Part shown: piece after piece, positions 1-64,000 of the stretch
How the letters are laid out: each line of letters begins with the position of its first letter
Position numbering within the stretch: position 1 is the first letter of the stretch
Assembly (NCBI GenBank): GCA_964609075.1
Contig: CAZSQP010000002.1
Location: 8,235-72,234 of the forward strand
Source of the DNA: an uncultured Candidatus Saccharibacteria bacterium
GTDB lineage: Bacteria; Patescibacteriota; Minisyncoccia; Minisyncoccales; GWA2-38-27
Length of the DNA stretch: 64,000 nt
Reading direction: 5' to 3'
The notes under the pieces: generated by a model
Database searches by the model: none
Seen by the model: only the letters and a program-made list of their open reading frames with translations
Told to the model about the DNA's origin: nothing
Program-made: the position numbers and the translations under genes

Positions 1-70
1 AATCGTTCGAAGAAAAGGGCGTGTTTATGTTATCTGTAAAAATTCTAAACACAAGCAAAGACAAGGATAA
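1..70 (+). CDS. rpmJ: 50S ribosomal protein L36, 3' end (5' part outside window)
   Basis: Frame 2 reads IVRRKGRVYVICKNSKHKQRQG*, the L36 C-terminus. It lies directly upstream of rpsM, as in the conserved operon. Confidence 0.8.
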   Translation, partial: IVRRKGRVYVICKNSKHKQRQG

Positions 71-72
71 TT

Positions 73-462
73 ATGCCAAGAATCGCAGGGGTTGATATAC
101 CTGAAAAAAAGAATATAGAAGTAGCCTTAACCTATATCTATGGAATAGGACCTTCTTTAAGCAAGAAAGTTTTATCAAAAGCCAAAATAGATTCACAAAA
201 GAAGACTTCTGAATTGAAAGCAGATGAGGTTAACAAGTTAAAGGATGTTATAGAAAAAAACTTTAAGATAGAGGGGGATTTAAGAAGAGAAAAAACAGTT
301 AATATTAAGAGATTAAAAGATATTAATTCCTGGCGGGGCGTTCGTCACAAAAAAGGTCTTCCTGTTAGAGGACAGAAAACTAGAACCAACACTAGAACAG
401 TAAGAGGTAATGTTAGAAGGACAATGGGTTCTGGAAGAAAAGCTGCTCCTACTCCTAAATAA
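73..462 (+). CDS. rpsM: 30S ribosomal protein S13
   Basis: 129-aa ORF starting [10 protein letters not shown] with [20 protein letters not shown], a uS13 signature. Operon context agrees. Confidence 0.97.
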
Positions 463-467
463 TAACT

Positions 468-917
468 ATGGGAAAGAAAAGAGTTGTTCAAAAAACAAAA
501 GAAGAGCTTCTAAAAGAAAAAGAAGAAGTAGAGGCTGGAGTCAAAAAGAACATTAAAATTAAAAAGCTTTCTTCAAAAGAAGGCCGTGTTTACATTTCCT
601 CTTCATACAACAACACGGTTATTACCCTGACTGATTCTTCTGGGAATGTTCTAACCTGGTCTAGTGCAGGCTCTATAGGATTTAAAGGAACCAAAAAAGC
701 TACTCCTTTTGCAGCTTCTAAGGTAGCAGAATCTATAGCTTTTTCTGCAGGAAAAATAGGCGTAGACGAGGTTGAGGTTTTTGTAAAAGGAATAGGTTCT
801 GGCCGTGATTCTGCTATCAGATCTTTAGCCAGCAAGGGATTGGAAATAATATCTATAAAGGACGTTACTCCTATTCCACATAACGGATGCCGTCCTAAAA
901 AAGCTAGGAGAGTGTAA
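468..917 (+). CDS. rpsK: 30S ribosomal protein S11
   Basis: [12 protein letters not shown] and [13 protein letters not shown] motifs typical of uS11. Follows rpsM. Confidence 0.97.
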
Positions 918-919
918 TT

Positions 920-1549
920 ATGGCAGAAAATAAATGTAAAATTTGTCGTAGAGTAGGAACAAAACTGTTTTTAAAAGGAGATAGGTGTTTTTCACAAAAG
1001 TGCGCTTTAGTAAGGAGATCTTATCCTCCCGGACAAAAACCTAAAAGAAGAAGAAGGAATGTTTCAGAGTATGCTAAAGAACTTCAAGAAAAGCAGAAGC
1101 TTAAAAGGTGGTATCATTTAAGAGAGAAACAGTTTAGAAACTACATTCAGCAGGCTTTTAAAAAGAGGGGACAGGTAGAAGATACTGGAGCTTTTCTTAT
1201 TAAAAAACTGGAAAGCCGTCTGGATAATGTTGTTTTTAGGATTGGTTTTACTCCTTCTAGAATACAAGCAAGGCAGCTTGTTTCTCATGGGCATTTTCTG
1301 GTAAACGGTAGGAAAACAGATACTCCTTCTTTCGAAGTTAAAAAAGGAGATGTGATTAGTTTAAGTTCTAGATCGCAAAAGAAAGAGGTTTTTAAAAATC
1401 TTTCTACTATTTTAAAAAAGAAAACGTCTCCTTCTTGGTTGAAGGTGTCATCTTCTAAAATGGAAGGAGAGGTTATAGGAGAACCTTCATTAGATGAAGT
1501 AGCTCCTCCAGCTGAATTATCAGCTATCTTCGAGTTCTATTCAAGATAA
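920..1549 (+). CDS. rpsD: 30S ribosomal protein S4
   Basis: Cys-rich N-terminus (CKICRR..C..C) and an S4 RNA-binding domain (RLDNVVFRIGF..ARQLVSHGHFLVNG). Confidence 0.97.
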   Translation: MAENKCKICRRVGTKLFLKGDRCFSQKCALVRRSYPPGQKPKRRRRNVSEYAKELQEKQKLKRWYHLREKQFRNYIQQAFKKRGQVEDTGAFLIKKLESRLDNVVFRIGFTPSRIQARQLVSHGHFLVNGRKTDTPSFEVKKGDVISLSSRSQKKEVFKNLSTILKKKTSPSWLKVSSSKMEGEVIGEPSLDEVAPPAELSAIFEFYSR

Positions 1550-1567
1550 TAATTTAAATTTAAAAAT

Positions 1568-2491
1568 ATGGAGTTTTTACCCAAAAAACCAAAAGTTTCA
1601 GAAGAAAAAGACAACAAAGCTGTTTTTGAAATAGAAGCTCTTTATCCCGGATACGGGGTTACTATTGGGAATAGCTTAAGAAGAGTTCTCCTTTCTTCTT
1701 TAAAAGGGTCTACTGTGACAGAGGTTAAAATAAAGGGAGCTCAGCATGAGTATTCCACTTTATCAGGCGTTTTGGAGGATGTTCTCACTATTCTGATGAA
1801 TATTAAAGGAATGAGATTCAAGGTTTATGAACCAGAAGCTCAGACAGCTACTTTGAAAGTAAAAGGAGCAAAAGAAGTTAAGGGTTCGGATTTTGATCTT
1901 CCTAGTCAAGTAGAACTTATTAATAAAGATTGTCATGTAGCTACCTTAACAGACAAGAAATCTTCATTAGAAATGGAAATAAAGATAGAACAGGGTATAG
2001 GATATCAGACAGTAGAACAGAGGAAGGAAAAAGGAAAGACAGAAACAGGAGTTCTTCCTTTAGACGCTCTTTTTAGTCCAGTAAGGAAAGTAAGCTTTAA
2101 TGTTGAGAATATGAGGGTGGGGGAGAGAACAGACTTTGATAGATTGAATTTAGAGATAGAAACAGACGGTATAGTTACTCCTCAGGAGGCTTTTCAGAGG
2201 GCCTGTCAGATTTTGGTAAGCCACTTTTCTCTTCTAAAAGAACCTTTTGAAGAAGCTCCCAAGGAAACCAAGAAAAGGACTAAAAAAGAAGAGGATATTA
2301 CTAAAAAGAAAATAGAGGAGCTTAATCTTTCTACCAGGACAATCAATGCTTTGGAAGATAACAATATAAAGACAGTAGGAGGGCTTTTAAGAAAGTCAGA
2401 AGATACCTTAGAGGAAATGGAAGGTCTGGGGGATAAAGCTGTAAAAGAAATTAAAAAAGTTTTAAAGAAGCTGGATTTGGAGTTAAAATGA
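1568..2491 (+). CDS. rpoA: DNA-directed RNA polymerase alpha subunit
   Basis: N-terminal domain motif GVTIGNSLRRVLLSSL and C-terminal alpha-CTD LNLSTRTINALEDNNIKTVGGLL. Position after rpsD. Confidence 0.95.
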   Translation: MEFLPKKPKVSEEKDNKAVFEIEALYPGYGVTIGNSLRRVLLSSLKGSTVTEVKIKGAQHEYSTLSGVLEDVLTILMNIKGMRFKVYEPEAQTATLKVKGAKEVKGSDFDLPSQVELINKDCHVATLTDKKSSLEMEIKIEQGIGYQTVEQRKEKGKTETGVLPLDALFSPVRKVSFNVENMRVGERTDFDRLNLEIETDGIVTPQEAFQRACQILVSHFSLLKEPFEEAPKETKKRTKKEEDITKKKIEELNLSTRTINALEDNNIKTVGGLLRKSEDTLEEMEGLGDKAVKEIKKVLKKLDLELK

Positions 2492-2835
2492 AAAAGCTTA
2501 AGAAAGGGAGAAAACTTTCAAGAAAAAGAGACCAAAGGAATGCCTTAAAAAGATCTCTTCTCAGATCTCTTTTTCTTAATGGAAAGATCAAGACCACAGA
2601 GGCGAAAGCAAAAGAGATAAGACCTTTAGCTGAAAAGATGATAACCAAAGCCAAAAAATCAGATTTAAATTCTAGGAGATATCTAAAAAAGTATTTTTCA
2701 AAAGATTTAGTTTCAAAAATAATCAAAGAAATAGCTCCAAAATATAAAGACAGAAAGGGGGGATATACCAGGATATTGAAACTGGGCCCTAGAAAATCAG
2801 ATGGAGCTAAAATGGCTTTTATTGAATTAGTATGA
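2488..2835 (+). CDS. rplQ: 50S ribosomal protein L17
   Basis: GGYTRILKLGPRKSDGAKMAFIELV C-terminus. ATGA overlap with rpoA. Confidence 0.93.
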   Translation: MKKLKKGRKLSRKRDQRNALKRSLLRSLFLNGKIKTTEAKAKEIRPLAEKMITKAKKSDLNSRRYLKKYFSKDLVSKIIKEIAPKYKDRKGGYTRILKLGPRKSDGAKMAFIELV

Positions 2836-3170
2836 AAAAGAAAATCCATACAATAGACGCTCAAGGAAGAATATTGGGAAAGCTGGCTGTAGAGATAGCG
2901 AATCTTTTAAGAGGCAAAGGAAAGGAGGATTTTGTTCCGTATAAAGATATGGGAGATTCTGTTATTGTTAAAAATTCAGACAAGATAAAGCTTACAGGAA
3001 AAAAGCTTCAGCAAAAAAAATACTACAGTCATTCGGGGTATTTAGGGGGATTGAAAGAGAAGCCCTTAAGCAAGATAGAGCTTGGAGAAGCTTTAAAGAG
3101 AGCTGTATTCGGCATGATGCCCAAAAACAAATTAAGAGAAGAACAAATTAAGAGGTTAAAAATAGAGTAA
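2832..3170 (+). CDS. rplM: 50S ribosomal protein L13
   Basis: IDAQGRILGKLA..LLRGK and HSGYLGGLKE motifs of uL13. Followed by rpsI, as is usual. Confidence 0.92.
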   Translation: MKKKIHTIDAQGRILGKLAVEIANLLRGKGKEDFVPYKDMGDSVIVKNSDKIKLTGKKLQQKKYYSHSGYLGGLKEKPLSKIELGEALKRAVFGMMPKNKLREEQIKRLKIE

Positions 3171-3171
3171 A

Positions 3172-3582
3172 ATGGCAGAAAAAAAGAAAAGCTCAAAGAA
3201 ATATATTGAAGCTATAGGAAGAAGGAAGACTTCTGTAGCTAGAGTTCGTCTTTTTAAGAAAAAAGGAAAGATAACTATAAACGAAAAGGATTTTGATAAG
3301 TACTTTCCTACTTTTGAAATGCAGCAAATAGTTACTTCTCCTCTAAAAAAATTAAAAGTATCTGATGATTTTAGCTTTACAGTAAAAGTAAAAGGAGGAG
3401 GAATTCATTCTCAGGCTGAAGCTGTAAAACATGGTATTTCAAGAGCTTTGGTTCAATTTGATCCGGAATTAAGAAAGAAATTGAAGAAAGGAGAATTTTT
3501 GACTAGGGATGCCAGAATGAGAGAGAGAAAGAAATTCGGATTAAAAAGAGCTCGAAGAGCTCCTCAGTGGAAAAAAAGATAA
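3172..3582 (+). CDS. rpsI: 30S ribosomal protein S9
   Basis: GRRKTSVARVRL near the N-terminus and the basic tail RKKFGLKRARRAPQWKKR. Confidence 0.95.
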   Translation: MAEKKKSSKKYIEAIGRRKTSVARVRLFKKKGKITINEKDFDKYFPTFEMQQIVTSPLKKLKVSDDFSFTVKVKGGGIHSQAEAVKHGISRALVQFDPELRKKLKKGEFLTRDARMRERKKFGLKRARRAPQWKKR

Positions 3583-3594
3583 AGATATATATTT

Positions 3595-3625
3595 GGCGGA
3601 GAGGGTTGCTCTCCGCCTTTTTGTT
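3595..3625 (+). terminator. Rho-independent terminator after rpsI
   Basis: Perfect 9-bp stem ggcggagag / ctctccgcc with a 5-nt loop, followed by ttttt. Confidence 0.8.
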
Positions 3626-3659
3626 TGCTTTAAAACTTTTTAGGAGTTAAACTAGACTA

Positions 3660-4346
3660 ATGCTTAAAGAAATTATAGATAAGTTTTATTTAGATAAAGA
3701 AAAGAGTAGATCTCAGACAAGCTTTTATGTTTCTCAAGCGGGAAAGTGCCCTCGCCAGATTTTCTTTAAATTTAAAAATGCTCCCAAGAAGGATCTCGAA
3801 GCTAATATCTTAAGATTGTTTGATCATGGAGATCATATGCACCAGCTAATAATGAAGCCTCTTTTGAGTACTAGAGATATTCATGTAGTAGCTTCTGAAG
3901 TAGATATTCCTCCTCAGGAGCTTGTGAGAGGAAGAGCCGATGCTATAGTTTCTGATGGAAAAGACCTTTATGTTTTGGATATTAAAAGCATGAATAGTAT
4001 GATGTTTCAAAAAATGACAGAACCTAAAAAAGACAACGTTGATCAACTTCAGTTTTATCTTCATTATTTTAGGATACCAAAAGGTATTCTTCTTTATGTG
4101 GATAAAGATAAACTTCAATTAAAAGAATTCGTTGTAGATTATGATAAGAAAAAAACAGAAAAAATGATAGTGGGATTAAAAAAACTGAAAGGACAGATAG
4201 AGTCTGATGTAGTTCCAGCTAGAATACCTGAGTATCCTGCTAAATGGCCCTGTGGATATTGTGAATACAGAGAGATATGCGATTTAGGAGAAGAAGGAGA
4301 AATGAAATGGAAAGATTTGAAGTCCAAAATTCAGTCTAAAGAATAG
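3660..4346 (+). CDS. PD-(D/E)XK nuclease of the Cas4/RecB-exonuclease type with a 4-Cys cluster
   Basis: One N-terminal Cys (SQAGKCPRQ) plus C-terminal CGYCEYREIC (CxxCx5C). Contains GRADAIV..LYVLDIKS (D..D-x-K) and QLQFYLHY (QxxxY). No cas genes or CRISPR nearby. Confidence 0.72.
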   Translation: MLKEIIDKFYLDKEKSRSQTSFYVSQAGKCPRQIFFKFKNAPKKDLEANILRLFDHGDHMHQLIMKPLLSTRDIHVVASEVDIPPQELVRGRADAIVSDGKDLYVLDIKSMNSMMFQKMTEPKKDNVDQLQFYLHYFRIPKGILLYVDKDKLQLKEFVVDYDKKKTEKMIVGLKKLKGQIESDVVPARIPEYPAKWPCGYCEYREICDLGEEGEMKWKDLKSKIQSKE

Positions 4347-4371
4347 GACTTAGAGAACTAATTGTACTTTT

Positions 4372-5709
4372 TTAAGGTATTAGTTTTTCTGAATAATAGA
4401 AATTATTTTCTGAGAGAAGGTAAATGTTATTGTTTTTCCAAAGTATATCAGGATTATTAAATTGAGCTAGAGAAACAATATTTATTTTATCTCTGTCATC
4501 TGTTTCAGTTACTTTTATATCTTTATCTGTACTAAAGATTAAATAATGGTTTGTGTACCAGAAAACATTATTTATCTTTTCTGAAAGGCGGGTAATAAAT
4601 ACCTTATCTCCTGATTTTTTCTTTGGATATTCGTCGGTGTCTTCTAGAAAATAGATCCAGAGTTCTCCGTTATTGAAATAAGCAAGTTTATTTTTATCTG
4701 GAGAGAGTTTAAATTCTTTAGCTTTATCCGATATTTTTTCAAAAGAGCCTTCTTTTAAAAGGTAAAGGCTATCTTTTTCTTTTAGAAAGAAATAGGGCGA
4801 AGAATAATTTAGAGTATATTCGGTCTCTTTTTTAATAGGGAAAGCTTTTTGGTTAAGCTTTCTTTCGTTTTGAAAGGATAAATCGTTTTCAAAAAGGAAT
4901 CCTTCAGAATCAAGATAAAAAGCCTTATTATCTTCTATTTCAAAAGAAATAATGTTTTCTAATAAGGGATTTATTTCTTTTTTAGAAATGTCAGCTTTCT
5001 TTAACTCTTTTTCTTTGAGAAAGAAGATTATATCTTCAGATACTGGAAGGACCTTCTCTGGGCTTGGTAGAAAGCTTAAGGTGGTTATAACAAGAGGGTT
5101 CCTTTCTAAAAGATAGTATTTAAAACTTTCTTTTTCAAAAAGCTTTATTAAAAGATTATCAGAGAGAAATAATACATCAACTATTTGAGAAAGGTTTTTG
5201 GAAAAGTCATCTTGGTCTGCCAGATGGCTTTTTACTTTGTTTCCAGGGTTATATAGCTTTAAACTCCACTTTTCTCCGTTCTCTTCTAAAACTATCTCTT
5301 TATCTTTGTAGTAAAAAGATTTTGTATTCTGAGATATTTTTTCAAAATTTGGGTTTTTTGGAATTAAAACAATATTTTTAGCTTCTGTTACCTCGCCTCT
5401 TTTTATCTCCAGTGTTTTTTTCCAACTGTGATAGTCTTCCTTCTTAATCTCAACCTGGTATTTTTTTGGTAAAAGATTTTCTATGACTACAGAGCCAAAA
5501 AAGAAATCTGTCTTGTCTTTTGATTCTTGGTTAATAAAGACTTCTGCAGAATTAGGTCTTGTCTTGAAAAAGAAAATACCTGGTCTTGTTATTTCTCTTT
5601 CTTGCCAGTCAAATCTCCATCCTAAAGAGTAAGAGATAGCTAAAGGAGCTACAATTAAAAAAAGTATAGTTAAAACAATTATTAGAGTAATTCTCTTTCT
5701 TTTTGCCAT
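4372..5709 (-). CDS. Membrane-anchored PEGA-domain protein, function unknown
   Basis: N-terminal TM helix (ITLIIVLTILFLIVAPLAI) followed by a PEGA-like segment (SAEVFINQ..YQVEIKKEDYHSWKKTLEIKRGEVTE). The rest has no recognisable motif. Confidence 0.6.
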   Translation of the reverse strand: MAKRKRITLIIVLTILFLIVAPLAISYSLGWRFDWQEREITRPGIFFFKTRPNSAEVFINQESKDKTDFFFGSVVIENLLPKKYQVEIKKEDYHSWKKTLEIKRGEVTEAKNIVLIPKNPNFEKISQNTKSFYYKDKEIVLEENGEKWSLKLYNPGNKVKSHLADQDDFSKNLSQIVDVLFLSDNLLIKLFEKESFKYYLLERNPLVITTLSFLPSPEKVLPVSEDIIFFLKEKELKKADISKKEINPLLENIISFEIEDNKAFYLDSEGFLFENDLSFQNERKLNQKAFPIKKETEYTLNYSSPYFFLKEKDSLYLLKEGSFEKISDKAKEFKLSPDKNKLAYFNNGELWIYFLEDTDEYPKKKSGDKVFITRLSEKINNVFWYTNHYLIFSTDKDIKVTETDDRDKINIVSLAQFNNPDILWKNNNIYLLSENNFYYSEKLIP

Positions 5710-5901
5710 ATTATAATTTTATCAGAAAATAAAGATTTTTTAAATAATGGTTTTTGTTATAATAATAGTAGAGTATTTTAAAAATAATAAAGGGAGGAGA
5801 AGGCTTTAATTGATTAGTTTAGAGAAAGCCCAGGTAGGATTCTAGGCTCTTTTTCATGCTTGCCAATCTTAATAATTTAGACTAATATAGAATATAATTG
5901 T

Positions 5902-7200
5902 ATGAGTGGTAAATTTGTAATAAAAGGTAAAAAAAAGCTTGAAGGAGAGGTAGAGATAAGAGGAGCTAAGAATGTAGCTTTTCCCATACTTGCTGCTACT
6001 CTTTTAACTGATGAGACTTGTGAAATTGATAATATCCCCTTAATAGAGGATGTTTTTAAGATGATAGAGATTTTGAAAGGCATGGGTTCTGAAGTATCAT
6101 GGCAGGGCAAGAGAAAGATAAGAATTAAAAATTCTTCTCTTAATCTTTCTCGTCTTCCCAAGGAAATAGTAAGATTCTTAAGAGGCTCTATTTTAATAAC
6201 AGGTCCTCTTCTAGCTAGATTCGGAAAAATAGAGATTCCTCCTCCTGGGGGTTGTCTTATAGGTTCGCGTCCCATAGACACTCATCTCGATGCCTTTTCT
6301 CAAATGGGAGTTAAGCATTCTACCAAAGATAATTCTTTTGTTTTTGAAAAAGATTCTGGTTTCAAATCCAGCTACAATACGCTTTTAAAGTTTGATAAAA
6401 GAAAACCTATCGAAGTTGTTTTAAGAGAGTTTAGTGTTACAGCCACAGAAAACGTTCTCTTATTTGCCAGCAGCAATCTCAGGAAAACAGCTTTAAAGAC
6501 AGCAGACCAAGATTACCAGATACAAGAGCTAATAAATGTTTTAAGGCAAATGGGAGCTGAAATAGAGGATAAAGGATGTCATAGTTTTGAGATAAAAGGT
6601 AAAAAGAAACTAAAAGGTTTTAAATGTAAAATAATATCAGATCCAATTGAAACAGGAACTTTTATAGCAGCTATTTTGGCTACCAAGGGACATGCTGTTA
6701 TTAAAAAGGCAGAGCTTTCTTTTTTAGATCTCTTCTTAAAAAGACTTTCTGACTTTGGGGCTAAACTTGAGATAAAAGATAGAGAGACTATAGAAGTATT
6801 TCCCTCGGATCTGAAAATAGACAAGATTCAGAGTTTGCCTTATCCTGGTATTCACTCTGATTTACAGCCAGAGATTGGAGTTTTAGCTACTCAGACGCCT
6901 GGTCCGACTTTAATTCATGACCCCTTGTATGAGGGCAGATTGAAATATTTGGAAGATTTAAATAAAATGGGAGCTGACATTATATTCTGTGATCCTCATA
7001 GGGGAATAGTGTACGGTCCTACCAAGCTTTACGGAAGAGAAATACCAAGTTCTGATTTAAGAGCGGGAGCTGCTCTCATAATAGCTGGCCTAATAGCTGA
7101 AGGGAAGACGGTAATCAACAACATCTATCAGATAGACAGAGGTTATGAAAAGATAGAAGAAAGGTTAAAAAAATTAGGAGCTGATATTAAAAGAATATGA
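5902..7200 (+). CDS. murA: UDP-N-acetylglucosamine 1-carboxyvinyltransferase
   Basis: VEIRGAKNVAFPILAATLL, PGGCLIGSRPIDTHL (active-site Cys loop) and RGYEKIEERLKKLGA. Full-length MurA architecture. Confidence 0.93.
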   Translation: MSGKFVIKGKKKLEGEVEIRGAKNVAFPILAATLLTDETCEIDNIPLIEDVFKMIEILKGMGSEVSWQGKRKIRIKNSSLNLSRLPKEIVRFLRGSILITGPLLARFGKIEIPPPGGCLIGSRPIDTHLDAFSQMGVKHSTKDNSFVFEKDSGFKSSYNTLLKFDKRKPIEVVLREFSVTATENVLLFASSNLRKTALKTADQDYQIQELINVLRQMGAEIEDKGCHSFEIKGKKKLKGFKCKIISDPIETGTFIAAILATKGHAVIKKAELSFLDLFLKRLSDFGAKLEIKDRETIEVFPSDLKIDKIQSLPYPGIHSDLQPEIGVLATQTPGPTLIHDPLYEGRLKYLEDLNKMGADIIFCDPHRGIVYGPTKLYGREIPSSDLRAGAALIIAGLIAEGKTVINNIYQIDRGYEKIEERLKKLGADIKRI

Positions 7201-8204
7201 TTATTAGAAAAATAGGTATAGATCTTGGCACCTGTAATTCAATTGTTTTTATCTCCAAAAAAGGAGCTGTTTTAAACGAGCCCTCTGTGGTGGCAGTAGC
7301 CCTATCAGAGAATAAGGTCTTAGCTGTAGGAAAAGAAGCAAAGGAGATGACAGGAAGGACACCAGACACTATCAGAGTTTACAGGCCTCTGAAAGATGGA
7401 GTTATAGCAGATTACAGGGTAACAGAAGCTATCATTCGTCATTTTGTCAGAAAGGTACCAGGAACTGTCAGATTTTTAAAACCAGAGCTTTTAGTGGGAG
7501 TTCCTGCTGGCATTACTTCAACTGAGAAAAGGGCTGTTGTTGAAGCAGGTACGGCAGCTGGAGCCAAAGGAGTTTATCTTGCCAAAGAGCCTGTTCTGGC
7601 AGCTATAGGGGCTGGTATACCTATAAACTCTTGCTCTGGACACATGATAATTGATATTGGAGGAGGAACTTCTGAAGTAGCTGTTATTTCTCTTGGAGGA
7701 GTGGTTACTTGGAATTCTTTGAGGGTAGGAGGAGATAAGATGGATGTTGCTATTACAAACTATATCAAAGAAAAACATAACCTAGCCGTAGGAGAACAAA
7801 CAGCAGAGGAAATCAAAATAAAAATAGGGACAGCTGTTCCTGAGAAAAAACCCCAGGAAATGGAGATAAGAGGAAGGCATTTGGTTTCCGGCCTGCCTCA
7901 GAATATTAAAATATCCTCTAATGAAATATGTGAGGCTATATCAGAAAATCTTAATGAAATCGTGCAAGTAGTAAAAAAAGTTTTGAGAGAAACTCCTCCG
8001 GAACTTTCAGCTGATATCATGGATAAGGGAATGATTGTTTCAGGAGGAGGAGCTTTGATTAAGAATATAGACGAGTTGATAGCTAAGTCAACCGGTGTTC
8101 CTTGTTTTATAGCAGAAGATCCTCTTTTATGCGTAGCTAAAGGAACGGGGGTAGTTTTAGAGAATCTGGATGCCTATAAAAAGAGTATAATGTCTAAAAA
8201 ATGA
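7197..8204 (+). CDS. mreB: Actin-like rod-shape protein MreB (paralogue 1)
   Basis: IGIDLGTCNS, PSVVA, IIDIGGGTSEVAVISLGG and SGGGALIKNIDELI. Confidence 0.9.
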   Translation: MIIRKIGIDLGTCNSIVFISKKGAVLNEPSVVAVALSENKVLAVGKEAKEMTGRTPDTIRVYRPLKDGVIADYRVTEAIIRHFVRKVPGTVRFLKPELLVGVPAGITSTEKRAVVEAGTAAGAKGVYLAKEPVLAAIGAGIPINSCSGHMIIDIGGGTSEVAVISLGGVVTWNSLRVGGDKMDVAITNYIKEKHNLAVGEQTAEEIKIKIGTAVPEKKPQEMEIRGRHLVSGLPQNIKISSNEICEAISENLNEIVQVVKKVLRETPPELSADIMDKGMIVSGGGALIKNIDELIAKSTGVPCFIAEDPLLCVAKGTGVVLENLDAYKKSIMSKK

Positions 8205-9046
8205 TTATAGGCCATGAGAAACAATGGCAGTTCCTAAAAAAAGCATCAGAGATGAAAAAGCTTCCTCATGCCCTTCTTTTTTCAGGACAAGAGAAGATAG
8301 GTAAAAAAACTTTAGCTTTGGAGCTTGGAAATTATCTGTGCGGTTCTTCTGTAGAAAAGCATCCTGACTTAATTCTAATAGAGCCCGAGAAGGAAAAAAT
8401 CCAGATTTTCCAGATAAGAGACCTTATTTCCCGTTTGTCTTTTAAACCTTATTCTGCTTCTTTAAAGATAGGGATAATAGATAAAGCTCATACCATGACC
8501 TTTGAAGCTCAGAGTTCTTTTTTAAAGCTTTTAGAGGAGCCTAAAGGAGATACTCTCCTAATCTTGATTACAGAATATCCAGAGACCCTTTTATCTACAA
8601 TTACTTCAAGGGTTCAAATTATGAGATTTTCTCCTGTTAAAAAAGAGCTGATTGAAAAGTACCTTCTTAAAAAAGGAATTTCGAAAAAGAAAGCAGAAAA
8701 GCTAACCTCTATTTCTCTAGGAAGACCGGGAAGAGTTATTGATTTTCTTTCAGATCCTCAGAAATTGGAAGAAAGAGAAAAAATAATAGATGATCTTTTT
8801 AAACTTAAGAATTCTTTTCTTTCTGAACGTTTTAAATATGCTAAAGAACTGAGTAAAGAAAGAAGAAAAGCAGAGGAGGTTTTTTCTTTATGGTTGGAAC
8901 ACTTAAGAAAAATTTTAATCACGAAAGAAAATTCTTTTGAGAACCTGTCATCTTTTATTAAAGAACTTCAAACAATTCGCTTTTTGCTTTATACTACTAA
9001 TATAAGTTGTAAGTTAGCTATTGAAAATCTTTTAATTCATCTTTAA
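8201..9046 (+). CDS. holB: DNA polymerase III delta-prime subunit
   Basis: KLPHALLFSGQEKIGKKTLA (degenerate P-loop), FLKLLEEP and TITSRVQ (SRC-like) motifs of clamp-loader delta-prime. Confidence 0.75.
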   Translation: MIIGHEKQWQFLKKASEMKKLPHALLFSGQEKIGKKTLALELGNYLCGSSVEKHPDLILIEPEKEKIQIFQIRDLISRLSFKPYSASLKIGIIDKAHTMTFEAQSSFLKLLEEPKGDTLLILITEYPETLLSTITSRVQIMRFSPVKKELIEKYLLKKGISKKKAEKLTSISLGRPGRVIDFLSDPQKLEEREKIIDDLFKLKNSFLSERFKYAKELSKERRKAEEVFSLWLEHLRKILITKENSFENLSSFIKELQTIRFLLYTTNISCKLAIENLLIHL

Positions 9047-9049
9047 TTT

Positions 9050-9604
9050 ATGTATCGAGACGTAGATAAAATAAAACCGGAGTTAGAAAAAGTTACTAAT
9101 CATTTAAAAGAAGAGCTTAGAAAGATAAGAACAGGCAGAGCTAATCCCTCTTTAGTTGAAGACGTGGTGATCGATTGTTTCGGTCAAAAGTTTCCTTTAA
9201 AACAGCTTGCTGCCATATCTACTCCCAACCCAAAACAGATTGTGATTCAACCCTGGGACGAGTCTTACTTAGAGCCGATTGAGAAGAGTTTGGCCAAAGA
9301 GGATCTTGGAGCTTCTCCTGTTGTAGATAAAGATTTGATAAGAATAGATCTCCCCTCTATGAATCAAGAGTATAGGGATAAGTTGGTAAATCTTCTTTCA
9401 GAAAAACAGGAGGAGGCAAGAAAGACAATAAGGAGGTGGAGAGAAGAAGCTTGGCATGATATTCAAAAGAAAGAGGAGGCGGGGGAGATAAGAGAAGATG
9501 ATAAGTTTAAAGCAAAAGACGAACTTCAAAAACTTATAGACGATTATAATAACAAAGTTAAAGAGTTGGTTGAAAATAAAAAGAAATCTATACAGGAGAT
9601 ATGA
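9050..9604 (+). CDS. frr: Ribosome recycling factor
   Basis: LRKIRTGRANPSLVEDV and IQPWD motifs. 184 aa. Confidence 0.93.
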   Translation: MYRDVDKIKPELEKVTNHLKEELRKIRTGRANPSLVEDVVIDCFGQKFPLKQLAAISTPNPKQIVIQPWDESYLEPIEKSLAKEDLGASPVVDKDLIRIDLPSMNQEYRDKLVNLLSEKQEEARKTIRRWREEAWHDIQKKEEAGEIREDDKFKAKDELQKLIDDYNNKVKELVENKKKSIQEI

Positions 9605-10677
9605 TTACAGTAATAATAGCTATTGTTTCTTTAATACTTCTTATCTTTTTTCATGAGTTGGGTCACTTTCTCTTAGCAAAAAAGTTTGGAGTAAAAGTAG
9701 AAGAGTTTGGTTTCGGCTATCCTCCTAGAATATGGGGAAAGAAAATAGGGGAGACTCTTTATTCCTTAAATCTTTTGCCTTTTGGTGGTTTTGTTAAGAT
9801 ATATGGACAGGAAAAGAGAATCGAGGAGCCGAGAAGCTTTACAGTTAAACCCTATTGGCAGAAAGCCCTGATAATTGCAGGAGGAGTTATCTCTTTTTGG
9901 ATTATAGCAGCTATTCTATTAAGTATTGTTATGGCTTTAGGTTCTCCTACTATTATTGATGATTCGGCTGAGGGAGTAGTAGATCCAAAAGTTCAGATTA
10001 TAGGGGTGGCAGAGAACTCTCCTGCTCAGGAAGCAGGACTTGAAACAGGAGATATTATAAGGGGTTCTGAGATAAATGGATTTTTGACAATAGACAAAGT
10101 GAAGGAGGTAAAAGATCTTGTTAAAAACTATAAAGGAGAAGAAGTTACTCTAGAAATACAGAGAGGGGGAAATAATTTCGAAGTTTCTTTAACTCCCAGA
10201 GTTTCTCCTCCGGAAGAAGAGGGTGCTATGGGAATAGCTTTAGTAAGAACGGGTTTAGATTCCTATCCCTGGTATGAATCTATTTGGAGAGGGGTTTTGG
10301 CCACAGGAAGTCTGACCTGGAGAATAATAGAGGGATGGGGCATTCTTCTTGTAAATCTTTTTCGGGGAGAAGGAGTACCTACTGGTATGGAGGTAACAGG
10401 TATTGTTGGTATATTCCAGCTTTTCTCTCGAGTAGGAGGCTTGGGAGTAAGTTATTTTCTCAATTTTGTAGCAGTGCTTACAGTTCATTTAGCTATAATT
10501 AATATCCTTCCTATACCGGCTCTAGACGGTGGATGGCTTTTGTTTCTGACTATTGAGAAGATAAGAAAGAAGCCCTTGAATGCTAAGGTTGTAGAGAAGA
10601 TAAGCGGTATATTCTTTATCCTTCTTATCCTTCTAATGGTGTTTATAACAATAAGAGATATAATAAGGATATTTTAA
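9601..10677 (+). CDS. rseP: Site-2 (M50) membrane zinc metalloprotease, RseP-like, with PDZ domain
   Basis: HELGHF zinc motif in the first TM region, a PDZ-like segment (SPAQEAGLETGDII) and C-terminal NILPIPALDGG. Confidence 0.87.
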   Translation: MITVIIAIVSLILLIFFHELGHFLLAKKFGVKVEEFGFGYPPRIWGKKIGETLYSLNLLPFGGFVKIYGQEKRIEEPRSFTVKPYWQKALIIAGGVISFWIIAAILLSIVMALGSPTIIDDSAEGVVDPKVQIIGVAENSPAQEAGLETGDIIRGSEINGFLTIDKVKEVKDLVKNYKGEEVTLEIQRGGNNFEVSLTPRVSPPEEEGAMGIALVRTGLDSYPWYESIWRGVLATGSLTWRIIEGWGILLVNLFRGEGVPTGMEVTGIVGIFQLFSRVGGLGVSYFLNFVAVLTVHLAIINILPIPALDGGWLLFLTIEKIRKKPLNAKVVEKISGIFFILLILLMVFITIRDIIRIF

Positions 10678-10678
10678 G

Positions 10679-12103
10679 ATGGAGAAAAAAGATTTGGTTA
10701 AAAAGACAGAGGATTTCTCTCAGTGGTACACAGACGTGATTATAAAATCTGAACTGGCAGATTACGCGCCCGTAAAAGGATGTCAGGTGATTAGGCCTTA
10801 TGGTTTTTCTCTTTGGGAAAATATTAAGGGAGTTTTGGATGAAATGATTAAAGAGGTTGGAGTCAAAAATGCCTATTTTCCTCTTTTCATACCAGAAAAG
10901 TTTCTTAAAAAGGAGAAAGAGCATATAGAGGGGTTTTCTCCAGAACTTGCTGTTGTCACTATCGGAGGAGGAAAAGAACTCAAAGAGAAGCTTGTTGTTA
11001 GGCCTACTTCTGAAACTATTATCTACAGCATGTTTTCTGACTGGATTAACTCTTGGAGAGATCTTCCTCTCTTGATAAACCAGTGGTCTAATGTTGTTCG
11101 CTGGGAAATGAGATCTAGATTATTTTTAAGAACAACAGAGTTCTTGTGGCAAGAGGGTCATACAGTTCATTCTACCCATAAAGAAGCTACGGATATGGCA
11201 GAAGAAATAATGAGAAGATATATTAAGCTTTATCAAGATTATTTTGCCATTGCAGGTTATACAGGCATAAAGTCAGACGCTGAAAAGTTCCCTGGAGCTT
11301 TAACTACTTATACCTATGAGATGCTTATGCCGGACGGAAAGGCTCTTCAGGGTTGCACGTCTCATGATCTAGGGCAGAACTTTGCTAAGGCTTTTGATAT
11401 TAAGTTTTCAGACAAAGAAGGAAAAGAAAAGTCTCCCTGGCAAACTTCTTGGGGTCTTTCTACTAGAAGCATAGGGGCTTTAATCATGTCTCATGGAGAT
11501 GATTCTGGACTTATTCTTCCTCCCAGACTAGCTCCTATTCAAATCGTTATAGTTCCTGTTTTGAAAAAAGGAAAGATAGATAAAAAGTTGTCTCAAAAAA
11601 TAGATAGGATAAAAAAGGATTTGAAAAATTTTAGGGTAGAAGTGGATTTAAGAGAAAATTATAGCTTAGGATGGAAATATAATGACTGGGAAGTAAAAGG
11701 AGTTCCTTTAAGAATTGATATTGGAGAAAAAGAGTTAAAAGAAGGAAAAGCCCTTTTGGTCAGAAGGGACAGTGGAGAGAAAAAATCAGTATCTTTCAAT
11801 TCTCTTTCTTCTCAAATAGAAAAGACGCTGGGTTCTATTCAAGAGGAGTTATTTAAAAAGAGTAAAAAGCACTTAAAAGAGAATACCAAAGAAGTTTCTG
11901 AGTATAAGGAATTTAAAGAGGTGATTAAAAAAGAGAAGGGATTTGTCAAAGCTTTCTGGTGCGGAAATCCTGAATGCGAGAAAAAGATTAAAAGAGAGAC
12001 AAAAGCTACTACTCGTCTTCTCTTTTCCGATTCTTCTAAAGGAAAGTGTATTTTCTGCGGTAAAAAAACTTCTCAAAAATGGCTATTTGCCCAAGCATAT
12101 TAA
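10679..12103 (+). CDS. proS: Prolyl-tRNA synthetase, archaeal/eukaryote-like type
   Basis: FSQWYTDVI start, class-II motifs (RPTSET, FLRTTEFLWQEGH) and a C-terminal Cys-rich domain (CGNPECE..CIFCGKK). No bacterial INS editing domain. Confidence 0.93.
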   Translation: MEKKDLVKKTEDFSQWYTDVIIKSELADYAPVKGCQVIRPYGFSLWENIKGVLDEMIKEVGVKNAYFPLFIPEKFLKKEKEHIEGFSPELAVVTIGGGKELKEKLVVRPTSETIIYSMFSDWINSWRDLPLLINQWSNVVRWEMRSRLFLRTTEFLWQEGHTVHSTHKEATDMAEEIMRRYIKLYQDYFAIAGYTGIKSDAEKFPGALTTYTYEMLMPDGKALQGCTSHDLGQNFAKAFDIKFSDKEGKEKSPWQTSWGLSTRSIGALIMSHGDDSGLILPPRLAPIQIVIVPVLKKGKIDKKLSQKIDRIKKDLKNFRVEVDLRENYSLGWKYNDWEVKGVPLRIDIGEKELKEGKALLVRRDSGEKKSVSFNSLSSQIEKTLGSIQEELFKKSKKHLKENTKEVSEYKEFKEVIKKEKGFVKAFWCGNPECEKKIKRETKATTRLLFSDSSKGKCIFCGKKTSQKWLFAQAY

Positions 12104-12106
12104 ATT

Positions 12107-13159
12107 ATGATAAACAGAGTTTTAAGTAAATTTTCGCATGATATAGCTATTGATCTAGGAACAGCGACCTCTTTAGTTTACGTAAAAGGGAGGGGTATTG
12201 TTATCAATGAACCCTCTGTTGTAGCTATAAACCAGAAGACGGGACAGGTTTTAGCTATAGGAACAGAAGCTCAGAGAATGGTAGGAAGAACTCCGGGATA
12301 TATTACAGCTACTCGTCCTTTAGTGGATGGAGTAGTTTCTGATTTTGAAGTTACAGAAGAGATGCTCAAGTACTTTATAGAAAAAGTCCACAAAAGAAAA
12401 TTTATTATAGGCCCTAGGCCCAGAGTAATAATAGGTATACCTTACGGCGTAACAGAAGTTGAAAAGAAAGCTGTCTGCGATGCTGCTAAAAATGCAGGGG
12501 CAAGGCAGGTTTTCTTGATAGAAGAGCCTATGGCCGCTGCCATAGGGGCTAGATTAGACGTTCAGGAGCCTGGAGGCAACTTTATAGTGGATATCGGGGG
12601 AGGAACTACTGAAGTAGCTGTTCTCTCTCTAGGAGGGGTTGTTTTGGCTAAATCCTTAAAGATAGCAGGAGATAAGTTTAATCAGGATATTGTAAGGTAC
12701 GCTCAAGAAGAGTATAAGCTTTTAATAGGAGAAAGGGGGGCTGAGAAGGCTAAAATAAATATAGGGTCTGCTATGCCTTTGGAAGAAAGTTCAGAGATGC
12801 CTTTAAGAGGAAGGAATTTAATAACCGGTTTACCAGAGGAAATAATAGTTTCAGATAAGGATATAAGGAAGGCTATGGAAAAATCTGTAAGGCAGATAGT
12901 TACCTCTGTAAAAGATACTATTGAAGAAACACCTCCAGAGCTTGTAGCAGATATTATGAATAAGGGAATATATCTGGCTGGAGGAGGAAGCCTTTTAAAG
13001 AAGCTTGATGTTTTAATACAGCAAGAGGTTAAAATACCAACCAGGCTTGTTGAGGATTCCATGACTGCTGTAGTTAGGGGAGCAGGCCTTGTTTTAGAAA
13101 ACTTAGACGAACTTCATGAGGTTTTAACAGAAACAGACCAAATGGAGGTCCCAAAATGA
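12107..13159 (+). CDS. mreB: Actin-like rod-shape protein MreB (paralogue 2)
   Basis: IAIDLGTATSLVYV, EPSVVA, VDIGGGTTEVAVLSLGG and AGGGSLLKKLD. Closer to canonical MreB than paralogue 1. Confidence 0.92.
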   Translation: MINRVLSKFSHDIAIDLGTATSLVYVKGRGIVINEPSVVAINQKTGQVLAIGTEAQRMVGRTPGYITATRPLVDGVVSDFEVTEEMLKYFIEKVHKRKFIIGPRPRVIIGIPYGVTEVEKKAVCDAAKNAGARQVFLIEEPMAAAIGARLDVQEPGGNFIVDIGGGTTEVAVLSLGGVVLAKSLKIAGDKFNQDIVRYAQEEYKLLIGERGAEKAKINIGSAMPLEESSEMPLRGRNLITGLPEEIIVSDKDIRKAMEKSVRQIVTSVKDTIEETPPELVADIMNKGIYLAGGGSLLKKLDVLIQQEVKIPTRLVEDSMTAVVRGAGLVLENLDELHEVLTETDQMEVPK

Positions 13160-13455
13160 TAGATAAAAAGGAAGTAAAACGTATAGCAGATCTTGCCAGG
13201 CTGGGATTAGAGGAGAAGGAATTAGGAAAGTTTCAGAAAGATCTTTCTTCTATTTTAGATTATTTTAATGCTTTAGATGAGCTCAAAACAGATGTAGATC
13301 CTACCTTTCATCCTGTGGAAGGATTTTTTAAAAAGAAACTTCAGATTATGAGGGAGGACAAGGCGGATCCAGAGGAGGTTGAAAGAGTTGAGAAGACAAA
13401 GGAACTGTTCCCTGATTCTTCAAAAGGATATCTTAAAGTTAAAAATATATTTTAA
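13156..13455 (+). CDS. gatC: Asp/Glu-tRNA amidotransferase subunit C
   Basis: VKRIADLARLGLEEKE...ILDYFNALDEL, typical GatC. 99 aa. Confidence 0.85.
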   Translation: MIDKKEVKRIADLARLGLEEKELGKFQKDLSSILDYFNALDELKTDVDPTFHPVEGFFKKKLQIMREDKADPEEVERVEKTKELFPDSSKGYLKVKNIF

Positions 13456-13457
13456 AA

Positions 13458-14162
13458 ATGAGAAAATCTTTTACATTAATAGAACTTTTAGTAGTAATAG
13501 CTATTATAGGGTTGTTGTCCAGTATTGTTTTGGTAGCTATCAAAGGGGCCAAAGAAAGAGCTGAACTGGGGAGAGCGAAACAGTTCAGCAGCAATATCAA
13601 GAATGCCCTGGGTGCTTATCCTTTAGGAGAGTGGAGCTTTGACGGAGATTTTAAAGATTCAAGCGGTGTCGGACCTAATTTTAATTGTACCTGTTGTAGT
13701 TTTTCTGACGAAGGAGTGTTTGGAGGCGCTGTAGATCTGGGTGATAATGGGGATTGTGAAATGCTAAGTGGTGTAGTTAAAGTTCCTGATAATGGAAATG
13801 TTACAATAGAGCTTTGGATAAAGCTGACGGAAAGTTGTTCTATTACTCCGATTGTCTATTGGGACGGTATTTTAGAATGGAGTTATAATGGTGGAAATAT
13901 GGGGGTAACAATGCATATAATGGACAATGGTACTCCAACTGGGTGTTCTCCCATTAATTCAGAGTTCTCTTTCAAATTGGACAAATGGACTCATCTTGCT
14001 CTAACTTATAACGGAAGCGAAACAAAATTATTTGTCAATGGAGAACTTGAAGAGTCCAGTAGTAGTTGCTCCGGAAAGTTGAGACCTGGGGAAAACACTC
14101 TTCGCGTAGGGCAGGGTTTGAAAGGTTTAATTGACGGATTAAGAATTTACGGAGATTCTTAA
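13458..14162 (+). CDS. Type IV pilin-like (prepilin N-terminal motif) protein with LamG/concanavalin-like domain
   Basis: N-terminus MRKS-FTLIELLVVIAIIGLL (class III signal/methylation motif, Ser at -1). LamG-like strands ELWIKL and WTHLALTYNGSETKLFVNGEL. Confidence 0.8.
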   Translation: MRKSFTLIELLVVIAIIGLLSSIVLVAIKGAKERAELGRAKQFSSNIKNALGAYPLGEWSFDGDFKDSSGVGPNFNCTCCSFSDEGVFGGAVDLGDNGDCEMLSGVVKVPDNGNVTIELWIKLTESCSITPIVYWDGILEWSYNGGNMGVTMHIMDNGTPTGCSPINSEFSFKLDKWTHLALTYNGSETKLFVNGELEESSSSCSGKLRPGENTLRVGQGLKGLIDGLRIYGDS

Positions 14163-14207
14163 TTTTGCGCGAGTAAAAATCTTTATATAAAGGGGAGAAA
14201 GTAATTT

Positions 14208-15617
14208 ATGAATCATAGAGGGCTTACTATCTACGAAATCCACAAGGGACTAATTAATAAAAAGTTTTCTGCAAGAGAGCTTGCTTTGTCTTTTTCAAGT
14301 AGAATCAAGAAAAAAGATAAAGATATATCAGCTTTTATTACAACAACAGAAGACCTAGCTTTATCTCAGGCTAAAAAAGTGGATGAGTTGATTTCTTCTG
14401 GAAAAGAGGTTCCTCTTTTAGCTGGTGTTCCCATGGCAGTAAAAGACAATATTTTGGTTGAAGGGGTTAAAGCTACAGCAGGTTCTAAGATTCTAGAGAA
14501 CTATATTTCTCCCTATAATGCTACAGTTATGGATAAACTGCTTAGTCTAGGGGCTGTTGTTCTGGGAAAGACAAATATGGATGAATTCGGTATGGGAGCT
14601 TCTACTGAAAACTCTGCCTTTTTTCCTACTAAGAATCCCCATGATTTAGAAATGGTTCCAGGAGGCAGTTCCGGAGGCTCTGCTGCGGCTGTAGCTTCAG
14701 GTATGGCGGTTTATGCTCTAGGATCTGATACAGGGGGGTCTGTAAGGCAACCTGCTTCTTTTTGCGGGGTAACGGGTTTAAGACCTACTTACGGAGCTGT
14801 TTCTAGATATGGCTTGATAGCTTTTGCTTCCTCTTTGGACCAAATAGGTCCTATTGCCAAGACAGCAGAAGATGCAGCTCTTGTTTTTAAAGAATTAACC
14901 GGAAAGGATAAGATGGATTCTACTAGTATTGATTTTTCTTGGAAGAAGGATGTTAAAGTTGATATTAAAAAGATTAGGATTGGAGTTCCTAAAGAATACT
15001 TTGTTAAGGGAATGGATGGAGAAGTAGAGAAAGTAGTAAAAGAAGCTGTTAAAAGATACGAGAAGATGGGAGCTGAGATAAAAGAGATAAGTCTGCCTCA
15101 TACTAAGTATGCTGTTCCTACTTATTATTTAATTAATACTTCTGAAGCTTCATCTAACTTAGCAAGGTATGATGGCATGAGATACGGTCTTTCAGAAAAG
15201 GAAGATAGCTTGCTTGATGTCTATAAAAAGAGTAAAGAGAAAGGTTTTGGCTCTGAGGTTAAAAGAAGGATTATGCTTGGAGCCTATGCTTTGTCTGCTG
15301 GCTATTATGACGCTTTCTATTTAAAGTCAGAAAAAGTGAGGACTTTGATTATAGAGGATTTTAATAAAGCTTTTGAAGAAGTAGACGTTGTTTTATCTCC
15401 CACATCTCCTACTCTTCCTTTTAAAATAGGGGAGAAGATTACAGACCCTGTTTCTATGTATTTATGCGATGTTTTTACAGCTCCTGCAGCCTTAGTGGGT
15501 CTTCCAGCAGTTTCTGTGCCGGGTGGTTTTGCAGGCAAGCTTCCCGTGGGCTTTCAATTGATAGGCCAACCCTTTGAAGATTATAAAATTCTAAAAATAG
15601 GAGAGTTTTTTCAATGA
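14208..15617 (+). CDS. gatA: Asp/Glu-tRNA amidotransferase subunit A
   Basis: Amidase signature GGSSGGSAAAVA..GSDTGGSVRQPASFCG. 469 aa. Confidence 0.95.
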   Translation: MNHRGLTIYEIHKGLINKKFSARELALSFSSRIKKKDKDISAFITTTEDLALSQAKKVDELISSGKEVPLLAGVPMAVKDNILVEGVKATAGSKILENYISPYNATVMDKLLSLGAVVLGKTNMDEFGMGASTENSAFFPTKNPHDLEMVPGGSSGGSAAAVASGMAVYALGSDTGGSVRQPASFCGVTGLRPTYGAVSRYGLIAFASSLDQIGPIAKTAEDAALVFKELTGKDKMDSTSIDFSWKKDVKVDIKKIRIGVPKEYFVKGMDGEVEKVVKEAVKRYEKMGAEIKEISLPHTKYAVPTYYLINTSEASSNLARYDGMRYGLSEKEDSLLDVYKKSKEKGFGSEVKRRIMLGAYALSAGYYDAFYLKSEKVRTLIIEDFNKAFEEVDVVLSPTSPTLPFKIGEKITDPVSMYLCDVFTAPAALVGLPAVSVPGGFAGKLPVGFQLIGQPFEDYKILKIGEFFQ

Positions 15618-16123
15618 ATTCTTTTTGGCAATTTATTTTAAACCCGGAGAATTATACTTTTTATAAGGTAATCAGATTTATCTTTATAGCTGTAGGCCTT
15701 TATCTCTTCGCCTGGATTTTATTCCTTTTACTAAAAAACAGCTGGCTTAGGTATAGGTATTTTGAAGACTATACAGAAGCCCTGTCTTATAAGCCTTTTG
15801 AGAGGAAGGAAATAGGGAAAAGATGGGATAATGTTTTAAAACATTTAGATTCTGGAAAAGAATCTGAGTTTAAAATGGCTTTAATTGATGCAGATAATAT
15901 TCTCTGGGAGGTTTTTCAAAAGATGGGGTATAAAGAGGAAACAATAGGAGATATTCTAGAGAATATAGAAGAAGGGGTTGTTCCCAAGTTGGATGAGATA
16001 AAAGAAGCTCACAGAATTAGAAACAAAGTAGTTCATGATCCAGATTACAGCTTAGACAGGGAAGAAGCAGAGAAGACCTTAAAAGTTTACGAGGAGACTT
16101 TAAGAAATCTGGAAGCTATTTAA
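15614..16123 (+). CDS. Membrane-anchored protein with C-terminal DUF4145/HEPN-like Rx4H motif, function unknown
   Basis: One TM helix (FIFIAVGLYLFAWILFLLL). The C-terminal helical domain contains AHRIRNKVVHD (R-x4-H). ATGA overlap with gatA. Confidence 0.5.
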   Translation: MNSFWQFILNPENYTFYKVIRFIFIAVGLYLFAWILFLLLKNSWLRYRYFEDYTEALSYKPFERKEIGKRWDNVLKHLDSGKESEFKMALIDADNILWEVFQKMGYKEETIGDILENIEEGVVPKLDEIKEAHRIRNKVVHDPDYSLDREEAEKTLKVYEETLRNLEAI

Positions 16124-16145
16124 TTAAAAATTCTCTTGAAATAAA

Positions 16146-16174
16146 GAAAATCCCGGAAGGGATTTCTTTTATTT
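16146..16174. terminator. Hairpin terminator after the 15614-16123 gene; also the left copy of a short direct repeat
   Basis: gaaaatccc-ggaa-gggatttc stem-loop followed by ttttattt. The 3' part (gggatttcttttatttgcg, 16159-16177) recurs at 24261-24278. Confidence 0.65.
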
Positions 16175-16183
16175 GCGAGTTTA

Positions 16184-16393
16184 TACAACGAAGTTAGAAT
16201 CTTTTTTATTGAAAATCTTTGACGATATTTTGTCCGCCGCCACAGGCAGCAGGCAGGAATAAAACTGAAAAATCGGCTCGGGTGCAAAAAATTTACTTTA
16301 GGGTGTGCGGAAAAAGAAAATTTTTTGCAGTCTTATTAGTTAAGCAAAAAAAATTGGGGCGAGACTGCAAAAATTAAAAATTGAAAATTAGAG
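16184..16393 (+). repeat. Left arm of a ~210-bp imperfect inverted repeat bracketing the biosynthetic island
   Basis: Hand alignment to the reverse complement of 23934-24141. Outer 16 nt match 15/16 (tacaacgaagttagaa), a central block matches 21/25 (tgaaaaatcggctcgggtgcaaaaa) and the inner 30 nt match 29/30 (actgcaaaaattaaaaattgaaaattagag). The stretch between these blocks has diverged. Confidence 0.85.
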
Positions 16394-16403
16394 ATGAAAT
16401 GGC

Positions 16404-16432
16404 TTGCGTTTTTTATAGGTATATGGTATAAG
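16404..16432 (+). promoter_or_regulatory. Candidate promoter for the island operon
   Basis: ttgcgt, a 17-nt spacer, then tgg-tataag (extended -10 style), about 40 nt upstream of the first island gene. Confidence 0.35.
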
Positions 16433-16472
16433 AAAATATAAATTTGCGTTTGGTGAGAAAACGAATAAAACA

Positions 16473-17543
16473 ATGGAAAAATGGCAAAATCAGTTAAAAA
16501 TGGGAATATCCTCAGTAGATAAATTAAGGGCTGCTTTTGAACGGGCTGGTATTAGAAAATCTGCTAATTTTTATCGGGAATTAGAAAAAGTTGTTAAATC
16601 GTATCCGATTTTTATTTCTCCCCACATTTTGAAACAATGTTTAAAATCAAAATCAATATATAAACAATTTATACCAGATAAAAAAGAATTAATTAATTTG
16701 AGAGGAGATAGTGATCCACTTAATGAAGACGACATAAAAGCAACAGATAAGTTGATCCATATGTATGCGGATAGGGTTTTGCTTCTAGTAACCGATATGT
16801 GTTTCAGCTCTTGCCGTTTTTGTACAAGAAAACGCATCAAGAAGTCTTGCGAGAGGATAACTTTAAAGCAGCTGGATGACGCCTGCAAATATATTGCTGA
16901 AAATAAGCAGATAAAAGATGTAATAATTTCAGGTGGCGATCCATTAACAATAGAAGATTCGGGTTTAAAAACAATTCTCGAAAGAATAAAAAAGATAAAA
17001 AGCGTAGAAGTTGTAAGAATAGGGACGAGAGCACCAGTTTCATGTCCCGAGAGAATTACCGATAATTTGGTTAAGTTGCTTAAAAAATTTAGTCCTTTGT
17101 ATATTAATATCCATTTAAACCATCCAGATGAATTTAGCCCGGCGACTGTTAGAGCTTTAAGGAAATTATCTATCGGCGGGATTATATTAGGTAGTCAATC
17201 AGTATTGCTGAAAGGAATTAACGATAGTAGTAAAACCATCAGAAAATTATTATATAAATGCTTGCAGAACGGTGTCAGGCCGTATTATCTTTATCAGTGC
17301 GACGAGGTTTTTGGAACAGAACATTTTTGGACAGATTATCAAAAAATGTTCGAGATAGCTCAAGATCTTATTGGTAATGTAAGTGGATTGGCAATACCTA
17401 ATTTTGTATTTGATTGCAAAGGTGGTTGTGGCAAAGTAAGAGTAATTCCGGAATTTTATAAACACAAAAACGAAAAAAGCATAACTTTTAAAACATTTAA
17501 GAATAAATTATATATCTATAGAAATTTGAATAATAAAAGATAG
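16473..17543 (+). CDS. KamA/EpmB-family radical-SAM amino acid 2,3-aminomutase (lysine 2,3-aminomutase-like)
   Basis: CFSSCRFCTRK (CxxxCxxC), VIISGGDPL, VRIGTRAPV, NIHLNHPDE, SQSVLLKGIND, RPYYLYQCD and GTEHF. This is the KamA family motif set. It is a short form (356 aa), so substrate specificity cannot be assigned. Confidence 0.88.
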   Translation: MEKWQNQLKMGISSVDKLRAAFERAGIRKSANFYRELEKVVKSYPIFISPHILKQCLKSKSIYKQFIPDKKELINLRGDSDPLNEDDIKATDKLIHMYADRVLLLVTDMCFSSCRFCTRKRIKKSCERITLKQLDDACKYIAENKQIKDVIISGGDPLTIEDSGLKTILERIKKIKSVEVVRIGTRAPVSCPERITDNLVKLLKKFSPLYINIHLNHPDEFSPATVRALRKLSIGGIILGSQSVLLKGINDSSKTIRKLLYKCLQNGVRPYYLYQCDEVFGTEHFWTDYQKMFEIAQDLIGNVSGLAIPNFVFDCKGGCGKVRVIPEFYKHKNEKSITFKTFKNKLYIYRNLNNKR

Positions 17544-17550
17544 GTTATCT

Positions 17551-18522
17551 ATGATTTATTCAAAAATATTAGACAAACTAGGCGATACTCCGATGGTTAA
17601 GATTGAACCGAAGGGTTTGGATAATATTAATTTATATGTAAAGTTGGAAGGATATAATCCTATGGGAAGTGTAAAAGATAGGGCGGCACTGTATATGCTT
17701 AAAAAAGGTATGGATTTGGGAGAAATCAATAGAGACACGGTTGTAATAGAATCGTCTTCCGGAAATCTCGGTATTGCGCTTTCTGCATATTGCAAGGATT
17801 TTGGGTTAAAATTTTATTGTGTTGTTGATCCACATATATCTTCGATTAATGAATATATTATAAAAACATTAAGTACCAAAATGATAAAAGTTACCGAACC
17901 AGATAAAAATGGAGGATATTTATTGAATAGGATAAGAAAGGTTCAAGAACTATTAAAAAAAATTCCGAATTCTTACTGGATAAATCAATATAGAAATCCT
18001 TATAATCCTGAGGCTTATAAAGAAACGTTAGGAAAAGAAATATGTGAAGAATTAAATAATATTGATTATATTTTTCTTGGAGTAAGTTCTGGAGGAACTA
18101 TTACTGGTTTGTCACAAAAAATTAAAAAGGTATTTCCCAAAGCAAAGGTTGTAGCGGTTGACATTATAGGTTCTGTAATATTCGGAGATGCTCCTAAAAA
18201 AAGATATATACCAGGGATAGGATCCAGTATCATACCCACCGTTTTAAAAGATGCAAAAATAGATGAAGTTGTAACTGTCAACGAGGTTTCTACAATAAAA
18301 ATGTGCCACGAATTGCTGAAAAATCATAATTTATTTGTTGGGGGCTCTTCTGGATCAGTATTCTCCGCTGTCAAAAGATATTTCAAGAATAAAAAACTTA
18401 AGAAAAGACCCACTGTCGTAGTTGTGTTTGCTGATAAGGGGGACAGGTATATTGACACGGTATATAATAAAAGCTGGTGTGACAGTTTTTTGCAGAAGTA
18501 TTCTGGAATAGAACAAATATAA
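17551..18522 (+). CDS. SbnA-like PLP-dependent enzyme (2,3-diaminopropionate biosynthesis, cysteine-synthase fold)
   Basis: GDTPMVKI, LEGYNPMGSVKDRAA (PLP Lys), SSGNLG, GGYLLNRI, WINQYRNPYNP and GVSSGGTITG. Directly followed by an SbnB-like gene. Confidence 0.82.
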   Translation: MIYSKILDKLGDTPMVKIEPKGLDNINLYVKLEGYNPMGSVKDRAALYMLKKGMDLGEINRDTVVIESSSGNLGIALSAYCKDFGLKFYCVVDPHISSINEYIIKTLSTKMIKVTEPDKNGGYLLNRIRKVQELLKKIPNSYWINQYRNPYNPEAYKETLGKEICEELNNIDYIFLGVSSGGTITGLSQKIKKVFPKAKVVAVDIIGSVIFGDAPKKRYIPGIGSSIIPTVLKDAKIDEVVTVNEVSTIKMCHELLKNHNLFVGGSSGSVFSAVKRYFKNKKLKKRPTVVVVFADKGDRYIDTVYNKSWCDSFLQKYSGIEQI

Positions 18523-18525
18523 CCA

Positions 18526-19494
18526 ATGATTTATTTAAACGAGGAAAATTTAAAAAAGATTGGAATTGATTGGAACGAAACCATTGCTACAATAGAGGAT
18601 GCAGTGAGGTGTTTGGATAAAAAAGATTTTTCTCAACCTATTAAACCATATTTAAGGTATAAAAATTTAGAGAACAGGATTATTGCCATGCCGGCGTATA
18701 TCGGCGGGAAATTCAACACGGCCGGAATAAAGTGGATTGCCAGCTTTCCCGGAAATATTGCAAAAGGCTTGCCAAGAGCTCATAGTGTGGTTGTATTAAA
18801 CAAAGCAGAAACCGGAGAACCTATGGCTATAATAAATACTTCGTTCTTAAGTATAATAAGAACAACTTCGGTAAGCGGGCTGATAATTAAATATTATAAC
18901 GAGATCAGAAAAGCAAAAGAGTTTAATTTAGGAATAATAGGATTCGGTCCCATCGGTCAGTATCATTTTAAAATGGCCATGGATTTATTTGGGAATAAAA
19001 TAAAAAAAATTTTCTTGTATGATATAAGATCGATTAATAAAAATAATATAGATAAAAAGTATATAAGCAAAGTTGAGATAAGCGACAAATGGGAAGAGGC
19101 TTACCTTAATTCTGATATAGTTATTACTTGTACAGTATCAAAGGAAAGATATATCGATAAAAAACCTAAAGAAGGATCTCTTCAGCTCAACGTTTCTTTG
19201 AGAGATTATAAAATAGAGACTTTCGAATATTTTAAGAACGCGATTATCGTTGACGATTGGGATGAGATTTGCAGGGAAAACACAGATATAGAACTTATGC
19301 ATAAAGAAAAAGGTTTAAAAAAAGATAATGTAAGAGATATCGCAGATGTTGTGTGTAGAAATTATTTTGAAAAATTAGAGGAAAAAGAAACAATAATGTT
19401 TAACCCTATGGGCATGGGAGTGTTTGATATAGCAATAGCCAAGTATTATTGCGGTAAATCCGAAGAGAAGGGAATCGGGAAGAATATTAAATAA
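18526..19494 (+). CDS. SbnB-like NAD-dependent dehydrogenase (ornithine cyclodeaminase/mu-crystallin fold)
   Basis: GIKWIASFPGN, LSIIRTTSVSG and the Rossmann motif GIIGFGPIGQ. Paired with the SbnA-like gene across a 3-nt gap. Confidence 0.8.
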   Translation: MIYLNEENLKKIGIDWNETIATIEDAVRCLDKKDFSQPIKPYLRYKNLENRIIAMPAYIGGKFNTAGIKWIASFPGNIAKGLPRAHSVVVLNKAETGEPMAIINTSFLSIIRTTSVSGLIIKYYNEIRKAKEFNLGIIGFGPIGQYHFKMAMDLFGNKIKKIFLYDIRSINKNNIDKKYISKVEISDKWEEAYLNSDIVITCTVSKERYIDKKPKEGSLQLNVSLRDYKIETFEYFKNAIIVDDWDEICRENTDIELMHKEKGLKKDNVRDIADVVCRNYFEKLEEKETIMFNPMGMGVFDIAIAKYYCGKSEEKGIGKNIK

Positions 19495-19569
19495 TTTTAA
19501 AATCTACCCAGTAGATTGTTCATTTAAAAATCGTTTAAACCGAAAACTCAGTCAGAAGGAGACATAGCC

Positions 19570-20583
19570 ATGAAAAAGATACTTGTGCTGTACAATCTGG
19601 CAGAACATTTGGATAAGGGAGTTCCAACTGATTTAGTTTGTGAACAGGAAATAACAATTATAGTACCACTGGTTGTAAAGATCCTTTCTAAAAGGGGCTA
19701 CGCAGTTGAGGCCCTAAAGGCAGATTTGAACTTGTGGGAAGAATTGAAAAGGAGACGAGGCAAAGTTGACATGGTGCTCAATCTTGCAGAAGCCTTTGGT
19801 GGTGGAAACGCAAACGAGCCATTGGTTCCTGCTATGCTTGAGGGATTGGGGATGCCGTTCACTGGGGCTTCATTGAGCAACATGACTTTCACTCTTGATA
19901 AAGAGAAGACAAAACTGGTCTTGGTTTCGTATGGCGTTCCTGTTGCTCCACATGTTCTTTTCAGGACTGGCAAAGAGCAACTGAACGACTTGGGTTTTCC
20001 TTTGATAGTCAAGCCCGTGAGGGAAGAGGCCAGTATCGGCATTTACCAGGATTGTGTCGTGGGCAACGAAGCTGACTTACGCAAGAAGGTTCTGTATTCT
20101 TTGGAGAAATATCGACAGCCGATAATGGCAGAGAGGTTTATCCAGGGGAGAGAGATCTCGGTCGGCGTGATTGGCAATCCTTCTAATCTGCATGTTTTTC
20201 CTCCGTTGGAATTCCTTTTCGAAGAAGCAGGGTCTGAACAGGAAAAAATCAGGTCTTATAAATACAAATGGGGAGGAAAGAAAGAACAGATGGTTCGCGC
20301 AGAACTGTCTAATAAAGTGATTGGGCAGCTGGGCGAATACAGTAAGATCTGTTTTGAGGCGACTGATTGCCGCGACTACGCAAGGATGGACTATCGGCTG
20401 GACCCGGAGAACAGGATTTATCTTCTTGAGGTTAACTATAATCCGGGTATCGGGCCGAATGATCATGGTTTAAATAATACGCTGACGATGATGGCGAGCT
20501 TTGAAGGATATTCCTTCGGAGATTTAATCGAAAGGATTCTTATCACAGCGATGGATCGATGCGGATTAATCGTCAGTGGGTAA
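19570..20583 (+). CDS. ATP-grasp ligase, D-Ala-D-Ala-ligase-like family
   Basis: Ddl-like layout: GMPFTGAS, DKEKTKLVL..GVPVAPH, PLIVKPVREEASIGI, AERFIQGREISVGV, ARMDYRL and LLEVNYNPG. The gene is visibly richer in G+C than its neighbours. Confidence 0.8.
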   Translation: MKKILVLYNLAEHLDKGVPTDLVCEQEITIIVPLVVKILSKRGYAVEALKADLNLWEELKRRRGKVDMVLNLAEAFGGGNANEPLVPAMLEGLGMPFTGASLSNMTFTLDKEKTKLVLVSYGVPVAPHVLFRTGKEQLNDLGFPLIVKPVREEASIGIYQDCVVGNEADLRKKVLYSLEKYRQPIMAERFIQGREISVGVIGNPSNLHVFPPLEFLFEEAGSEQEKIRSYKYKWGGKKEQMVRAELSNKVIGQLGEYSKICFEATDCRDYARMDYRLDPENRIYLLEVNYNPGIGPNDHGLNNTLTMMASFEGYSFGDLIERILITAMDRCGLIVSG

Positions 20584-20595
20584 CGTTTAGCATCT

Positions 20596-20629
20596 GGGGG
20601 CGTTTGGGTAGTGCGCCCCCTTATTTTTT
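20596..20629 (+). terminator. Rho-independent terminator after the Ddl-like gene (inside the island)
   Basis: gggggcg / cgccccc stem with an 11-nt loop, followed by ttatttttt. Confidence 0.7.
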
Positions 20630-20644
20630 GATATTATAAATCAT

Positions 20645-21991
20645 ATGAATTACAAAATTATAATTATAGCCAATATTGCAGAAGTATTTGAAGATGCTTT
20701 GAGTAAAGTTACGCCTAGACAGGAAAAAATTAGAAAAATTCAAATAGAGCATAATCTATGCGACAGAACATTATTGTGGGAAGGCGATGATAAAATTATC
20801 ATAACTCCGTTTCCGATATCCTCTCTGCTTTTTAAAAATAATGTAACGGCATTAGGTTTTAGAAATTGTTTAAACTTATCTCCGAAAAAGGTTAATATTG
20901 GTCTGTCTGAAGCGATAATGAATGATAAATTACTATTGAAAAAAATATCTGATATAATTAAAGATAAGCCGGGTATAAGAATTTCGCCGTATGCTGTTAC
21001 GCCAGCTTTTATAAATTTTATAGAATTTTTAAAAAGAAAAAACCTTAATTTTAAGGTAGAAGAAAGACCATATAAAAATTCAGACTGGACAGTTAAATTT
21101 TTAGATTCAAAGATAGGATCGAGATTAGAGATAGGTAAGATAAAGAATGAAGACATTAATATTCCAAAGAGCATCGTTTGTAGGAGTAAAAATGAAGCGA
21201 TATCTGTTGCAAGATGGTTTTATAACCAGAATATTTCCTGTGTGGTTAAAGCAAATTTCAGCGAAGGTGGCTGGGGGACATTGATGATAAAAAACAAGGA
21301 CAACAAATCTTGGAATGAAACATTATCGAAAATAAACAAAGAATTTAATAATGACTGTATTTGGGACGATGGATTAATCATAGTTGAAGAATACATTAAA
21401 GCGAAAAGGGGTATATCCAGCGGGTGTCCGTCGTCTGAGTTGTTTTTATCGGAAAGAGGTCCGAAAATTACTTATGTGTGCGACCAAATTGTAGCTGAAG
21501 CAGGAAATTTTTTGGGAATTACTCTGGGGAAAGGAGCTCTGGATAAAAATATTGAAAATAAAATAAATAGAGCGTCGATTCTTGTTGGAAGGAGATTTTG
21601 GGAGCTGGGATATAGGGGGTTTTTTGATATAGATTTCGTATTATCTAAAAAGAATAGAACCCTGTATATTATCGAGACTAACATGCGTCGAACGGGTGGA
21701 ACTCATATTTTTGATGTGGCAAAGTCCATTTTCGGAAACGATTGGAAAAACAAAGCATTTATATTGTCACAAGACTCCTTTTGTTACGGTAAAAAATTAC
21801 TATCCGAAAGAGCTATTTTAGAGAAAATAAAAGATATTTTATTTCCCATAGATAACAAAAAAAGAGGCGTTATAATATCTATAATAAACAAATGGAAGCC
21901 TACGATTGGCTTTATTATTATAGAAGAGTCATCAGAAAAAGCTTTGGAAATTTATTCAAAGATGAAAAATTTATTAAACGTTAAAAATTAA
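20645..21991 (+). CDS. Second ATP-grasp family ligase (larger, divergent)
   Basis: ISCVVKANFSEGGWG, IIVEEYI, FFDIDFVL and IIETNMRRTGGTH (ExN-type Mg/ATP site) fit an ATP-grasp C-domain. The N-terminal ~170 aa has no assignment. Confidence 0.62.
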   Translation: MNYKIIIIANIAEVFEDALSKVTPRQEKIRKIQIEHNLCDRTLLWEGDDKIIITPFPISSLLFKNNVTALGFRNCLNLSPKKVNIGLSEAIMNDKLLLKKISDIIKDKPGIRISPYAVTPAFINFIEFLKRKNLNFKVEERPYKNSDWTVKFLDSKIGSRLEIGKIKNEDINIPKSIVCRSKNEAISVARWFYNQNISCVVKANFSEGGWGTLMIKNKDNKSWNETLSKINKEFNNDCIWDDGLIIVEEYIKAKRGISSGCPSSELFLSERGPKITYVCDQIVAEAGNFLGITLGKGALDKNIENKINRASILVGRRFWELGYRGFFDIDFVLSKKNRTLYIIETNMRRTGGTHIFDVAKSIFGNDWKNKAFILSQDSFCYGKKLLSERAILEKIKDILFPIDNKKRGVIISIINKWKPTIGFIIIEESSEKALEIYSKMKNLLNVKN

Positions 21992-22002
21992 TAACCAAGA
22001 AC

Positions 22003-22509
22003 ATGAATAAAATAATGTTAAAAATAAAGCCATTTCAAGAAAAATTGAATTGTAGCTATTGTGGACCAGCAACTTTGAAGATTTTGCTAAATTATTACGG
22101 AATAGAAAAATCAGAAAGAGAATTGGCTAATATGTCGGGGTGGGACAAGGATCTGGGAATAGATGATAAAGGAATTAGACGAGCAGCAGAATCACTCGGT
22201 TTTAAAGTAGAAATAAAAAATAATAGTAGCTATAAAGATATTCAGAAATGGCTAGATAAAGGCATTCCAGTTATTGTTAACTGGTTCACGCGAGGTAGAA
22301 ACGATTATCCAGAGTCAGAAACAGCTGACGGCCATTATTCAGTTGTAGCAGGCTTAGATAATAGATTTATTTATCTCCAAGATCCTGAGATAGGAAAAAT
22401 GAGAAAAATTAAAAGATATGATTTTATGAGAGTGTGGTTCGATTTTAAAGGCGATTATATAAGGCCAAACGAGTTAATTATAAGACAGATTATTGTGATA
22501 CATAAATAA
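22003..22509 (+). CDS. Stand-alone C39-like papain-fold cysteine peptidase
   Basis: FQEKLNCSYCGPATLKILLNYYG (Q...CG nucleophile context), DGHYSVVAG (His) and YLQDPE (Asp), matching the C39 catalytic order. No ABC transporter is attached. Confidence 0.62.
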   Translation: MNKIMLKIKPFQEKLNCSYCGPATLKILLNYYGIEKSERELANMSGWDKDLGIDDKGIRRAAESLGFKVEIKNNSSYKDIQKWLDKGIPVIVNWFTRGRNDYPESETADGHYSVVAGLDNRFIYLQDPEIGKMRKIKRYDFMRVWFDFKGDYIRPNELIIRQIIVIHK

Positions 22510-22510
22510 T

Positions 22511-23884
22511 ATGTTTGAAGATTATCATTTTTCTGAAGACGCAAAGATAATTACTAAGAAAATACCTGGAGAGAAATCTTTGGAGCTTTTAACTGAACAA
22601 GAGAAATTAGAAAGCAAAAATCGATCATATCCTCGAGATATACCAATTACTTTTGAGTCCGCGAAGGGTGCGACCGTTAAGGACGTCGACGGGAATATTT
22701 TTATAGACTTCCTCTCCGGTTGCGGTGTTTTGAATTTAGGCCACAATAATCCAGAAATTTTAAAAGACATAAAAGAACTGCCCGATGCCGTAATGCATGC
22801 ATTGGATTTTCCTACAAAGATAAAAATTGATTTCATGAAAGAGCTTCTTTCATCGCTGCCTAAAAAACTACAAGGCAAATATAAAATTAGTTTTGGAGGT
22901 CCAACAGGATCGGATGCAGTAGAAGCCGCAATCAAATTAGCAAGAATAAATACTGGCAGGCATACTATCCTTTCCTTTCAAGGAAGTTATCATGGCATGA
23001 CGATGGGCGCTTTGAGCGTTACAAGCAGTCTCCGTCACCGGGAGGAAGTTAACCCACTTATTCCCGGGGTACATTTTATGCCTTATTGCAGTTGTTATAG
23101 GTGTCCAATGGATATGGATCAAAAAAAATGCAATTTCGAATGCGTTCATTTTTTGAAGAATGCTTTAGAAAATCCTTATTCTGGTATAGACAAACCAGCG
23201 GCGATAATCATTGAACCAATTCAGGGAGAAGGCGGGGTATATATACCAAGAGATGGTTGGTTAAAAAAAGTTGTCGATCTTGCAAGAAAAAATGGAGTGG
23301 TTGTTATATTTGATGAAGTTCAAGCCGGATTCTATAGAACTGGTAAGCTTTTTTCTTTTGAACATACTAATACAGTCCCCGATATTATAACAATGTCTAA
23401 GGGCATTGGAGGAATTGGATTACCCTTGTCTTTAATACTTTTAAGAAAAGAGTTGGATATATGGGGGCCGGGAACCCACGTAGGAACATTTAGGGGAAAT
23501 CAGCTTGGAATGGCAGCTGGCTTGTCTGCAATAAGATTTGTTAAAAGAACGAATATCGAAGATTATGTTTCTAAGACGGAAAAAATATTCCTGAAAGAAT
23601 TAAATAATATACAGAAAAAATCAAAGTTCATTGGAGATATAAGGGGTAAGGGAATGATGTTTGGTATAGAATATGTAAAAGACAAAAATACTAAAAAACC
23701 ATTTTCTGAATTAACAAAAAAGGTAAGGAAACTTTGTTACGAAAACGGCTTATTGGTTGAGATTGGAGGGTATTATGATAACGTCGTAAGACTTTTGCCG
23801 CCGCTAATAATAAGTGAAAAAATTGCGAAAAACGGATTAAGCATATTTAGAAAGGCAAACATTTCAGCAAAAATAAAGTCTTAA
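22511..23884 (+). CDS. Class-III aminotransferase, diaminobutyrate-2-oxoglutarate transaminase (EctB/Dat) type
   Basis: SYPRDIPITFESAKGATVKDVDGN..LNLGHNNPE, FGGPTGSDAVE, IFDEVQAGFYRTG and TMSKGIGG (Schiff-base Lys). Confidence 0.83.
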   Translation: MFEDYHFSEDAKIITKKIPGEKSLELLTEQEKLESKNRSYPRDIPITFESAKGATVKDVDGNIFIDFLSGCGVLNLGHNNPEILKDIKELPDAVMHALDFPTKIKIDFMKELLSSLPKKLQGKYKISFGGPTGSDAVEAAIKLARINTGRHTILSFQGSYHGMTMGALSVTSSLRHREEVNPLIPGVHFMPYCSCYRCPMDMDQKKCNFECVHFLKNALENPYSGIDKPAAIIIEPIQGEGGVYIPRDGWLKKVVDLARKNGVVVIFDEVQAGFYRTGKLFSFEHTNTVPDIITMSKGIGGIGLPLSLILLRKELDIWGPGTHVGTFRGNQLGMAAGLSAIRFVKRTNIEDYVSKTEKIFLKELNNIQKKSKFIGDIRGKGMMFGIEYVKDKNTKKPFSELTKKVRKLCYENGLLVEIGGYYDNVVRLLPPLIISEKIAKNGLSIFRKANISAKIKS

Positions 23885-23933
23885 AATAAATTACACGCCT
23901 AAAACCTAAGTAAAATCGGGTTTTTAGCTTCAA

Positions 23934-24141
23934 CTCTAATTTTCAATATTTAATTTTTGCAGTTTTGCCTTAATTTTTTCTGGTTAACCAGTAAGACTAA
24001 AAAAATTTCTTTTTGCTCACACTTAAAAGAATTTTTGCGTCCGAACCGATTTTTCGATTTTGCTTTTGCCCCACCCTACTGAAGCAAAGCGGAGCAATTT
24101 TGTCAGGAGTTTTAAATAAAATAGGTTCTGACTTCGTTGTA
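23934..24141 (-). repeat. Right arm of the ~210-bp imperfect inverted repeat bracketing the island
   Basis: Its reverse complement aligns to 16184-16393 (see left arm). It contains a perfect 12-bp palindrome ctggttaaccag (23981-23992) that is absent from the left arm. Confidence 0.85.
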
Positions 24142-24149
24142 AAGACGTA

Positions 24150-24167
24150 GAGACGACCGGACTCGAA
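24150..24167 (-). other. Orphan copy of the tRNA-Asp 3' end (T-loop to acceptor), att-site-like remnant
   Basis: gacgaccggactcgaa (24152-24167) is identical over 16 nt to 24281-24296 inside tRNA-Asp, in the same orientation. The flanks do not fold into a tRNA. Confidence 0.7.
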
Positions 24168-24248
24168 GGAGCTGTCCGAAGGTATTCCCTCCCTTTGGTC
24201 GGAATTCGGGAAGTCCGATTCTCGCCAGATCGCTTACCCGAAACAAAA

Positions 24249-24276
24249 AAGACCCCAAGGGGGTTTTCTTTATTTG
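24249..24276. terminator. Bidirectional hairpin terminator downstream of the minus-strand tRNA operon; right copy of the short direct repeat
   Basis: aagacccc-aag-ggggtttt stem-loop flanked by A-run and T-run. gggttttctttatttgcg (24261-24278) resembles 16159-16177. Confidence 0.6.
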
Positions 24277-24350
24277 CGGGGACGACCGGACTCGAACCGG
24301 CAACCTCATCCGTGACAAGGATGTGATCTAGCCAATTGATCTACGTCCCC
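24277..24350 (-). tRNA. tRNA-Asp (GTC)
   Basis: Hand-folded cloverleaf: acceptor GGGGACG/CGTCCCC, anticodon arm CATCC-TTGTCAC-GGATG, T-arm GCCGG-TTCGAGT-CCGGT. 74 nt, CCA not encoded. Confidence 0.92.
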
Positions 24351-24354
24351 CCTT

Positions 24355-24430
24355 TGGTGCCGGTGGTGGGATTCGAACCCAACGACCTGAGGCTTATGAG
24401 TCCTCCGCTCTGCCACTGAGCTACACCGGC
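24355..24430 (-). tRNA. tRNA-Met (CAT), elongator-like, CCA encoded
   Basis: Acceptor GCCGGTG/CACCGGC, anticodon loop CTCATAA, T-loop TTCGAAT, 3' ACCA. One mismatch each in the anticodon stem and T stem in my fold. A lysidine-dependent Ile2 identity cannot be excluded. Confidence 0.8.
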
Positions 24431-24460
24431 CCTTTTTTGTAATTTGTACTATTCTTAATG

Positions 24461-24531
24461 TTGCGGGGACAGGAGTTGCACCTGTGTCTCGAGGTTATGG
24501 GCCTCGCGAGATACTACTTCTCCACCCCGCA
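24461..24531 (-). tRNA. Initiator-like tRNA (CAT) with non-canonical loops
   Basis: The 5' part TGCGGGGTGGAGAAG resembles bacterial tRNA-fMet (CGCGGGGTGGAGCAG). Anticodon arm CGAGG-CCCATAA-CCTCG, T-arm ACAGG-TGCAACT-CCTGT, acceptor TGCGGGG/CCCCGCA. Confidence 0.7.
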
Positions 24532-24572
24532 GGGATATATTAACTTATTTTTTTTATAAAATCAACCCTCTG

Positions 24573-24601
24573 TTGACATAGATAATATCTATTAGTAGGA
24601 T
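24573..24601 (+). promoter_or_regulatory. Candidate sigma70-type promoter upstream of the pyrD-like operon
   Basis: TTGACA (24573-24578), a 17-nt spacer, then taggat followed by aaaat. Lies between the divergent tRNA operon and the 24638 gene. Confidence 0.4.
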
Positions 24602-24637
24602 AAAATATCTTTGGTTCATTGAAAAAAGGAGAAGAAA

Positions 24638-25537
24638 ATGATAGAGCTGTCAAACAAGCATAGATTTGAGTATATGGTAGCTTCTGGAGCCCTAGCCTTT
24701 GATGGAGAAGGATGGTTCTGGGAAAAGCCTTTAAAATGGCTGGGATTGCTGGATCCTACTCTTTTCACTGTTGTTATTAAAACATTGACCTTCAAGCCGA
24801 GAGAAGGAAATCTTAGGTGGTACAATCCTTTCAGGTGTATTCGTCTAATCAGAAAAGGATTGAGAGTGGAAGGCACGCTTAATTCGGTGGGTCTTACTAA
24901 TAAAGGCTACCTTTGGTGGTGCCATGAAGTAGGTCCTAATGTGTCAAAGAAAATGTCCCTAGTAGGTTCTATTTTCTGTGAAGATCCGGAAGAAGTTCTC
25001 GAAATGTGTTTAGCTTTAAATCCTTTTGACTTTGTCGCTATAGAGCTCAATGCTTCATGTCCCAATACAGAGAGTGGGGTTTTAGAGAATACAGAAAAAA
25101 TTGTAGATTGCTGTAAAAAAGCAAAAGATTATTCAAGGTTTCCTTTAATTCTCAAGCTTTCTGTGATTCATGACGTAGAAAGGATCATTCCTGAAGTTGA
25201 GGGTATAATAGAAGCTGTTTCCATAAACAGTGTTCCTTGGAACATTGTTTATCCTCATAAAAAGAGTCCTTTGGCTCATTTGGGTGGCGGAGGAGTATCT
25301 GGAAAAGTGGCTTCTCCTTACACCTGGGACTTTGTAGAAATGTTGGCTTATAAGTTTTCTGTCCCGGTGATAGGTCCCAGCGTTTGGGACTTTAAGGATA
25401 TTCAAGGATTAAGGGACTTGGGAGCTGAGGCTATAAGCTTTGGTTCAGTCTTTCTCCCTTATCCTTGGCGTCCTACACTTTTTGTGCGTCGGGATATAAG
25501 AAGGCTCGCAAGAACAGAGAAAGGGGAAAGGATATGA
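24638..25537 (+). CDS. pyrD: Dihydroorotate dehydrogenase family protein (class-1-like)
   Basis: SVGLTNKG, ELNASCPN (class-1 catalytic Cys motif), GGGGVSGK and a TIM-barrel-like pattern. RBS aaaggag upstream. Confidence 0.78.
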   Translation: MIELSNKHRFEYMVASGALAFDGEGWFWEKPLKWLGLLDPTLFTVVIKTLTFKPREGNLRWYNPFRCIRLIRKGLRVEGTLNSVGLTNKGYLWWCHEVGPNVSKKMSLVGSIFCEDPEEVLEMCLALNPFDFVAIELNASCPNTESGVLENTEKIVDCCKKAKDYSRFPLILKLSVIHDVERIIPEVEGIIEAVSINSVPWNIVYPHKKSPLAHLGGGGVSGKVASPYTWDFVEMLAYKFSVPVIGPSVWDFKDIQGLRDLGAEAISFGSVFLPYPWRPTLFVRRDIRRLARTEKGERI

Positions 25538-26301
25538 GAACTGGCAACCTAAAACCCGAAGAAAGGATTATTGTTGCTCTAGATGTAGACACTATTAAGA
25601 AAGCCTTTTTGTTGGTTCATCAGTTAAATGGTCAAGTTGGGTATTTCAAGATTGGCCTTCAGTTCATTTACTCTATGATAGCTTCTTTGATCTCTCCGGT
25701 CTCCATTAACGAGGCTGTTTATAATCTTAGTGAACTAAGAAAGCTTTTTACTGCTCTTTCTGATCAAGATTTTTGGGATACCAAACTAGCTGATATTCCA
25801 AACACCATAGAGGGTGCCTCGCTTGCTCTTTCTGGGATGGGAGTGAAGATGTTCAATATCCACGCTTCTATGGGGAAAGAAGCTATTAGAAGAGCTGTAG
25901 AAAGCAAGGGTCATTCTCAAGTCTTTGGAGTTACGGTTTTAACGTCTCTTGACAAAGATGAATGTAAGTCTATTTTCGGAGGGAATCCTGGTTCGAAGGT
26001 TCTTCAATTCTCCGATACGCTTCTTGACGAAGGAGTAGACGGAATTATCTGTTCGCCCCAGGAAGCTCAATTGCTTAGAAGCAGAGAAAGATACGACGGT
26101 CTTGTTACTGCTACTCCGGGTGTGCGTCCCGAATGGGCTCAGAAAGGGGATCAAAAGAGAATTATGACTCCTGCAGAAGCTATCAGAGCAGGAGCTGACC
26201 TTCTTGTTATAGGTCGTCCTATTCGTGAACCGCCAAAGGAGATCGGCAGTCCGGCAGATGCTGCCAGAATGATTGCCGAAGAAATCGCCTCAGTATGCTG
26301 A
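25534..26301 (+). CDS. pyrF: Orotidine 5'-phosphate decarboxylase
   Basis: IIVALDVD, GYFKIGLQF, DTKLADIPNT and LVIGRPI. Start chosen at the ATGA overlap with the pyrD-like stop (MRTGNLKPEE); the ORF-track start at 25465 is an upstream extension. Confidence 0.85.
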   Translation: MRTGNLKPEERIIVALDVDTIKKAFLLVHQLNGQVGYFKIGLQFIYSMIASLISPVSINEAVYNLSELRKLFTALSDQDFWDTKLADIPNTIEGASLALSGMGVKMFNIHASMGKEAIRRAVESKGHSQVFGVTVLTSLDKDECKSIFGGNPGSKVLQFSDTLLDEGVDGIICSPQEAQLLRSRERYDGLVTATPGVRPEWAQKGDQKRIMTPAEAIRAGADLLVIGRPIREPPKEIGSPADAARMIAEEIASVC

Positions 26302-26314
26302 AAGGAGGAAGAAA

Positions 26315-27025
26315 ATGCGACAGGGGCTTGCTGATAAGATCATAGCTTTTAGCTTTGATCCTTTGAGGATTTCAGATGATCCTTTTACCCAAGATGAAGT
26401 TCTTAAGATTTTCAGAGAATATGGAGCAGTATGGCTTCATGACGGGGATCCGGAAAAGCCTCATGCTGAGCTTACTTCGGGTAAGCACAGCAATGGTTAT
26501 TTCAATTGTCCTAGTGTTCTGTGTGATACTAAAATCAGTACTCTTTTTGCTCATCAGCTTCTTTATATGCTTGGAGGAAAGGTAACAAGAGGCGTTGAAT
26601 GGGTAATAGGTTCACCCTACGCTGCAATTACTTTTTCTCACGAGGTAGCAAGAATTCTGGGAGCAAAGCATGGATTTCCGAGAAAAGCTGCTGGTAAGAA
26701 GATGGTCTGGAAAGACTGGCAAATTCCAAAAGGTTCTAAAGTCCTTCAAATAGAAGAACTTATAACCACCCTCGGAACAACGATGAATGTCCGAGAGTCA
26801 ATATTCGAGGGTAACGAAGAAGAGGTCGTTTTCCAACCTACCATAGGCGCCATTGTTCACCGACCGCCAGAACTTCCTGTTTGCTATGAAGATGAGATTC
26901 GTGTCGTCTCTCTTATTGAAACCCCGGTTTGGGCGGTAGATCCTGAGGAGTGTCCTCTTTGTGCTAAAGGATCTGAAGCTCTAAGGCCCAGAGGGAAGGG
27001 CAACTGGGAAAAATTGACAGCCTAA
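26315..27025 (+). CDS. Phosphoribosyltransferase, orotate-PRTase-like (atypical)
   Basis: ELTSGKHSNGYFN (PyrE-like substrate loop) and VLQIEELITTLGTT (PRPP-binding motif). Start at the ATG after RBS aggagg. The C-terminal CPLC is unusual. Confidence 0.6.
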   Translation: MRQGLADKIIAFSFDPLRISDDPFTQDEVLKIFREYGAVWLHDGDPEKPHAELTSGKHSNGYFNCPSVLCDTKISTLFAHQLLYMLGGKVTRGVEWVIGSPYAAITFSHEVARILGAKHGFPRKAAGKKMVWKDWQIPKGSKVLQIEELITTLGTTMNVRESIFEGNEEEVVFQPTIGAIVHRPPELPVCYEDEIRVVSLIETPVWAVDPEECPLCAKGSEALRPRGKGNWEKLTA

Positions 27026-27033
27026 AAAGTATC

Positions 27034-27065
27034 AGCCACCGACTTTAAAACGGTGGCTTTTTATT
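27034..27065 (+). terminator. Rho-independent terminator after the PRTase-like gene
   Basis: agccaccg / cggtggct 8-bp stem followed by ttttatt. Confidence 0.75.
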
Positions 27066-27126
27066 ACAAGTTATCCCCAAATATATAGTTGATTTTAAGC
27101 TTTTTTTAAGGTAAAATAGGTATAAT

Positions 27127-28122
27127 ATGGAGTTAAGTAATATCGAGAAAAAAGCGTTAGAAAAGATAGAAAAAGCCTCTGATTTAAAGGGGCTTAATGA
27201 GGTATATAAGGAATATTTAGGAAAGAAAGGGGAGCTGGCCAAAGTCTTCCGTTCTTTAAAAGACTCTTCTGATAAAAAGAAGGTTGGCAAGAAAGCAAAT
27301 AAAGTAAAGAAATTTCTAGAGAAAAAGATTGAATCAAAAAAGAGGCTACTTTTATCAAGAAAAAAAGAAAAGAAGAAATTAGATGTTAGCATTCCAGGCC
27401 AAAAGCCTCCAACAGGTCATTTACATCCTTTAACCTTAGTCAAAAGAAAGATAGAAGAGATATTCCAGAGTATGGGCTTTAGTGTCATAGAGGGTCCTGA
27501 AGCTGAAACAGAATTTTATAATTTTGATGCTTTAAATATTCCTAAAGATCATCCGGCTCGTGACGCCTGGGACACTTTTTATTTAAAAAACGGAAAAGTT
27601 TTAAGGACTCATACTTCTCCTGTTCAGATAAGGTATATGGAAAAGAACTATCCTCCCTTGAGAATTATAGTGCCGGGGAGAATATATAGACACGAAGCTA
27701 CAGACGCCTCCCATGATTTTCAGTTTTATCAGGTTGAAGGTTTAATGGTAGGAAAAGATGTTTCAGCAGCTAACTTCAGAGCTATTATTAAGGAATTTTT
27801 AAGTAGATTTTTTGAGAAGGAAGTGAAAGTTCGTTTAAGACCAAGCTTCTTTCCTTTTACAGAGCCTTCTTTTGAGGTTGATATAAGCTGTTTGGTCTGT
27901 GAGGGAAAAGGATGCAGTGTTTGTTCCCAGACAGGATGGGTAGAGCTTTTGGGAGCCGGCATGGTTCACCCAAATGTTTTGAAGGCTTCTGGCATTAATC
28001 CTGAAAACTGGCAAGGTTTTGCTTTTGGCATAGGCATGGATAGGCTGGCTATGATGAAATACAAGATTGATGATGTAAGGTTGTTTAGAAGTTCCGATTT
28101 AAGATTTATAGGGCAATTTTAA
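27127..28122 (+). CDS. pheS: Phenylalanyl-tRNA synthetase alpha subunit
   Basis: HPLTLV, DHPARD, LRTHTSPVQIR, FRAIIKEF, FFPFTEPS and GFAFGIGMDRLAM. Confidence 0.95.
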   Translation: MELSNIEKKALEKIEKASDLKGLNEVYKEYLGKKGELAKVFRSLKDSSDKKKVGKKANKVKKFLEKKIESKKRLLLSRKKEKKKLDVSIPGQKPPTGHLHPLTLVKRKIEEIFQSMGFSVIEGPEAETEFYNFDALNIPKDHPARDAWDTFYLKNGKVLRTHTSPVQIRYMEKNYPPLRIIVPGRIYRHEATDASHDFQFYQVEGLMVGKDVSAANFRAIIKEFLSRFFEKEVKVRLRPSFFPFTEPSFEVDISCLVCEGKGCSVCSQTGWVELLGAGMVHPNVLKASGINPENWQGFAFGIGMDRLAMMKYKIDDVRLFRSSDLRFIGQF

Positions 28123-28124
28123 TT

Positions 28125-30116
28125 ATGAATTTCTCATATAACTGGCTACAATCTTTTTTTAAAAGCAACCTACCTAAACCAGAAAAGTTGGCAGATCTTT
28201 TAACTATGCATAGTTTTGAAGTGGAAGGAATTGAAAAGAGGGGAAAGGATTTTCTTTTAGATATTGATGTTCTGCCAAATAGGTCTTCTGACTGTCTTTC
28301 TCACTTGGGGATAGCCAGAGAAATATCTGCTCTCTTGGGAAAGAAGATGAAGGTTCTAAAGGATAATAATAGAGATAAGAAAGACAGTTCTCTTTTAAAG
28401 GTTCAAGTTGAAAGTGAAAAGGATTGTCCAAGGTATACAGCAAAGATAATAGAGAGTGTTAAGGTGGGTTCTTCTCCTAAATGGGTTAAAGAAAGAATTG
28501 AATCTTGCGGTATCCAGTCTATAAATAATATTGTAGATATTGCCAATTACGTTATGCTCGAAATAGGACAGCCCCTTCACGCCTTTGACTACGATAAGGT
28601 CTCAGGAGGTATTTTTGTCAGGCGGGCTAAAAAAGAAGAGGAGATTGTTAGTCTGGATGATAATAAGTATAAATTAGACAGTGAAGTTCTTGTTATTTCA
28701 GATAAAGAAAGTCCTTTAGCTATAGCTGGTATTAAGGGAGGAAAGAAAGCTGAAATAGAGAAAGATACTAAGACTATAATTTTAGAATCCGCTAACTTTC
28801 AATATTCTTTAATAAGAAAAACTTCTCGGGAGCTTAGTTTAAAAACTGACGCCTCTTGGAGATTTGAAAATGAGATTGATCCTAATCTTACAGAAAAAGC
28901 TATTAATAGAGCAGCTTATCTTATACAAAAAGAAGCAGGAGGCAAAGACATATCAGGAAATATAGATTACTATCCGAATAAAAGAAAGCCCAAGACCATA
29001 GAGCTAAATAATAAATATTTAAGGAATCTTTTAGGCGTTGATATTAAAGACAAAGAGATAAAAGATATTCTAGAAAGATTGGGTTTTGAGGTTTTAAAGA
29101 ATAAGGTTAAAATTCCCACTTTCCGTCTTGATCTTTCAATAGAAGAGGATTTAATAGAAGAGGTTGGAAGAGTATACGGTTTTGAAAATATTCCTTCTCA
29201 GTTTCCCTTAACTTCCTTATCTCCTCCTGAAAAGAATTTTCCTGTTTTCTGGGAGAACTTTGTTAAAGATGTCTTAAAAGAAAATTTTTCTGAAGTCTAC
29301 AATTACTCTTTTATTTCTAAAGAACAAGCAGAAGATTTTGGGTACAAAAAAGGATTAGCAGAAATTAAGAATCCTTTAAGTCTAGATCAGAAGTATTTAA
29401 GGCCAAGTTTGATTCCCAACCTTTTAAAGGTAATAAAGGAGAATTCTAATAATTTTGATAAGATAAATATTTTTGAACTGGGGAAGGTGTTTTGGAAGAA
29501 TAAAGAAGAAAGAATCCTTTCTGTTTTCTCTGACAACGATGATTTTTACAGATTGAAAGGTGTCGTTGACAATCTTTTAGAGAAAATGGGAATAAGTGAA
29601 ATCTGGTATGATGACTTTAAGCAGACTCCCGAAGAGAGTAAGAAGAATTTTTGGGAAAAGGGGAGATCAGCCGAGATAAAAGTAGATTCTGAAGAAATAG
29701 GGTTTTTAGGAGAAATTTCTTCCAGTATTTTAGAAAAAATGAAGATAGAGAGGAAAGTAACAGCTTTTGAAATTAATTTCGAAAAGCTTCAAAAAATAGC
29801 TTCAGAGGAGCAGGAATACCAGCCCATATCTCGTTATCCTTCAGCTGTAAGAGATATTGCTGTCTTAGTACCTAGAGAAACGAAGGTGGAGGAGATTATG
29901 AATTTAATTAACAGTACCGTCGGTTCTTTAATTAGAGACATTGACCTTTTTGATATTTACGAAGGAGAGGGGATGCCAGAGGGCAAGAAGAATCTTGCTT
30001 TTCATATTATATATCAATCAGAAGAGAGAACCTTAGATAATAAAGAGATAAACGAATTACAAGATAAAATTGTCAAGACTTTAGATTCTGAAGTCGGATG
30101 GCAAGTTAGAAAATAA
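28125..30116 (+). CDS. pheT: Phenylalanyl-tRNA synthetase beta subunit (short form, no N-terminal tRNA-binding domain)
   Basis: MNFSYNWL start, B3/4 domain (NNIVDIANYVMLEIGQPLHAFD), B5 domain and a C-terminal FDX-ACB-like domain (SRYPSAVRDIAV). Confidence 0.93.
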   Translation: MNFSYNWLQSFFKSNLPKPEKLADLLTMHSFEVEGIEKRGKDFLLDIDVLPNRSSDCLSHLGIAREISALLGKKMKVLKDNNRDKKDSSLLKVQVESEKDCPRYTAKIIESVKVGSSPKWVKERIESCGIQSINNIVDIANYVMLEIGQPLHAFDYDKVSGGIFVRRAKKEEEIVSLDDNKYKLDSEVLVISDKESPLAIAGIKGGKKAEIEKDTKTIILESANFQYSLIRKTSRELSLKTDASWRFENEIDPNLTEKAINRAAYLIQKEAGGKDISGNIDYYPNKRKPKTIELNNKYLRNLLGVDIKDKEIKDILERLGFEVLKNKVKIPTFRLDLSIEEDLIEEVGRVYGFENIPSQFPLTSLSPPEKNFPVFWENFVKDVLKENFSEVYNYSFISKEQAEDFGYKKGLAEIKNPLSLDQKYLRPSLIPNLLKVIKENSNNFDKINIFELGKVFWKNKEERILSVFSDNDDFYRLKGVVDNLLEKMGISEIWYDDFKQTPEESKKNFWEKGRSAEIKVDSEEIGFLGEISSSILEKMKIERKVTAFEINFEKLQKIASEEQEYQPISRYPSAVRDIAVLVPRETKVEEIMNLINSTVGSLIRDIDLFDIYEGEGMPEGKKNLAFHIIYQSEERTLDNKEINELQDKIVKTLDSEVGWQVRK

Positions 30117-30118
30117 AT

Positions 30119-33100
30119 ATGGTTAAAAAGAAGAAAACAACTAAGAAGAAAACAGACTACGGGGCAGGGGATATATATGTTTTAGAAGGTCTTGATCCTG
30201 TAAGGAAAAGGCCTGCTATGTATATAGGGTCAACAGGGTCTGACGGGCTTCATCATTTAATCTGGGAAACCGCTGATAATTCTCTAAGTTTCAATACTCC
30301 AGTTTTTGTAAAAGAAAGAGGTAGAACAAAGATAAAAAAGATAGGGGAGTTAATTGATAAAGCTTTTGAAAATAATACTTATTTTGTTGAAAAGGCTAAA
30401 AAGGGTGAAGCTGAAATTTTAAGAAAAAATATTGATATTCAAACTCTTTCTTTTGATCCCAAAACCTTAAAACTTAAATTTAGACCGGCCTTTTCTTTAA
30501 TTAGACATAAAGTAAATAGCCCACTCTATCGTTTAACTCTTCAGAACAATCGTAGGATTGAAATTACTCCTTATCATTCTCTTTTTAGTTTGAAAGAAGG
30601 AGAGGTGGTTCCAATAAAAGGGAAGGAAATCAAGAAAGGGACTCCGATTGTGGTTCCTAAAAAATGGCCGGAAGTAAAAGATAAGGATTATAAGATAGAC
30701 CTAATAGAAGAACTTCTAAATTTATCCAAGGAAAAAACAGAAAATATAAATCTTCATAATATTAAAAACCTGTTAACTCTTGATGCAAGAAAGGAGTTGG
30801 CTCCTGTCCTTAGAGAAAAAGCTAATAAAACTTCTAGTCAGCATTATACCAATCTTTTTTATGATTATGGAAGGTATGATTATCTGCCGTTTAATTTTTT
30901 AAGAATACTTGGTAGAGAAAGTATTGAGAAAGCTAAAAAGTCTTGCTTAATTAGTAGTAGGGGAAATAAAAGAGTTAGCTTAAAGCCTTTTCTTAAGGTT
31001 AACAAGGAATTAGTCGAATTGCTCGGTCTTTTTGCAGCTGAGGGATGTTTGGTTAAAAATGAAGGTGTTTTTAACAGAGTATCCTTTGGTTTAGGGTCTC
31101 ACGAAAAAAGGCTAATAGCTTATCTTTGTCAGATTATAGAGAAGAGTTTAGGAATTAGCTTAACTCCGCATTATGTGCACGAGACAGCTAGAACAGTTAC
31201 CATAGATTCATATTTAATAGCCCTTATCTTTAAGGAGATATTTAAGGCGGGAAAAAGTAGTGCTTATAAGAGAATTCCAGGGTTTATCTTTGACCTTAAT
31301 AGAAACTTAAGAGAAAGATATTTAATTAGCTATCTGGCAGGAGATGGTTATCCAAATAAAACCTTCATAAATTGCCTAGTAAGAAACATTCTTCTTTCAG
31401 ATAAGGAAAGAAGAAAATTTGCTATGACAAGCAAAAGCAGATACCTGATAACCGATTTTTCCTATCTTCTTTCTACTCTTGGAAAGACCTACTCTTTTGG
31501 CAAGAGAAAAGGCAAAAAGAGGAGTATTGGATTGAATTATAAAGGAAATAAAAGGATTCAAGAGATAAAGAAGGGTTCTTTCTTTTATTCTCTTGATTTT
31601 TATTGGAATAATCATTCTTCCTACATTAATTATATCCCGGCAGACCAAATTATTTCATATATAAATTACAAAAGACCCTATTCTTTTAGCGTCAATTTGA
31701 GAGGAGGAATTTCTTGCGAAAAAGCTTTAGGGCTTTTAGAAAAAGAGAGGATAGGACTCAAAGGAAACGCATTTAAATTTTTGAATTCGGATTTGGGTAT
31801 ACTGAAAGTAAAAAAAATAGAAAAAATAAGATATAACCACTCTTGGGTTTATGATATTTCAGTTCCCAACGGCGAGAATTTTGTAGCTGGTTTTTCCCCT
31901 ATTTTAGCTCATAATTCACTAGATGAAGCGTTAGCAGGTTACGCTAAAAATATCAAAATTGCTCTTTTGCCAGATAACAGAGTTAGAACGGAAGACGATG
32001 GAAGAGGAATTCCTGTGGATAGACATTCAAAAACTAAAAAGTCAGCTCTGGAAACTGTTATGACTACTTTGCATGCTGGAGGAAAGTTTGGAGGAAAAGC
32101 TTATCAGGTTGCAGGAGGTCTTCATGGAGTAGGTGTTTCTGTTGTTTGCGCTCTTTCCAATTTTTTAAGGGCTGAAGTCTGTAGAGAAGGTAAAAAGTAT
32201 TCTCAGGAGTATGCTAAAGGAAAAGCCAAAACAAAGCTTAAAAAAGAGGGATCTTGTAAAGGCACAGGAACTACTGTTACTTTTGAACCGGATCCCGAGA
32301 TATTCAGTGAAACAAATTTCAGCTCTAAGAGAATTTTAAGTCATCTTCGCCAACAGGCCTATTTAACAAGCGGAGTGAGGATAACATTCGAAGACAAAAG
32401 GGAGAAAAAAGATAAAAGCTATACCTTCTATTTTGAAGGAGGAATAGCCTCATATATTAAATATTTAACTCATGGAGTAAAACCTCTTCACAGTAATATT
32501 TTTTATGCTTCAGGGGAAAAAGAGGATATACTAGTAGAGGCATCTTTCAGGTACACAGAAGAGTACGAGACTTATGAGGAAAGCTTTGCCAATAATATTT
32601 TTACACCAGAAGGAGGAACGCATTTAACAGGTTTTCGCTCAGCTTTAACCAGGGGACTGAATGATTATGCCAGAAAGAACGATCTTCTTAAAGAATCAGA
32701 CGAAAATCTCTCAGGCCAGGATGTAAGAGAAGGTTTAACAGGTGTTGTCTCTGTCAAGATAAGAGAGCCTCAGTTTGAAGGACAGACAAAGGCTAAACTT
32801 GGGAATATTGAGGCAAAATCTGCTGTAGATCAAGTAGTTTCAGAAGCTCTAACAGACTTTTTTGAGAGAAACCCTAGAGATGCTAAAACTATAATTGAAA
32901 AATGTATTCTATCTTCTAGGGCAAGAAAAGCGGCAAAGAATGCTAAAGAGACAGTTTTAAGGAAAGGAGCTTTAGAGGGTTTAGCTTTACCTGGTAAGTT
33001 GGCTGATTGTACTTCTAAAAAACCAGAAGAGTCAGAATTATTCGTTGTTGAGGGAGATAGTGCCGGCGGTTGTTTTTCTGGAGAAACTAAAGTAGCTCTT

Positions 33101-34996
33101 TTGGATGGAAGGAATGTTTCTTTCAAGCAGTTAGTAAAAGAAAACCACAAAGGTAAGAAAAATTATTGTTACACTATTAAAGAAAATGGTATTGTAGGAA
33201 CGGGTCTCATAGAACATCCAAGAAAAACAAAGATTAATACAGATGTTATTAAGGTAGTTTTAGATAATGGAGAAGAAATTACCTGTACTCCCGACCATAA
33301 ATTTATGCTGAGAGACAAAAGTTATAAAAAAGCAGAGGATTTGACTGTTGAAGATTCTTTAATGCCTTTGTATAAGAAATACTCTAAAAAAGGAGGAAGA
33401 ATAACGATAGAGGGATATGAGATGGTTTTTGATGCCAAGAGAGAGAAATGGATTTTTACTCATCTCTTAGCTGATGAATACAATCTAAAGAATAATGTTT
33501 ATAAGAAGTCTGACGGTTATGATAAGCATCATATTGATTTTAATAAGCTCAATAACAATCCTGATAATATAGTTAGGATGAAAAAGGATGATCATTGGGC
33601 TTATCACAGAAAGATGCTTCAATACGGGCTACATAGTGAGAAGAGTAAAGAGAAATCCAGAAAGGTACGTGCGACGAAAGAATATAGAGAAAAAATCAGA
33701 AAAATTATGACTACTCCCAAGATGAGAAAAATGCTAAGCGAGAGAGCAAAAAGGCAGTGGGAAGATGAGGAGTATAAAAAATATATGGTTAAGAAGTTTA
33801 AAGAGTTCTATCACAGCAATCCAGATTATAGAAAGAAAAATAATGAGTTGTTATACAGAAGTCAGAAAGAATATTGGGCAAACGAGGAAAACAGGAAGGG
33901 GCAGTCAAATAGAGTAAAGAAATTTTTTGAAAATCATCCCCAGGTTAAAGAAAACCTTTCTTTGAAAGTGAAAAAAGAATGGCAAAGTGAAGAGCTTTTA
34001 GAATGGAGAAGAGAAAAAACTAAGAAACAGTGGACGTCAGAGTTTAGGGCGAAGAGGAAGAAAGCATATGATAGGACCTATCTGGATAGATCTCTTGCAG
34101 TTATGAACAATATCTACAAGGTTAATGGGGAGTTGGATAGAGAATTATACAAGAAAGAAAGAATAGAAAGAAAAGATAAATGTGTTTTAAAATATGAGAC
34201 AATATGCAATAGATTTTTTAACAACAACGAGAAGAAAATGAAAGAAGTGGTTTCCAATTACAATCATAAGATTAAAAAAGTGGTAAGGAAAAGAAAGAAA
34301 ATGGATGTTTATGATTTGGAAGTTAAAGACACTCACAATTTTGCTTTAGCTTCAGGTGTTTTTGTGCATAACAGCTGCAAGAGTGCCAGAGACAGAAGAT
34401 TCCAAGCTATCTTACCGTTAAGAGGTAAGATTTTGAATGTAGAGAAAGCAAGGATAGACAGAATATTATCTTCAAAAGAGATTAAAGCCTTGATTATAGC
34501 TCTGGGTACTGCCATAGGGGAGGAGTTTGATATTGAAAGAGCAAGATATCACAGGATCATTCTTACTTTGGATGCTGATGTTGATGGAGCTCATATTAGA
34601 ACCCTACTTTTAACATTGTTTTACAGATACTTTAAGCCTATTATTGAAAAGGGCTATTTATATATCGCCCAGCCTCCTCTTTACAAGATTCAGGCAGGAA
34701 AGAAAAAAGAATACGCCTATACCGAAGAAGGCAAAAAGAAGCTCATAGAAAAGCTTAAAAAAGAAAGCAAGAACATTAAGTTTTCTATTCAAAGATACAA
34801 AGGGCTGGGAGAGATGAACCCTTCTCAACTTTGGGAAACAACTATGAATCCTGAGAATAGAATTCTGCTTCAGGTCACCATTGAAGACGCTAAAGCAGCT
34901 GATAAGATATTCGATACCTTAATGGGAGGAGAAGTGGCTCCTAGAAAAAAGTTTATTCAGACCTACGCTAAGAAAGTAGAGAATCTGGATATTTAG
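30119..34996 (+). CDS. gyrB: DNA gyrase subunit B, interrupted by two in-frame inteins (1625-aa precursor, 646-aa spliced product)
   Basis: Extein parts: GLDPVRKRPAMYIGST, HHLIWETADN|SLDEALAGY, HAGGKFGG, EGDSAGG|SCKSARDRRFQAILPLRGKILNVEKA, PLYKI and YKGLGEMNP. Confidence 0.95.
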   Translation: MVKKKKTTKKKTDYGAGDIYVLEGLDPVRKRPAMYIGSTGSDGLHHLIWETADNSLSFNTPVFVKERGRTKIKKIGELIDKAFENNTYFVEKAKKGEAEILRKNIDIQTLSFDPKTLKLKFRPAFSLIRHKVNSPLYRLTLQNNRRIEITPYHSLFSLKEGEVVPIKGKEIKKGTPIVVPKKWPEVKDKDYKIDLIEELLNLSKEKTENINLHNIKNLLTLDARKELAPVLREKANKTSSQHYTNLFYDYGRYDYLPFNFLRILGRESIEKAKKSCLISSRGNKRVSLKPFLKVNKELVELLGLFAAEGCLVKNEGVFNRVSFGLGSHEKRLIAYLCQIIEKSLGISLTPHYVHETARTVTIDSYLIALIFKEIFKAGKSSAYKRIPGFIFDLNRNLRERYLISYLAGDGYPNKTFINCLVRNILLSDKERRKFAMTSKSRYLITDFSYLLSTLGKTYSFGKRKGKKRSIGLNYKGNKRIQEIKKGSFFYSLDFYWNNHSSYINYIPADQIISYINYKRPYSFSVNLRGGISCEKALGLLEKERIGLKGNAFKFLNSDLGILKVKKIEKIRYNHSWVYDISVPNGENFVAGFSPILAHNSLDEALAGYAKNIKIALLPDNRVRTEDDGRGIPVDRHSKTKKSALETVMTTLHAGGKFGGKAYQVAGGLHGVGVSVVCALSNFLRAEVCREGKKYSQEYAKGKAKTKLKKEGSCKGTGTTVTFEPDPEIFSETNFSSKRILSHLRQQAYLTSGVRITFEDKREKKDKSYTFYFEGGIASYIKYLTHGVKPLHSNIFYASGEKEDILVEASFRYTEEYETYEESFANNIFTPEGGTHLTGFRSALTRGLNDYARKNDLLKESDENLSGQDVREGLTGVVSVKIREPQFEGQTKAKLGNIEAKSAVDQVVSEALTDFFERNPRDAKTIIEKCILSSRARKAAKNAKETVLRKGALEGLALPGKLADCTSKKPEESELFVVEGDSAGGCFSGETKVALLDGRNVSFKQLVKENHKGKKNYCYTIKENGIVGTGLIEHPRKTKINTDVIKVVLDNGEEITCTPDHKFMLRDKSYKKAEDLTVEDSLMPLYKKYSKKGGRITIEGYEMVFDAKREKWIFTHLLADEYNLKNNVYKKSDGYDKHHIDFNKLNNNPDNIVRMKKDDHWAYHRKMLQYGLHSEKSKEKSRKVRATKEYREKIRKIMTTPKMRKMLSERAKRQWEDEEYKKYMVKKFKEFYHSNPDYRKKNNELLYRSQKEYWANEENRKGQSNRVKKFFENHPQVKENLSLKVKKEWQSEELLEWRREKTKKQWTSEFRAKRKKAYDRTYLDRSLAVMNNIYKVNGELDRELYKKERIERKDKCVLKYETICNRFFNNNEKKMKEVVSNYNHKIKKVVRKRKKMDVYDLEVKDTHNFALASGVFVHNSCKSARDRRFQAILPLRGKILNVEKARIDRILSSKEIKALIIALGTAIGEEFDIERARYHRIILTLDADVDGAHIRTLLLTLFYRYFKPIIEKGYLYIAQPPLYKIQAGKKKEYAYTEEGKKKLIEKLKKESKNIKFSIQRYKGLGEMNPSQLWETTMNPENRILLQVTIEDAKAADKIFDTLMGGEVAPRKKFIQTYAKKVENLDI
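30281..31915 (+). mobile_element. Intein 1 in gyrB (545 aa) with LAGLIDADG homing-endonuclease domain
   Basis: Inserted within the conserved DNS-(I/L)DEA ATPase motif. Starts SLSFNT (Ser1), has block B TPYH, LAGLIDADG motifs LLGLFAAEGC and ISYLAGDGY, and ends VAGFSPILAHN with +1 Ser. Confidence 0.88.
33071..34372 (+). mobile_element. Intein 2 in gyrB (434 aa) with HNH endonuclease domain
   Basis: Inserted in the Toprim motif EGDSAGG^S. Starts CFSGETKVALLDG, has block B TPDH, an HNH-like DKHHIDFNKLNNNPDNIV..DHWAYH, and ends THNFALASGVFVHN with +1 Ser. From memory, the splicing blocks resemble the cyanobacterial GyrB intein at this site. Confidence 0.9.
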
Positions 34997-35061
34997 TTGA
35001 CTTTTCTTCCACCTTCAGTTAATATCTAACTGAGGGGCCGGAAAAGGCCTTTTTAAAAACC

Positions 35062-35256
35062 ATGAAAAATATTTTTAAGAAAATAATTCCTTTTTTAAAG
35101 GAAGTCAAGCTAGAAGTCAAGAAAGTAAACTGGCCTAGCAGAGAAGAGACCATAAAATATACTTTAGTTGTTATAGGTTCTTCTTTAGTTGTAGCTGCCT
35201 TTTTAGGAGGACTTGACTTTATCTTTGCAAGGATTTTACAAAGTTTTGTGATATAA
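35062..35256 (+). CDS. secE: Preprotein translocase subunit SecE
   Basis: 64 aa with EVKKVNWPSREE followed by a single TM helix. Immediately upstream of nusG. Confidence 0.82.
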   Translation: MKNIFKKIIPFLKEVKLEVKKVNWPSREETIKYTLVVIGSSLVVAAFLGGLDFIFARILQSFVI

Positions 35257-35801
35257 TGCCAAAACAAAAATTACCCCAAAAAAGAAACTGGTATGTAATT
35301 CACACTTATTCTGGATATGAGGACGCTGTAACCAAAAACTTAAAGCAAAGAGTAGAATCTTTAGGTATGGAGGACAAGATATTCGATGTTATAGTTCCTA
35401 AAGAGAAAAAAATAAAAATAAAAAACGGCAAAAGGAAGGTGGTTGAAGAAAAAATATATCCAGGTTATGTCCTTGTTGAAATGATAGTTACAGATGATTC
35501 TTGGTATGTGGTTAGGAATACGCCCAATGTAACAGGTTTTGTGGGCGTAGGGACTACTCCTGTGCCAATATCAAAAAAAGAGATAGATAGCCTTAAGAAG
35601 AGAATGGGAGTAGAAGAACCCCAGCACAAGATTGAATTTAAAGTAGGGGACTCTGTTAAGATTACAGACGGACCCTTTAAGGATTTTGACGGCAAGGTTT
35701 CTGAAATTGACGAGGAAAAAGGCAAAGTAAAAGTTTTAGTTAACATGTTTGGAAGGGATACTCCTGTTGAACTGGATTCTTTACAAATTAAAAAACTTTA
35801 A
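35256..35801 (+). CDS. nusG: Transcription termination/antitermination factor NusG
   Basis: [18 protein letters not shown] and a KOW motif ([18 protein letters not shown]). Confidence 0.95.
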
Positions 35802-35803
35802 TT

Positions 35804-36226
35804 ATGGCAAAGAAAGTAAAATCTGTAGTAAAACTTCAAATAGAAGCTGGCAAAGCTACCCCAGCTCCTCCTGTAGGACCTGCTTTAGCGCCTCACGGAA
35901 TTAACATTTCAGAGTTTTGTCAGAAATTTAATGATGCTACCAAAGAGCAATCAGGTTTTGTAATTCCTGTTGAGATTACAGTATATGAAGACAGAAGCTA
36001 TGATTTTGAATTAAAGCAGCCTCCTGCTTCAGAGCTTTTAAAGAAGGCTTTAAATCTTGAAAAGGGATCTGGTGTTCCCAACAAAGAGAAGGTGGCTAAG
36101 ATCTCTAGGTCTCAACTTGAAGAGATTGCTAAAAGGAAGATGCCTGATCTTAACACTAATGATTTGGATCAAGCAATTAAAATAATCGAGGGAACAGCTA
36201 AAAACATGGGTATTACTATAAAGTAA
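35804..36226 (+). CDS. rplK: 50S ribosomal protein L11
   Basis: [28 protein letters not shown]. 140 aa. Confidence 0.96.
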
Positions 36227-36239
36227 TACCTTTTTAATT

Positions 36240-36734
36240 ATGGAAAAAGAAAAACACATACGCCCTAATTGGGATCAATATTTTCTAAATTTGTTAGAAC
36301 CTCTTAGTCAAAGAGCAACTTGCGATAGGGGTCGCAATTCAGCTGTTATTGTAAGTCCGGGTAATACTATTTTAGCTACAGGCTATACGGGAGCTCCTCC
36401 CGGCCAGCCTCATTGTGATGATGTCGGGCACATGATGAAGACAGTAATTGATGAGCAGGGAAATAAGTCTCAGCATTGTGTAAGAACTTTACATGCTGAA
36501 GAAAACGCCATCTTGCAATGTGCGAAGGATGGAATAAAGCTTGAAGGGGCTACTATCTATACTAAATTGGTTCCTTGCTACAACTGTGCTATGAGAATAG
36601 TAAGGGTGGGCATAAAGAGAGTAGTGGCTAAAAAGAGATATCATGCAGATAAAATGTCCCTGGACCTATTTAAAAGCGCTGGTATAGAACTGGTTGTTAT
36701 GGATAATACAATTGAAAAATATGATAGGCAATGA
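36240..36734 (+). CDS. dCMP deaminase (cytidine/deoxycytidylate deaminase family)
   Basis: Zinc motifs HAEENAI and PCYNCA, and WDQYFL at the N-terminus (ComEB/dCMP deaminase type). Confidence 0.87.
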   Translation: MEKEKHIRPNWDQYFLNLLEPLSQRATCDRGRNSAVIVSPGNTILATGYTGAPPGQPHCDDVGHMMKTVIDEQGNKSQHCVRTLHAEENAILQCAKDGIKLEGATIYTKLVPCYNCAMRIVRVGIKRVVAKKRYHADKMSLDLFKSAGIELVVMDNTIEKYDRQ

Positions 36735-37360
36735 ACAAGAATCCGCACTCAGGCAAATTTATAGTTTTTGAAGGATTAGATGGTTCCGGTCATACTACTC
36801 AGCTAAATCTTGTACACGATTTTTTATCTAAAAAAAGAATAAATGTTTTAGTTTCAAAAGAACCTACTACTTATACTAAAGCTGGAAAAAAGATAAAAAA
36901 AGTTTTAAATAAAGAAATAGAAATTGATTCTGCAGAACTTCAAGATCTTTTTATTGAAGATAGAAGAGAGAATATGGAAAAAGTAATTGTCCCTGCCTTA
37001 AAAGAAGAAAAATACGTGCTTTTAGATAGGTATTTCTTTTCTACTTTAGCTTATGGAGCAGCTGAGGGACTGAGTTTAGAGAAATTAATTGAAAAAAACA
37101 GTCAGTTTTTAATTCCTGATCTCGCTTTAATTTTTAATGTTTCAGCTAAAACCTGTATTAAAAGGATAGAGAAAAGGGGAACAGAAAAGACCCTATTTGA
37201 AAAAGAGAAACAGTTATCAAAAGTAATGGATTATTACAAGAGATTTCCTTCTTTGTTCGACAATATATTCCTTGTTGACGGAGAAGGATCTATTGAAGAG
37301 GTTTTTGAAAAAGTAAAAAAGGTCGTTCTTTCACAAGTCCTAAACGGAGAGGAGAAGTAA
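36731..37360 (+). CDS. tmk: Thymidylate kinase
   Basis: FIVFEGLDGSGHTTQ P-loop, DRYFFSTLAYG and a LID-like region. Confidence 0.88.
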   Translation: MNKNPHSGKFIVFEGLDGSGHTTQLNLVHDFLSKKRINVLVSKEPTTYTKAGKKIKKVLNKEIEIDSAELQDLFIEDRRENMEKVIVPALKEEKYVLLDRYFFSTLAYGAAEGLSLEKLIEKNSQFLIPDLALIFNVSAKTCIKRIEKRGTEKTLFEKEKQLSKVMDYYKRFPSLFDNIFLVDGEGSIEEVFEKVKKVVLSQVLNGEEK

Positions 37361-37361
37361 A

Positions 37362-38051
37362 ATGGCAGAAGTATTGAAAAATCAGGGGTCTCATAAGATA
37401 TTGTCTATTATGACAGGAGCTGAAGGGGAGAATCCTCTTCAGTTGATTGAAGTGGCAGGAAGGACAGCTTACCAAAGCAGAGACAAGATTACAGACGAAT
37501 CGGCTGTCAAGTTTGTTGAGATGCTTAGAAAGAGAGGCCACGAGTCTGTTATAGAGCATTCTTGTATGACAGTTGAGTTTGATGATGTCTGTCGTGGATT
37601 CACTCATGAGTTAGTTCGCCACAGACTAGCCGGTTACACTCAAGAATCCACGAGATATGTTGACGAAAGCAAGTTTAGAGTTGTTGTTCCTCCAGATAAA
37701 GATCCTGATCAAAAGCTAGTCAGCCTCCATCTTCCAGGTGGCGGAACTGTGATGTGTTCTTTTAGAGATTGGGTTCAAATGAACGAGGAAATGTATAGAG
37801 GTCTTAGAGAAAAAGGATGGGTTCCCCAAGACGCAAGGCAGGTTCTTCCTATCGGCATTAAAGCTCAGATTGTCATTACAGCCAACTTCAGGGAGTGGCG
37901 CCATATTTTCAGTTTGAGATGTGGTTCGGCAGCCCACTGGGAGATAAGAAGGGTAATGGTTAATCTTTTAAGAGACGCTCAAAAAAGGATTCCTGTAATA
38001 TTTGACGATTTTGAGATTTCAGAAGACGGTCAGAGCGCTAAAAAGGTGTGA
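37362..38051 (+). CDS. thyX: Flavin-dependent thymidylate synthase ThyX
   Basis: ThyX motif RHRLAGYTQESTRY (RHRxxSxxxxS-like) plus SVIEHS and NFREWRHIFSLR. Visibly richer in G+C than the flanking genes. Confidence 0.9.
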   Translation: MAEVLKNQGSHKILSIMTGAEGENPLQLIEVAGRTAYQSRDKITDESAVKFVEMLRKRGHESVIEHSCMTVEFDDVCRGFTHELVRHRLAGYTQESTRYVDESKFRVVVPPDKDPDQKLVSLHLPGGGTVMCSFRDWVQMNEEMYRGLREKGWVPQDARQVLPIGIKAQIVITANFREWRHIFSLRCGSAAHWEIRRVMVNLLRDAQKRIPVIFDDFEISEDGQSAKKV

Positions 38052-38109
38052 GAGAGACGATTCAAAGAGCTCTTGGTTAAAACCAGGAGCTTTTATTTTT
38101 AACTCTTTT

Positions 38110-38118
38110 TGCTATAAT
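38110..38118 (+). promoter_or_regulatory. Extended -10 promoter (tgcTATAAT) positioned for a leaderless gatB mRNA
   Basis: TATAAT at 38113-38118 preceded by tg-n. The gatB ATG starts 7 nt after the hexamer and no Shine-Dalgarno is present. Confidence 0.45.
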
Positions 38119-38124
38119 AATTTA

Positions 38125-39582
38125 ATGAAATACACTACAGTCATAGGATTAGAGGTACATATAGAGTTGAATACCAACTCTAAGATGTTTTGTTCCTGTA
38201 AGAATGACTCTGAAGAAAAGAAACCTAATGTTAATATTTGTCCTGTTTGTACAGCTCAGCCAGGTAGCTTGCCCGTAATAAACAAGGAAGCCGTCAGAAA
38301 AGTTATTAAGACAGGATATGCTTTAAACTGTAGTATAGCCTCAGTCTCCAAGTTTGACAGAAAGAACTACTTTTACCCGGATCTTCCCAAAGGATACCAA
38401 ATCTCCCAATATGATATACCCTTATGCAAAGGAGGGTTTTTAGAGGTAGACGGAAGAAAAATAGATATTACCAGAATACATTTGGAAGAAGATACAGGAA
38501 GATTAGTTCATTCTGGAGGAGATTCTTTAGTTGATTTTAACAGAGCAGGAGTTCCTTTAATGGAGCTTGTTACAGAGCCTGATTTAACTTCAGCTGAAGA
38601 AACCAGAAAATTTGCAGAAGAACTTCGCTTAATAGCTAGATACCTTGATATATCCTCAGCTGACATGGAAAAGGGTCAGATGAGAGTTGAAGCTAATATT
38701 TCTTTAAAGTCTGGTAAGAAACAAGGGACTAAAGTTGAGATAAAGAATTTAAACTCTTTTAAGGTTGTAGAAAAGGCTATTGTTTATGAAGAAGAGAGAC
38801 AAAAAAAGTTGTTGGATTCTGGAAAGGAAGTTGTACAGGAGACTAGAGGCTGGGATGATAATAGGGGAGTTACCGTTTCTCAGAGAATTAAAGAAGAAGC
38901 TCATGACTACAGATATTTTCCGGAGCCGGATCTTCCGACTTTAGAGTTTTCAGAAGAATTTTTGAACAAAGTAAAAGCTGAAATACCGGAGCTTCCTAGC
39001 CAGAAGAGAGAAAGATTTAAAAAAGAGTATGGCTTAAATGAGAAAACTGTTGAGATTTTTGTTTTTAATAAGGATTTAGGGGAGTATTTTGAACAAGTAG
39101 TTTCTGAGGTTAAAAACTGGATTAAAGCTATAGAAAGAGATGTTTCTAAAAAAGAAACAGAAAAGTTAATTCAGCTTGCTACAAACTATATTCTCACAGA
39201 CTTACAGGGTTCATTGAAAGGAAAGTCTGTAGAGGATGAAGATTTTCTTATTACCCCCGAGAACTTTGCAGAGTTTATAGTCTTAATATTTGAAGGAAAG
39301 ATATCCAGCAAGATAGCAAAAAAAGTATTGAAAGAGATGTTTTCTACAGGAGCGGATCCTTCTCATATTATAGAAGATAAAGGATTGTCTCAGATTGAAG
39401 ATACAGAGGAGGTAGAAAAAATTGTAAAAGATGTCGTTTCTAGTAATGAGAAAGCTGTGGAAGACTATAAAAAAGGAAAAGAAAACGCCCTTCAGTTTCT
39501 TACAGGGCAAGTAATGGCAGCCACCAAGGGAAGAGCTAAGCCGGATGAGGTTCAGAGTATTTTAAAGAATTTATTAAAATAA
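38125..39582 (+). CDS. gatB: Asp/Glu-tRNA amidotransferase subunit B
   Basis: MKYTTVIGLEVHIELNT, CPVCTAQPGSLPV, KNYFYPDLPKGYQISQ, HLEEDTG and a C-terminal YqeY-like domain. The ORF-track start at 38002 is an upstream extension overlapping thyX. Confidence 0.93.
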   Translation: MKYTTVIGLEVHIELNTNSKMFCSCKNDSEEKKPNVNICPVCTAQPGSLPVINKEAVRKVIKTGYALNCSIASVSKFDRKNYFYPDLPKGYQISQYDIPLCKGGFLEVDGRKIDITRIHLEEDTGRLVHSGGDSLVDFNRAGVPLMELVTEPDLTSAEETRKFAEELRLIARYLDISSADMEKGQMRVEANISLKSGKKQGTKVEIKNLNSFKVVEKAIVYEEERQKKLLDSGKEVVQETRGWDDNRGVTVSQRIKEEAHDYRYFPEPDLPTLEFSEEFLNKVKAEIPELPSQKRERFKKEYGLNEKTVEIFVFNKDLGEYFEQVVSEVKNWIKAIERDVSKKETEKLIQLATNYILTDLQGSLKGKSVEDEDFLITPENFAEFIVLIFEGKISSKIAKKVLKEMFSTGADPSHIIEDKGLSQIEDTEEVEKIVKDVVSSNEKAVEDYKKGKENALQFLTGQVMAATKGRAKPDEVQSILKNLLK

Positions 39583-39590
39583 TAAAAGAA

Positions 39591-39619
39591 AGCCACGTTA
39601 AATTTCAACGTGGCTTTTA
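39591..39619. terminator. Bidirectional hairpin terminator after gatB
   Basis: agccacgtt / aacgtggct 9-bp stem with an A-run upstream and a T-run downstream. Confidence 0.75.
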
Positions 39620-39646
39620 TGACAGAAGTTTTTTAGCTCCTGTCAT

Positions 39647-39844
39647 TTAATAAGAAAGGGGAGCGGTCAGATCATACCCCAAGAGAGTCAGAATCCCAAC
39701 AGGGAGGTAGATAGCAGTCAGGAGGAGAGATCCTGCTGACGTGCTGTCAATTCCTCTTGACTCTTTAATAATGAAGACTGCACCAAGGAGGTGAGCGGAC
39801 CCCATTACCGTAAAGATGATTCCTACAATACTCACGATACTCAT
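39647..39844 (-). CDS. Small two-TM membrane protein, hypothetical
   Basis: 65-aa ORF with two hydrophobic helices and an upstream RBS (aaaaggagaa on the minus strand). No homology recognised. Confidence 0.4.
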   Translation of the reverse strand: MSIVSIVGIIFTVMGSAHLLGAVFIIKESRGIDSTSAGSLLLTAIYLPVGILTLLGYDLTAPLSY

Positions 39845-39906
39845 GACTTTCTCCTTTTATGGTGTGCTATTGACTATTTATATTCTATCATATTTTATAT
39901 TATATG

Positions 39907-40794
39907 TCAATAGTTGAGGAAACTCTTTATTACTCTTTCAGCTTCTTTTTGGTTCTTTATCCAATGAATTCTTTTGTCTTTTTTAAACCAAGTCATCTGT
40001 CTTTTGGCAAAATGCTCTATTTCTTTTTGTAGTTTTTCTATCATTTCCTCTTTTGATATTTTATCTTGGAGATACTGGGCAATATATCTGTATTCTAAAC
40101 CGAAGCCTTCCAGTCTTTTCCAAGAGACTCCTAATTCTCTTAATTTTTTTATTTCAGCTATCATTCCTTTCTTTAGCCTTTTTTTTAATCTTTTTTCTAT
40201 TCTTTTTTTTAACTCTTCTTTTGGTTTTTTAATTCCTAAAATTAAAAAGTTAAAATCTGGTTTTTTCTTTTTAAGCAGGGGAACGGGCTTTTTTGTTTTT
40301 AATATTATCTCTATGGCTCTGATAATCCTCCTTTTATTATTTTTATCTATATTTTTAGCTCTTCTGGGATCTAATTCTTTTAATTGTTTGTAAAGCTCTT
40401 CTTTTGTTTTCTTTTGGAGTTTCTTTCTTAATTCCCAATCAGGCTTTACCTTTGGTATTGATATATTGTCTATTACAGCATAAATGTAAAAAGCTGTTCC
40501 TCCTACTAAAAAAGGAACTTTTCCTCTTTTTTGAATATTTTTTATAGCTTTGAGAGCTTTCTTTTTATACTGAGCTACTGTAAATTTTCTTTTAGGAGAA
40601 GCTATGTTTAAGAGATAGTGGGGGATACCTTCCATTTCTTTTTTAGTTATTTTTCCTGTCCCAATATCCATTCCTTTGTAAACCTGTCTTGAGTCAGCTG
40701 AAACTACTTCTCCTTTGAACTTTTTAGCTAATTTTATAGAGAGGTCTGTTTTTCCTGTAGCTGTGGGGCCTAATATTACGATTAGTTTTTTCAT
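39907..40794 (-). CDS. miaA: tRNA dimethylallyltransferase
   Basis: VILGPTATGKTDLSI P-loop, DSRQVYKGMDIGTGK and GGTAFY. Confidence 0.92.
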   Translation of the reverse strand: MKKLIVILGPTATGKTDLSIKLAKKFKGEVVSADSRQVYKGMDIGTGKITKKEMEGIPHYLLNIASPKRKFTVAQYKKKALKAIKNIQKRGKVPFLVGGTAFYIYAVIDNISIPKVKPDWELRKKLQKKTKEELYKQLKELDPRRAKNIDKNNKRRIIRAIEIILKTKKPVPLLKKKKPDFNFLILGIKKPKEELKKRIEKRLKKRLKKGMIAEIKKLRELGVSWKRLEGFGLEYRYIAQYLQDKISKEEMIEKLQKEIEHFAKRQMTWFKKDKRIHWIKNQKEAERVIKSFLNY

Positions 40795-42032
40795 ATTAAT
40801 TCTCCTTTTAAACCCCAGGGAAGAGCATCTTTTATTTTAACCTTTACAAACTTTCCCAAAAGATCTTTATCAGAAGATACTTTTACTGTTTTATATCTCC
40901 TTGTTTTTCCTATCCAGTCATTCTTTATCTTTCTGTCTATTAAAGCTTTAACTTCTTTTCCTATATATTCTTTATTCTTTTTTAAGGCTGTCTTTTTGAG
41001 AATATTTGTTAAAAACTTTTCTCTTCTATCCTTTTCTTTCTGGGGAACGTTGTCTTCCATTTTAAAAGCTGCTGTCTGGGGTCTTGGAGAATACTTGGCA
41101 ATGTAAACCATATCGTACTCTACTTCCTTTAAGAGTTTTACTGTATTATTAAACTGCTCTTTTGTTTCTCCGGGAAAGCCTACGATAATATCTGTAGAGA
41201 GAGTAATATCTGGTATTTCTTTTCTTATCTTTCGTATTATTTCTTTGTATTTTTCTATGGTGTAAGGGCGATTCATTTTTTTTAGTATTTCATTATCTCC
41301 TGACTGAGCCGGAAGATTAAGGTATTCTGTAACCTTTTCTAATTCTTTGATGGCTTTTACTATATCACTTGAGAAGTCTTTAGGGTTTGAAGAAGTAAAT
41401 CTTATCCAAAAATCACCTGTTATCTTATTTACTTTTTTTAAAAGTTCTGAGAAAGGTATTTTGCTGTATGAGTTAACATTTTGCCCTAAAAGCCATATTT
41501 CTTTATATCCTTTTTCTGCCAGCTCTCTTATTTCAGAGAGTATATCTTTAACAGGTCTTGATACTTCTCTGCCTCTTGTATGGGGAACTACGCAAAAAGA
41601 ACAAAAATTATTACATCCTGTCATTATGGGGATATTAGCTGAGAATTGGTTATCATAGCAGGGCTTTATATCAAGATAATTAGATACTTTAATTAAATCT
41701 TTTCCAGAGACTATCTTTTTTCCTTCTATGATTTCAGGCCATTTTGGCAAACTCATTATGTCTAAGACAAAATCAAAATTTTTAGAAAGCTTTCTTTTGT
41801 CTTTTTCTAGAATACATCCTGTAAGAAGAGATTGTTTATTTTTTAGTTTTGGTACTAATCCATAAACTCTGTCTACAGCAGATTGTCTGACAGAACACAT
41901 ATTTACTATTATCAAATCCGCTTCCTTGATTGTTTGAACGGGCTTGTGTCCTGCCCCTTGAAGGACAGATGAGATTCTTTCAGAGTCTGATCTGTTCATT
42001 TGGCAGCCGAATGTTTTAATCCAGTATTTCAT
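40791..42032 (-). CDS. miaB: tRNA-i6A37 methylthiotransferase (radical SAM, MiaB family)
   Basis: MKYWIKTFGCQMN (UPF0004 domain), CNNFCSFC radical-SAM cluster and a TRAM-like C-terminus. Start moved to the internal Met matching the family N-terminus. Confidence 0.9.
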   Translation of the reverse strand: MKYWIKTFGCQMNRSDSERISSVLQGAGHKPVQTIKEADLIIVNMCSVRQSAVDRVYGLVPKLKNKQSLLTGCILEKDKRKLSKNFDFVLDIMSLPKWPEIIEGKKIVSGKDLIKVSNYLDIKPCYDNQFSANIPIMTGCNNFCSFCVVPHTRGREVSRPVKDILSEIRELAEKGYKEIWLLGQNVNSYSKIPFSELLKKVNKITGDFWIRFTSSNPKDFSSDIVKAIKELEKVTEYLNLPAQSGDNEILKKMNRPYTIEKYKEIIRKIRKEIPDITLSTDIIVGFPGETKEQFNNTVKLLKEVEYDMVYIAKYSPRPQTAAFKMEDNVPQKEKDRREKFLTNILKKTALKKNKEYIGKEVKALIDRKIKNDWIGKTRRYKTVKVSSDKDLLGKFVKVKIKDALPWGLKGELI

Positions 42033-42086
42033 AAAGGTTATTTTACAATAAAAAAACAGCCCCTTCAAGGACTGCTTTTTTAGATA

Positions 42087-43130
42087 TTATTTTGTTTTTT
42101 TCTTGCACTCCCCTTGATAATCTACTTCTACTCCTGCACTTTCGGCATAACAACTATTAGAGTATGTCTTACCATTTTTTCCGCATACAGGGTCCCATAA
42201 GGCTATACAATTATCTTTTGATGATTCTTTTTCAGTGGGAAGATTATTAAATAATCTGTTTTTTATTTTCTGAAGATTATTTTTTATCTTCTCTGGAACT
42301 CCTTCTTCTATCTTTTCTATTATTTCCATTTGTTTTTCTTTATTTCCTGGGATCCGCTCGATATATTCTTGGAGCTTTTCTTTTTCTTGGTCCGAAGCGT
42401 TTTCTAGTCCTTCCTTTATATTTTCTATTAGTTCACCTTGTTTTTCTTGAAATCTTTCTTTTACATTTTCCGGTAATTTCTCTTTTATCCTTTCCATTAT
42501 CTCCAGATTTTTAAGTTCTTCGAAATTATTTTCTCTTTGATTATTAAGAGCGTTTAAGATCATCTCTGGAATATTTTCTTCTTCTTCGATTTTTAACATT
42601 ACATTTTTGAATTTCTCTAAGTGATCCTCTCTAGCTTCCTTTATTTTCTGGGTGGCTTTTTCTGGAGTTTGTCCCTCCAGCTTTTCCAGTAGTTTTTGAT
42701 GAAGTAATTGGTGCTGAGTATATTTATTCAAAAAACTTTTTACCTTATCTTTTTCCTTTATTTTTTCTGCTGCTTGTTCAACTTCTTCTATTTTTTGTTT
42801 GTATTTTTTAGCCGTTTCTTCTATGATTTCTTCTCCCTTTCTTCCTTCTATTAATCCCTTTAGTTCAAGAAGTTTTTCGTTAGCATATTTATTTTCTAAC
42901 TCCAGCTTTTTGGTGTGATTAAAAGTAAAGGAGGAGCGGATCTTTCGACCCCATTCTTTTAGGAAGTAGAAAGGACTATCAGGAAGGATATTAGGTTCTT
43001 CTATATCCAGATCTTCAGCTGTAACTTCAGTATCCTGAATAACTTCATATAATTTTTCTTCTTCAGCTAAGACCGGAGAGCTTACTAAAAGAGTTGATAA
43101 TATTATGAGAGGTATTATTTTAGAGGTCAT
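42087..43130 (-). CDS. Secreted coiled-coil protein with C-terminal Kazal-type domain
   Basis: Signal peptide (IIPLIILSTLLVSSPVLA), a long Glu/Lys-rich helical region, and C-terminal CIALWDPVCGKNGKTYSNSCYAESAGVEVDYQGEC (Kazal Cys pattern with PVCG..TY.N.C). Confidence 0.62.
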   Translation of the reverse strand: MTSKIIPLIILSTLLVSSPVLAEEEKLYEVIQDTEVTAEDLDIEEPNILPDSPFYFLKEWGRKIRSSFTFNHTKKLELENKYANEKLLELKGLIEGRKGEEIIEETAKKYKQKIEEVEQAAEKIKEKDKVKSFLNKYTQHQLLHQKLLEKLEGQTPEKATQKIKEAREDHLEKFKNVMLKIEEEENIPEMILNALNNQRENNFEELKNLEIMERIKEKLPENVKERFQEKQGELIENIKEGLENASDQEKEKLQEYIERIPGNKEKQMEIIEKIEEGVPEKIKNNLQKIKNRLFNNLPTEKESSKDNCIALWDPVCGKNGKTYSNSCYAESAGVEVDYQGECKKKTK

Positions 43131-43134
43131 ATTT

Positions 43135-44757
43135 TTAATGTATTTTTTCTTTTCTTTCTTTTAAAAAGTATCTCCATTGTTCGATGAACTCAATGAAGAT
43201 AGTGAAAGGCATATCTATTAAAGCTGAGAAGAAAGCGGCTATTACGTTATACCTTTTCCATCTGGCTGTAAGCCACTTTCCAAGTTGGACAATAGGAACA
43301 GCAAAAGGGTCAAAGAAGAAGCGAATGATGCTTTCTTTTTCTTCTATTACTTGAAGTTCTTTTGCTCTTTGTCTTATCTTAGCTCCAGCAAAGGCTATTA
43401 AGGAGAGAAAGATTATGAAGATGATATAAGATAGGGGAGGGAAGTTAACTTGATAAAGCCCCCAGATTATGAGTCCTACTACTATAATAAAGCCTAGGGT
43501 GTAAAGGAAACGGATTATGAAATTGATAACAAAGCTTCTTTTGGGAAGGGGTTTTATTTCATAAAACTCTTTCTCTTTTTTGGGATAAACTATTTTCATT
43601 ATCTCTATTATCACCTGGTTGAGATTTTCTCTTTTCGGGGGTTTGATGGTCATTACCAATAGGAACATTAAAAAGGTAGGACCTATAATATCTACTCCTA
43701 TAGCCCAAAAATTAAAGCTTCCTGTTAACAGTTTAGTGGCAGGAATTTCTACGGCTAAAAGAGAAATAATATTAGTCAGGAAAATAGAGAGAGTGGAATA
43801 GGTAGCAGCTCTACCCAGCCTTGATTTTAGAGTTTTAACTCTTTTATTATAAGCTTTTCTGATAGAGCCTTCTAATTTCTCTGGATTTTTTATCTTCTCT
43901 CCTTCTTGAGGTTCTTCTGATAATACGTCTCCTAACAGGAGATAAGGGGTATCATATTTTTCTGTTATCTTGTAAAACTTATCAGAAAGTGGATGATTCA
44001 GCTGGTTTTCGATATCTGCCCAGATAGAGTAAATGTTTTTTGAGATTTCATTTAGTTTTTCTGAGGAAAGATTTTTCCATTCAGGATATTTGTATTTTAT
44101 TAGATGATAACTTATAACTGGGGTATCAAGCTTGAAAAGAGCTCTCTGGACTGCGATGTAGGTCTGAATGTTTTTCTCTTTTTCTGCCACTTCTCTTTTT
44201 AAGACTTTATTACTTACTTTGATTTGATCTTTAATAGATTGAAACATAAAGTCTATTAAAGCTCTTTCTTTAGATGGAGGAGTGAGTATTTCTTCTATTT
44301 CACAAGCGGCAATGGAACAAAGCCAGTTGTATAATTGAAGCTTGGATTTTTCCTTTCCGTTTTTCTTAGAACTGTTGTTTATAATATGAATGTACTTATT
44401 TATAGTTTCTTGAACGTAAGGTATTTTTTGTTCTTCTATCCTGTCATTTGGGAAATGGCCCCCTCTTATTAATTCTAAAACTAAAGGCCTGGCTATTTTC
44501 TGGTCGGAAACATTTCCATTAGTAATATCGACTTCAGAAAAGAATCTTCTTTTTAAAATTCTCTCAATAGCCCTTTTTCTTAAGAGATGTTCTTCTTTCC
44601 AATCTATTATTCCTCTTAATTTTTCATAGAAGGCTGCTACTTTTGAAGCGATTTCGTCTACATGAATAGTAGCAGCTCCCTCTTTGGGCTTTTGGGATTG
44701 CTGCCATCTTTGGTATCTTTGGATCAGCTCTTTTGTTTTAGGAGATAATTCTGTCAT
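43135..44757 (-). CDS. Large hypothetical protein with C-terminal multi-pass membrane domain
   Basis: 540-aa ORF with a soluble N-terminal half and at least 4 predicted TM helices in the C-terminal half. No motif recognised. Confidence 0.5.
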   Translation of the reverse strand: MTELSPKTKELIQRYQRWQQSQKPKEGAATIHVDEIASKVAAFYEKLRGIIDWKEEHLLRKRAIERILKRRFFSEVDITNGNVSDQKIARPLVLELIRGGHFPNDRIEEQKIPYVQETINKYIHIINNSSKKNGKEKSKLQLYNWLCSIAACEIEEILTPPSKERALIDFMFQSIKDQIKVSNKVLKREVAEKEKNIQTYIAVQRALFKLDTPVISYHLIKYKYPEWKNLSSEKLNEISKNIYSIWADIENQLNHPLSDKFYKITEKYDTPYLLLGDVLSEEPQEGEKIKNPEKLEGSIRKAYNKRVKTLKSRLGRAATYSTLSIFLTNIISLLAVEIPATKLLTGSFNFWAIGVDIIGPTFLMFLLVMTIKPPKRENLNQVIIEIMKIVYPKKEKEFYEIKPLPKRSFVINFIIRFLYTLGFIIVVGLIIWGLYQVNFPPLSYIIFIIFLSLIAFAGAKIRQRAKELQVIEEKESIIRFFFDPFAVPIVQLGKWLTARWKRYNVIAAFFSALIDMPFTIFIEFIEQWRYFLKERKEKIH

Positions 44758-46469
44758 TAATTTTTCTTTTCTATCTCTTCTTTTATGTCTTTGATAAATT
44801 TATCTTTTTTGATAAGACCTATATCTCCTTTTCCTCTTTTTCTTATTCTAACAGAGTTCTTTTTTATTTCTTCATCTCCCACAACCAGAAGATAAGGAAT
44901 TTTTTGAATCTCTCCTTCCCTTATTTTTTTAGAAACAGTTTCTCTTTCTATTTTAGCTTCAGTTCTTATCCCTTCTTCTTTTAATTTTTCTTTTATCTCT
45001 TCAGCGTATTTTCTATGATCAGCTCCCACTGGTATTACTTGAACCTGAATAGGGGAGAGCCACAAGGGTAGAGCTCCAGCATAATGTTCTAATAAAACCC
45101 CCGTAAATCTTTCTATACTTCCTAATAGAGCTCTATGTATCATAAAGGGCTCTTTTTTATTGCCTTTTCTGTCGATATAGTTCATATCAAATCTTTCAGG
45201 TAAATTAAAGTCAAACTGGATAGTGGTGCACTGCCACTCTCTATTTAAAGAGTCTTTTATTTTAATATCTATTTTAGGACCGTAAAATACGCCTCCTCCG
45301 GGATCTATTTTGTAGTCTAGTCTTTGTTCTTCTAAAACCTTTTTTAGGGTATCTGTGGCTTTCTTCCAGTTTTTCAACTTGCCTGCGTATTTTTCAGGTC
45401 TGGTTGAAAGGTAAATATTGTATTCTTTAAAGCCGAAACCCTTAAGAATTTTCAGTCCATATTTTACCAGTTTTTCTACCTCTTTTTTAATTTGGTCCGG
45501 AGTGCAGATAACATGGGCATCATCTTGAGTAAAACCTCTAACCCTTGTTAATCCGTGCAGGGTTCCTGACCTTTCATATCTGTAAACAGTTCCTAGTTCT
45601 GCGTAATAAAGGGGAAGATCTTTATAGCTTCTAATCTTAGAATTATAGACTTTAACATGAAAAGGGCAATTCATCGGCTTTAAGAGATATTTTTCTTTAT
45701 CTATTTGAATAGGGGAATAAAGGTTTTCTCTGTAAAAGTTCCAGTGACCTGATTTTTTCCATAGGTCTAATTTTCCTATGTGAGGAGTGTAAAGCCATTT
45801 GTACCCCTGTTTTACCAATTCTTTTTTTAGATAATTTTCCATTTCATTTCTTAAGATAGCTCCCTTGGGAAGCCAAATGGGAAGTCCTGCTCCTACTTCT
45901 TCGTCAATTAGAAATATTTCCAGTTTCTGGCCAAGTTTTCTGTGGTCTCTCTTTTCAGCTTCTTCTATATTTTTTAAGTATTTCTTGAGTTGGTTTTTAT
46001 CTTTGAAAGCTACTCCGTAGATACGAGTCAGCATTTTATTATTTTCATCTCCTTTCCAATAAGCTCCTGCTATTTTAGTAAGCTTAAATCCCCTAGGATC
46101 TATTTCTTTTGATGATTTTACATGAGGGCCTGAACAGAGATCTATAAAGCTTCCGCTCTTATATATTGTAATGTCTTTTATTTTTTCAAGAAGTTCTAGT
46201 TTGTAAGGTTCCTTTTTAAATATTTCTTTAGCTTTCTTTTTAGAAACCTTTTCTTTTTTAAAAGAGATACCTTCTTTTACTATTTCTTTCATTCTCTTTT
46301 CTATTTTTTTTAGATCTTCTTCTGATATACTCTTTTTAAAATCAAAATCATAGTAAAAACCATCCTCTATAGCAGGACCTGTTCCCAGTTTGGCTTCAGG
46401 ATACATCTCTTTTACAGCTTGAGCTAGAATATGAGCCAGAGAATGTCTTATTGTTTCTATTTTAGCCAT
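44757..46469 (-). CDS. thrS: Threonyl-tRNA synthetase (lacks N-terminal TGS domain)
   Basis: RHSLAHILAQAV (editing/second additional domain), class-II core (RVRGFTQDDAH, FYGPKID) and an anticodon-binding C-terminus. Confidence 0.93.
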   Translation of the reverse strand: MAKIETIRHSLAHILAQAVKEMYPEAKLGTGPAIEDGFYYDFDFKKSISEEDLKKIEKRMKEIVKEGISFKKEKVSKKKAKEIFKKEPYKLELLEKIKDITIYKSGSFIDLCSGPHVKSSKEIDPRGFKLTKIAGAYWKGDENNKMLTRIYGVAFKDKNQLKKYLKNIEEAEKRDHRKLGQKLEIFLIDEEVGAGLPIWLPKGAILRNEMENYLKKELVKQGYKWLYTPHIGKLDLWKKSGHWNFYRENLYSPIQIDKEKYLLKPMNCPFHVKVYNSKIRSYKDLPLYYAELGTVYRYERSGTLHGLTRVRGFTQDDAHVICTPDQIKKEVEKLVKYGLKILKGFGFKEYNIYLSTRPEKYAGKLKNWKKATDTLKKVLEEQRLDYKIDPGGGVFYGPKIDIKIKDSLNREWQCTTIQFDFNLPERFDMNYIDRKGNKKEPFMIHRALLGSIERFTGVLLEHYAGALPLWLSPIQVQVIPVGADHRKYAEEIKEKLKEEGIRTEAKIERETVSKKIREGEIQKIPYLLVVGDEEIKKNSVRIRKRGKGDIGLIKKDKFIKDIKEEIEKKN

Positions 46470-46485
46470 ATCTTATTTTATCATA

Positions 46486-49400
46486 TTAAGCTTCATTTAT
46501 TAACTCTTCTGCATTTTCTGCTACTAGCTTTGTATCTCCTTTTCTATTATCTATTCTACCTGAAATTAAAACTATTTTATTGTCTTGAAAAACAGTAGGG
46601 GTTTTTTGGATCAGGCTGGGGAAGACAACAACCTCTATTTTTCCGGTTAAATCCTCTACTTTTATAAAAAGCATTGGATTTCCGTTTTTGGTAAGGATTT
46701 TTTTAATGTCAGATATTACGCCTCCTATCCTTATTTTTCTGTTTACTAGTTCAGAAGATATTTTAGAGATAGAAAAAGCTTTTTTTCTAAGAATATTCTT
46801 GTAGTCTTCTAGGGGATGGGAAGTGATATAAAGTCCTAAAAGTTCTTTTTCCCAATTTAGCTTTTCTTCATTTTTAGCAGGCTCTGACCTTTCTAATTTA
46901 ATGTTTGAATTGAAGTGTTGTCCCTCAAAAAGTCCCTTTTGTCCGTTCTCTTTGTTCCTCTGGTTTTCTCTAGAGGCCTCTAATAACCTCTCCATATTTT
47001 TCAAAAGTTCATTTCTTTCTCCCAACTTGTCAAAAGCTCCTACTTTTATCAAGCTTTCCAGAGATCTTTTGTTGAGATCTTTAGAATTTACTCTCTCCAC
47101 GAAGTCGCTTATAGATTTAAACTGACCGTTTTCTTTCTTTTCTTTGACAATAGCATCTATTACATTTTCTCCCACATTCTTTATAGCCCAAAGTCCGAAT
47201 CTTATCTTGTTTTCTTCTGGGACTACAGTAAAGTTTTTCAGACTTTCATTTATATCAGGAGGAAGAACTTCAATGTTCATTCTTTTACATTCTTCAATAA
47301 GATAAGCTATCTTTTCTACATCATTTCTTTCAGAGGTCAAAAGAGAAGCCATAAACTCTACAGGATAGTGGGCTTTAAGGTAAGCTGTCTGGTAGGCAAT
47401 GGTGGCGTAAGCTGTAGAATGAGACTTGTTGAAGCCGTACCTTGCAAAAGGCAATATCCATTGCCAGAGCTTTCTAGCCACTTTTTTATCTACTCCGTTG
47501 TTTATAGCTCCTTGGATAAATTTCTTCTCTTGGCTGTGGAGAAGGCTTTTTATCTTTTTTCCTACAGCTTTCCTTAATATGTCAGCTTCAGCTAAAGAGA
47601 ATCCTGCTATTTCTCTGGCCATCTGCATTAGTTGCTCTTGAAATATCATAATGCCGTAGGTGTTTTTGAGAATGGGCTCTAGTTTGGGATGAATATATTC
47701 TACCTTTTCTTTTCCGTGCTTTCTTTTGATATAGCTTGGGATAAGCTCCATAGGGCCTGGCCTATAAAGAGCTATCATCGTTACTAGATCTTCGAATTCT
47801 GTTGGCTTCAGTTCTTTAAGGTTTTTTGTCATTCCTCCGCTCTCAAGTTGGAAAACTCCTGCAGTTTTTCCTTCCTGCAAAAGCTTGTATGTTTTTTCAT
47901 CGTCTACGGGTATATTTTCTATGTCTACCTTTTTTCCTTCTCTGACAACATATATTCTGGCTAAAGTATCTTCTATAATAGTTAAATTTTTTAATCCTAA
48001 AAAGTCCATTTTCAATAATCCCAAATCCTCTATGGCATGCATTTCATACTGGGTTACTATTGTCTGGTCGTTTTGGGTAGGATATTGAAGAGGAACTTCT
48101 TTTACTAAGGGTTCTTCTGAAATTACTACTCCGCAGGCATGGGTAGAAGCGTGTCTTACAACTCCCTCTAGTTTTTGAGCTAAGTCAATAAGCCTTTTAG
48201 CCTCTTCTTCTGTTTTGTATTTTCTTTTAAAGTCAGAAACTTTTTCCAGGGTGTCTTTAAGAGTAAAACCGAAAGGTACCATTTTAGCTAACTGGTCGCA
48301 GTAGTCATATGTGTATCCCAAAGCTCTTCCTACGTCCCTTATAACAGCTCTCGAAGCCATGGTTCCAAAAGTAATTATCTGGGCTACTCTATCTCTACCG
48401 TATTTTTGGGCTACATACTCTATAACCTCGTCTCTTCTTCTATCTGCAAAGTCCAAGTCAATATCTGGCATAGAGACACGTTCAGGATTGAGGAATCTCT
48501 CAAAAAGAAGATCGTGTTTTAAAGGATCGATATTGGTAATATTTAAAAGGTAAGAAACCAAAGAACCGCCAGCAGATCCACGGCCCGGTCCCACCACAAT
48601 CCTGTTGTCTTTTGCCCAATTTACAAAATCCTGAACAATCAGAAAGTAAGAAGAAAAACCCATTTCTTTTATGACAGAGAGCTCGTATTTTAGTCTTTCC
48701 TCTATTTCTTTTGTTAATCTTCGGTATCTTTTTTTAAGTCCTTGATAACAGAGATCTTTTAAATATTGGTTAGGGCTTTTGCCGTTTGGAACTTCAAAAT
48801 AGGGGAGTTTTGTTTTGCCTAGTTCGAATTCAAAGTTGCAGGCATCAGCTATTTTCTGAGTATTTTCTATAGCTTCTGGGGTATCTTTAAAAGTCTTAAT
48901 CATATCTTCAGGTTTCCTCAAAGAAAAATCGTCAGACTGTAAAGTAGCTCTTTCAGGATCATTTCTATCAGCTCCTGTGTTGATAAGCATCAGTATGTCT
49001 TGAGCTTCTGCGTCCTCTGGTTTTAAGTAATGGCTGTCATTGGTAGCTACCAAAGGAATGTTATGTTTTCTGGATATTTCTTTTAATTTATCGTTTATAG
49101 TTTTCTGCTCTGGTATATTAGGATGGTCTTGAAGTTCTAGATAGAAGTTTCCTTTACCGAACATCTTATAATATTTTAAAGCTAATTTTTCTGCTTCCTT
49201 TTCTTTTTTAGAAAGTATTAGTCTCGGTATTCTTCCCTGAATACAAGCTGTCATACAGATTAAGCCCTCAGAATGTTTTTCCAGTAAATCGTCGTCTATT
49301 CTTGGTTTGTAATAAAAGCCTTCAAGATGAGCTTTTGTTACCAGTTCTACTAGATTCTCGTATCCTTTTTTGTTTTTGGCTAAAAGCAATAGATGGTATC

Positions 49401-49653
49401 TCTTATCATCCACATTTGGTCTTTTCTGGTGCATTCCCTCAAAAGCTGTGTACATTTCGCATCCGATAATAGGCTTTATCCCTCTTTCTTTTGCTTTTTT
49501 GAAAAATTCTACAGCTCCGTATAATACTCCATGATCTGTTAAAGCCACGGAATCCATTCCTAGTTCTTTTACATAATCTAAAAGCTGGTCTATTTTAGGA
49601 AGACCGTCTAAGAGAGAGTAGTGGCTGTGGACGTGTAAATGAGTGAATTTCAT
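46486..49653 (-). CDS. dnaE: DNA polymerase III alpha subunit
   Basis: PHP domain FTHLHVHSHYSLLDG, palm/fingers motifs (PDIDLDF, GLLKMDFLGL, GFNKSHS) and an OB-fold C-terminus. 1055 aa. Confidence 0.95.
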   Translation of the reverse strand: MKFTHLHVHSHYSLLDGLPKIDQLLDYVKELGMDSVALTDHGVLYGAVEFFKKAKERGIKPIIGCEMYTAFEGMHQKRPNVDDKRYHLLLLAKNKKGYENLVELVTKAHLEGFYYKPRIDDDLLEKHSEGLICMTACIQGRIPRLILSKKEKEAEKLALKYYKMFGKGNFYLELQDHPNIPEQKTINDKLKEISRKHNIPLVATNDSHYLKPEDAEAQDILMLINTGADRNDPERATLQSDDFSLRKPEDMIKTFKDTPEAIENTQKIADACNFEFELGKTKLPYFEVPNGKSPNQYLKDLCYQGLKKRYRRLTKEIEERLKYELSVIKEMGFSSYFLIVQDFVNWAKDNRIVVGPGRGSAGGSLVSYLLNITNIDPLKHDLLFERFLNPERVSMPDIDLDFADRRRDEVIEYVAQKYGRDRVAQIITFGTMASRAVIRDVGRALGYTYDYCDQLAKMVPFGFTLKDTLEKVSDFKRKYKTEEEAKRLIDLAQKLEGVVRHASTHACGVVISEEPLVKEVPLQYPTQNDQTIVTQYEMHAIEDLGLLKMDFLGLKNLTIIEDTLARIYVVREGKKVDIENIPVDDEKTYKLLQEGKTAGVFQLESGGMTKNLKELKPTEFEDLVTMIALYRPGPMELIPSYIKRKHGKEKVEYIHPKLEPILKNTYGIMIFQEQLMQMAREIAGFSLAEADILRKAVGKKIKSLLHSQEKKFIQGAINNGVDKKVARKLWQWILPFARYGFNKSHSTAYATIAYQTAYLKAHYPVEFMASLLTSERNDVEKIAYLIEECKRMNIEVLPPDINESLKNFTVVPEENKIRFGLWAIKNVGENVIDAIVKEKKENGQFKSISDFVERVNSKDLNKRSLESLIKVGAFDKLGERNELLKNMERLLEASRENQRNKENGQKGLFEGQHFNSNIKLERSEPAKNEEKLNWEKELLGLYITSHPLEDYKNILRKKAFSISKISSELVNRKIRIGGVISDIKKILTKNGNPMLFIKVEDLTGKIEVVVFPSLIQKTPTVFQDNKIVLISGRIDNRKGDTKLVAENAEELINEA

Positions 49654-49701
49654 AAAAGCTATTGTTTTATTCTACTCTTTGATTTTCTTTTTATCAAGTG
49701 G

Positions 49702-49728
49702 TTGACAGATGAATATTTTTATTATAAT
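49702..49728 (+). promoter_or_regulatory. Candidate promoter for the small membrane ORF at 49779
   Basis: TTGACA (49702-49707), a 15-nt spacer, then TATAAT (49723-49728). The spacer is shorter than optimal. Confidence 0.35.
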
Positions 49729-49778
49729 CTATTCTTAGGTTCGTTGAAAACAAGGAACAAAGGAAAAAGGAGGAAGCT

Positions 49779-49979
49779 ATGTTCTTTCTTTTCTTGGCAA
49801 TTGGTATTATTCTTCTTGCCTCTTCCATTGCCCTTGAGAGACTGGCTGTTAGTTTCTCTTATACCTATGAAAATCCGCCCGTTGATTATTTCACAAAGTG
49901 CGACGTCTTTCTGATGATTTCTTTTTTTCTACTCATCGTTTCTGTTTTCTTTTTCATTCTTAGCGGAACCTTTTGGTAA
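49779..49979 (+). CDS. Small two-TM membrane protein, hypothetical
   Basis: 66-aa ORF with a strong RBS (aaaggagg, 6 nt upstream), two hydrophobic helices, and a downstream hairpin terminator (agcccattc..gaatgggtt + T-run). Confidence 0.5.
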   Translation: MFFLFLAIGIILLASSIALERLAVSFSYTYENPPVDYFTKCDVFLMISFFLLIVSVFFFILSGTFW

Positions 49980-50036
49980 AGATCTCTAAAGCCCATTCTT
50001 TCTGGAATGGGTTCTTTTTTATGTTAAAATGTATTA

Positions 50037-50636
50037 ATGAAATATCCTAGTTTTAGAGAAGAGAATAAATTGAAGAAAAAAGGATTTAAAAGTATTGTCG
50101 GAATTGATGAGGCAGGAAGAGGCCCTTTGGCATCTTCTGTGGTTGCAGCTGCCGTAATTGTAGAAGACGGAGTTTCTTTTTCTAAATTAAAGAATTCAAA
50201 AGATTTAAGCTTTTCTTTAAGAGAGGAAATATTTAAGGAAGCTAAAAGAGATCCTAGGATAAAGTGGGGGATAGGAAGAGTTTCAGAAAGGGTAATAGAC
50301 AGGATTAATATTTTAGAGGCTACTAGATTAGCCATGAAGAGAGCTGTTGTTAATTTAAAGAAGAATGCTGATTTTTTAATTATTGACGGGAATATAGAGA
50401 TTGATTTAGATATTCCTCAGAAGAGCGTTATTAAAGGAGATGAAAAAGTGTTTTCTTGCGCCTTAGCTTCTGTTGTAGCTAAGGTGACTAGAGACAGAGC
50501 TATGATAAGATATCATAAAAAATATCCACTTTATGGCTTCAATAGACATAAGGGGTATGGTACAAAGCTTCATAAAAAGATGATAAAAAAGCACGGTTTA
50601 TGCAAGATACACAGGAAATCTTTTAAAAACAGTTGA
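50037..50636 (+). CDS. rnhB: Ribonuclease HII
   Basis: GIDEAGRGPLASSVVAAAV, IIDGN, SVVAKVTRD and HRKSF. Confidence 0.9.
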   Translation: MKYPSFREENKLKKKGFKSIVGIDEAGRGPLASSVVAAAVIVEDGVSFSKLKNSKDLSFSLREEIFKEAKRDPRIKWGIGRVSERVIDRINILEATRLAMKRAVVNLKKNADFLIIDGNIEIDLDIPQKSVIKGDEKVFSCALASVVAKVTRDRAMIRYHKKYPLYGFNRHKGYGTKLHKKMIKKHGLCKIHRKSFKNS

Positions 50637-50670
50637 AATTTTTTAATACTTTTGTTATGATTAAAAAGTT

Positions 50671-50949
50671 ATGGCAGTACCAAAACAAAGAAAAACTAAA
50701 TCAAGGAGAGATCAGAGAAGGATGCATATCTATTTAAAGCATCCTGCTTTAACCGTATGTCCTAAATGTGGGAAGAAAATGAGGCCCCACACTGTTTGTT
50801 CTAACTGCGGATACTATAAAAAGAATCAGGTGATAGATGTTACAAAGAAATTGAGTAAGAAAGAGAAGAAGCAGAAAGAAAAGGAGATAGAAGAAAAAGA
50901 AGAGAAAAAAGAAAAACCTTTAACAATGGAAGGATTATCTAAGAAATAA
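50671..50949 (+). CDS. rpmF: 50S ribosomal protein L32 with Lys/Glu-rich C-terminal extension
   Basis: [17 protein letters not shown] and CPKCG..CSNCG zinc ribbon, then ~35 extra KE-rich residues. Confidence 0.87.
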
Positions 50950-50950
50950 T

Positions 50951-51376
50951 ATGGCATCACGTCATCTTTCAAGAAGTATAGCTATGCAGAGTCTCTACGA
51001 GTGGGACTTTTATGGGAAAAAAGAAGGAGCTCTGGATGATATTGTCAAAAGGAATCTTAAGGAATTTGGGCCCGGACTAGAAAGCGAAGATTTTGTCTGG
51101 CAGATAGTAAATGGAGTTATATCTCATCTAAAAGATATAGATAAGGTGATTGAAAAAGCAGCTCCAGAATGGCCTTTAGATCAGATTACTATTGTAGATA
51201 GGAATGTATTAAGGATAGGTCTCTTTGAATTATTATACGAAGACAAAGAAGAAGTTCCTCCAAAGGTGGCTATAAATGAAGCTATAGAGTTGGCCAAGAG
51301 TTTTGGAGGAGAAAACTCAGGCAAGTTTATAAATGGAGTTCTAGGAACAGTTTACAAGGAAATTAAAGAAGAATGA
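50951..51376 (+). CDS. nusB: Transcription antitermination factor NusB
   Basis: [37 protein letters not shown] and FINGVL. Confidence 0.88.
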
Positions 51377-52062
51377 AAGATTTTTCAAAATTAGAAAAAA
51401 ATCTTAAAGTAAAGTTTGAGAATAAAGACCTTCTTATTCAGGCTTTTGTCCACAGATCCTATTTAAATGAGAATCCAGAGTTTAAGCTTTATCACAATGA
51501 GAGGCTGGAGTTTCTGGGAGATGCTGTAATAGAACAGGCGGTAACCAATTATCTTTTTAAAAAATATCCTAAAGAGCAAGAGGGAAGATTGACTAGCTGG
51601 AGAGCTGCTTTAGTAAACTCTAAGATGTTAGCTAAAATAGCAGAGGGGGTTGGATTTAACGACTTTCTCCTTCTTTCTCAAGGAGAATCTAAAGAGAAGG
51701 GTAAGTCAAGACAATATATTCTAGCTAACACCTTCGAGGCTTTTATGGGAAGTTTGTACCTAGATCAGGGAATGAAACCCTGTGAGAAGTTTTTAAAAAA
51801 ACACTTAATAAAAGAACTTCCTCATATTATAGAGGAGGGCTTATCCAAAGGAGGAAAGTCTCTTTTCCAAGAAAAGGCTCAGGAAAAAACAGGAATTACC
51901 CCTTACTATAAGATATTAAAAGAATGGGGACCTGATCACAAAAAGAATTTTGAAGTAGGTGTTTATCTTAAAAACAAAATGATAGCTAAAGGTCAAGGAA
52001 CTTCGAAACAAGAGGCAGAAGAGAAAGCTGCCCAGAATGCAATAAAAACAAAAGGTTGGTAA
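51373..52062 (+). CDS. rnc: Ribonuclease III
   Basis: [11 protein letters not shown] catalytic signature and a C-terminal dsRBD ([24 protein letters not shown]). Confidence 0.93.
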
Positions 52063-52080
52063 AATTAAATTAAGAAAAAT

Positions 52081-52722
52081 ATGTTAGTAATTAGATTCTT
52101 TAGAGTAGGTAAAAAGAAACAACCATCTTTTAAGATAGTTGTTACAGATAAAAAGAATCCTCCTCAAGGAGGGAGATTTGTTGATGAGATAGGTTCTTGG
52201 AATCCTATAGCCAAAGATAAAAGATTAGATAAAGAGAAGATTGAAAAATGGATTTCTCAGGGAGCTAAACCTTCTCCTGCAGTTTACAACTTGTTTGTTG
52301 ACGAAGGTATTTTGACAGGAGCTAAACTTCCTGTTCATAAAACAAAGAAGAAAAAGAAAGAAGCTCCCAAAGAAGAAAAGTCTGCAGAAGGATCCGAAGA
52401 GGTAAAAGAAACTAAGGCCGAAGAGAATAAAGAGGAGGTTCCCAAAGAAGAAATAAAAGAGGAAAAGCAGGAAGAAACAAAGGAAGAAAAGAAAGAAGAG
52501 ACTAAAGAAAAACCCAAAGAAGAAGTAAAAGAGAAACCTAAAGAAGAAGTAAAAGAGGAAAAGCCAGAAGAAGTCTCTAAAGAAGACAAGCCAAAGAAAG
52601 ATAGTTCAGAAGAGGGCCAAAAAGAAGAAACTCCTCAAGAAGAGAAAAGAGAGGAATCTGAAGAAAAGAAAGGAGAAAAGCCAGATACAGATTCTGAAAA
52701 GAAGGCAGAGAAAAACTCTTAA
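52081..52722 (+). CDS. rpsP: 30S ribosomal protein S16 with ~125-aa Lys/Glu-rich C-terminal extension
   Basis: MLVIRFFRVGKKKQPSFKIVV..IGSWNP..WISQGAKPS core, then a low-complexity KE-rich tail. Confidence 0.9.
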   Translation: MLVIRFFRVGKKKQPSFKIVVTDKKNPPQGGRFVDEIGSWNPIAKDKRLDKEKIEKWISQGAKPSPAVYNLFVDEGILTGAKLPVHKTKKKKKEAPKEEKSAEGSEEVKETKAEENKEEVPKEEIKEEKQEETKEEKKEETKEKPKEEVKEKPKEEVKEEKPEEVSKEDKPKKDSSEEGQKEETPQEEKREESEEKKGEKPDTDSEKKAEKNS

Positions 52723-52744
52723 GAAAAATAAATCTATTATTTTT

Positions 52745-52773
52745 AGGTGTCAATGTTGTTGACACCTTTTTTC
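52745..52773 (+). terminator. Rho-independent terminator after rpsP
   Basis: aggtgtcaa / ttgacacct 9-bp stem, a 5-nt loop, then tttttt. Confidence 0.8.
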
Positions 52774-52802
52774 TTGACATATCATTTTAAATAGAATATA
52801 AT
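52774..52802 (+). promoter_or_regulatory. Consensus sigma70-type promoter upstream of the KH-domain gene/trmD
   Basis: TTGACA (52774-52779), an exact 17-nt spacer, then TATAAT (52797-52802). Both hexamers are perfect. Confidence 0.7.
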
Positions 52803-52896
52803 AGGAATAGTACCTTATCATGGATTCTCTGAAGGATAGAGGATCTAGAAGGGAAAGGTCGATATATTTAAAAGATAAGATAGAATTAAAGATTTC

Positions 52897-53226
52897 ATGG
52901 CTAAGGAAGAAACTGATAAGGAGTTTCTTGAGTATGTTGTTAAGACCTTAGTTGACCATCCTGATGATGTTAAAATCGACAGGAAAGTCGATGAGATGGG
53001 TGTTTTACTTAATCTTAAGGTAAACCCCGAAGACATGGGTCAGATTATCGGTCGTCAAGGTTCTACTGCTCGAGCTATCAGAACTCTGGTTAGAATTATT
53101 GGACTTAAGAATCACGCTAGAGTCAATCTGAAGATCGAAGAGCCAGAAGGCGGTAAGAGAGCTCCTGCTCAAGAAAAAAAAGAATCTTCTGATTCTTCTG
53201 AAGGTTTAGAAGATTTGAAGATTTAA
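52897..53226 (+). CDS. KH-domain RNA-binding protein (YlqC/UPF0109-like)
   Basis: LVDHPDDVKI.., DMGQIIGRQGSTARAIRTL (GxxG KH loop). Conserved position between rpsP and trmD. Confidence 0.82.
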   Translation: MAKEETDKEFLEYVVKTLVDHPDDVKIDRKVDEMGVLLNLKVNPEDMGQIIGRQGSTARAIRTLVRIIGLKNHARVNLKIEEPEGGKRAPAQEKKESSDSSEGLEDLKI

Positions 53227-53293
53227 CTAGTTTAGCATTTACTTAGAAAACAGGCGGTGCTACCATTAAGGTAGCATCGTTTGTTTTGAAGAT

Positions 53294-53959
53294 ATGAAGT
53301 TTGATATACTTACAATTTTTCCTAATGTTTTTAAGCCCTATTTTAAAGAGAGCTTGATTTTTAAAGCTCAAGAAAAAGGCTTGATTGATATTGATATTCA
53401 CGACTTAAGAAACTGGACGGAAGATAGACATAAATCGGTAGACGATCGTCCTTTTGGAGGGGGATTGGGTATGGTTATGAAAGTAGGTCCTATAGATATA
53501 GCTATAAAAAGCTTGAAAAAGAAAAAGAAGAGAAAAGTGGTTCTTCTTTCTCCAAGAGGAGAAAAGTTCAATCAGAAGACGGCCACTCAGTTTTCTAAAT
53601 TAGATCAAATCATTTTAATATGTGGGAGATATGAGGGAGTAGATGAGAGAGTTGCTAAGAATATAGCTGATATGAAGCTTTCTATAGGAGATTATGTTTT
53701 AATGGGAGGAGAGCTTCCTGCTATGATTGTAGTTGAGACTGTCTCAAGGTTAATTCCTGGGGTGATAGGGAAGCCCGAACTTTTGGAAGAGAGAGTTACT
53801 AAATCCAAGGGCTTTATAGAGTATCCTCAGTATACAAGACCTGAAGTATATGAGCCTAAAAAAGGTACTAAATGGAAAGTTCCTAAAGTTCTAATGTCTG
53901 GGGATCATAAGAAAATAGAGGAATGGAAAAGGAAAAACAGAAAGATTATTGAAAAATAG
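53294..53959 (+). CDS. trmD: tRNA (guanine37-N1)-methyltransferase
   Basis: [45 protein letters not shown] and SGDHKKI. Confidence 0.93.
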
Positions 53960-53989
53960 CTTCTTTTCTGGTAAACTATTAAAGATATT

Positions 53990-54073
53990 GGGCAGGTGGC
54001 TGAGCAGACAAAGGCACTTGACTGTAAATCAAGCGGTCTCTGACCTACGGGGGTGCAAATCCCTCCCTGCCCA
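53990..54073 (+). tRNA. tRNA-Tyr (GTA), long variable arm
   Basis: Acceptor GGGCAGG/CCTGCCC, anticodon arm CTTGA-CTGTAAA-TCAAG, 16-nt variable arm, T-arm GGGGG-TGCAAAT-CCCTC. The T-loop is unusual. Confidence 0.85.
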
Positions 54074-54081
54074 CAGCTATC

Positions 54082-54153
54082 GCCCGGATAGTTCAGTGGT
54101 AGAACGCTTTCTTGGTAAGAAAGAGGCCGGGAGTTCAATTCTCCCTCCGGGCT
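54082..54153 (+). tRNA. tRNA-Thr (GGT)
   Basis: Acceptor GCCCGGA/TCCGGGC, anticodon arm CTTTC-TTGGTAA-GAAAG, T-arm GGGAG-TTCAATT-CTCCC. Confidence 0.9.
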
Positions 54154-54176
54154 CATATCAAATAATATTAAAGATT

Positions 54177-54341
54177 ATGGCAAAAAAGAAAAAATCATAC
54201 ATCAAGCTTCAATGTAAAGAGTGTGGAAGGATAAACTATTTTACAACCAAGCCTAAAACTATAACTGAGGAGAAGTTGGAATTGAAGAAGTTTTGCAACT
54301 GGTGTAAAAAGCATACTGTTCATAAAGAAAAGAAGAAATGA
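54177..54341 (+). CDS. rpmG: 50S ribosomal protein L33
   Basis: [26 protein letters not shown]...[14 protein letters not shown] (zinc-ribbon L33). The longer ORF-track frame (from 53949) runs through two tRNA genes and is rejected. Confidence 0.9.
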
Positions 54342-54538
54342 ATTTTGAGGAGTTTGAGAAAAAGATTTGGGAAAAAGGATACGGTATAGTGGCTATGAAT
54401 CATTATACAAAAGACGGTAAAAGGTTTACCTATTGTGTTGTTTTAAGTAGAGATAAAGATAAAGCTTTTCAGGCGGAAGGAGAGAACTCTGAAGAGGTTT
54501 TTGAGGAGATTTATAATAAAATCGGGGGTATAAGCTAA
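54338..54538 (+). CDS. Small hypothetical protein (66 aa); its 3' end overlaps tRNA-Trp
   Basis: ATGA overlap with the rpmG stop suggests translational coupling. No homology recognised. The last 16 nt lie inside tRNA-Trp. Confidence 0.35.
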
Positions 54539-54594
54539 TTGGAAAACTGTGGGTTTCCAAAACCCATCTTCTAGGTTCGAGTCCTAGTACCCCC
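54523..54594 (+). tRNA. tRNA-Trp (CCA)
   Basis: Acceptor GGGGGTA/TACCCCC, anticodon arm TGGGT-TTCCAAA-ACCCA, T-arm CTAGG-TTCGAGT-CCTAG. Confidence 0.9.
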
Positions 54595-54649
54595 GCATTA
54601 CGAGAAGTTTCTCTTGACAGGAATAAGTATTTATCTTAAAAAGGAATTA

Positions 54650-54888
54650 GTACCCTCAAAGGAGAGAAGAGAATAGGAGGAAGAGTGGAAGACATGCCAT
54701 GGTGATTTTGTCCCGGTGTCTTCGTTTGAGACTTGTTGGGGGACTCTTTTCCCTCGCTCTTAGGCTCCCAATCGGTCAACAGGCTTGTAAAGCTATGCTC
54801 TTCAGAGGTATTGTTGCCTCACTTCTATTCTTTTCTCTCCAATTAAGATTTCAAAGAGGGTCTTTCTTTTAAGACCCTCCTTTTTATT
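54650..54888 (+). ncRNA. Candidate structured small RNA (rod-like, 6S-RNA-like in size and shape)
   Basis: Non-coding interval with its own TTGACA-17-taaaaa promoter (54614-54642) and a strong terminator (gagggtctt/aagaccctc + T-run, 54856-54888). The 5' arm ggagagaagagaatag (54661-) pairs with the 3' arm ctattcttttctctcc (-54840), closing a ~180-nt imperfect rod. Confidence 0.5.
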
Positions 54889-54947
54889 GACAGAATATTT
54901 TTTAAGCTTAAACTTAATAATAGTTCTTTAGATAAAAGGAGAAGGAA

Positions 54948-55292
54948 ATGCCTCAAAAAGGGATGATAAAGTTTGGAGAAGTTTTAAAAAGCTTATTAGA
55001 AGCTAGAGGTTGGAGTCCTGAAGAATTTGCCTCCAAACTGAGTTTTAGTTCTAGACAAGATATTGCTGATTATATCTCCGGGAGTAAAATCCCTAGTGTT
55101 AATCAGCTTAGGGAAATGACAGTAGTTCTTAAGGTGACTTTTCATGTTCTTTCTTGGTGGCTTGAGAGAAAACCTCCAGAGGAACTCGAACCTGACTTAA
55201 GGGAATTATTGACTAATATTGATAAACTAATGAGTCGTCAGGTTGAGCTTTATGTTAAGATACTAGAAAGAAAGAGAGAAGAAGAAAAATAG
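54948..55292 (+). CDS. XRE-type helix-turn-helix protein with C-terminal coiled-coil
   Basis: GEVLKSLLEARGWSPEEFASKLSFSSRQDIADYISGSKIPSVNQL fits an HTH_XRE pattern. RBS aaaggagaagg upstream. Confidence 0.6.
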   Translation: MPQKGMIKFGEVLKSLLEARGWSPEEFASKLSFSSRQDIADYISGSKIPSVNQLREMTVVLKVTFHVLSWWLERKPPEELEPDLRELLTNIDKLMSRQVELYVKILERKREEEK

Positions 55293-55321
55293 AGCCCGTA
55301 CTTGAATACGGGCTTTTTATT
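55293..55321 (+). terminator. Rho-independent terminator after the HTH gene
   Basis: agcccgta / tacgggct stem followed by tttttatt. Confidence 0.75.
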
Positions 55322-55354
55322 GAAAAAAAGAGAAAATAAGGTATTATAAGGTAT

Positions 55355-55834
55355 ATGTCCGTATTAAAGATAAGAAAATTTAGAGACCCTATTTTAAGGA
55401 GAAAAGCTAAAAAGATAGATAGAATAGATCAGAAATTTGCTGACGACTTAGCAGAAACTATGCTTAAAAAAGACGGTATAGGACTAGCAGCTCCCCAGGT
55501 AGGAGTCTCAAAAAGAATCATAGCTATAGTTAATCCTCAAGAAGGGAAGCCTTTGGTTTTAATAAATCCTGAGATTATTAAAAAAAGTAAAGAAAAAGAA
55601 ATGGGAGAAGAAGGATGTTTAAGCTTTCCCGGCATATTTTTAAAGATAAATAGATCTAAGGGAATAGAGGCTAAAGCTTTAGATAGGAAAGGGGAAGAGA
55701 TAAGCTTTAAAGCTGAAGGATTGGCTGCTAGGGTAATACAGCATGAAGTAGACCATTTAGGCGGCATATTATTCTTTCACCGCTTATCTCCTTTTAAAAA
55801 GATTCTTTTTAAGATAAAACATCCTTTGTTATGA
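55355..55834 (+). CDS. def: Peptide deformylase
   Basis: GIGLAAPQVG, EGCLSFPG and QHEVDHLGG, the three PDF motifs. Confidence 0.94.
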   Translation: MSVLKIRKFRDPILRRKAKKIDRIDQKFADDLAETMLKKDGIGLAAPQVGVSKRIIAIVNPQEGKPLVLINPEIIKKSKEKEMGEEGCLSFPGIFLKINRSKGIEAKALDRKGEEISFKAEGLAARVIQHEVDHLGGILFFHRLSPFKKILFKIKHPLL

Positions 55835-56445
55835 GTTTGGTTGATAGTCTTATAAAAGAAGGATGGCTTAAAACAGATAAAGTAGTAGAGGCTTTTAAAA
55901 AGATAAAGAGAGAAGATTTTATGCCAGAGAATATGAAAAATCTGGCAGAAGTCAACGAAGCTCTTTCTATAGGAGAAGGACAGACTATTTCCCAGCCCTT
56001 AGTAGTAGCTTTCATGATAGAAAAGCTTGAGGTATCAGAAGGAGATAATGTTTTAGATATTGGATCTGGCTCTGGATGGACTACAGCTCTTTTATCTAAT
56101 ATTGTAGGAGAGAAAGGAAAAGTTATAGCTTTAGAGGTTGTTCCAAAATTAAAAGATTTTGGAGAGAAAAATGTTTCAAAATACAACTTTATCAAAAAAG
56201 GAATAGCTCAGTTTGTTCTAGCTGACGGAGCAGAAGGATTTAAAGATGAAGCTCCCTTTGATAGAATTTTAGTTTCGGCTGCAGTTCAAAATGAAATACC
56301 TCAGGTTTGGAAAGAGCAACTTAAAGAAGGGGGTGTGATTGTAACTCCTGTCAGAAACTCTATTTTGGTTTTAAAGAAAAAAGAAGGGGAGTTTAAAGAA
56401 GAGGAATATCCAGGTTTTTCTTTTGTTCCTCTAATTGAAAAATGA
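55831..56445 (+). CDS. pcm: Protein-L-isoaspartate O-methyltransferase
   Basis: GQTISQPLVVAFMIE, VLDIGSGSGWTTALL (SAM motif I) and DRILVSAA. Confidence 0.88.
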   Translation: MSLVDSLIKEGWLKTDKVVEAFKKIKREDFMPENMKNLAEVNEALSIGEGQTISQPLVVAFMIEKLEVSEGDNVLDIGSGSGWTTALLSNIVGEKGKVIALEVVPKLKDFGEKNVSKYNFIKKGIAQFVLADGAEGFKDEAPFDRILVSAAVQNEIPQVWKEQLKEGGVIVTPVRNSILVLKKKEGEFKEEEYPGFSFVPLIEK

Positions 56446-57467
56446 AACAGATAACAACCATCATTTCAATAATTATTTTATTTTCTATGGCTTTTTTGGC
56501 TACTGGAATTTATCTTCCTATTGATAAAGATTCTACAGAAGAAGTAGAGTTTTTTATTAAAAAAGGAGAGGGGGCAAAAGAAATATCTTTAAAATTAAAA
56601 GAACAGGGTTTAATAAGATGGAGCTCTCCTTTCCGTCTTTATGTTTTATTGAAGGGGATAAGCGGAGAGCTTAAGGCGGGGAGATATCTCCTTTTAAAAT
56701 CCAAGAATATTCCTAAGATAGCAGACAAGTTTTTTAGGGGTGATGTTATTAAAGAGAAAATTACTATTATTGAAGGATGGAACTTAAGGAATATAGGTTT
56801 TTATTTCGAGAACAAGGGAATGTTTATGGCAGAGGAGTTCTTTGAGAAAGCAGGCTTTCCAGCGGTAGATTATTATCAAGCTAGTGATTTACCAAGACCT
56901 TCATCTTTTAATTTAGGTTTTTGGAAAACAGATAGAGTGGGCTTTGAGGGCTTTCTTTTTCCCGATACCTATGAGATTTATCCTGATGCTTCTCTAAAAG
57001 AAATTATAGAGAAGATGATCGACAATTTTAATGAGAAGCTTTCTTTAGAACTCAGAGAAGAAATTGAAAGACAACAGAAAACTATTTTTGATATCGTGAC
57101 AATGGCTTCTTTAATAGAGAAAGAAGTTCGGACTTTAGAGGATAAAAAAATAGTATCTGGCATTCTTTGGAAGAGAATGGAAAACGATGTTCCTCTCCAG
57201 GTGGACGCTACCATAAGCTATGTTACAGGAAAAAAGAGTGTAAAGGTTTCTAGAGAGGAGACTAAGATAGATTCTCCTTTTAATACTTACAAATATAGAA
57301 GTCTTCCTTTGGGGCCCATTTGTAATCCGGGTTTAGAAAGTGTTAAAGCTGCTCTTTATCCTGAGGAAAGCGAGTTTTGGTACTATTTGTCTACTCCTGA
57401 AGGAGAAACCATATTTAGTAAAAGTTTATTAGAGCACAATAGGGCTAAGGCAAAATATCTGGATTAG
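56442..57467 (+). CDS. mltG: Endolytic murein transglycosylase MltG (YceG-like)
   Basis: N-terminal TM helix, ASLIEKE catalytic region, LQVDATISY and NTYKYRSLPLGPICNPG. Confidence 0.88.
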   Translation: MKQITTIISIIILFSMAFLATGIYLPIDKDSTEEVEFFIKKGEGAKEISLKLKEQGLIRWSSPFRLYVLLKGISGELKAGRYLLLKSKNIPKIADKFFRGDVIKEKITIIEGWNLRNIGFYFENKGMFMAEEFFEKAGFPAVDYYQASDLPRPSSFNLGFWKTDRVGFEGFLFPDTYEIYPDASLKEIIEKMIDNFNEKLSLELREEIERQQKTIFDIVTMASLIEKEVRTLEDKKIVSGILWKRMENDVPLQVDATISYVTGKKSVKVSREETKIDSPFNTYKYRSLPLGPICNPGLESVKAALYPEESEFWYYLSTPEGETIFSKSLLEHNRAKAKYLD

Positions 57468-57538
57468 GTTTTATTGTCTTTTATATCTTGTTATAATTAA
57501 ACAATGGTGGAAAATAAGAAAATAGCAAACAAATTAAA

Positions 57539-58150
57539 ATGAACCAGTCTTTTGATATTATAGCCAATCTCCCCGCTATTATTTTTGCTTTATTCTTCTT
57601 TGTTAGTTTTGTCTTATGTTTGTGGGGCGGTATCATTCTTTTAAGAAGAAGACCGGAAAAGATAGAGAAAGGAAGAAAGCTTTTAATGAGAGGCATTATT
57701 CTCTTTTTTATTGTAGTTTTGGTAACTTTAGTCTTCTATTTAGTCAATTATTTTTTACAGAGATGGTATCTTTCAAAAGCTATTACAGGAAGAGGAGAGT
57801 TTCCTGCTTCAGCTTCTGTAAATTTTCCTTCTCCTCCTGAGTTTATAAAAATAGAAGATCGTTATTTCAGAGGTCCTTATCCTATTTCCGAAATGTCTTT
57901 TATAGAAGATAATTGTATTTATGCTATTCTGTGTTCAAAAAATGAAGGATATGATAAAATATATATAGGAGAAGGAAGTAGGGTAAACCTTAAAGGTACT
58001 AGCATGAGATCCTGCTGGATTGAAAACTGCGATAATAATTTAGAAGTTGCTATCTTGTGGACACCCATTAAGACTTATACTCCTGCTGAAGCTAAAAATA
58101 TTAGAAGAGATATAGAAAAAAAGTTAAATCCTCCTTGTTTACAAAAATAA
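57539..58150 (+). CDS. Hypothetical membrane protein with Cys-containing extracytoplasmic domain
   Basis: 203-aa ORF with two TM helices followed by a ~120-aa domain. No motif recognised. Confidence 0.5.
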   Translation: MNQSFDIIANLPAIIFALFFFVSFVLCLWGGIILLRRRPEKIEKGRKLLMRGIILFFIVVLVTLVFYLVNYFLQRWYLSKAITGRGEFPASASVNFPSPPEFIKIEDRYFRGPYPISEMSFIEDNCIYAILCSKNEGYDKIYIGEGSRVNLKGTSMRSCWIENCDNNLEVAILWTPIKTYTPAEAKNIRRDIEKKLNPPCLQK

Positions 58151-58162
58151 AACAACATTAAA

Positions 58163-59320
58163 ATGAATACTTCTTTCTTAGACAAATTCACCATAGAAAG
58201 AAATCTTCTCTACATTATAATAGCTGCTGTTTTGATAGTTTTTGGCTTTATCTTTTATCTTTTTTATTCTCACTTTACAAAAGACATTGAAGTTATTTCT
58301 CCTGACGGAAGAGAAGAATGGCAGATAGGAGAGAGCTATAAAATTGAGTGGGAGTCCCAAGGTATAGATAGGGTAGGTATAGTTCTCTTTAAGGGGTCAG
58401 AACCCAAATGGATAGCTAAAAATGTTGTAGCAGAGAATGAAGAGTATAAGTGGAAAATACATGCTGGTCAAGACTATAGAGATGATTACTGGGTAGCTGT
58501 TTTTGAATATCCATGGCAGGAAGGGAATGTTATTGATTATTCAGACGGAGCTTTTGCTGTTGTCTTTCCTGAGTTTGCTACCTGTGATACAGTTTCTCTC
58601 CAGAGCGAATGGCCGTATATCCCCAGTGACTATCCTGGTTTTAGAAGAATCTTTATTACAGAAGAGAAGTATCAGGGCAATTTAGGAGGATTAACAGAAG
58701 CTGACAAAAAATGCCAGACCGAGGCTCAAAACCTAGGATATGATGGAGAGTGGATGGCTTTTATAGGAGGAGACAGCGACCAAGAAACAGCTCTCCAAAG
58801 AATTAGGGATACAGAAAGAGGTACGGAAGGTATCTTTGTAGAAGCTCAAGCAGAAGCTGTTCTCTTAAGAGGAGACACCTGCCATCGTCTTTTAGGTAAA
58901 AACTTTAGTGAGTTTTTAGAGAAGTTTTCAGCTGAGAAAGATTTGAATCAAGAGAGGTTAAGCGAGAACTTTTACCAGAAATTTGGTGAAGTTTGGTTGG
59001 GTAGGGTTACAGCTCAAAGTAAGAAGAACTGTGAAATAATATCTTCTGTTGCTTCAGACCCTTATACCAATCTATCTGAAAAATATTCTTTTACTACTAC
59101 TTGTCAAAGTTGGACTGAATCAGATAAATTTGTAGAGGGTTATCCTGTTCCCGCAGGAAGCTCTAAGCCTTCTTTTCCTACTTGTTATACACCCCAAGGG
59201 AAATCAACAGATGCTGTAGCATCAGGCGCTTTAGGGCTTGGTCAAACAGATAGTAAATTTACTCCTTTTCAAGGAAAATACTGTAGTTCTCAGCAGAGAC
59301 TAATATGTATTGAGAAGTAG
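58163..59320 (+). CDS. Hypothetical membrane-anchored, Cys-rich extracytoplasmic protein
   Basis: 385-aa ORF with an N-terminal TM anchor. The segment FITEEKYQGNLGGLTEADKKC resembles, from memory, the DUF1554-type motif. Low certainty. Confidence 0.5.
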   Translation: MNTSFLDKFTIERNLLYIIIAAVLIVFGFIFYLFYSHFTKDIEVISPDGREEWQIGESYKIEWESQGIDRVGIVLFKGSEPKWIAKNVVAENEEYKWKIHAGQDYRDDYWVAVFEYPWQEGNVIDYSDGAFAVVFPEFATCDTVSLQSEWPYIPSDYPGFRRIFITEEKYQGNLGGLTEADKKCQTEAQNLGYDGEWMAFIGGDSDQETALQRIRDTERGTEGIFVEAQAEAVLLRGDTCHRLLGKNFSEFLEKFSAEKDLNQERLSENFYQKFGEVWLGRVTAQSKKNCEIISSVASDPYTNLSEKYSFTTTCQSWTESDKFVEGYPVPAGSSKPSFPTCYTPQGKSTDAVASGALGLGQTDSKFTPFQGKYCSSQQRLICIEK

Positions 59321-59365
59321 GGGTTGACAAATTATTTTAAAAAAGTAAGATAGGAATATATAATT

Positions 59366-59440
59366 TAAGCCGCAGACAATGGGTATCTTTCTAGAGTAAA
59401 ACCCATCGAGGTAATATGTTTTTGTGCTGTCTGTGGTGAC
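59366..59440 (+). promoter_or_regulatory. Ribosomal protein L10 leader-like structure upstream of rplJ
   Basis: Outer stem gccgcagaca / tgtctgtggt (10 bp, two G-U pairs) encloses the inner hairpin atgggt..acccat. Sits between a TTGACA box (59324-59329) and the rplJ start. Confidence 0.5.
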
Positions 59441-59451
59441 AGCTATTTTTT

Positions 59452-59973
59452 ATGGCTAAAACAAAAAAAGAAAAACAAGAAATTTTAGAGGAGATAAAAA
59501 AAGATCTGGAAAATCAGCAGGCTTTGGTTTTTATTAACTATTCCGGCTTGAAAGCTGACGATATATTTGATCTTAGAGAAGAGCTTAAAGAAGCAGGATG
59601 TTCTCTTAAAGTAGTTAAAAAGACTTTGGCTAAAATGGCCTTCAAAGAGAAAGGATTAGAGATTAAAGACGAGAATTTGGAAGGACAGTTAGCTGTTATC
59701 TTTGGTTTTGAAGATCCTGTTATGCCAGCTAAAATACCCTATAATTTATCTAAAGAAAACGAAAACCTTGAGATATTGGGAGGATTCTTAGAGAAAGAGT
59801 ATAAAGGACCGGAAGAAATAATTACATTAGCCAGGATTCCTTCAAAAGATGAACTTTTGGCAAAGGTCGTGGGGAGCATATCAGCTCCAATTTCTAATTT
59901 TGTAAGAGTGTTGCAAGGCAATTCAAGGTCTTTGGTTTATGCTTTGACAGCTATTAAAAATTCTAAAAGCTAA
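59452..59973 (+). CDS. rplJ: 50S ribosomal protein L10
   Basis: [34 protein letters not shown]. Followed by rplL. Confidence 0.92.
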
Positions 59974-59977
59974 AATT

Positions 59978-60484
59978 ATGGCAGAAGAAAAAAAAGAAGA
60001 AACTCCTGAAAAGGAGGAGAAAAAAGAAGAGACCCCCAAAGAAGAAAAGAAAGAGGAAGCTCCTAAAGAAGAGGAAGAAGAGAAAGAAGAAGTAGAAGTC
60101 CCTGACAAGTTTAAAGACTTAGTAGAAAAGATTGAAGGATTAAGTGTTCTTGATCTAGCAGAACTGGTTGGGATTTTAGAGAAGAAGTTTGGTGTTTCAG
60201 CTTCAGCTCCTGTAGCTGTAGCTCCAGCTGGAGCTCAAGGCGGGGGAGAGGAAGCCGAAGAGAAATCAGAATTTAATGTGGTCCTCAGCTCTATAGGAGA
60301 AAAGAAGATAGAAGTTATTAAAGTGGTGAGAGATATTACCCAGAAAGGATTAAAAGACGCTAAGGATTTAGTTGATTCTGCAGCTTCAGAGCCTCAGACT
60401 ATAAAGGAGGGAGTTAAGAAAGAAGAGGCAGAAGAGATGAAAAAGAAGTTTGAAGAAGCGGGAGCTAAGGTAGAATTGAAGTAA
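59978..60484 (+). CDS. rplL: 50S ribosomal protein L7/L12 with ~40-aa Lys/Glu-rich N-terminal extension
   Basis: Canonical part [19 protein letters not shown]...[26 protein letters not shown]...EAGAKVELK. No alternative start codon is present near the canonical N-terminus. Confidence 0.92.
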
Positions 60485-60504
60485 ATCTTATTTAAAAAAC
60501 AAAG

Positions 60505-60528
60505 AGCGCTTTTAGGCGCTTTTTGTTT
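60505..60528 (+). terminator. Terminator after rplL
   Basis: agcgc / gcgct short stem followed by ttttgtttt. Confidence 0.55.
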
Positions 60529-60588
60529 TGACATAGTTTTTTGATTTATGGTAGAAAACAATAAGGTCTTTTAAAAAAGGAGAAGGGA

Positions 60589-60828
60589 ATGGATGGTGCG
60601 ACAAGAGATCTGTTCTGGAAAATGGTCGATATGTTTGGTTTCGGTCCTGCGGCTTATCACTTCCGGCAGAAGATTGTTTGTAACGGCTTTTTAGAAGGAA
60701 AGAATATTTCTTTGGAAGATCTTAGAGAGATTTGGTTTATTGCTATTTCAGCTGGGGAAGATCAACTAGTCCAGCAAATTTCCGAGGAAATGGAAAGAAG
60801 AGCAAGAATAAAATTGGAGAATAATTAA
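60589..60828 (+). CDS. Small hypothetical protein (79 aa)
   Basis: ORF with RBS aaaggagaaggg upstream and a terminator hairpin downstream (gccggtgg..ccatcggc + T-run). No homology recognised. Confidence 0.45.
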   Translation: MDGATRDLFWKMVDMFGFGPAAYHFRQKIVCNGFLEGKNISLEDLREIWFIAISAGEDQLVQQISEEMERRARIKLENN

Positions 60829-60853
60829 GCCGGTGGTCTTTCCATCGGCTTTT

Positions 60854-62623
60854 TTATATCTCCAATCTGTAGATAGCGTCTCCGTTTAGGATTAGAATAT
60901 TTTTGTTGTTCTCTGAAATTTCCAAGTCTTTTAGGTTGTCAAAACTCTTACTATAAAATTGCTTTACAATCTCTCCTTTTTTGTCTGTTACAATCACTCT
61001 TTTCTGGGAGGGTTCTAAAAAAGCAAGATAGGGAAAATCCTTTTTAGTTTTTATTTTTTTTATGTCTTTGGGATAAGGGAAAAAGTTAAACTCTATTTTT
61101 TCTTTAAATTCTCCTTGGTAAAAGCGAAGTAGAGAATTGTTTTCGTTTAAAATCCAGACGGAGCTGTCAATAGCCATAGATTTTGGACTAGAACAAGGTC
61201 CTTTGTCCTTCATCCATTCTGAAGAACTGCTCCAGCTTTCTTTTCCTGTTTTGCTGTATTTTATTATCTCGCAGGTTTTTTTGTCTAAAAAGTAAACATT
61301 AGAAAGGTAAGAATCAGAAATATCAAAGCTGAATTCGAAAGAAGGGGGGATAAGATTATCAGGAGAAGGTTCAAAAAAGATAGATAGATCTATTTCTATT
61401 GTTTCTGGATTTTCGATTTCCTGAAAATTATTTACCTCTTTGAGGTTTTCCTCTGTTCTTTCTTTTAAAGATTGAGCTTTCTCTGTTTTGAAGGAAGATA
61501 ACTCTTCTAAAGCTTCTTTTAAAAGAGGCTCTGCTTTATCTTTCTCTTTAAAGAGAAGGAAGTTTTCAGCTTCTGATACTTTTTTTTCTATTTTTCCTAT
61601 ATCTTCTCTTTCTATCTTTTTGCTTTTCTGAGCTCCCTTAAAAAGAAGAAATCCTATTATTAGAATTAAAACCAGGAATAGTATTAAAAGAATATTTCTT
61701 TCTATTTTAAAGACTCTTATTGACTTCTTAATAGCTGTTAGAGCTGAAGCTATATTTGAATAGAAGACGAACTTTTCTTTTTTCTTTTTCTTCTTGACTT
61801 TCTTTTTTTTCTTAAAAGAAGGTTTTAACTCTTTTATTTTAGAAAAATTCTTTTTTGTTTTTTTAAAGGGTTTTATAACGGGTTTGAATATATGAAAGAA
61901 GGATGTTTTTTTCTCTGGGGCGTAGACTTTCTTTCCAGAAAAATTCTTTTCTTCTTTTAAAAAGGCAGCAAAGCAGATACCAGAGATTTCAGATCCTTCT
62001 CCTTTGGTAAAAAGACGATTTGGGATCTGCTTTTTTATTTCTTTTGGATCATAATTTTCCAGTTCTGATATTTTGCTGATAACCTCTTTCGATTTTAAGA
62101 AGTCATAGACCTCTCTTGTTAAAACGAGAATAAGGTCGTTTTCTAATAGTTTTCCATGAACTGTATTGAAGAATATTTTTAAAGGATAAGGCTCCATTTC
62201 TCTTGATCCTAATTCTTGTGTAATATCTGTAACTTCTCCCTTTCTGACTAAAATAACCTTTATATCCCCAGTTTCTGTAAAGTTGAGCTTAAAGTTCTTT
62301 AAAGACAAAGCAGTAAAACTTAAGTTTCCCATCCATTTAACGTTGTCTTTTTTAACTTCTTCTGACAGAAAGTCATTAGCTTTTTTAAGAGCTTCATTTA
62401 GGGCTTTGTCAGGGGATTTGGAGGCTAGCTTGTAATAGTTCTTTTTTATCTCTTTAGCTAAACTGTTTAAAAGTTTGTAGCTTTTAGGAGTTGCATTCTT
62501 AATTTCTCCTACAAGATAAAGACTGCCCAATCTTTTTTCATATATGTTCTCTGGTTCAAAGATAAAAGAGTCAAAAGCCCTTTCTTCTTTTTTAGGATTA
62601 AAATGGAGTTCTAAAAGCTTCAT
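60854..62623 (-). CDS. Large hypothetical single-pass membrane protein
   Basis: 589-aa ORF with a central Lys-rich stretch (KKKKKVKKKKKKEK) followed by a TM helix (ILLILFLVLILIIGFLLF). No catalytic motif recognised. Confidence 0.5.
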   Translation of the reverse strand: MKLLELHFNPKKEERAFDSFIFEPENIYEKRLGSLYLVGEIKNATPKSYKLLNSLAKEIKKNYYKLASKSPDKALNEALKKANDFLSEEVKKDNVKWMGNLSFTALSLKNFKLNFTETGDIKVILVRKGEVTDITQELGSREMEPYPLKIFFNTVHGKLLENDLILVLTREVYDFLKSKEVISKISELENYDPKEIKKQIPNRLFTKGEGSEISGICFAAFLKEEKNFSGKKVYAPEKKTSFFHIFKPVIKPFKKTKKNFSKIKELKPSFKKKKKVKKKKKKEKFVFYSNIASALTAIKKSIRVFKIERNILLILFLVLILIIGFLLFKGAQKSKKIEREDIGKIEKKVSEAENFLLFKEKDKAEPLLKEALEELSSFKTEKAQSLKERTEENLKEVNNFQEIENPETIEIDLSIFFEPSPDNLIPPSFEFSFDISDSYLSNVYFLDKKTCEIIKYSKTGKESWSSSSEWMKDKGPCSSPKSMAIDSSVWILNENNSLLRFYQGEFKEKIEFNFFPYPKDIKKIKTKKDFPYLAFLEPSQKRVIVTDKKGEIVKQFYSKSFDNLKDLEISENNKNILILNGDAIYRLEI

Positions 62624-62676
62624 TACTATATTATATAGCTTTACTTAGATAATTCAAAATTATAGAATGTTCTATT

Positions 62677-62749
62677 GGGCGCATGGCTCAGGGGTTGGAG
62701 CGCTATCTTCACACGATAGAGGTCTCTGGTTCGAATCCAGATGCGCCCA
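62677..62749 (+). tRNA. tRNA-Val (CAC)
   Basis: Acceptor GGGCGCA/TGCGCCC, anticodon arm CTATC-TTCACAC-GATAG, T-arm TCTGG-TTCGAAT-CCAGA. Followed by the hairpin agcccac..gtgggct + T-run. Confidence 0.92.
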
Positions 62750-62784
62750 CAAAAAAAGCCCACCTGTTAGTGTGGGCTTTTTGG

Positions 62785-63387
62785 TTATTCCGAGGAAGGA
62801 ATATTGTATCTTTGGCAGTACCCCCCAAGACTCTTAATAGAGAGATAAAGGACAACTGCCAGCATTGCGTCGAGAACGTAAACAAGGTACTGAAAAAGGT
62901 CTAGCTGCAGGTACTTGTCTACAGCCAGAAAAGAGAACCAAAAGGTTATGACGATAAACTCTGCGAACATTTTTACCTTTCCTGACCGGCTGGCTCCTAC
63001 ATCCCAACCCTTAATTGTTCCTACAAAACCTGCTATAAACAGGAAAAGTTCAATCATCATGATTCCTATTATTAAGGCAAGAGTTATGGTTGTTGCGAAA
63101 AAGAAATTTTCTTTTGGCCAGTGATACCAGAGGAGCAGGGGAAAGATCGAGCATACTAGCATCTTGTCTCGGATTCTGTCTAAAAGCTTTCCTACATCAC
63201 TTATAATATTAAACCTTCTTGCGATTTTTCCGTCTAAGTAGTCAGTGGCTCCCGCTATTAGAAAAAGCAGGAAGGCAAGAAAAAGCCTTTCGGGAGCACA
63301 GACTAGTACAATAATTAACCAGAGTACGAGAAAAAAACCGAACCCTGTAACTATATTAGCTAGGTTTTTCCAGATCCAGTTTTTCAT
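62785..63387 (-). CDS. CDP-alcohol phosphatidyltransferase (PgsA-like)
   Basis: Signature DYLDGKIARRFNIISDVGKLLDRIRDK, matching D(x)2DG(x)2AR(x)8G(x)3D(x)3D. Multi-pass membrane protein. Confidence 0.85.
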   Translation of the reverse strand: MKNWIWKNLANIVTGFGFFLVLWLIIVLVCAPERLFLAFLLFLIAGATDYLDGKIARRFNIISDVGKLLDRIRDKMLVCSIFPLLLWYHWPKENFFFATTITLALIIGIMMIELFLFIAGFVGTIKGWDVGASRSGKVKMFAEFIVITFWFSFLAVDKYLQLDLFQYLVYVLDAMLAVVLYLSIKSLGGYCQRYNIPSSE

Positions 63388-63488
63388 CTCATTTCCTTTC
63401 TTTTAAGGGGCTATTCTTTTTCTAGAATATTAATTTCTAAAAGTCAAATCCTTTTATTTTATTTTTTAAAAAGTTATAATGTATAAAG

Positions 63489-63872
63489 ATGATATCTTTA
63501 CTCTATCAGTCTTTAGTTTGGTATTACTTTGATATGATTAAGGGCATTCTTTTAACCTGGCGTAATTTCCTTGTTTTTAATTTTAACTATTTTTCTCTTT
63601 TTGTGCTTTTAAGGACTCTTTTTTCTCCCTGGCACAGATACTATTATTCTTACGGAAAAGGATTCAGTTTTAAGAAATACCTGAATGTTTTTACCTTTAA
63701 TGCAATGTCTCGGGTTATAGGAGCTATTCTAAGAATTTTTATTATCGTTGTAGGTTTATTAGCTGAGGTATTTTTCTTTTTAGCAGGTATATTTGTTCTC
63801 TCTTTTTGGATTATTCTTCCTTTGATTCTGCTTTTTCTTTTAATTTTTGGTTTAAGATTAATTATATTCTAA
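63489..63872 (+). CDS. Hypothetical small membrane protein
   Basis: 127-aa ORF with 3 hydrophobic helices. No motif recognised. Confidence 0.4.
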   Translation: MISLLYQSLVWYYFDMIKGILLTWRNFLVFNFNYFSLFVLLRTLFSPWHRYYYSYGKGFSFKKYLNVFTFNAMSRVIGAILRIFIIVVGLLAEVFFFLAGIFVLSFWIILPLILLFLLIFGLRLIIF

Positions 63873-64000
63873 ATGTTCAATTTTAAGAAAGCTAAAATAT
63901 ATCAGGCCTTAAAATGGGAAAAGTTTCCTCTCTTTAGGTTCTCTGATTTTTTTAGGAGCGTTTTTTTCGGTCTTTTCCTAATATTCTTTATTGTCTTTCT

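Follow-up and report, generated by a model that had tools for sequence, protein, structure and literature searches.

CPR/Patescibacteria have small genomes, and little is understood of how these acquire and lose accessory pathways. Among described mobile units, Tn7 and Mu have ends of ~100-200 bp with several binding sites, and the terminal repeats of Tn552 span 116 bp. Composites formed by pairs of MITEs or TIMEs mobilize the genes that lie between them. Restriction-modification units that carry no transposase but have imperfect inverted repeats unique to the insert have also been described, as have insertions whose target duplications exceed 30 bp (Furuta, Abe & Kobayashi 2010; PMC2853133).

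We analyzed a 64,000-nt stretch of DNA (the window) in which a full seven-gene cluster stands out as a separate insert whose ends can be defined and whose site is empty in a sister genome; the same cassette recurs in many contexts across the radiation. Carrying no recombinase, the cluster has the appearance of transposon-like cargo, a category of unit that has been described before, and not of a switch or regulatory repeat; nothing known is overturned by this case. At a probability of roughly 0.5, we read the two arms that enclose the cluster as the termini of a non-autonomous transposon-like cargo unit, either mobilized in trans or now decayed. In common with the units in PMC2853133, the cargo is compact, its imperfect inverted repeats occur only in the insert, with none in the empty-site genome, the interior encodes no transposase or integrase, and a direct repeat of target sequence longer than 30 bp flanks the insertion. 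As in class b3 of that study, the arms do not align with the empty-site locus (no similarity in the 20 kb of L001 examined) and have no other copy in the 64-kb window. The differences are that the described arms are nearly perfect repeats of 26-65 bp, compared to 215 bp at 76% identity here; that no clean 8-bp duplication is present; that the cargo is a biosynthetic cluster in an uncultured Patescibacteria/CPR bacterium rather than a restriction-modification system; and that the flanking direct repeat is a palindromic terminator, for which direct and inverted readings are indistinguishable. The features of the locus are as follows.

16139-16170, both strands: bidirectional terminator-like hairpin 1, separating a 169-aa ORF from the left arm (scan of both strands)
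16144-16177, forward: copy 1 of an imperfect 34-nt direct repeat (hairpin plus TTTATTTGCG), ending 1 nt before the left end of the unit
16178-16398, forward: left arm, with core 16184-16398 and a weakly matching outer extension 16178-16183
within 16178-16398, forward: outer terminus of the left arm, TACAACGAAGTTAGAA
16283-16329: palindrome of the left arm, TGCAAAAAATTT..AAATTTTTTGCA (DNA fold z = -4.8)
16399-16472, forward: the cluster's own promoter region outside the left arm (TTGCGT at 16404-16409, 17-nt spacer, TGgTATAAG at 16424-16432)
16473-23884, forward: seven cargo genes (Pfam and NCBIfam)
23905-23925, forward: the cluster's terminator-like motif, CCTAAGTAAAATCGGGTTTTT, also found 3' of the last gene in L081, L082, L083, and L102
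23929-24147, reverse: right arm, with core 23929-24141 and an outer AAGACG (24142-24147) also common to L097
24148-24244, reverse: 97-nt extra piece absent from the empty site
24245-24278, forward: copy 2 of the direct repeat, containing terminator-like hairpin 2 (24245-24275) together with the final 3 nt of tRNA-Asp
24276-24350, reverse: tRNA-Asp (GTC) adjoined by the insertion (ARAGORN and Rfam)

An initial annotation had described imperfect inverted repeats of ~210 bp and roughly 70% identity around the cluster. The repeats are real, with a slightly higher identity: 16184-16398 and the reverse complement of 23929-24141 form two inverted repeats of ~215 bp that are ~75-76% identical. Alignment of 16100-16480 with the reverse complement of 23880-24280 confirmed similarity well beyond that of shuffled sequence, giving a single local alignment (16184-16398 against 24141-23929) with a Smith-Waterman score of 162, compared to 20.1 ± 2.3 (maximum 29) for 300 shuffles. 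The pair was also aligned by blastn (E = 1.5e-32; 74.9% identity over 219 columns) and globally (169/222 identical, 16 gap columns), and a repeat search recovered it as collinear pieces I1-I4 reaching 5 nt further out (16179/24146). The two blocks quoted earlier were reproduced exactly, namely the 16-nt outer block TACAACGAAGT[T/C]AGAA (16184-16199 and 24126-24141) and the inner 30-mer (16364-16393 and 23934-23963), each occurring only twice in the window against a chance expectation of 0-0.08. The suggestion that conservation is concentrated at the repeat ends held in part: the two ends taken jointly exceeded the middle (p = 0.0006, with ends chosen post hoc after data inspection), whereas only columns ~41-80 were strongly diverged (23/40 identical, with indels), other columns stood at 75-90%, and the 29/30 inner block by itself was non-significant (permutation p = 0.08).

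The arms are non-coding and match no RNA family. Searches of the arms with Rfam 15 families returned best matches of 25 bits, all to implausible families, compared to gathering scores of 50-70. The central palindrome at 16283-16329 is the sole internal inverted repeat; neither arm has terminal inverted repeats or duplications of its own, and the two flanks of each arm do not match each other.

Comparison with L001, the closest relative found (GatA 84%), revealed an orthologous empty site. The stretches that align are window 14206-16125 with L001 8856-10766 on one side and window 24260-24381 with L001 10793-10907 on the other; the ~8.1 kb at 16178-24278, comprising the unit, the 97-nt tRNA-Asp-like piece, and hairpin 2, is absent from L001. 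Because L001 has only a terminator hairpin between the 169-aa ORF and tRNA-Asp (~40 nt from the ORF stop to the tRNA, which lies at 10806-10879), this segment is an indel. Both arms are missing together from the empty site, the left arm begins 1-7 nt from the insertion boundary, and the ORF-side flank of hairpin 1 (TTCTCTTGAAATAAA) is host DNA that aligns with the empty site. As in DNA transposons, terminal inverted repeats thus stand at both ends of inserted DNA for which an empty site exists. Two points count against the cargo-unit reading: the polarity of the indel, insertion here versus deletion in L001, is inferred from a single comparison, and the right boundary relative to the empty site falls 97-130 nt outside the right arm, with no clean explanation.

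The initial annotation had seen no clear target-site duplication. No short one indeed abuts the arms, where the flanks AGTTTA and AAGACG are weak inverted rather than direct matches, and this counts against the cargo-unit reading, but an imperfect 34-nt direct repeat of 74% identity (16144-16177 and 24245-24278; repeat search D2) flanks the entire insertion. The hairpin-to-hairpin score (28) exceeds that of every other 40-nt stretch of the window (maximum 25). In the 97-nt piece, the final 21 nt, from 24167 down to 24147, duplicate the tRNA-Asp 3' end, including a 16/16 match of TTCGAGTCCGGTCGTC at 24152-24167 to tRNA-Asp 24296-24281 (z = 9.2), and a 34-nt stretch is similar to the start of L093 (z = 8.1). 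Several features are shared with tRNA-targeting islands of the tyrosine-integrase type: the insertion lies on the 3' side of a tRNA gene, a partial copy of the tRNA 3' end is nearby, an imperfect direct repeat takes in the last tRNA bases, and the cargo varies between strains. Unlike these islands, which are bounded by direct repeats, the unit is bounded by 215-bp inverted repeats and lacks an integrase. The tRNA copy is also placed differently, between the tRNA and the unit rather than at the far island end; the distal end of the insertion has only ...TTTATTTGCG, which shares 3 nt with the tRNA.

Sister clusters sit in many different contexts across genomes; in L125, the cluster lies between the two copies of an imperfect 37-nt direct repeat derived from the 5' end of a host gene, and here too no recombinase gene occurs between the copies. 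Sister clusters also define the inner boundaries. Homology to L081 starts at 16399, one base past the end of the left arm, and on the other side the terminator motif common to these clusters stops at ~23925, leaving three bases to the right arm. The edges of homology thus coincide exactly with the inner ends of the arms, which places the arms outside the conserved cluster. The alignment of 16399-16472 with the upstream region of the L081 cluster indicates that the promoter is conserved, and the self-contained cassette, from promoter to terminator, extends from 16399 to 23928.

A search for further termini, proposed by the initial annotation, was partly rewarded. L097 (ATP-grasp 77%), where the cluster lies in another genomic context, keeps the outer terminus of the right arm at 28/30 positions (L097 3621-3650). 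This terminus (AAAATAGGTTCTAACTTCGTCGTAAAGACG) lies ~330 nt past the L097 aminotransferase in the same inverted orientation; homology to the window ends just outside it, after AAAGACG, and the flank beyond shows no relation to the window. No arm sequence other than these ~30 nt at the outer edge of the right arm is kept in a second genome. That a single end was recovered, in a single other genome and on a contig with an NNNN gap 30 nt from the terminus, counts against the cargo-unit reading. So does the lack of alignment between the L097 arm interior and the window arms, which are nonetheless 76% identical to each other; gene conversion or a more recent duplication would be required to account for this. 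No flanking inverted repeat was found in 19 other cluster loci with both flanks readable (~16 distinct after duplicate records), including L101 (aminotransferase 85%), nor any arm-like sequence downstream of the cluster in L174-176 (79%).

The three known arms also bear on whether the repeats are decayed relics of duplicated coding sequence, such as a gene fragment from a rearrangement of the cluster. In one frame, the outer terminus of each of the three translates as (L)Y[N/D]EVR, an exact 16-mer (TACGACGAAGTTAGAA) lies inside the SbnB/OCD gene of L153, where it codes YDEVR, and some cluster variants have SbnB-SbnA inverted after the aminotransferase. We nevertheless hold a coding origin to be very improbable, since no ORF is conserved between the arms, the gap columns are scattered through their alignment, and a tblastn search of the arms, with all cluster proteins and nine OCD homologues as queries, reached no better than E = 0.03 in a tiny database.

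Another explanation is that each arm is a separate copy of a dispersed REP/MITE-like repeat that landed by chance on either side of the cluster, which would make the arms uninformative on its movement. Independent intergenic insertions would be expected to abut the cassette precisely at its promoter and terminator, as the arms do, and the patchy presence of arms among sister clusters agrees with this. However, both arms are jointly missing from the empty site, and no further copy was detected in the 64-kb window, the 176 fetched loci of related genomes, or phage and plasmid collections; exact motif scans likewise found the inner 27-mer absent from metagenome contigs and the arm motifs absent from viral contigs. 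The lack of arm-specific terminal repeats and target duplications makes such an origin more doubtful still, and overall we judge it improbable. The composite or MITE-flanked version of the cargo element suggested earlier fails for want of such repeats and duplications. The arms resemble MITE/TIME pairs in being two ~200-bp non-coding elements inverted around cargo, with possible mobilization in trans, but differ in having neither terminal repeats nor a target duplication per arm and no solo copies (window and 176 loci), and a MITE-pair composite was rejected. The failure to find a third arm copy in anything searched also counts against the cargo-unit reading, as multiple insertions are thus not demonstrated.

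The initial annotation also raised the possibility that the 7.5-kb segment inverts by recombination between the arms. The inverted-repeat geometry would allow such a switch, and, measured against a similar fragment upstream of the L093 cluster, the tRNA-like fragment here is found on the other side of the cluster and in reversed sense. Inversion is nonetheless highly improbable. RecA-dependent exchange usually needs a perfect match of roughly 23-27 bp, whereas the longest perfect match between the arms is 15 nt at 76% overall identity. There is no invertase or recombinase domain among the 47 window proteins scanned, the orientation in L097 is that of the window, and flipping a cluster with its own promoter and terminator would switch nothing obvious.

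A less remote alternative, though one we still regard as unlikely, is that a non-coding module with a function for the island was duplicated in inverted orientation to give the arms, for example to insulate the island from transcripts of the gatA operon (left) and the tRNA operon (right) or to hold regulator sites; the arms would then not be recombination substrates, and the cluster would have arrived by another route, e.g., recombination, homologous or illegitimate, at the tRNA flank. Host transcription converges on the island, and both arms point inward against it, each preceded by a terminator-like hairpin. The A6/T6 palindrome recurs in the left arm and L097 (z = -2.6 in the latter), and, relative to the conserved cluster promoter, the A/T-rich inner block of the left arm falls at about -45 to -75. 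In addition, the sister cluster of L125 was inserted with no inverted repeat. However, the best cross-genome conservation is in the outermost ~30 nt at the insertion boundary, which is unexpected for an internal regulatory site. Terminator and promoter scans detected neither an intrinsic terminator nor a promoter inside the arms, the GC hairpins are no stabler than shuffled sequence, and most sister clusters manage without arms. The more specific proposal of a repeated regulatory module whose right copy fires antisense into the cluster was not borne out, given that no further copies occur in the window or the 176 loci, the cluster promoter is outside the left arm, and the promoter scan found no promoter-like site in or beside the right arm.

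Of the readings put forward earlier, a cargo element with terminal repeats and without its own recombinase fits best, because of the empty site, the sharp inner boundaries, and the right-arm outer terminus kept in L097. It is also favored by the patchy occurrence of arms among sister clusters, the varied contexts of the cluster, the non-coding nature of the arms, and the precedent in PMC2853133. The cargo unit would span ~7.97 kb (16178-24147), with the cassette enclosed by two non-coding ends of ~215 bp. Its outer termini (CGTCTT-TAC[A/G]ACGAAGT[T/C]AGAA...) may be the cut and join sites of a recombinase or transposase encoded elsewhere, while accessory binding sites would lie in the arm interiors, with their palindrome and A-rich tracts. 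For the cluster promoter, the left inner block may additionally serve as an UP-like element. The 34-nt repeat of the host terminator could be a long target duplication from insertion or att-like homology brought by the element. The unit is probably immobile or decaying at present, because the arms have diverged by 24% and no clean short target duplication is present. Long ends with the best-conserved sequence at the extreme termini and cargo in between recall Tn7, Mu, and Tn552; in contrast to these, the ends read TAC...GTA rather than 5'-TG...CA-3', with no repeated transposase-binding motif demonstrated and no 5-bp duplication. We know of no cognate transposase for these ends. If the conserved termini are recombination sites, they provide a handle for finding the enzyme that moves such cassettes; if not, the cluster is still a well-delimited islet without a recombinase at a tRNA flank. 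More speculatively, and with considerable doubt, the unit could exemplify a class of CPR cargo transposon or integrative cassette, non-autonomous and so far undescribed, with long structured ends of ~215-330 bp, a conserved TAC[A/G]ACGAAGT terminus, and insertion at terminators or tRNA 3' ends with a ~34-37-bp target duplication (the 37-nt repeat around the L125 cluster being a parallel), that shuttles a diamino-acid/ATP-grasp cluster between streamlined genomes with few recognizable mobile-element genes.

In agreement with the earlier claim that no transposase or integrase is present, none of the 47 distinct window proteins scanned (seven cargo, 40 others) contains a recombinase, integrase, or transposase domain; the seven between the arms are all biosynthetic and the other 40 are housekeeping or unmatched. 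This absence, too, counts against the cargo-unit reading. The cargo encodes a KamA-family radical SAM aminomutase, SbnA, SbnB, a Ddl-like ligase, an ATP-grasp ligase, a C39-like peptidase, and a diaminobutyrate-transaminase-family enzyme; both ligases are of the ATP-grasp type. Based on the NCBIfam assignments, SbnA (402.9 bits; cut-off 350) and SbnB (329.8 bits; cut-off 326.9) are predicted to synthesize 2,3-diaminopropionate, and the transaminase-family match scored 456.6 bits (cut-off 401.6).

We aligned window positions 16100–16480 against the reverse complement of 23880–24280 and obtained a single local alignment, pairing 16184–16398 with 24141–23929. Its score of 162 compares with 20.1 ± 2.3 (maximum 29) for shuffled sequences (n = 300). 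By blastn, the two arms were 74.9% identical over 219 columns (E = 1.5e-32); a global alignment gave 169 of 222 columns identical with 16 gap columns, and a repeat search recovered the same pair as collinear pieces reaching 5 nt further outward. On all these measures, the inverted repeat proposed in the initial annotation is real, and the outer 16-mer and inner 30-mer quoted there are exact, each occurring twice in the window. The accompanying description of conservation concentrated at the arm ends held in part: the two ends differed from the middle by permutation (p = 0.0006, for ends chosen post hoc), but the inner 29/30 block by itself was not significant (permutation, p = 0.08) and divergence was not distributed as described. 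Strong divergence was limited to columns ~41–80 (23/40, with most of the indels), the remaining columns being 75–90% identical. GC-rich hairpins in this diverged middle were considered as a conserved structure and rejected, their stability being no better than that of shuffled sequences (z = −0.9 and −1.6).

The region is organized as follows, with seven co-directional genes between the arms:

16139–16170, hairpin #1
16178–16398, left arm
16473–23884, plus strand, biosynthetic cluster, comprising:
KamA-family radical SAM aminomutase
SbnA, above the NCBIfam equivalog cut-off, for 2,3-diaminopropionate synthesis with SbnB
SbnB, above the NCBIfam equivalog cut-off, for 2,3-diaminopropionate synthesis with SbnA
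Ddl-like ligase (19570–20583)
second ATP-grasp enzyme
stand-alone C39-like peptidase
diaminobutyrate-2-oxoglutarate-transaminase-family enzyme
23929–24147, minus strand, right arm
24148–24244, minus strand, 97-nt piece
24245–24275, hairpin #2, a terminator hairpin
24276–24350, tRNA-Asp

Elsewhere the window consists of core-genome genes (RpoA, MurA-like, two MreB, ProRS, GatA, GatB, PheST, ThrRS, DnaE, MiaA/B, TrmD and others). The host belongs to the Patescibacteria/CPR: the top GatA match (84%) came from L001, a locus of a MAG labelled Candidatus Saccharibacteria, followed by Patescibacteria or Parcubacteria bins. A domain scan of 47 window proteins detected no recombinase, integrase or transposase, and the earlier statement that transposase and integrase are absent holds for this set.

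Comparison with L001 revealed an empty site. The two sequences are collinear on both sides (14206–16125 / 8856–10766; 24260–24381 / 10793–10907; 24495–28129 / 11357–14980, window / L001), and the window carries 8.1 kb extra at this point. In L001, ~40 nt comprising a single terminator-like hairpin separate the stop codon of a 169-aa ORF from the 3' end of an opposite-strand tRNA-Asp; the 97-nt piece is absent. The two hairpin regions of the window form an imperfect 34-nt direct repeat (16144–16177 / 24245–24278, 74%) with an identical TTTATTTGCG, and its last three bases are part of tRNA-Asp. Hairpins #1 and #2 matched each other with a score of 28, compared with a maximum of 25 for other 40-nt stretches of the window, and both were less like the L001 hairpin. 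The pair is palindromic and so matches in the inverted sense as well (AAATAAAGAAAA[T/C]CCC, 15/16), which leaves two interpretations of the 34-nt repeat: it may be a long target duplication, or the inverted repeat may extend outward to include it.

The tRNA side of the region looks layered. The last 21 nt of the 97-nt piece copy the tRNA-Asp 3' end, with TTCGAGTCCGGTCGTC matching at 16/16 positions (24167–24152 vs 24296–24281). When 24147 down to 16178 is removed from the minus strand, the junction reads TTCGAGTCCGGTCGTC-T|CGCAAATAAAAG followed by hairpin #1, and so resembles a tRNA-Asp 3' end with its terminator. For this reason, the unit may have inserted into a pre-existing, duplicated tRNA 3' fragment. 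Within the same piece, 24191–24158 resembles the first 34 nt of L093, a locus holding a homologous (sister) cluster (z = 8.1); that stretch looks like the 3' end of an RNA gene and lies ~290 nt upstream of the cluster. This RNA-like start of L093 received no call from ARAGORN or from Rfam, the latter at permissive thresholds.

Sister clusters fix the inner boundaries of the arms. There were 119 homologues of the ATP-grasp protein, and homologous clusters are common in CPR contigs; those fetched are L081–L176. Upstream of its first gene, L081 (ATP-grasp 73% identical) aligns with window 16399–16468, starting one base past the end of the left arm, and both sequences share a promoter-like GCTTGC-N17-TGgTATAAG. 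After the last gene, TAAAATCGGGTTTTT is common to L081, L082, L083, L102 and the window (23905–23925), ending three bases short of the right arm. These limits of homology at both arms delineate a conserved cassette running from promoter to terminator (16399–23928). Judged by sequence comparison, the arms exactly abut this cassette and are not part of the cluster. Except for one terminus in L097, arm-like sequence was not found in the sister loci. None of the 19 with both flanks readable (~16 distinct after removal of duplicate records) had a flanking inverted repeat of its own, including L101 (aminotransferase 85% identical), and no arm-like sequence occurs downstream of the cluster in L174–L176 (79%). 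The neighbours downstream of the cluster vary by genome. In L125 (also L124), a six-gene homologous cluster lies inside a 37-nt imperfect direct repeat (215–251 / 6748–6785, 33/37) that duplicates the 5' part of the downstream host flavoprotein (CoaBC-like) gene and is similar in length to the 34-nt repeat of the window. L125 contains no inverted repeats and no recombinase gene between the direct repeats.

The exception, L097 (BBPF01008198, ATP-grasp 77%), marks the outer boundary. Approximately 330 nt after its aminotransferase gene lies AAAATAGGTTCTAACTTCGTCGTAAAGACG, 28/30 identical to window 24118–24147 and in the right-arm (inverted) orientation. Beyond this terminus the sequences separate: the window continues into the tRNA-Asp-like piece, and L097 into a promoter-like stretch and the start of a gene whose reading frame appears, by eye, rich in hydrophobic residues. 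The outside flank of L097 has no similarity to the window. Since homology ends here, we take the shared unit to end on the right at 24147/24148 and, by symmetry, to begin on the left at 16178, one base past the end of the direct repeat. The arm interior of L097 is longer and more GC-rich than that of the window and gave no reliable alignment; by eye, it keeps the order CCGCCGCCA, GAAAAAT and the GCAAAAAAT...ATTTTTTGC palindrome. The palindrome folded more stably than shuffled sequences, with z = −4.8 in the left arm, z = −2.6 in L097 and a weaker z = −1.5 in the right arm. Within the window the arms share 76% identity, a closer resemblance than that of its right arm to the orthologous one of L097. 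This implies either that the arms have undergone gene conversion with each other or that their duplication is more recent. A scaffold gap (NNNN) lies 30 nt inside the conserved terminus of L097 (3610–3680), and a perfect DnaA-box-like TGTGGATAA ~20 nt outside it. Searches with radical SAM and aminotransferase homologues for the left end of an L097-type cluster gave no closer flanked contig.

Further copies of the arms were sought widely. No third copy was detected in the window by blastn, nor any other in 176 loci of related genomes apart from the L097 terminus. Distant blastn searches of phages and plasmids with the left arm plus its hairpin gave no match. Exact scans for the inner 27-mer found no match in metagenome or viral contigs, and scans of viral contigs for the outer block plus middle block, and for the 24-nt outer terminus, were equally negative. 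In a search for a virus-borne cluster, the ATP-grasp protein had no relative in IMG/VR. That the arms are two chance copies of a dispersed repeat, for which the sequences searched offer no support, is improbable.

Nor do the arms resemble known RNAs, genes or small mobile elements. Rfam at permissive thresholds found no credible family in either arm, ORF lists contained no conserved ORF, and no dif/Xer-type sites were seen by eye. Lacking terminal repeats and duplications of their own, the arms are not MITEs, contrary to one version of the cargo reading in the initial annotation. The exact arm terminus TACGACGAAGTTAGAA occurs within the SbnB-family (OCD) gene of the sister cluster in L153 (422–437), where it codes for YDEVR, and (L)Y[N/D]EVR is readable in one frame in all three arms. 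We take this match as a coincidence because tblastn of all cluster proteins and nine OCD homologues against the arms yielded no significant match (best E = 0.03). Decay of the arms from coding sequence, for which this 16-nt match is the basis, is very improbable.

A promoter scan found no promoter-like site in or beside the right arm, and in particular no sigma-70 promoter that could fire antisense into the cluster, as had been suggested. Near the arms, the only promoter-like sequence was one spanning the left outer junction (16173–16200), a sigma-70-like TTGCGA, 16-nt spacer and TAGAAT whose −10 hexamer falls inside the conserved outer terminus. The right arm does not conserve this site and reads CAGAAC at the equivalent position. 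An inverted duplication of a module with an insulating or regulatory role would account for the orientation against converging host transcription and for the palindrome; it leaves unexplained the exact placement of the best-conserved block at the boundary, and we regard it as possible, though unlikely. Inversion of the segment between the arms, also raised earlier, is the least credible reading, given the lack of an invertase among the window proteins scanned, the shortness of the identical tracts and the absence of anything obvious to be switched.

The insertion–deletion difference, the sharp inner boundaries and the terminus at a boundary in a second genome favour the remaining reading, namely a cargo element bracketed by the arms. 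On this reading, the arms form the terminal inverted repeats of a 7,970-bp cargo unit that is non-autonomous and lies within the 8.1-kb stretch beside the tRNA-Asp 3' end that is missing from the nearest relative. Their termini would serve as recombinase sites for an enzyme acting in trans, and the 34-nt repeat would have arisen at insertion. The closest published description is of gene units with imperfect inverted repeats unique to the insert and without a transposase, and of insertions with target duplications exceeding 30 bp (Furuta et al., 2010; PMC2853133). The structure is a cargo islet at a tRNA flank, bounded by inverted repeats and without a recombinase. It is of a kind already known, its main distinctions being its long ends and its CPR host. 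We doubt that it represents a novel cassette transposon of CPR bacteria, characterized by long ends and a target duplication of ~35 bp.

Several further features of the sister loci were observed. A conserved non-coding stretch downstream of the clusters in L086 (~6420–6560), L087, L142 (~2560–2700) and L092 (~5450–5540, directly followed by tRNA-Thr) holds a reverse-strand T-loop-like motif (GGATTCGAAC / GGGATTTGAAC) and may be an unrecognized RNA gene or tRNA fragment. L171–L173 retain a cluster remnant of only the C39-like peptidase and aminotransferase (80% identical), adjoining a type I restriction-modification system. An additional ATP-grasp paralogue lies between the ATP-grasp and C39 genes in L094 (1726–4208, together with an additional radical SAM gene) and L102 (~5700–8160). 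The Ddl-like ligase gene of the window is ~45% GC, against ~32–35% for the surrounding region, and its product shares ~78% identity with those of L081–L093 (ATP-grasp 65–73%), exceeding its PALP, OCD and ATP-grasp neighbours. Finally, at least eight contigs from different assemblies (among L081–L085, L102, L104, L105 and L122) end 100–270 nt upstream of the first cluster gene, a possible sign that, in other populations, the cassette's left edge coincides with a repeat or with a boundary that varies between strains.

Follow-up and report, generated by a model that had tools for sequence, protein, structure and literature searches.

The seven genes at positions 16473-23884 of the window, the stretch of 64,000 nucleotides that was analysed, make up a real, uncharacterised, and horizontally mobile cassette. 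We put it at roughly even chances that they are a fully loaded copy of a modular, NRPS-independent amide-ligase cassette whose product, made without a ribosome, is a small polycationic peptide. The original prediction of a diamino-acid and ATP-grasp pathway passed all of its own refutation tests, while its account of the conserved unit, of the C39 peptidase, and of the genomic setting needed correction.

Organization of the Cluster

The listing of open reading frames agreed with the predicted seven co-directional genes with gaps of 1-75 nt (from g1 to g7, in order, 7, 3, 75, 61, 11, and 1 nt), and profile searches upheld every domain call:

g1, 16473-17543, plus strand, 356 aa: KamA-family radical-SAM/PLP 2,3-aminomutase, "long" form
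g2, 17551-18522, plus strand, 323 aa: SbnA-type PLP enzyme
g3, 18526-19494, plus strand, 322 aa: SbnB-type NAD-dependent dehydrogenase, OCD/mu-crystallin fold
g4, 19570-20583, plus strand, 337 aa: Ddl-fold ATP-grasp ligase whose substrate pocket is specific to its family
g5, 20645-21991, plus strand, 448 aa: PGM1/BesA-type ATP-grasp peptide ligase
g6, 22003-22509, plus strand, 168 aa: stand-alone C39-fold cysteine peptidase
g7, 22511-23884, plus strand, 457 aa: class-III aminotransferase of the Dat/EctB family

As had been stated, neither the open reading frames nor the profile searches revealed an NRPS, a transporter, or a regulator within the seven-gene cluster. No resistance gene was found linked to the cassette in the window cluster or in related loci, and no precursor peptide or defence-system match was found for it. 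Signal peptides are apparently absent from all cassette proteins. Literature and database searches returned no published description or characterised cluster matching the cassette, consistent with the earlier view that no known pathway has this composition.

Diamino-Acid Supply Genes

The g1 product, which had been expected to form beta-lysine, scored 243.9 bits against the KamA family model TIGR00238 (cut-off 199.2) and 256 bits against the lysine 2,3-aminomutase (LAM) of C. subterminale (2a5h). It retains the CxxxCxxC motif and the equivalents of LAM R134, D293, D330, and K337, including the lysine-binding Asp pair (D293/D330). All of its equivalog scores (AblA, 318; Glu-AM, 307; Arg-AM, 262; EpmB, 210) are below the respective cut-offs. 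An assignment as EpmB was rejected, because the LAM/AblA score exceeds the EpmB score, which is itself below the EpmB cut-off of 369, and because the Asp pair is retained. We predict from these sequence features that g1 is a lysine 2,3-aminomutase making beta-lysine.

Both members of the presumed SbnA/SbnB pair exceeded their NCBIfam equivalog cut-offs, g2 clearly (TIGR03945, 402.9 bits; cut-off 349.95) and g3 marginally (TIGR03944, 329.8 bits; cut-off 326.9; PF02423, 115 bits), and they adjoin each other in all loci having either gene. As g2 fell far short of the cysK model (204.6 bits; cut-off 350.95), its identification as CysK or CBS was rejected. The predicted reaction of g2 is the conversion of O-phospho-L-serine and L-Glu to ACEGA, the first step toward L-2,3-diaminopropionate (L-Dap), and g3 is predicted to catalyze the second. 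The call of g7 as an EctB/Dat-type aminotransferase was confirmed on the Dat side: g7 passed the Dat family model TIGR00709 (456.6 bits; cut-off 401.6) and scored 396 against the EctB equivalog, below its cut-off of 552. Its orthologs (62-87% identity) lie directly 3' of g6 in many cassettes, and g7 is probably an L-2,4-diaminobutyrate:2-oxoglutarate transaminase.

Co-Inheritance and Modularity

In about 130 related loci, g4 and g5 form an almost invariant pair, which is accompanied by the C39 peptidase in ~85-90%, while the presence of KamA, SbnAB, and Dat is optional, with nearly all combinations represented, including none. A g5-anchored set of 39 loci with g4 or g6 (36 with g5) contained g4 in 32 and g6 in 31, KamA in 15, and SbnA/SbnB and Dat in 12 each. 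In the dereplicated g4-anchored set, g5 followed g4 in 22 of 22 loci, and g6 (20/22), KamA (13), Dat (10), and SbnAB (9) were found with no module, KamA alone, Dat alone, each pairing of two modules that included KamA, SbnAB with Dat, or all three. No supply module was present in about a quarter of these cassettes, where the g4 pocket is identical; g4 may thus use ordinary amino acids instead of Dap or Dab, or the supply genes may lie elsewhere in the genome. The phylogeny of the g5 ligase does not track supply-module content, which favours promiscuity or supply in trans over one defined tripeptide. The cassette is sporadic, being found in 46 of ~185,000 GTDB species representatives. Its carriers are mostly CPR bacteria with tiny genomes. 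The conserved unit is the two ligases (plus C39 in CPR), and the diamino-acid routes are interchangeable add-ons. The genes of the originally proposed seven-gene unit are therefore strongly co-conserved in other genomes, down to a gammaproteobacterial plasmid, but its core is the ligase pair and its three routes are optional.

All seven genes come from large families with housekeeping members and the cluster has housekeeping flanks, as would be seen if EpmB (EF-P beta-lysylation), CysK, Ddl, and an ArgD- or GabT-type transaminase had simply come to lie side by side. Such a chance juxtaposition, to which we give a negligible probability, is refuted by the co-occurrence and profile results: SbnA and SbnB pass equivalog cut-offs where CysK, Ddl, and EpmB fail theirs, the Ddl pocket is altered, and the set recurs as a unit across phyla and genomic contexts. 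Because the same genes recur jointly in >100 independent loci, their clustering is far beyond chance.

Mobility

The cluster is bracketed by an inverted repeat with a terminator-like hairpin at the outer end of each arm:

left arm, 16139-16398, no strand assigned: ~260 nt, imperfect; hairpin at 16148-16165
right arm, 23929-24275, no strand assigned: ~100-nt insertion at 24147-24244; hairpin at 24249-24267

The arms align over 219 nt with 75% identity (blastn, E=2.5e-32), and three minus-strand tRNA genes lie beyond the right one. A blastn comparison covering the window and loci L001-L053 detected no further copies of the repeat. Direct repeats flank the cassette in L023 (64 nt, 98%), L014, L019, and L003, a transposase adjoins g4-g5 in L062, and no flanking genes or synteny are shared among the closest relatives. 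Six of the seven genes (27-39% identity) are carried by the conjugative plasmid pTHIMO01 of the cultured sulfur bacterium Thioflavicoccus mobilis, in two divergent sub-operons, {g5-like, KamA} and {Dat, SbnA, SbnB, Ddl-like}, without a C39 gene; this island has a GC content of 0.52 against 0.66 in its flanks, and IS66 adjoins it. The lack of synteny, the flanking repeats, the neighbouring IS elements, and the plasmid copy make the cassette look mobile. The earlier placement of the cluster in a housekeeping region holds for its flanks, but the cluster itself is more aptly seen as a mobile cassette inserted among such genes than as core genome.

The Ligases and the C39 Peptidase

The g4 product matched Dala_Dala_lig_C (97.7 bits) and shares the fold and the ATP/Mg and catalytic residues with the D-Ala-D-Ala/Van ligases (K144, K215, R255, D257, E270, and N272 in the alignment with Escherichia coli DdlB). 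It differs from them in falling below the cut-off of every Ddl NCBIfam model (best 138.7 vs 243), in the replacements S150A, Y216W, and S281G, in two loop insertions, and in its constant partner g5; it never occurs in a mur/ddl context. Nearly without change, 27 orthologs carry the signature REEASIG / EYKWGG / NPGIGPN[TSD]HGLNNT[LVF], and the g4-like protein of T. mobilis (39% identical) retains it with a few substitutions (FEHKWLG, HGLSNTF). The three pocket residues being replaced by a conserved private signature, a housekeeping Ddl was rejected, in agreement with the non-housekeeping assignment first made. Across CPR phyla, g4 and g6 both show an unusual degree of conservation (55-83% identity), irrespective of the supply genes present.

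The g6 product matched PF13529 (Peptidase_C39_2, 53.1 bits) and PF03412 (Peptidase_C39, 50.1 bits), and structure comparison confirmed the C39 fold. Residues Q12, C20, H111, and D127 are intact, and the catalytic residues do not vary among 30 orthologs. Its top PDB sequence match was the pseudomurein endoisopeptidase PeiR (E=1.8e-9), followed by the C39 domains of PCAT1/ComA. These proteins have the papain-like fold and the Q/C/H/D set in common with g6, which differs in being a stand-alone, apparently cytosolic protein (by eye, neither an N-terminal signal nor a transmembrane segment is obvious) without an ABC transporter fusion or pseudomurein-binding repeats. The peptidase call thus stands by profile and fold, but g6 homologs are very widespread in CPR and solitary in many of these genomes, so that the tie of g6 to the pathway may be loose. 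The gene is missing from the T. mobilis version.

The Ddl family membership of g4 and the PeiR match of g6 raise the question of cell-wall precursor remodelling, analogous to van operons or Aslfm, in which g4 would make an alternative stem dipeptide, g5 would attach a diamino acid to UDP-MurNAc-peptide as a branch or bridge, (iso)peptidase activity would come from g6, and the supply modules would furnish lysine/DAP-auxotrophic CPR cells with a diamino acid for cross-linking. The position changed to Trp in g4, Y216, is a known specificity determinant of Ddl/Van ligases; MurJ and an M23 peptidase adjoin stand-alone g6 homologs, which are also found close to FemAB and a Mur ligase; and Dab and other diamino acids serve as peptidoglycan cross-linkers. 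We nevertheless regard this explanation as improbable, since no conserved mur, fem, or pbp gene adjoins the cassette in >100 loci, the distribution is sporadic, a Gram-negative bacterium carries a copy on a plasmid, the cassette proteins apparently lack signal peptides, and neither Dap nor beta-Lys is known from cell walls.

The second, larger ATP-grasp ligase of the original prediction was upheld. By sequence alone g5 gave a weak generic ATP-grasp match, and its fold identifies it as a PGM1/BesA-type peptide ligase: profile matches to 8ynd, 8yi6 (BesA), and 3wvq (PGM1) had E-values of 3e-13 to 2e-10, and the AF2 model (pLDDT 93.1) gave Foldseek TM scores of 0.67-0.81 to these structures against ~0.5 for PurK and biotin carboxylase. 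Some family members bear PreATP-grasp and PGM1_C Pfam domains. The g5 ligase is more divergent than g4. It is 14-17% identical to its nearest solved relatives, too little for its substrate to be read from those structures. The occurrence of KamA-like genes next to PGM1-type ligases without g4 in Verminephrobacter, Acidobacteriaceae, and Wirthbacteria ties the beta-amino acid to g5.

PGM1 joins an unusual amino acid to ribosomal peptides, and its place among the closest structural relatives of g5, beside the double-glycine peptidase fold of g6 with its intact Q/C/H/D, suggests that the cassette enzymes might modify a ribosomally made peptide or protein. In a pheganomycin-like version, C39 would cut a Gly-Gly precursor, and the N-terminus so exposed would receive from the PGM1-type ligase a cap consisting of a non-proteinogenic diamino acid or dipeptide. 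In a RimK/TTL-like version, diamino acids would be attached as a tail to the carboxylate of a protein, and g6 would serve for processing or removal. The invariance of g4 and g6 would be accounted for if their macromolecular partner were constant, and SET and JmjC domains, typical of protein-lysine modifiers, are additionally present in distant variants. However, searches beside ~30 cassettes, short-peptide BLAST included, turned up neither a conserved small ORF nor a precursor, the C39 gene is absent from T. mobilis, and three dedicated free-amino-acid routes with Ddl-family chemistry point to small-molecule substrates; we therefore consider this explanation unlikely, at about one chance in five.

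Proposed Pathway

We infer the following small-molecule scheme for what g4 and g5 act on, the sequence of the reactions, the end product, and the part played by g6. The KamA-type module would supply beta-lysine, the SbnA and SbnB module would convert phosphoserine and glutamate to L-2,3-diaminopropionate, and the Dat/EctB-type transaminase would form L-2,4-diaminobutyrate from aspartate semialdehyde, which the CPR cell would have to supply. In the step common to all cassettes, g4 would join two amino acids into a dipeptide via an acyl-phosphate, and g5 would activate a diamino acid, preferentially the one made by KamA, at its carboxylate and join it to an amine of the dipeptide. A tripeptide fits three monomer routes and two ligases, and three monomers with two amide bonds would give a small polycationic tri-(pseudo)peptide, while g6 may serve in (iso)peptide trimming, recycling, or transfer. 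As no exporter or resistance gene is linked, the product may act intracellularly, e.g., as a polyamine-like compound or compatible solute; it might alternatively be an exported bioactive peptide.

Comparison with Known Systems

The pheganomycin pathway (PGM1, Streptomyces cirratus), BesA, and the Streptomyces 8ynd ligase have the fold of g5 and a similar logic, in which a non-proteinogenic amino acid is made by a pathway of its own and then ligated to an amine by an ATP-grasp enzyme. Apart from the low identity, the cassette differs in having no precursor-peptide gene, in always carrying a second, Ddl-type ligase, and in its diamino-acid monomers, in place of amidino-phenylglycine or propargylglycine. 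Closthioamide biosynthesis, with the ATP-grasp CtaD and the papain-fold transacylase CtaG, offers an analogous NRPS-independent pairing, but CtaG is among the weaker fold matches of g6 (TM ~0.55) and the cassette has no carrier protein or thioamidation genes; we regard this as analogy, not membership.

The dapdiamide cluster of Pantoea contains the Dap synthase pair DdaA/DdaB and the ATP-grasp DdaF, and bacilysin (BacD), rhizocticin (RizA/B), and tabtoxin (TabS) are other antibiotics made by L-amino-acid ligases. Compared by description, this group resembles the cassette in being NRPS-independent and in combining SbnA/SbnB-type Dap supply with ATP-grasp amide formation, whereas the cassette uses other ATP-grasp subfamilies, lacks a fumaramoyl/epoxide warhead enzyme, efflux, and a self-resistance gene, and adds beta-Lys and Dab routes, with supply modules optional. 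The same Dap synthase pair, at the equivalog level, is found in the staphyloferrin B sbn operon and in viomycin/capreomycin clusters (SbnA/SbnB or VioB/VioK); VioP is a lysine 2,3-aminomutase, and the tuberactinomycins join Dap with beta-Lys. The cassette contains neither NIS synthetases nor an NRPS, and its amide bonds would be formed by ATP-grasp enzymes.

Conservation and modularity of the gene cluster

Seven ORFs lie on the + strand at 16473-23884, co-directional as the original prediction had it and separated by gaps of 7, 3, 75, 61, 11, and 1 nt in the ORF listing. Pfam and NCBIfam profiles bore out all of the predicted domain assignments: a KamA-family aminomutase (g1), SbnA (g2), SbnB (g3), a Ddl-fold ATP-grasp ligase (g4), a second ATP-grasp ligase (g5), a C39-like peptidase (g6), and a Dat transaminase (g7). 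The closest relatives come from Patescibacteria/CPR MAGs.

Searching with g5 gave 119 protein clusters, nearly all from CPR MAGs, and a scan of GTDB species representatives gave 46 loci. Of 39 loci with g4 or g6 (36 of them with g5), 32 had g4, 31 had g6, 15 had KamA, and 12 had Dat; SbnA and SbnB were found in 12 each, always together. A metagenome scan with g4 found 464 relatives, of which dereplication at 95% and the requirement of adequate flanks left 22 groups; g5 was present in all 22, g6 in 20, KamA in 13, Dat in 10, and SbnAB in nine. Almost every combination of the KamA (K), SbnAB (S), and Dat (D) supply modules occurred in these groups (none, 6; K+S+D, 4; K+S, 3; K, 3; K+D, 3; S+D, 2; D, 1), and the complete seven-gene layout was found again in five loci (L009, L066, L068, L069, and L110) at 66-87% identity. 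What is invariant, then, is the pairing of the two ligases g4 and g5. Each of the three monomer routes is an optional module, independent of the others, and g6 is a near-constant CPR companion. A lack of any co-conservation would have counted against the original prediction; co-inheritance is in fact strong, but only the ligase pair is invariant. The original prediction also noted the absence of a transporter or regulator, and no other conserved neighbor (protein family, transporter, regulator, or small ORF) was found near the cassettes, that is, the ligase pair with its optional modules.

Across CPR lineages g4 and g6 are 55-83% identical, which we judge to be unusually high for such deep divergences. 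A single g5 clade (at least 55% identity) mixes cassettes with three, two, one, and no modules, so that the g5 phylogeny does not follow module content and no tracking of it by g5 specificity is seen; the modules have therefore been exchanged faster than the ligases diverge. A single pathway with Dat, SbnAB, and KamA as successive steps is rejected because the modules are found independently of one another. The L068 cassette apparently has two g5 copies in one locus, 72% and 53% identical to the window g5. Cassettes are present in Parcubacteria, Microgenomates, Saccharibacteria-labeled MAGs, and Berkelbacteria. Cassettes with CPR-like proteins (41-75% identity) also occur on contigs labeled Victivallales, Smithella, Gammaproteobacteria, Aminicenantes, Micavibrio, or Pseudomonadales (L008, the L012-related P0012, L016, L017, L030, and L040-L043); either CPR contigs were mis-binned here or the cassette has truly been transferred beyond the CPR.

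Versions outside the CPR

Among plasmids, tblastn detected a g5 homolog of full length on pTHIMO01, a conjugative plasmid of the cultured purple sulfur bacterium Thioflavicoccus mobilis 8321. The genes annotated beside it encode a KamA-family protein, an ATP-grasp labeled "D-alanine-D-alanine ligase", an ornithine cyclodeaminase/mu-crystallin protein, SbnA, and a diaminobutyrate-2-oxoglutarate transaminase. Six genes of the window thus have counterparts in this island (NC_019941.1, ~5300-12200), 27-39% identical, and no C39 gene is present in it. They are arranged as two divergent sub-operons, one of the g5-like gene and KamA and the other of Dat, SbnA, SbnB, and the Ddl-like gene. The GC content of the island is 0.52 vs 0.66 in its flanks, and IS66 adjoins it.

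More distant variants include the following loci:

L051, 5477-17093, Verminephrobacter aporrectodeae NZ_QZCX01000003.1: KamA-like aminomutase overlapping a PGM1-type ATP-grasp (PreAtp-grasp + PGM1_C)
L037, 8498-13333, Wirthbacteria: KamA, two tandem g5-like ligases, then a SET-domain protein
L139, 8894-16866, soil variant: JmjC/cupin protein, Ddl-like ligase, KamA, and a Ddl-like ligase fused to SET

L037 and L139 thus couple KamA and the ligases to domains of lysine modifiers (SET, JmjC). A KamA-like gene stands beside a PGM1-type ligase with g4 absent in Verminephrobacter, Wirthbacteria, and an Acidobacteriaceae genome, the last with an ABC importer alongside. The Verminephrobacter locus also encodes an MFS transporter, a MetRS-like/cupin fusion, a Lys/Orn N-monooxygenase, a haem-oxygenase-like enzyme, and a DAO-family oxidase; it is a natural-product-like cluster that seems to be uncharacterized. 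A cassette of Ddl-like ligase, PreATP-grasp ligase, and C39 peptidase was also found on a contig with non-CPR-looking neighbors (LysR, MFS, and IlvD). These recurrences connect the KamA product with ligases of the g5 type, and they show the gene set as a whole to be a functional unit that has been conserved across a very large evolutionary distance.

Monomer-supply enzymes

The g1 protein scored 243.9 bits against the KamA subfamily model TIGR00238 (cut-off 199.2) and stayed below every equivalog cut-off, namely AblA (318.1; cut-off 525.4), glutamate 2,3-aminomutase (307), arginine 2,3-aminomutase (262), and EpmB (TIGR03821, 210.2; cut-off 369.3). It is thus not EpmB, and no EpmA-like (PoxA) gene was found in the cluster or among the scanned window ORFs. 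Its alignment with the lysine 2,3-aminomutase (LAM) of Clostridium subterminale (2a5h) extends over 313 residues (256 bits), in which CFSSCRFCTRKR and GGCGK match C125/C129/C132 and K337 of LAM, so that the radical-SAM CxxxCxxC motif and the PLP lysine are kept, as is the equivalent of R134. Asp293 and Asp330 of LAM hold the epsilon-ammonium of lysine, and glutamate 2,3-aminomutase has Lys/Asn in their place; both aspartates are kept in g1 (YQCD and FVFD). The KamA proteins of the cassettes have a "long" form of ~356 aa, as in the window, and, in other cassettes, a "short" form of ~316 aa (35-37% identical). Both CPR forms and the T. mobilis ortholog retain the three cluster cysteines, the PLP lysine, R134, and the aspartate pair. 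With these key LAM residues kept, a basic, lysine-type substrate is the best prediction for g1.

The SbnA-like protein is not an ordinary CysK, since g2 exceeded the SbnA equivalog cut-off (TIGR03945, 402.9; cut-off 349.95) and missed that of CysK (204.6; cut-off 350.95). The g3 protein reached the SbnB cut-off marginally (TIGR03944, 329.8; cut-off 326.9). With both equivalog cut-offs reached and the genes 3 nt apart, g2 and g3 are predicted to be an L-Dap synthase pair. The g7 protein scored 456.6 against the Dat family model TIGR00709 (cut-off 401.6) and 396 against the EctB equivalog (cut-off 552.2), and neither ectA nor ectC was found in the cluster. Judging from sequence, the three diamino-acid routes originally proposed are represented by intact enzymes or pairs from families known for beta-lysine, L-Dap, and L-Dab.

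The two ATP-grasp ligases

The Dala_Dala_lig_C domain is present in g4, whose best Ddl scores are 138.7 for NF002378 (cut-off 243) and 131.1 for TIGR01205 (cut-off 245.65). A comparison with E. coli DdlB (1iov/2dln) showed that g4 keeps every one of the residues for ATP/Mg binding and catalysis (K144, K215, R255, D257, E270, and N272) and that its substrate pocket is changed (S150 to A, Y216 to W, S281 to G, with two insertions around residues 279-283). The resulting signature, REEASIG ... EYKWGG ... NPGIGPN[TSD]HGLNNT[LVF], is near-invariant in 27 orthologs, is kept with few substitutions in the 39% identical T. mobilis ortholog (FEHKWLG, HGLSNTF), and its "KW" pair is still present in soil relatives at 32-42% identity. 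Catalytic residues that are kept and a pocket that is changed family-wide lead us to predict that g4 is a competent Ddl-fold ligase acting on a substrate pair other than that of Ddl, conserved throughout the family. A housekeeping Ddl was rejected, as had been anticipated, since every Ddl cut-off was missed and the substrate-pocket residues were altered. The gathering of these genes as a mere housekeeping coincidence is barely credible: cut-offs and active-site residues rule out a housekeeping Ddl, CysK, or EpmB.

The sequence of g5 alone gave weak, generic ATP-grasp matches in Pfam/NCBIfam; the window protein has no PF18604 match and scored 33.7 against the BesA equivalog (cut-off 750). PF18604 (PreAtp-grasp) or PF18105 (PGM1_C) is present in its relatives P0044, P0048, P0094, P0105, L051, and L053. 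A profile of 21 g5 sequences found three convincing solved families only, namely 8ynd, BesA (8yi6), and PGM1 (3wvq), the best match being the Streptomyces "ATP-grasp peptide ligase" 8ynd (E 2.8e-13). The AlphaFold (AF2) model (pLDDT 93.1) aligned over its full length with 8ynd, 3wvq, and 8yi6 in Foldseek (TM 0.67-0.81), and with PurK and biotin carboxylases at a TM of only ~0.5. The modeled fold of g5 as a whole, including the pre-ATP-grasp N-terminal domain, is thus of PGM1/BesA type.

The C39-fold peptidase

The g6 protein scored 53.1 bits against PF13529 (cut-off 24) and 50.1 bits against PF03412 (cut-off 22), and 30 orthologs show no variation at its catalytic residues Q12, C20, H111, and D127. 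Its best solved sequence relative is PeiR, a pseudomurein endoisopeptidase (E 1.8e-9), with the C39 domains of PCAT1 and ComA behind; the moderate model (pLDDT 72.5) confirmed the C39 fold without the power to tell PeiR from PCAT1/ComA. No N-terminal signal or membrane segment was apparent on inspection by eye.

The Pfam score and the Gln/Cys/His/Asp set are common to g6 and the C39 bacteriocin-processing peptidases, but g6 is a stand-alone protein of 168 aa, neither fused to an ABC exporter nor paired with one. Around 30 cassette loci had no ABC transporter and no small conserved ORF as a candidate Gly-Gly leader. In the search for a local precursor peptide, ORFs of at least 30 aa compared all-vs-all by BLAST and intergenic ORFs of 18-100 aa around 29 cassettes compared by short-peptide BLAST gave shadow ORFs and tRNA-derived noise only. 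Modification of a ribosomal peptide or protein is an unlikely function, although one to be kept in mind.

The g6-type family is much the largest, with 1460 clusters vs 304 for g4 and 119 for g5, and the best 120 of the 1460 are all at least 70% identical. Homologs 72-81% identical to the window copy occur without the ligases:

L059, 7001-7504: ligase-free g6 homolog
L060, 7001-7504: ligase-free g6 homolog
L061, 7001-7507: ligase-free g6 homolog

One stand-alone homolog adjoins MurJ, a second C39_2 protein, and an M23 peptidase; another follows a SPASM radical-SAM gene; a third lies 12 nt 3' of an M18 aminopeptidase, with FemAB and a Mur ligase nearby. We regard remodeling of a cell-wall precursor as a rather improbable role of the cassette. 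From its abundance and stand-alone copies, g6 is a general, widespread, highly conserved CPR protein with which the cassette associates, and not a private pathway enzyme. The C39 peptidase had been taken for a pathway gene: it is a near-constant cassette companion in the CPR, but it also occurs alone and is absent from T. mobilis, which lowers our confidence in any specific role of g6.

Mobility and genomic setting

The features bordering the window cluster are as follows:

16139-16398: left arm of a ~260-nt imperfect inverted repeat
23929-24275: right arm of the inverted repeat, with a ~100-nt insertion
16148-16165: terminator-like hairpin just beyond the cluster, left side
24249-24267: terminator-like hairpin just beyond the cluster, right side

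The repeat consists of five colinear blocks of 74-83% identity in a repeat search (219 nt, 75%, E 2.5e-32 in blastn), with a terminator-like GC hairpin at the outer end of each arm. No further copies were found in the 64-kb window or in loci L001-L053, and there is no transposase or integrase between the arms. An Rfam scan of the 350-nt leader (gathering and E-value thresholds) gave sub-threshold noise only, with no riboswitch or known RNA. The repeat could mark the cassette ends or be a duplicated leader. In six independent assemblies of the closest seven-gene relatives (L009, L010, L067, L068, L069, and L110) the left contig end lies 1-250 nt upstream of g1 or of whichever cluster gene comes first, as expected if a boundary repeat breaks assemblies.

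Direct repeats, all of intergenic sequence, flank the cassette in four other lineages:

L023, 6658-6721 and 13285-13348: 64 nt, 98%
L014, 9564-9611 and 13068-13115: 48 nt, 96%
L019, 8741-8855 and 11944-12057: 115 nt, 77%
L003, 3980-4015 and 10513-10549: 37 nt, 86%

These suggest insertion with duplication of the target region; the L023 repeat includes a promoter-like TTGACG...TATCAT. In L062 a DDE transposase follows g4-g5.

The cluster was originally placed in a core-housekeeping region. Its flanks are indeed housekeeping genes (MurA-like, two MreB, HolB, RRF, RseP, ProRS, GatCAB, pyr genes, PheST, GyrB, and NusG), but none of them adjoins the cluster in its closest relatives. The GC content of the window is ~35% throughout. 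A pyrD/pyrF/pyrE-like block directly downstream of the cluster (24001-28000) has a GC content of 0.41-0.42 vs ~0.35 elsewhere, with overlapping ORFs that have TTG starts (25465 and 26273). Other genes of the window are of interest in themselves:

7197-8204 and 12107-13159: two MreB paralogs within 5 kb
13458-14162, between gatC and gatA: LamG/concanavalin-like domain joined to a type IV pilin-like protein that has the N-terminal methylation motif
30119-34996, + strand: GyrB ORF of 1625 aa, broken up by intein sequence

The GyrB ORF has Intein_splicing matches across aa 994-1418 and a LAGLIDADG match at aa 301-353, and its ATPase domain starts only at ~aa 598, so that two inteins may be present.

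Proposed pathway and product

Both ATP-grasp ligases are intact and come from families that form amide bonds via acyl-phosphates, and the cysteine peptidase is intact as well. We propose that g4 would perform a constant condensation common to all cassettes, because its pocket is identical in all of them, and that g5 would then join a diamino acid, by preference the one made by KamA, to an amine of what g4 has produced. A fully loaded cassette such as that of the window would link its three monomers by two bonds into a small polycationic tri-(pseudo)peptide, and g6 would hydrolyze, trim, or transfer the (iso)peptide. Cassettes without linked supply genes, such as the ligase+C39-only one in the complete Daviesbacteria genome CP066688.1 (L026), are a weak point of this model, since they imply either that g4 and g5 accept ordinary amino acids, with Lys or Orn as natural stand-ins, or that the supply genes are elsewhere in the genome. 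The Dab route would, moreover, depend on a source of aspartate semialdehyde in the cell, a second weak point.

We give a free small cationic peptide about an even chance of being the product. The predicted NRPS-independent cationic peptide/amide pathway is well founded in its three supply families and two ligases, which are co-inherited, but its product is one that we infer. The absence of a linked exporter or immunity gene leans towards an intracellular role. It is improbable that the ligases graft beta-Lys, Dap, and Dab onto the carboxylate of a conserved protein or envelope precursor, to be processed or removed by the C39 peptidase; this would be a reversible "cationic tagging" spreading horizontally among the CPR, with a logic like that of pupylation or tubulin tailing. 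Functions other than a free peptide, peptide or protein modification, wall remodeling, and housekeeping are, taken together, not likely.

CPR/Patescibacteria are usually described as nearly without biosynthetic capacity, yet with the cassette they invest in radical-SAM, PLP, and ATP chemistry for the production and ligation of unusual basic amino acids. A polycationic peptide, if that is the product, may replace polyamines, serve as a stress solute, or be directed at the host cell, each of which, if true, would be new biology for these episymbionts. Two unstudied enzyme families are also defined, a CPR clade of PGM1-type ligases and the Ddl-fold ligases with the "KW / NPGIGPNxHGLNNTL" pocket; they are candidate biocatalysts for beta- and diamino-acid amides. 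What lifts the cassette above average interest is its wide and mobile occurrence in the CPR, together with the testable version in cultured T. mobilis 8321.

Comparison with known systems

None of the seven proteins had a significant match to the PADLOC anti-phage models, and no phage carriage was found for g5 in INPHARED or for g4 in IMG/VR. A graspetide (microviridin-type) cluster was rejected, as the ATP-grasps are of Ddl and PGM1 type and not RimK-like and no precursor was found; the partner genes of CPR graspetide loci differ from those of the cassette (PMC8939145). A full-text literature search found no description of this gene set, in agreement with the original view that no pathway of this composition had been described.

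Dapdiamide, with its Dap synthase pair and ATP-grasp, is near to the cassette in logic, and the bacilysin, rhizocticin, and tabtoxin ligases have a similar ATP-grasp, NRPS-independent logic. Pheganomycin/BesA is the nearest analog of g5, and staphyloferrin B and the tuberactinomycins are analogs of the monomer supply. The cassette differs from all of these in the obligatory pairing of a Ddl-fold ligase that has a private pocket with a PGM1-type ligase, and in having no warhead, carrier protein, NIS synthetase, NRPS, precursor, or exporter, and it alone has plug-in beta-Lys, Dap, and Dab modules. Its composition is matched by none of these known analogs.

Follow-up and report, generated by a model that had tools for sequence, protein, structure and literature searches.

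The 16-nt duplicate of the tRNA-Asp 3' end that lies downstream of this gene is best read as the seam between two insertions and not as the outer edge of an island. In the window (the whole stretch of 64,000 nucleotides that was analysed), DNA has been inserted between the tail of a terminator and tRNA-Asp; the inserted DNA has the anatomy set out in Table 1 and contains no mobility genes. With a probability of about 0.5, the locus holds two insertions stacked at one tRNA-Asp 3' end, one of them a T-loop-class exchange of the integrase type, and both of them immobile fossils, since neither part has a recombinase. Because the searches turned up neither an integrase or transposase nor another copy of any part, we infer the mechanism, including the enzymes involved (a tyrosine integrase among them) and the order of events.

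Table 1. Features of the tRNA-Asp locus, in window coordinates
Feature	Position	Strand	Details
Host 169-aa gene, left syntenic anchor	15614..16123	plus	No Pfam or NCBIfam family
Ancestral bidirectional terminator and tail TTTATTTGCG	16144..16177	both	Hairpin 16148-16165; terminator scan
Left arm of inverted repeat	16179..16398		Outer terminus GTTTATACAACGAAGT; GCAAAAA motifs; 17-bp palindrome (16283-16329)
Seven-gene cargo operon	16473..23884	plus	Pfam and NCBIfam
Right arm of inverted repeat	23929..24146		Outer terminus (minus strand) GTCTTTACAACGAAGT, ending at 24146
Displaced tRNA-Asp 3' fragment	24147..24167	minus	Core TTCGAGTCCGGTCGTC (T54-C69, 24167->24152) plus TCTAC (positions 70-74)
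Unique 77-nt spacer, fragment to second terminator	24168..24244		No match in the window or the other loci
Second, imported bidirectional terminator and tail TTCTTTATTTGCG	24245..24278	both	Hairpin 24249-24267
Intact tRNA-Asp(GTC)	24276/7-24350	minus	ARAGORN; Rfam 66 bits; block identical to fragment, 24281-24296
tRNA-Met	24355-24430	minus	In the cluster whose first gene is tRNA-Asp
tRNA-Met	24460-24531	minus	In the cluster whose first gene is tRNA-Asp

The 16-nt core, GACGACCGGACTCGAA, occurs exactly twice in the window, at 24152-24167 and 24281-24296, on the same strand and 129 nt apart from start to start, in agreement with the first-pass annotation (~130 nt). Further copies, for which that annotation advised a search, are absent from the window at up to 3 mismatches (0.08 expected), and neither the core nor the 10-mer of the terminator tail (0.18 expected) can be put down to chance. 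Within the gene, the core spans T54 to C69, comprising the T-loop, the 3' strand of the T-stem, and most of the 3' acceptor strand; among the 7 tRNAs of the window, only tRNA-Asp shares a run of 12-mers with sequence elsewhere. Identity between the copies is complete at 16 of 16 positions, after which three of the next five nucleotides differ, and on the 5' side it ends abruptly at T54. Neutral decay would have to spare ten G/C positions while changing three of five adjacent ones, and the perfect core, the changes beside it, and the unrelated 5' side fit an identity block for recombination and not the decay of a duplication. The core has edges resembling those of an attP/attB identity block. 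In tRNA-targeting islands, the T-stem region is one class of attachment site, and of the anticodon and T-stem/loop sublocations that Islander recognizes for crossovers, the present block falls within the latter, in an intact target gene, tRNA-Asp(GTC) (PMC4383910).

The core and the five nucleotides that follow it make up a full tRNA end, from T-loop to discriminator. When the fragment (24167->24147) is grafted onto the body of tRNA-Asp, ARAGORN calls a complete tRNA-Asp with two G-U pairs (G1-U72 and G3-U70) and A73. A cognate 3' piece that lies downstream of its gene in the same orientation, as this one does, is the standard signature of tyrosine-integrase insertion into tRNA genes (PMC4383910). 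The fragment has no 5' tRNA half according to ARAGORN, Rfam, and a similarity test against the tRNAs of the window, and the expectation that 24147-24245 is not a complete tRNA was borne out, with no tRNA, tmRNA, or Rfam family detected there by ARAGORN or by Rfam at either the gathering threshold or an E value of ≤10. Outside the core, this segment is no more similar to tRNA-Asp or to the other window tRNAs than shuffled sequence is (P = 0.32). A decayed tandem copy of tRNA-Asp was considered and rejected, similarity being confined to the core. The 24147-24244 region folds no better than shuffled sequences on either strand (z scores of -1.4 and -0.9). The 77-nt spacer has no Rfam match, viral contigs gave no match to a 22-nt probe from its fragment-proximal end, and its translation in six frames yielded nothing interpretable as a coding remnant.

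Read along the minus strand, the locus starts with the body of tRNA-Asp, its core (24296->24281), CCCCG, the CAAATAAAGAAA tail, and the second terminator (to 24245), which is followed by 77 nt (24244->24168), the copy of the core (24167->24152), and TCTAC (24151->24147). Then come the right arm (24146->23929), the seven genes in antisense, and the left arm (16398->16179), followed by a T, CGC, the CAAATAAAAGAAA tail, the first terminator, and the 169-aa gene. The two 16-nt repeats enclose only 113 nt, made up of the second terminator and the 77 unique nucleotides, and the 7,968-bp cassette delimited by the arms is outside them, distal to the fragment and between it and the ancestral CGC, tail, and terminator. 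The right arm begins at the base directly after the fragment; on its far side, the cassette gives way to C72-G73-C74 of the ancestral tRNA end and then to the ancestral tail and terminator. At its edges, the cassette adjoins the extreme 3' end of the tRNA in two versions (TCTAC at one edge; T, CGC, and the tail at the other), and with the end of the fragment and the ancestral tRNA end on either side, it sits inside a tRNA-Asp 3' end. Another tRNA 3' end, which has a terminator of its own, lies upstream of the cassette in the direction of the tRNA. In silico removal of 16178-24146 leaves no more than 5 nt between TTTATTTGCG and the core and creates a junction resembling that of the live tRNA at 42 of 56 aligned columns, and at 26 of 30 across the tail, junction, and core.

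This arrangement bears on two earlier claims. In the classic footprint, the island has the intact tRNA at one end and the displaced fragment at the other, such that Islander equates the island with the interval between them (PMC4383910); here that interval is 113 nt. The first-pass annotation had taken the duplicated motifs as the outer boundaries of the island, which does not hold, as the cassette is bounded by its own inverted repeats and by the two versions of the tRNA end. Its proposal of an integrase footprint stands in part: the fragment is genuinely part of a tRNA 3' end and is correctly oriented, but only 113 nt separate it from the tRNA, and the cassette is outside. An element of 113 nt is far below the size of a functional integrative element, so that either a large internal deletion or a mechanism other than an integrase must be assumed.

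The terminator motif noted earlier at both the left edge of the island and the tRNA-Asp end does recur, with 16144-16177 and 24245-24278 being 74% alike over 34 nt at a spacing of 8101; the 10-mer TTTATTTGCG is present exactly twice in the window (16168-16177 and 24269-24278). The left motif is the terminator that the 169-aa gene and tRNA-Asp had ancestrally; as in L001 and L002, it is continuous with the former gene, and the GCG with which its tail ends corresponds, on the minus strand, to C72-G73-C74 of the original tRNA-Asp end. The right terminator is a second copy, brought in with the inserted DNA, and its tail overlaps the tRNA-Asp end by 2 to 3 nt.

Unoccupied sites, another of the Islander criteria (PMC4383910), are found in three relatives: L001 and L002, which are GTDB genomes labelled uncultured Candidatus Saccharibacteria, and L018, a Logan contig. 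In all three, gatA, the 169-aa gene, one terminator, and tRNA-Asp (minus strand) directly adjoin one another, with only ~40 nt from the stop codon of the 169-aa gene to the tRNA-Asp end. In L001 and L002, tRNA-Asp is followed by at least one tRNA-Met and then by the orthologue of window gene 24638-25537. The flanks are orthologous on both sides, and their proteins are 73 to 84% identical in the three relatives (169-aa protein, 82% in L001, 80% in L018, and 73% in L002; GatA, 84%; right-hand 299-aa protein, 77% and 76%). The one-terminator empty sites indicate that the window carries an insertion between the 15614-16123 gene and tRNA-Asp, as had been predicted, with a size of 8,101 bp taken from the spacing of the repeats. 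Neither the fragment nor the second terminator is present in L001, L002, or L018; an island-free relative with the fragment and both terminators had been named as the observation that would speak against an insertion.

Close relatives of the 169-aa protein numbered only three in a search of 5.8 billion proteins, all of them at empty sites, and a metagenome scan with the same protein added no further host relatives. The few known relatives include no intermediate state, whether a 129-bp unit lacking the cassette or the reverse. The island is not compositionally distinct, with a G+C content of 0.345 versus 0.354 for the rest of the window. Next to these sites, L001 lacks the second tRNA-Met (T-arm GGTGCAACTCC) that the window (24430-24640) and L002 (10698-10886) carry, and has in its place ~540 nt of unassigned sequence (10700-11242). 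In the more distant relative L019, which encodes a 166-aa orthologue of the 169-aa protein (47% identical), a group I intron (Rfam RF00028, 83.6 bits, 8819-9006) interrupts the anticodon loop of the adjoining CAU-anticodon tRNA (tRNA-Met type; region 8795-9046).

The inverted repeat reported beside the fragment was confirmed. Its arms are ~220 nt long and imperfect, with four collinear blocks that are 76 to 83% complementary (73% by global alignment), and the cassette termini read GTYTWTACAACGAAGT. Terminal inverted repeats of this kind are a criterion for DDE-type transposons and insertion sequences; a transposase gene, or the multiple copies that would mark a non-autonomous member, was not found. 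Each arm has three to four occurrences of the motif GCAAAAA, and a 17-bp palindrome (TGCAAAAAATTTACTTT / AAAGAAAATTTTTTGCA) is present in the left one; such elements may bind proteins or may simply reflect A-tract bias. The cassette is flanked by GCGA and GTAGA (plus strand), leaving a 3-bp target duplication (GAG, 16177-79 and 24150-52) or a degenerate 5-mer as possibilities, neither of them clean. BLAST detected no other copies of the arms, the spacer, or the fragment junction in the window or in 21 loci; four scans of viral contigs found no copies of the parts, and one scan of JGI metagenomes found no instance of the inverted-repeat pattern. By these searches, the arms appear so far to be unique to this genome. 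Two candidate identities were rejected: a known riboswitch or small RNA in the arms, for which there was only subthreshold noise, and a composite of paired MITEs, as judged by eye from inner and outer arm ends that are not mutual inverted copies.

The arms bracket a complete operon of seven amino-acid-ligation genes, encoding a KamA-family radical-SAM aminomutase, SbnA, SbnB, a Ddl-like ligase, a second ATP-grasp ligase, a C39-like peptidase, and an enzyme of the diaminobutyrate-transaminase family. SbnA and SbnB score above the NCBIfam cutoffs, indicating a predicted capacity for 2,3-diaminopropionate synthesis, and the pathway as a whole looks like one that makes and ligates diamino or beta-amino acids. 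A candidate extended -10 promoter, identified by eye, is at 16404-32 (TTGCGT-17-TGGTATAAG), and the operon terminator ends just before 23929. According to Pfam and NCBIfam, there is no integrase, transposase, or excisionase among the seven cargo proteins or in either neighbouring gene, which bears out the suggestion of an island devoid of integration machinery; the tyrosine integrase by which tRNA-targeting islands are recognized is missing (PMC4383910). Many Patescibacteria have the same operon, with an ATP-grasp protein 53 to 80% identical, in unrelated genomic surroundings and in some cases next to tRNA genes, a distribution that marks it as horizontally moving. At these other sites (L005-L017, L020, L021), no homologous inverted repeats and no integrase were found in the flanks.

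Several features of the operon vary. The Ddl-like ligase gene (19570-20583) has a G+C content of 0.45 and a GC3 of 0.49, as opposed to 0.31 to 0.36 and 0.26 to 0.32 in its six operon neighbours, which suggests a mosaic origin within the operon. L016 and L017 carry shorter variants from which SbnA/B and the transaminase are missing, and L020 contains a further radical-SAM gene as well as an additional ORF of 454 aa. The five contigs that reach the typical operon start (L005, L006, L007, L010, and L015) end within 350 nt upstream of it (first 90 to 350 nt) and extend for kilobases downstream, which suggests a repeat or hypervariable junction immediately upstream of the operon in those genomes; L016 and L017, with the shorter variant, are exceptions. 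A tRNA-like 3' end (...CTCTTCGAATCCTTCCGGGGGCGCCA) precedes the operon at L015 1-130, L010 1-40, and L014 5440-5560, in a genome whose ATP-grasp protein is 72% identical; it has no canonical T-stem and no Rfam match. On both sides it has TATCTAGTGATG as a direct repeat (19/21) together with T-loop-like TTCAAATCC pieces, which occur in either orientation, and it may constitute a second case of tRNA-end scars around this operon. Directly after tRNA-Thr in L014, a tRNA-shaped sequence (5681-5757; GCGCCCGCAGC...GGTTTCGACTCCTATTGGGCGCTA) that ARAGORN does not call may be a tRNA with an unusual anticodon arm.

Under the preferred reading of two stacked insertions, one event would have brought in DNA with a copy of tRNA-Asp from T54 on, together with its own acceptor end and terminator. 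Crossover within the 16-nt identity block would regenerate a perfect tRNA 3' end and push the previous one 129 nt downstream, where it would persist as the orphan fragment, with 113 nt of the element left. In the other event, the 7,968-bp operon bounded by inverted repeats would have entered the tRNA 3' end at positions 70-72. The cassette may have come first, into the real gene, with a workable wobble-paired TCTA acceptor that was later repaired by the integrase-type exchange, or it may have come second, into the already displaced dead copy. The chance is about 1 in 8 that three random bases would all pair with GGG, which argues weakly for the cassette-first order. At present, the fragment would be inert, and the second terminator would serve the tRNA operon as well as read-through from the cargo operon. 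For insertions stacked at one tRNA, tandem arrays are a known precedent (PMC4383910).

A single element of 8.1 kb lodged just past tRNA-Asp would need one event and is more economical than two, and the 8,101 bp that the relatives lack coincide exactly with the stretch delimited by the tail repeats (16165-16177 and 24266-24278). Crossover would then have occurred in the T-rich tail TTCTTT(T)ATTTGCG, the true attL/attR, and the 16-nt piece would be an internal relic from an earlier host or from imprecise excision. We consider this unlikely, because it leaves unexplained both the full, stem-compatible tRNA end of the fragment and the placement of fragment and tail at 0 and 1 nt from the inverted-repeat termini, and it reduces to coincidence the tRNA-end junction rebuilt by deletion of the cassette. 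Moreover, the hairpins beside the tails differ (74% over 34 nt), and the tails themselves are ordinary terminator U-tracts of which the relatives have similar strings (TTTTGTTTGCG in L002).

It is similarly doubtful that no site-specific recombinase took part, with the 129-bp unit arising by a homology patch from a related strain and an illegitimate join, or by local duplication and repair, and the cassette by transposition or homologous exchange. The donor of such a patch would be the tRNA-Asp and downstream terminator region of the related strain, with the homology lying towards the tRNA. The cargo and the neighbouring genes include no recombinase gene, and the imported terminator and tail resemble a native region downstream of tRNA-Asp. 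Differences between the tRNA-Asp genes of the window and L001 are denser at positions 54-73 (4 of 20) than in the remaining 5' part (3 of 54; Fisher exact test, P of ~0.08, counted by hand from an alignment), a hint that the 3' end was replaced. Against this, the block starts exactly at the first T-loop base and extends in the 3' direction, as in known att sites of the T-loop class (PMC4383910), and an illegitimate join has no reason to fall at T54. A functional tRNA-like or small RNA at 24147-24244 that shares a T-arm/acceptor module with tRNA-Asp is most improbable: the minus-strand core can pair with the upstream GAGAAUCGGACU in a 12-bp helix, and a terminator follows on the plus strand, but the 5' strand of the T-stem is missing, no tRNA, tmRNA, or Rfam family matches, the folding energies are ordinary (z, -1.4 and -0.9), and the segment is not conserved, being absent from all three relatives. 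A more elaborate possibility, to which we give little credence, is that the cassette represents a new non-autonomous element of Patescibacteria that homes to the last bases of tRNA-Asp, yields the wobble-paired TCTA end, and is mobilised in trans, the 129-bp unit being a miniature integrative "tRNA-repair" element with only a tRNA 3' end and a terminator.

The locus records, at nucleotide level and with empty-site controls, that a reduced, uncultured lineage of Patescibacteria gained a diamino-acid/ATP-grasp biosynthetic operon horizontally, with a tRNA gene as the landing pad. The mobile-element biology of Patescibacteria is poorly charted. Should the cassette belong to a mobile family, it would point to a transposition system that targets tRNA ends and acts in trans. 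The locus also calls for caution with the rules used in mapping islands, as the displaced tRNA fragment does not delimit the cargo here.

Among known systems, the locus is most readily compared with the tRNA islands and prophages mapped by Islander, with which it shares a regenerated intact tRNA, a downstream 3' fragment in the same orientation, a block starting at the T-loop, and empty sites; the stacking of two insertions at this tRNA-Asp resembles the tandem arrays that Islander resolves (PMC4383910). Unlike those islands, neither unit has an integrase, the interval between tRNA and fragment is 113 nt, and the large cargo unit lies beyond the fragment with C72-G73-C74 as its only tRNA piece. 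The orphan T-loop-to-acceptor piece near its parent gene is reminiscent of the pseudo-tRNA remnants of excised or deleted prophages. Unlike such remnants, the imported replacement end and its terminator have been kept, and the two junctions of the event are both preserved, separated by almost nothing.

Some Tn7-like and CRISPR-associated transposons insert beside tRNA 3' ends, and the cassette, like some Tn7-like elements, is situated beside one. Its imperfect arms of ~220 nt, reiterated GCAAAAA motifs, and operon running from promoter to terminator recall non-autonomous cargo transposons with the multisite ends of Tn7-like or Mu-like elements. Unlike these elements, the cassette has no transposase, clear target duplication, or second copy, and its termini are GT.T.TACAACG as opposed to the typical 5'-TG...CA-3'. 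On present evidence, the locus is a decayed genomic-island scar of an ordinary kind with an unusual layout, in which the sole unusual element is a cassette that has long inverted repeats and no recombinase and is lodged in the 3' end of a tRNA.
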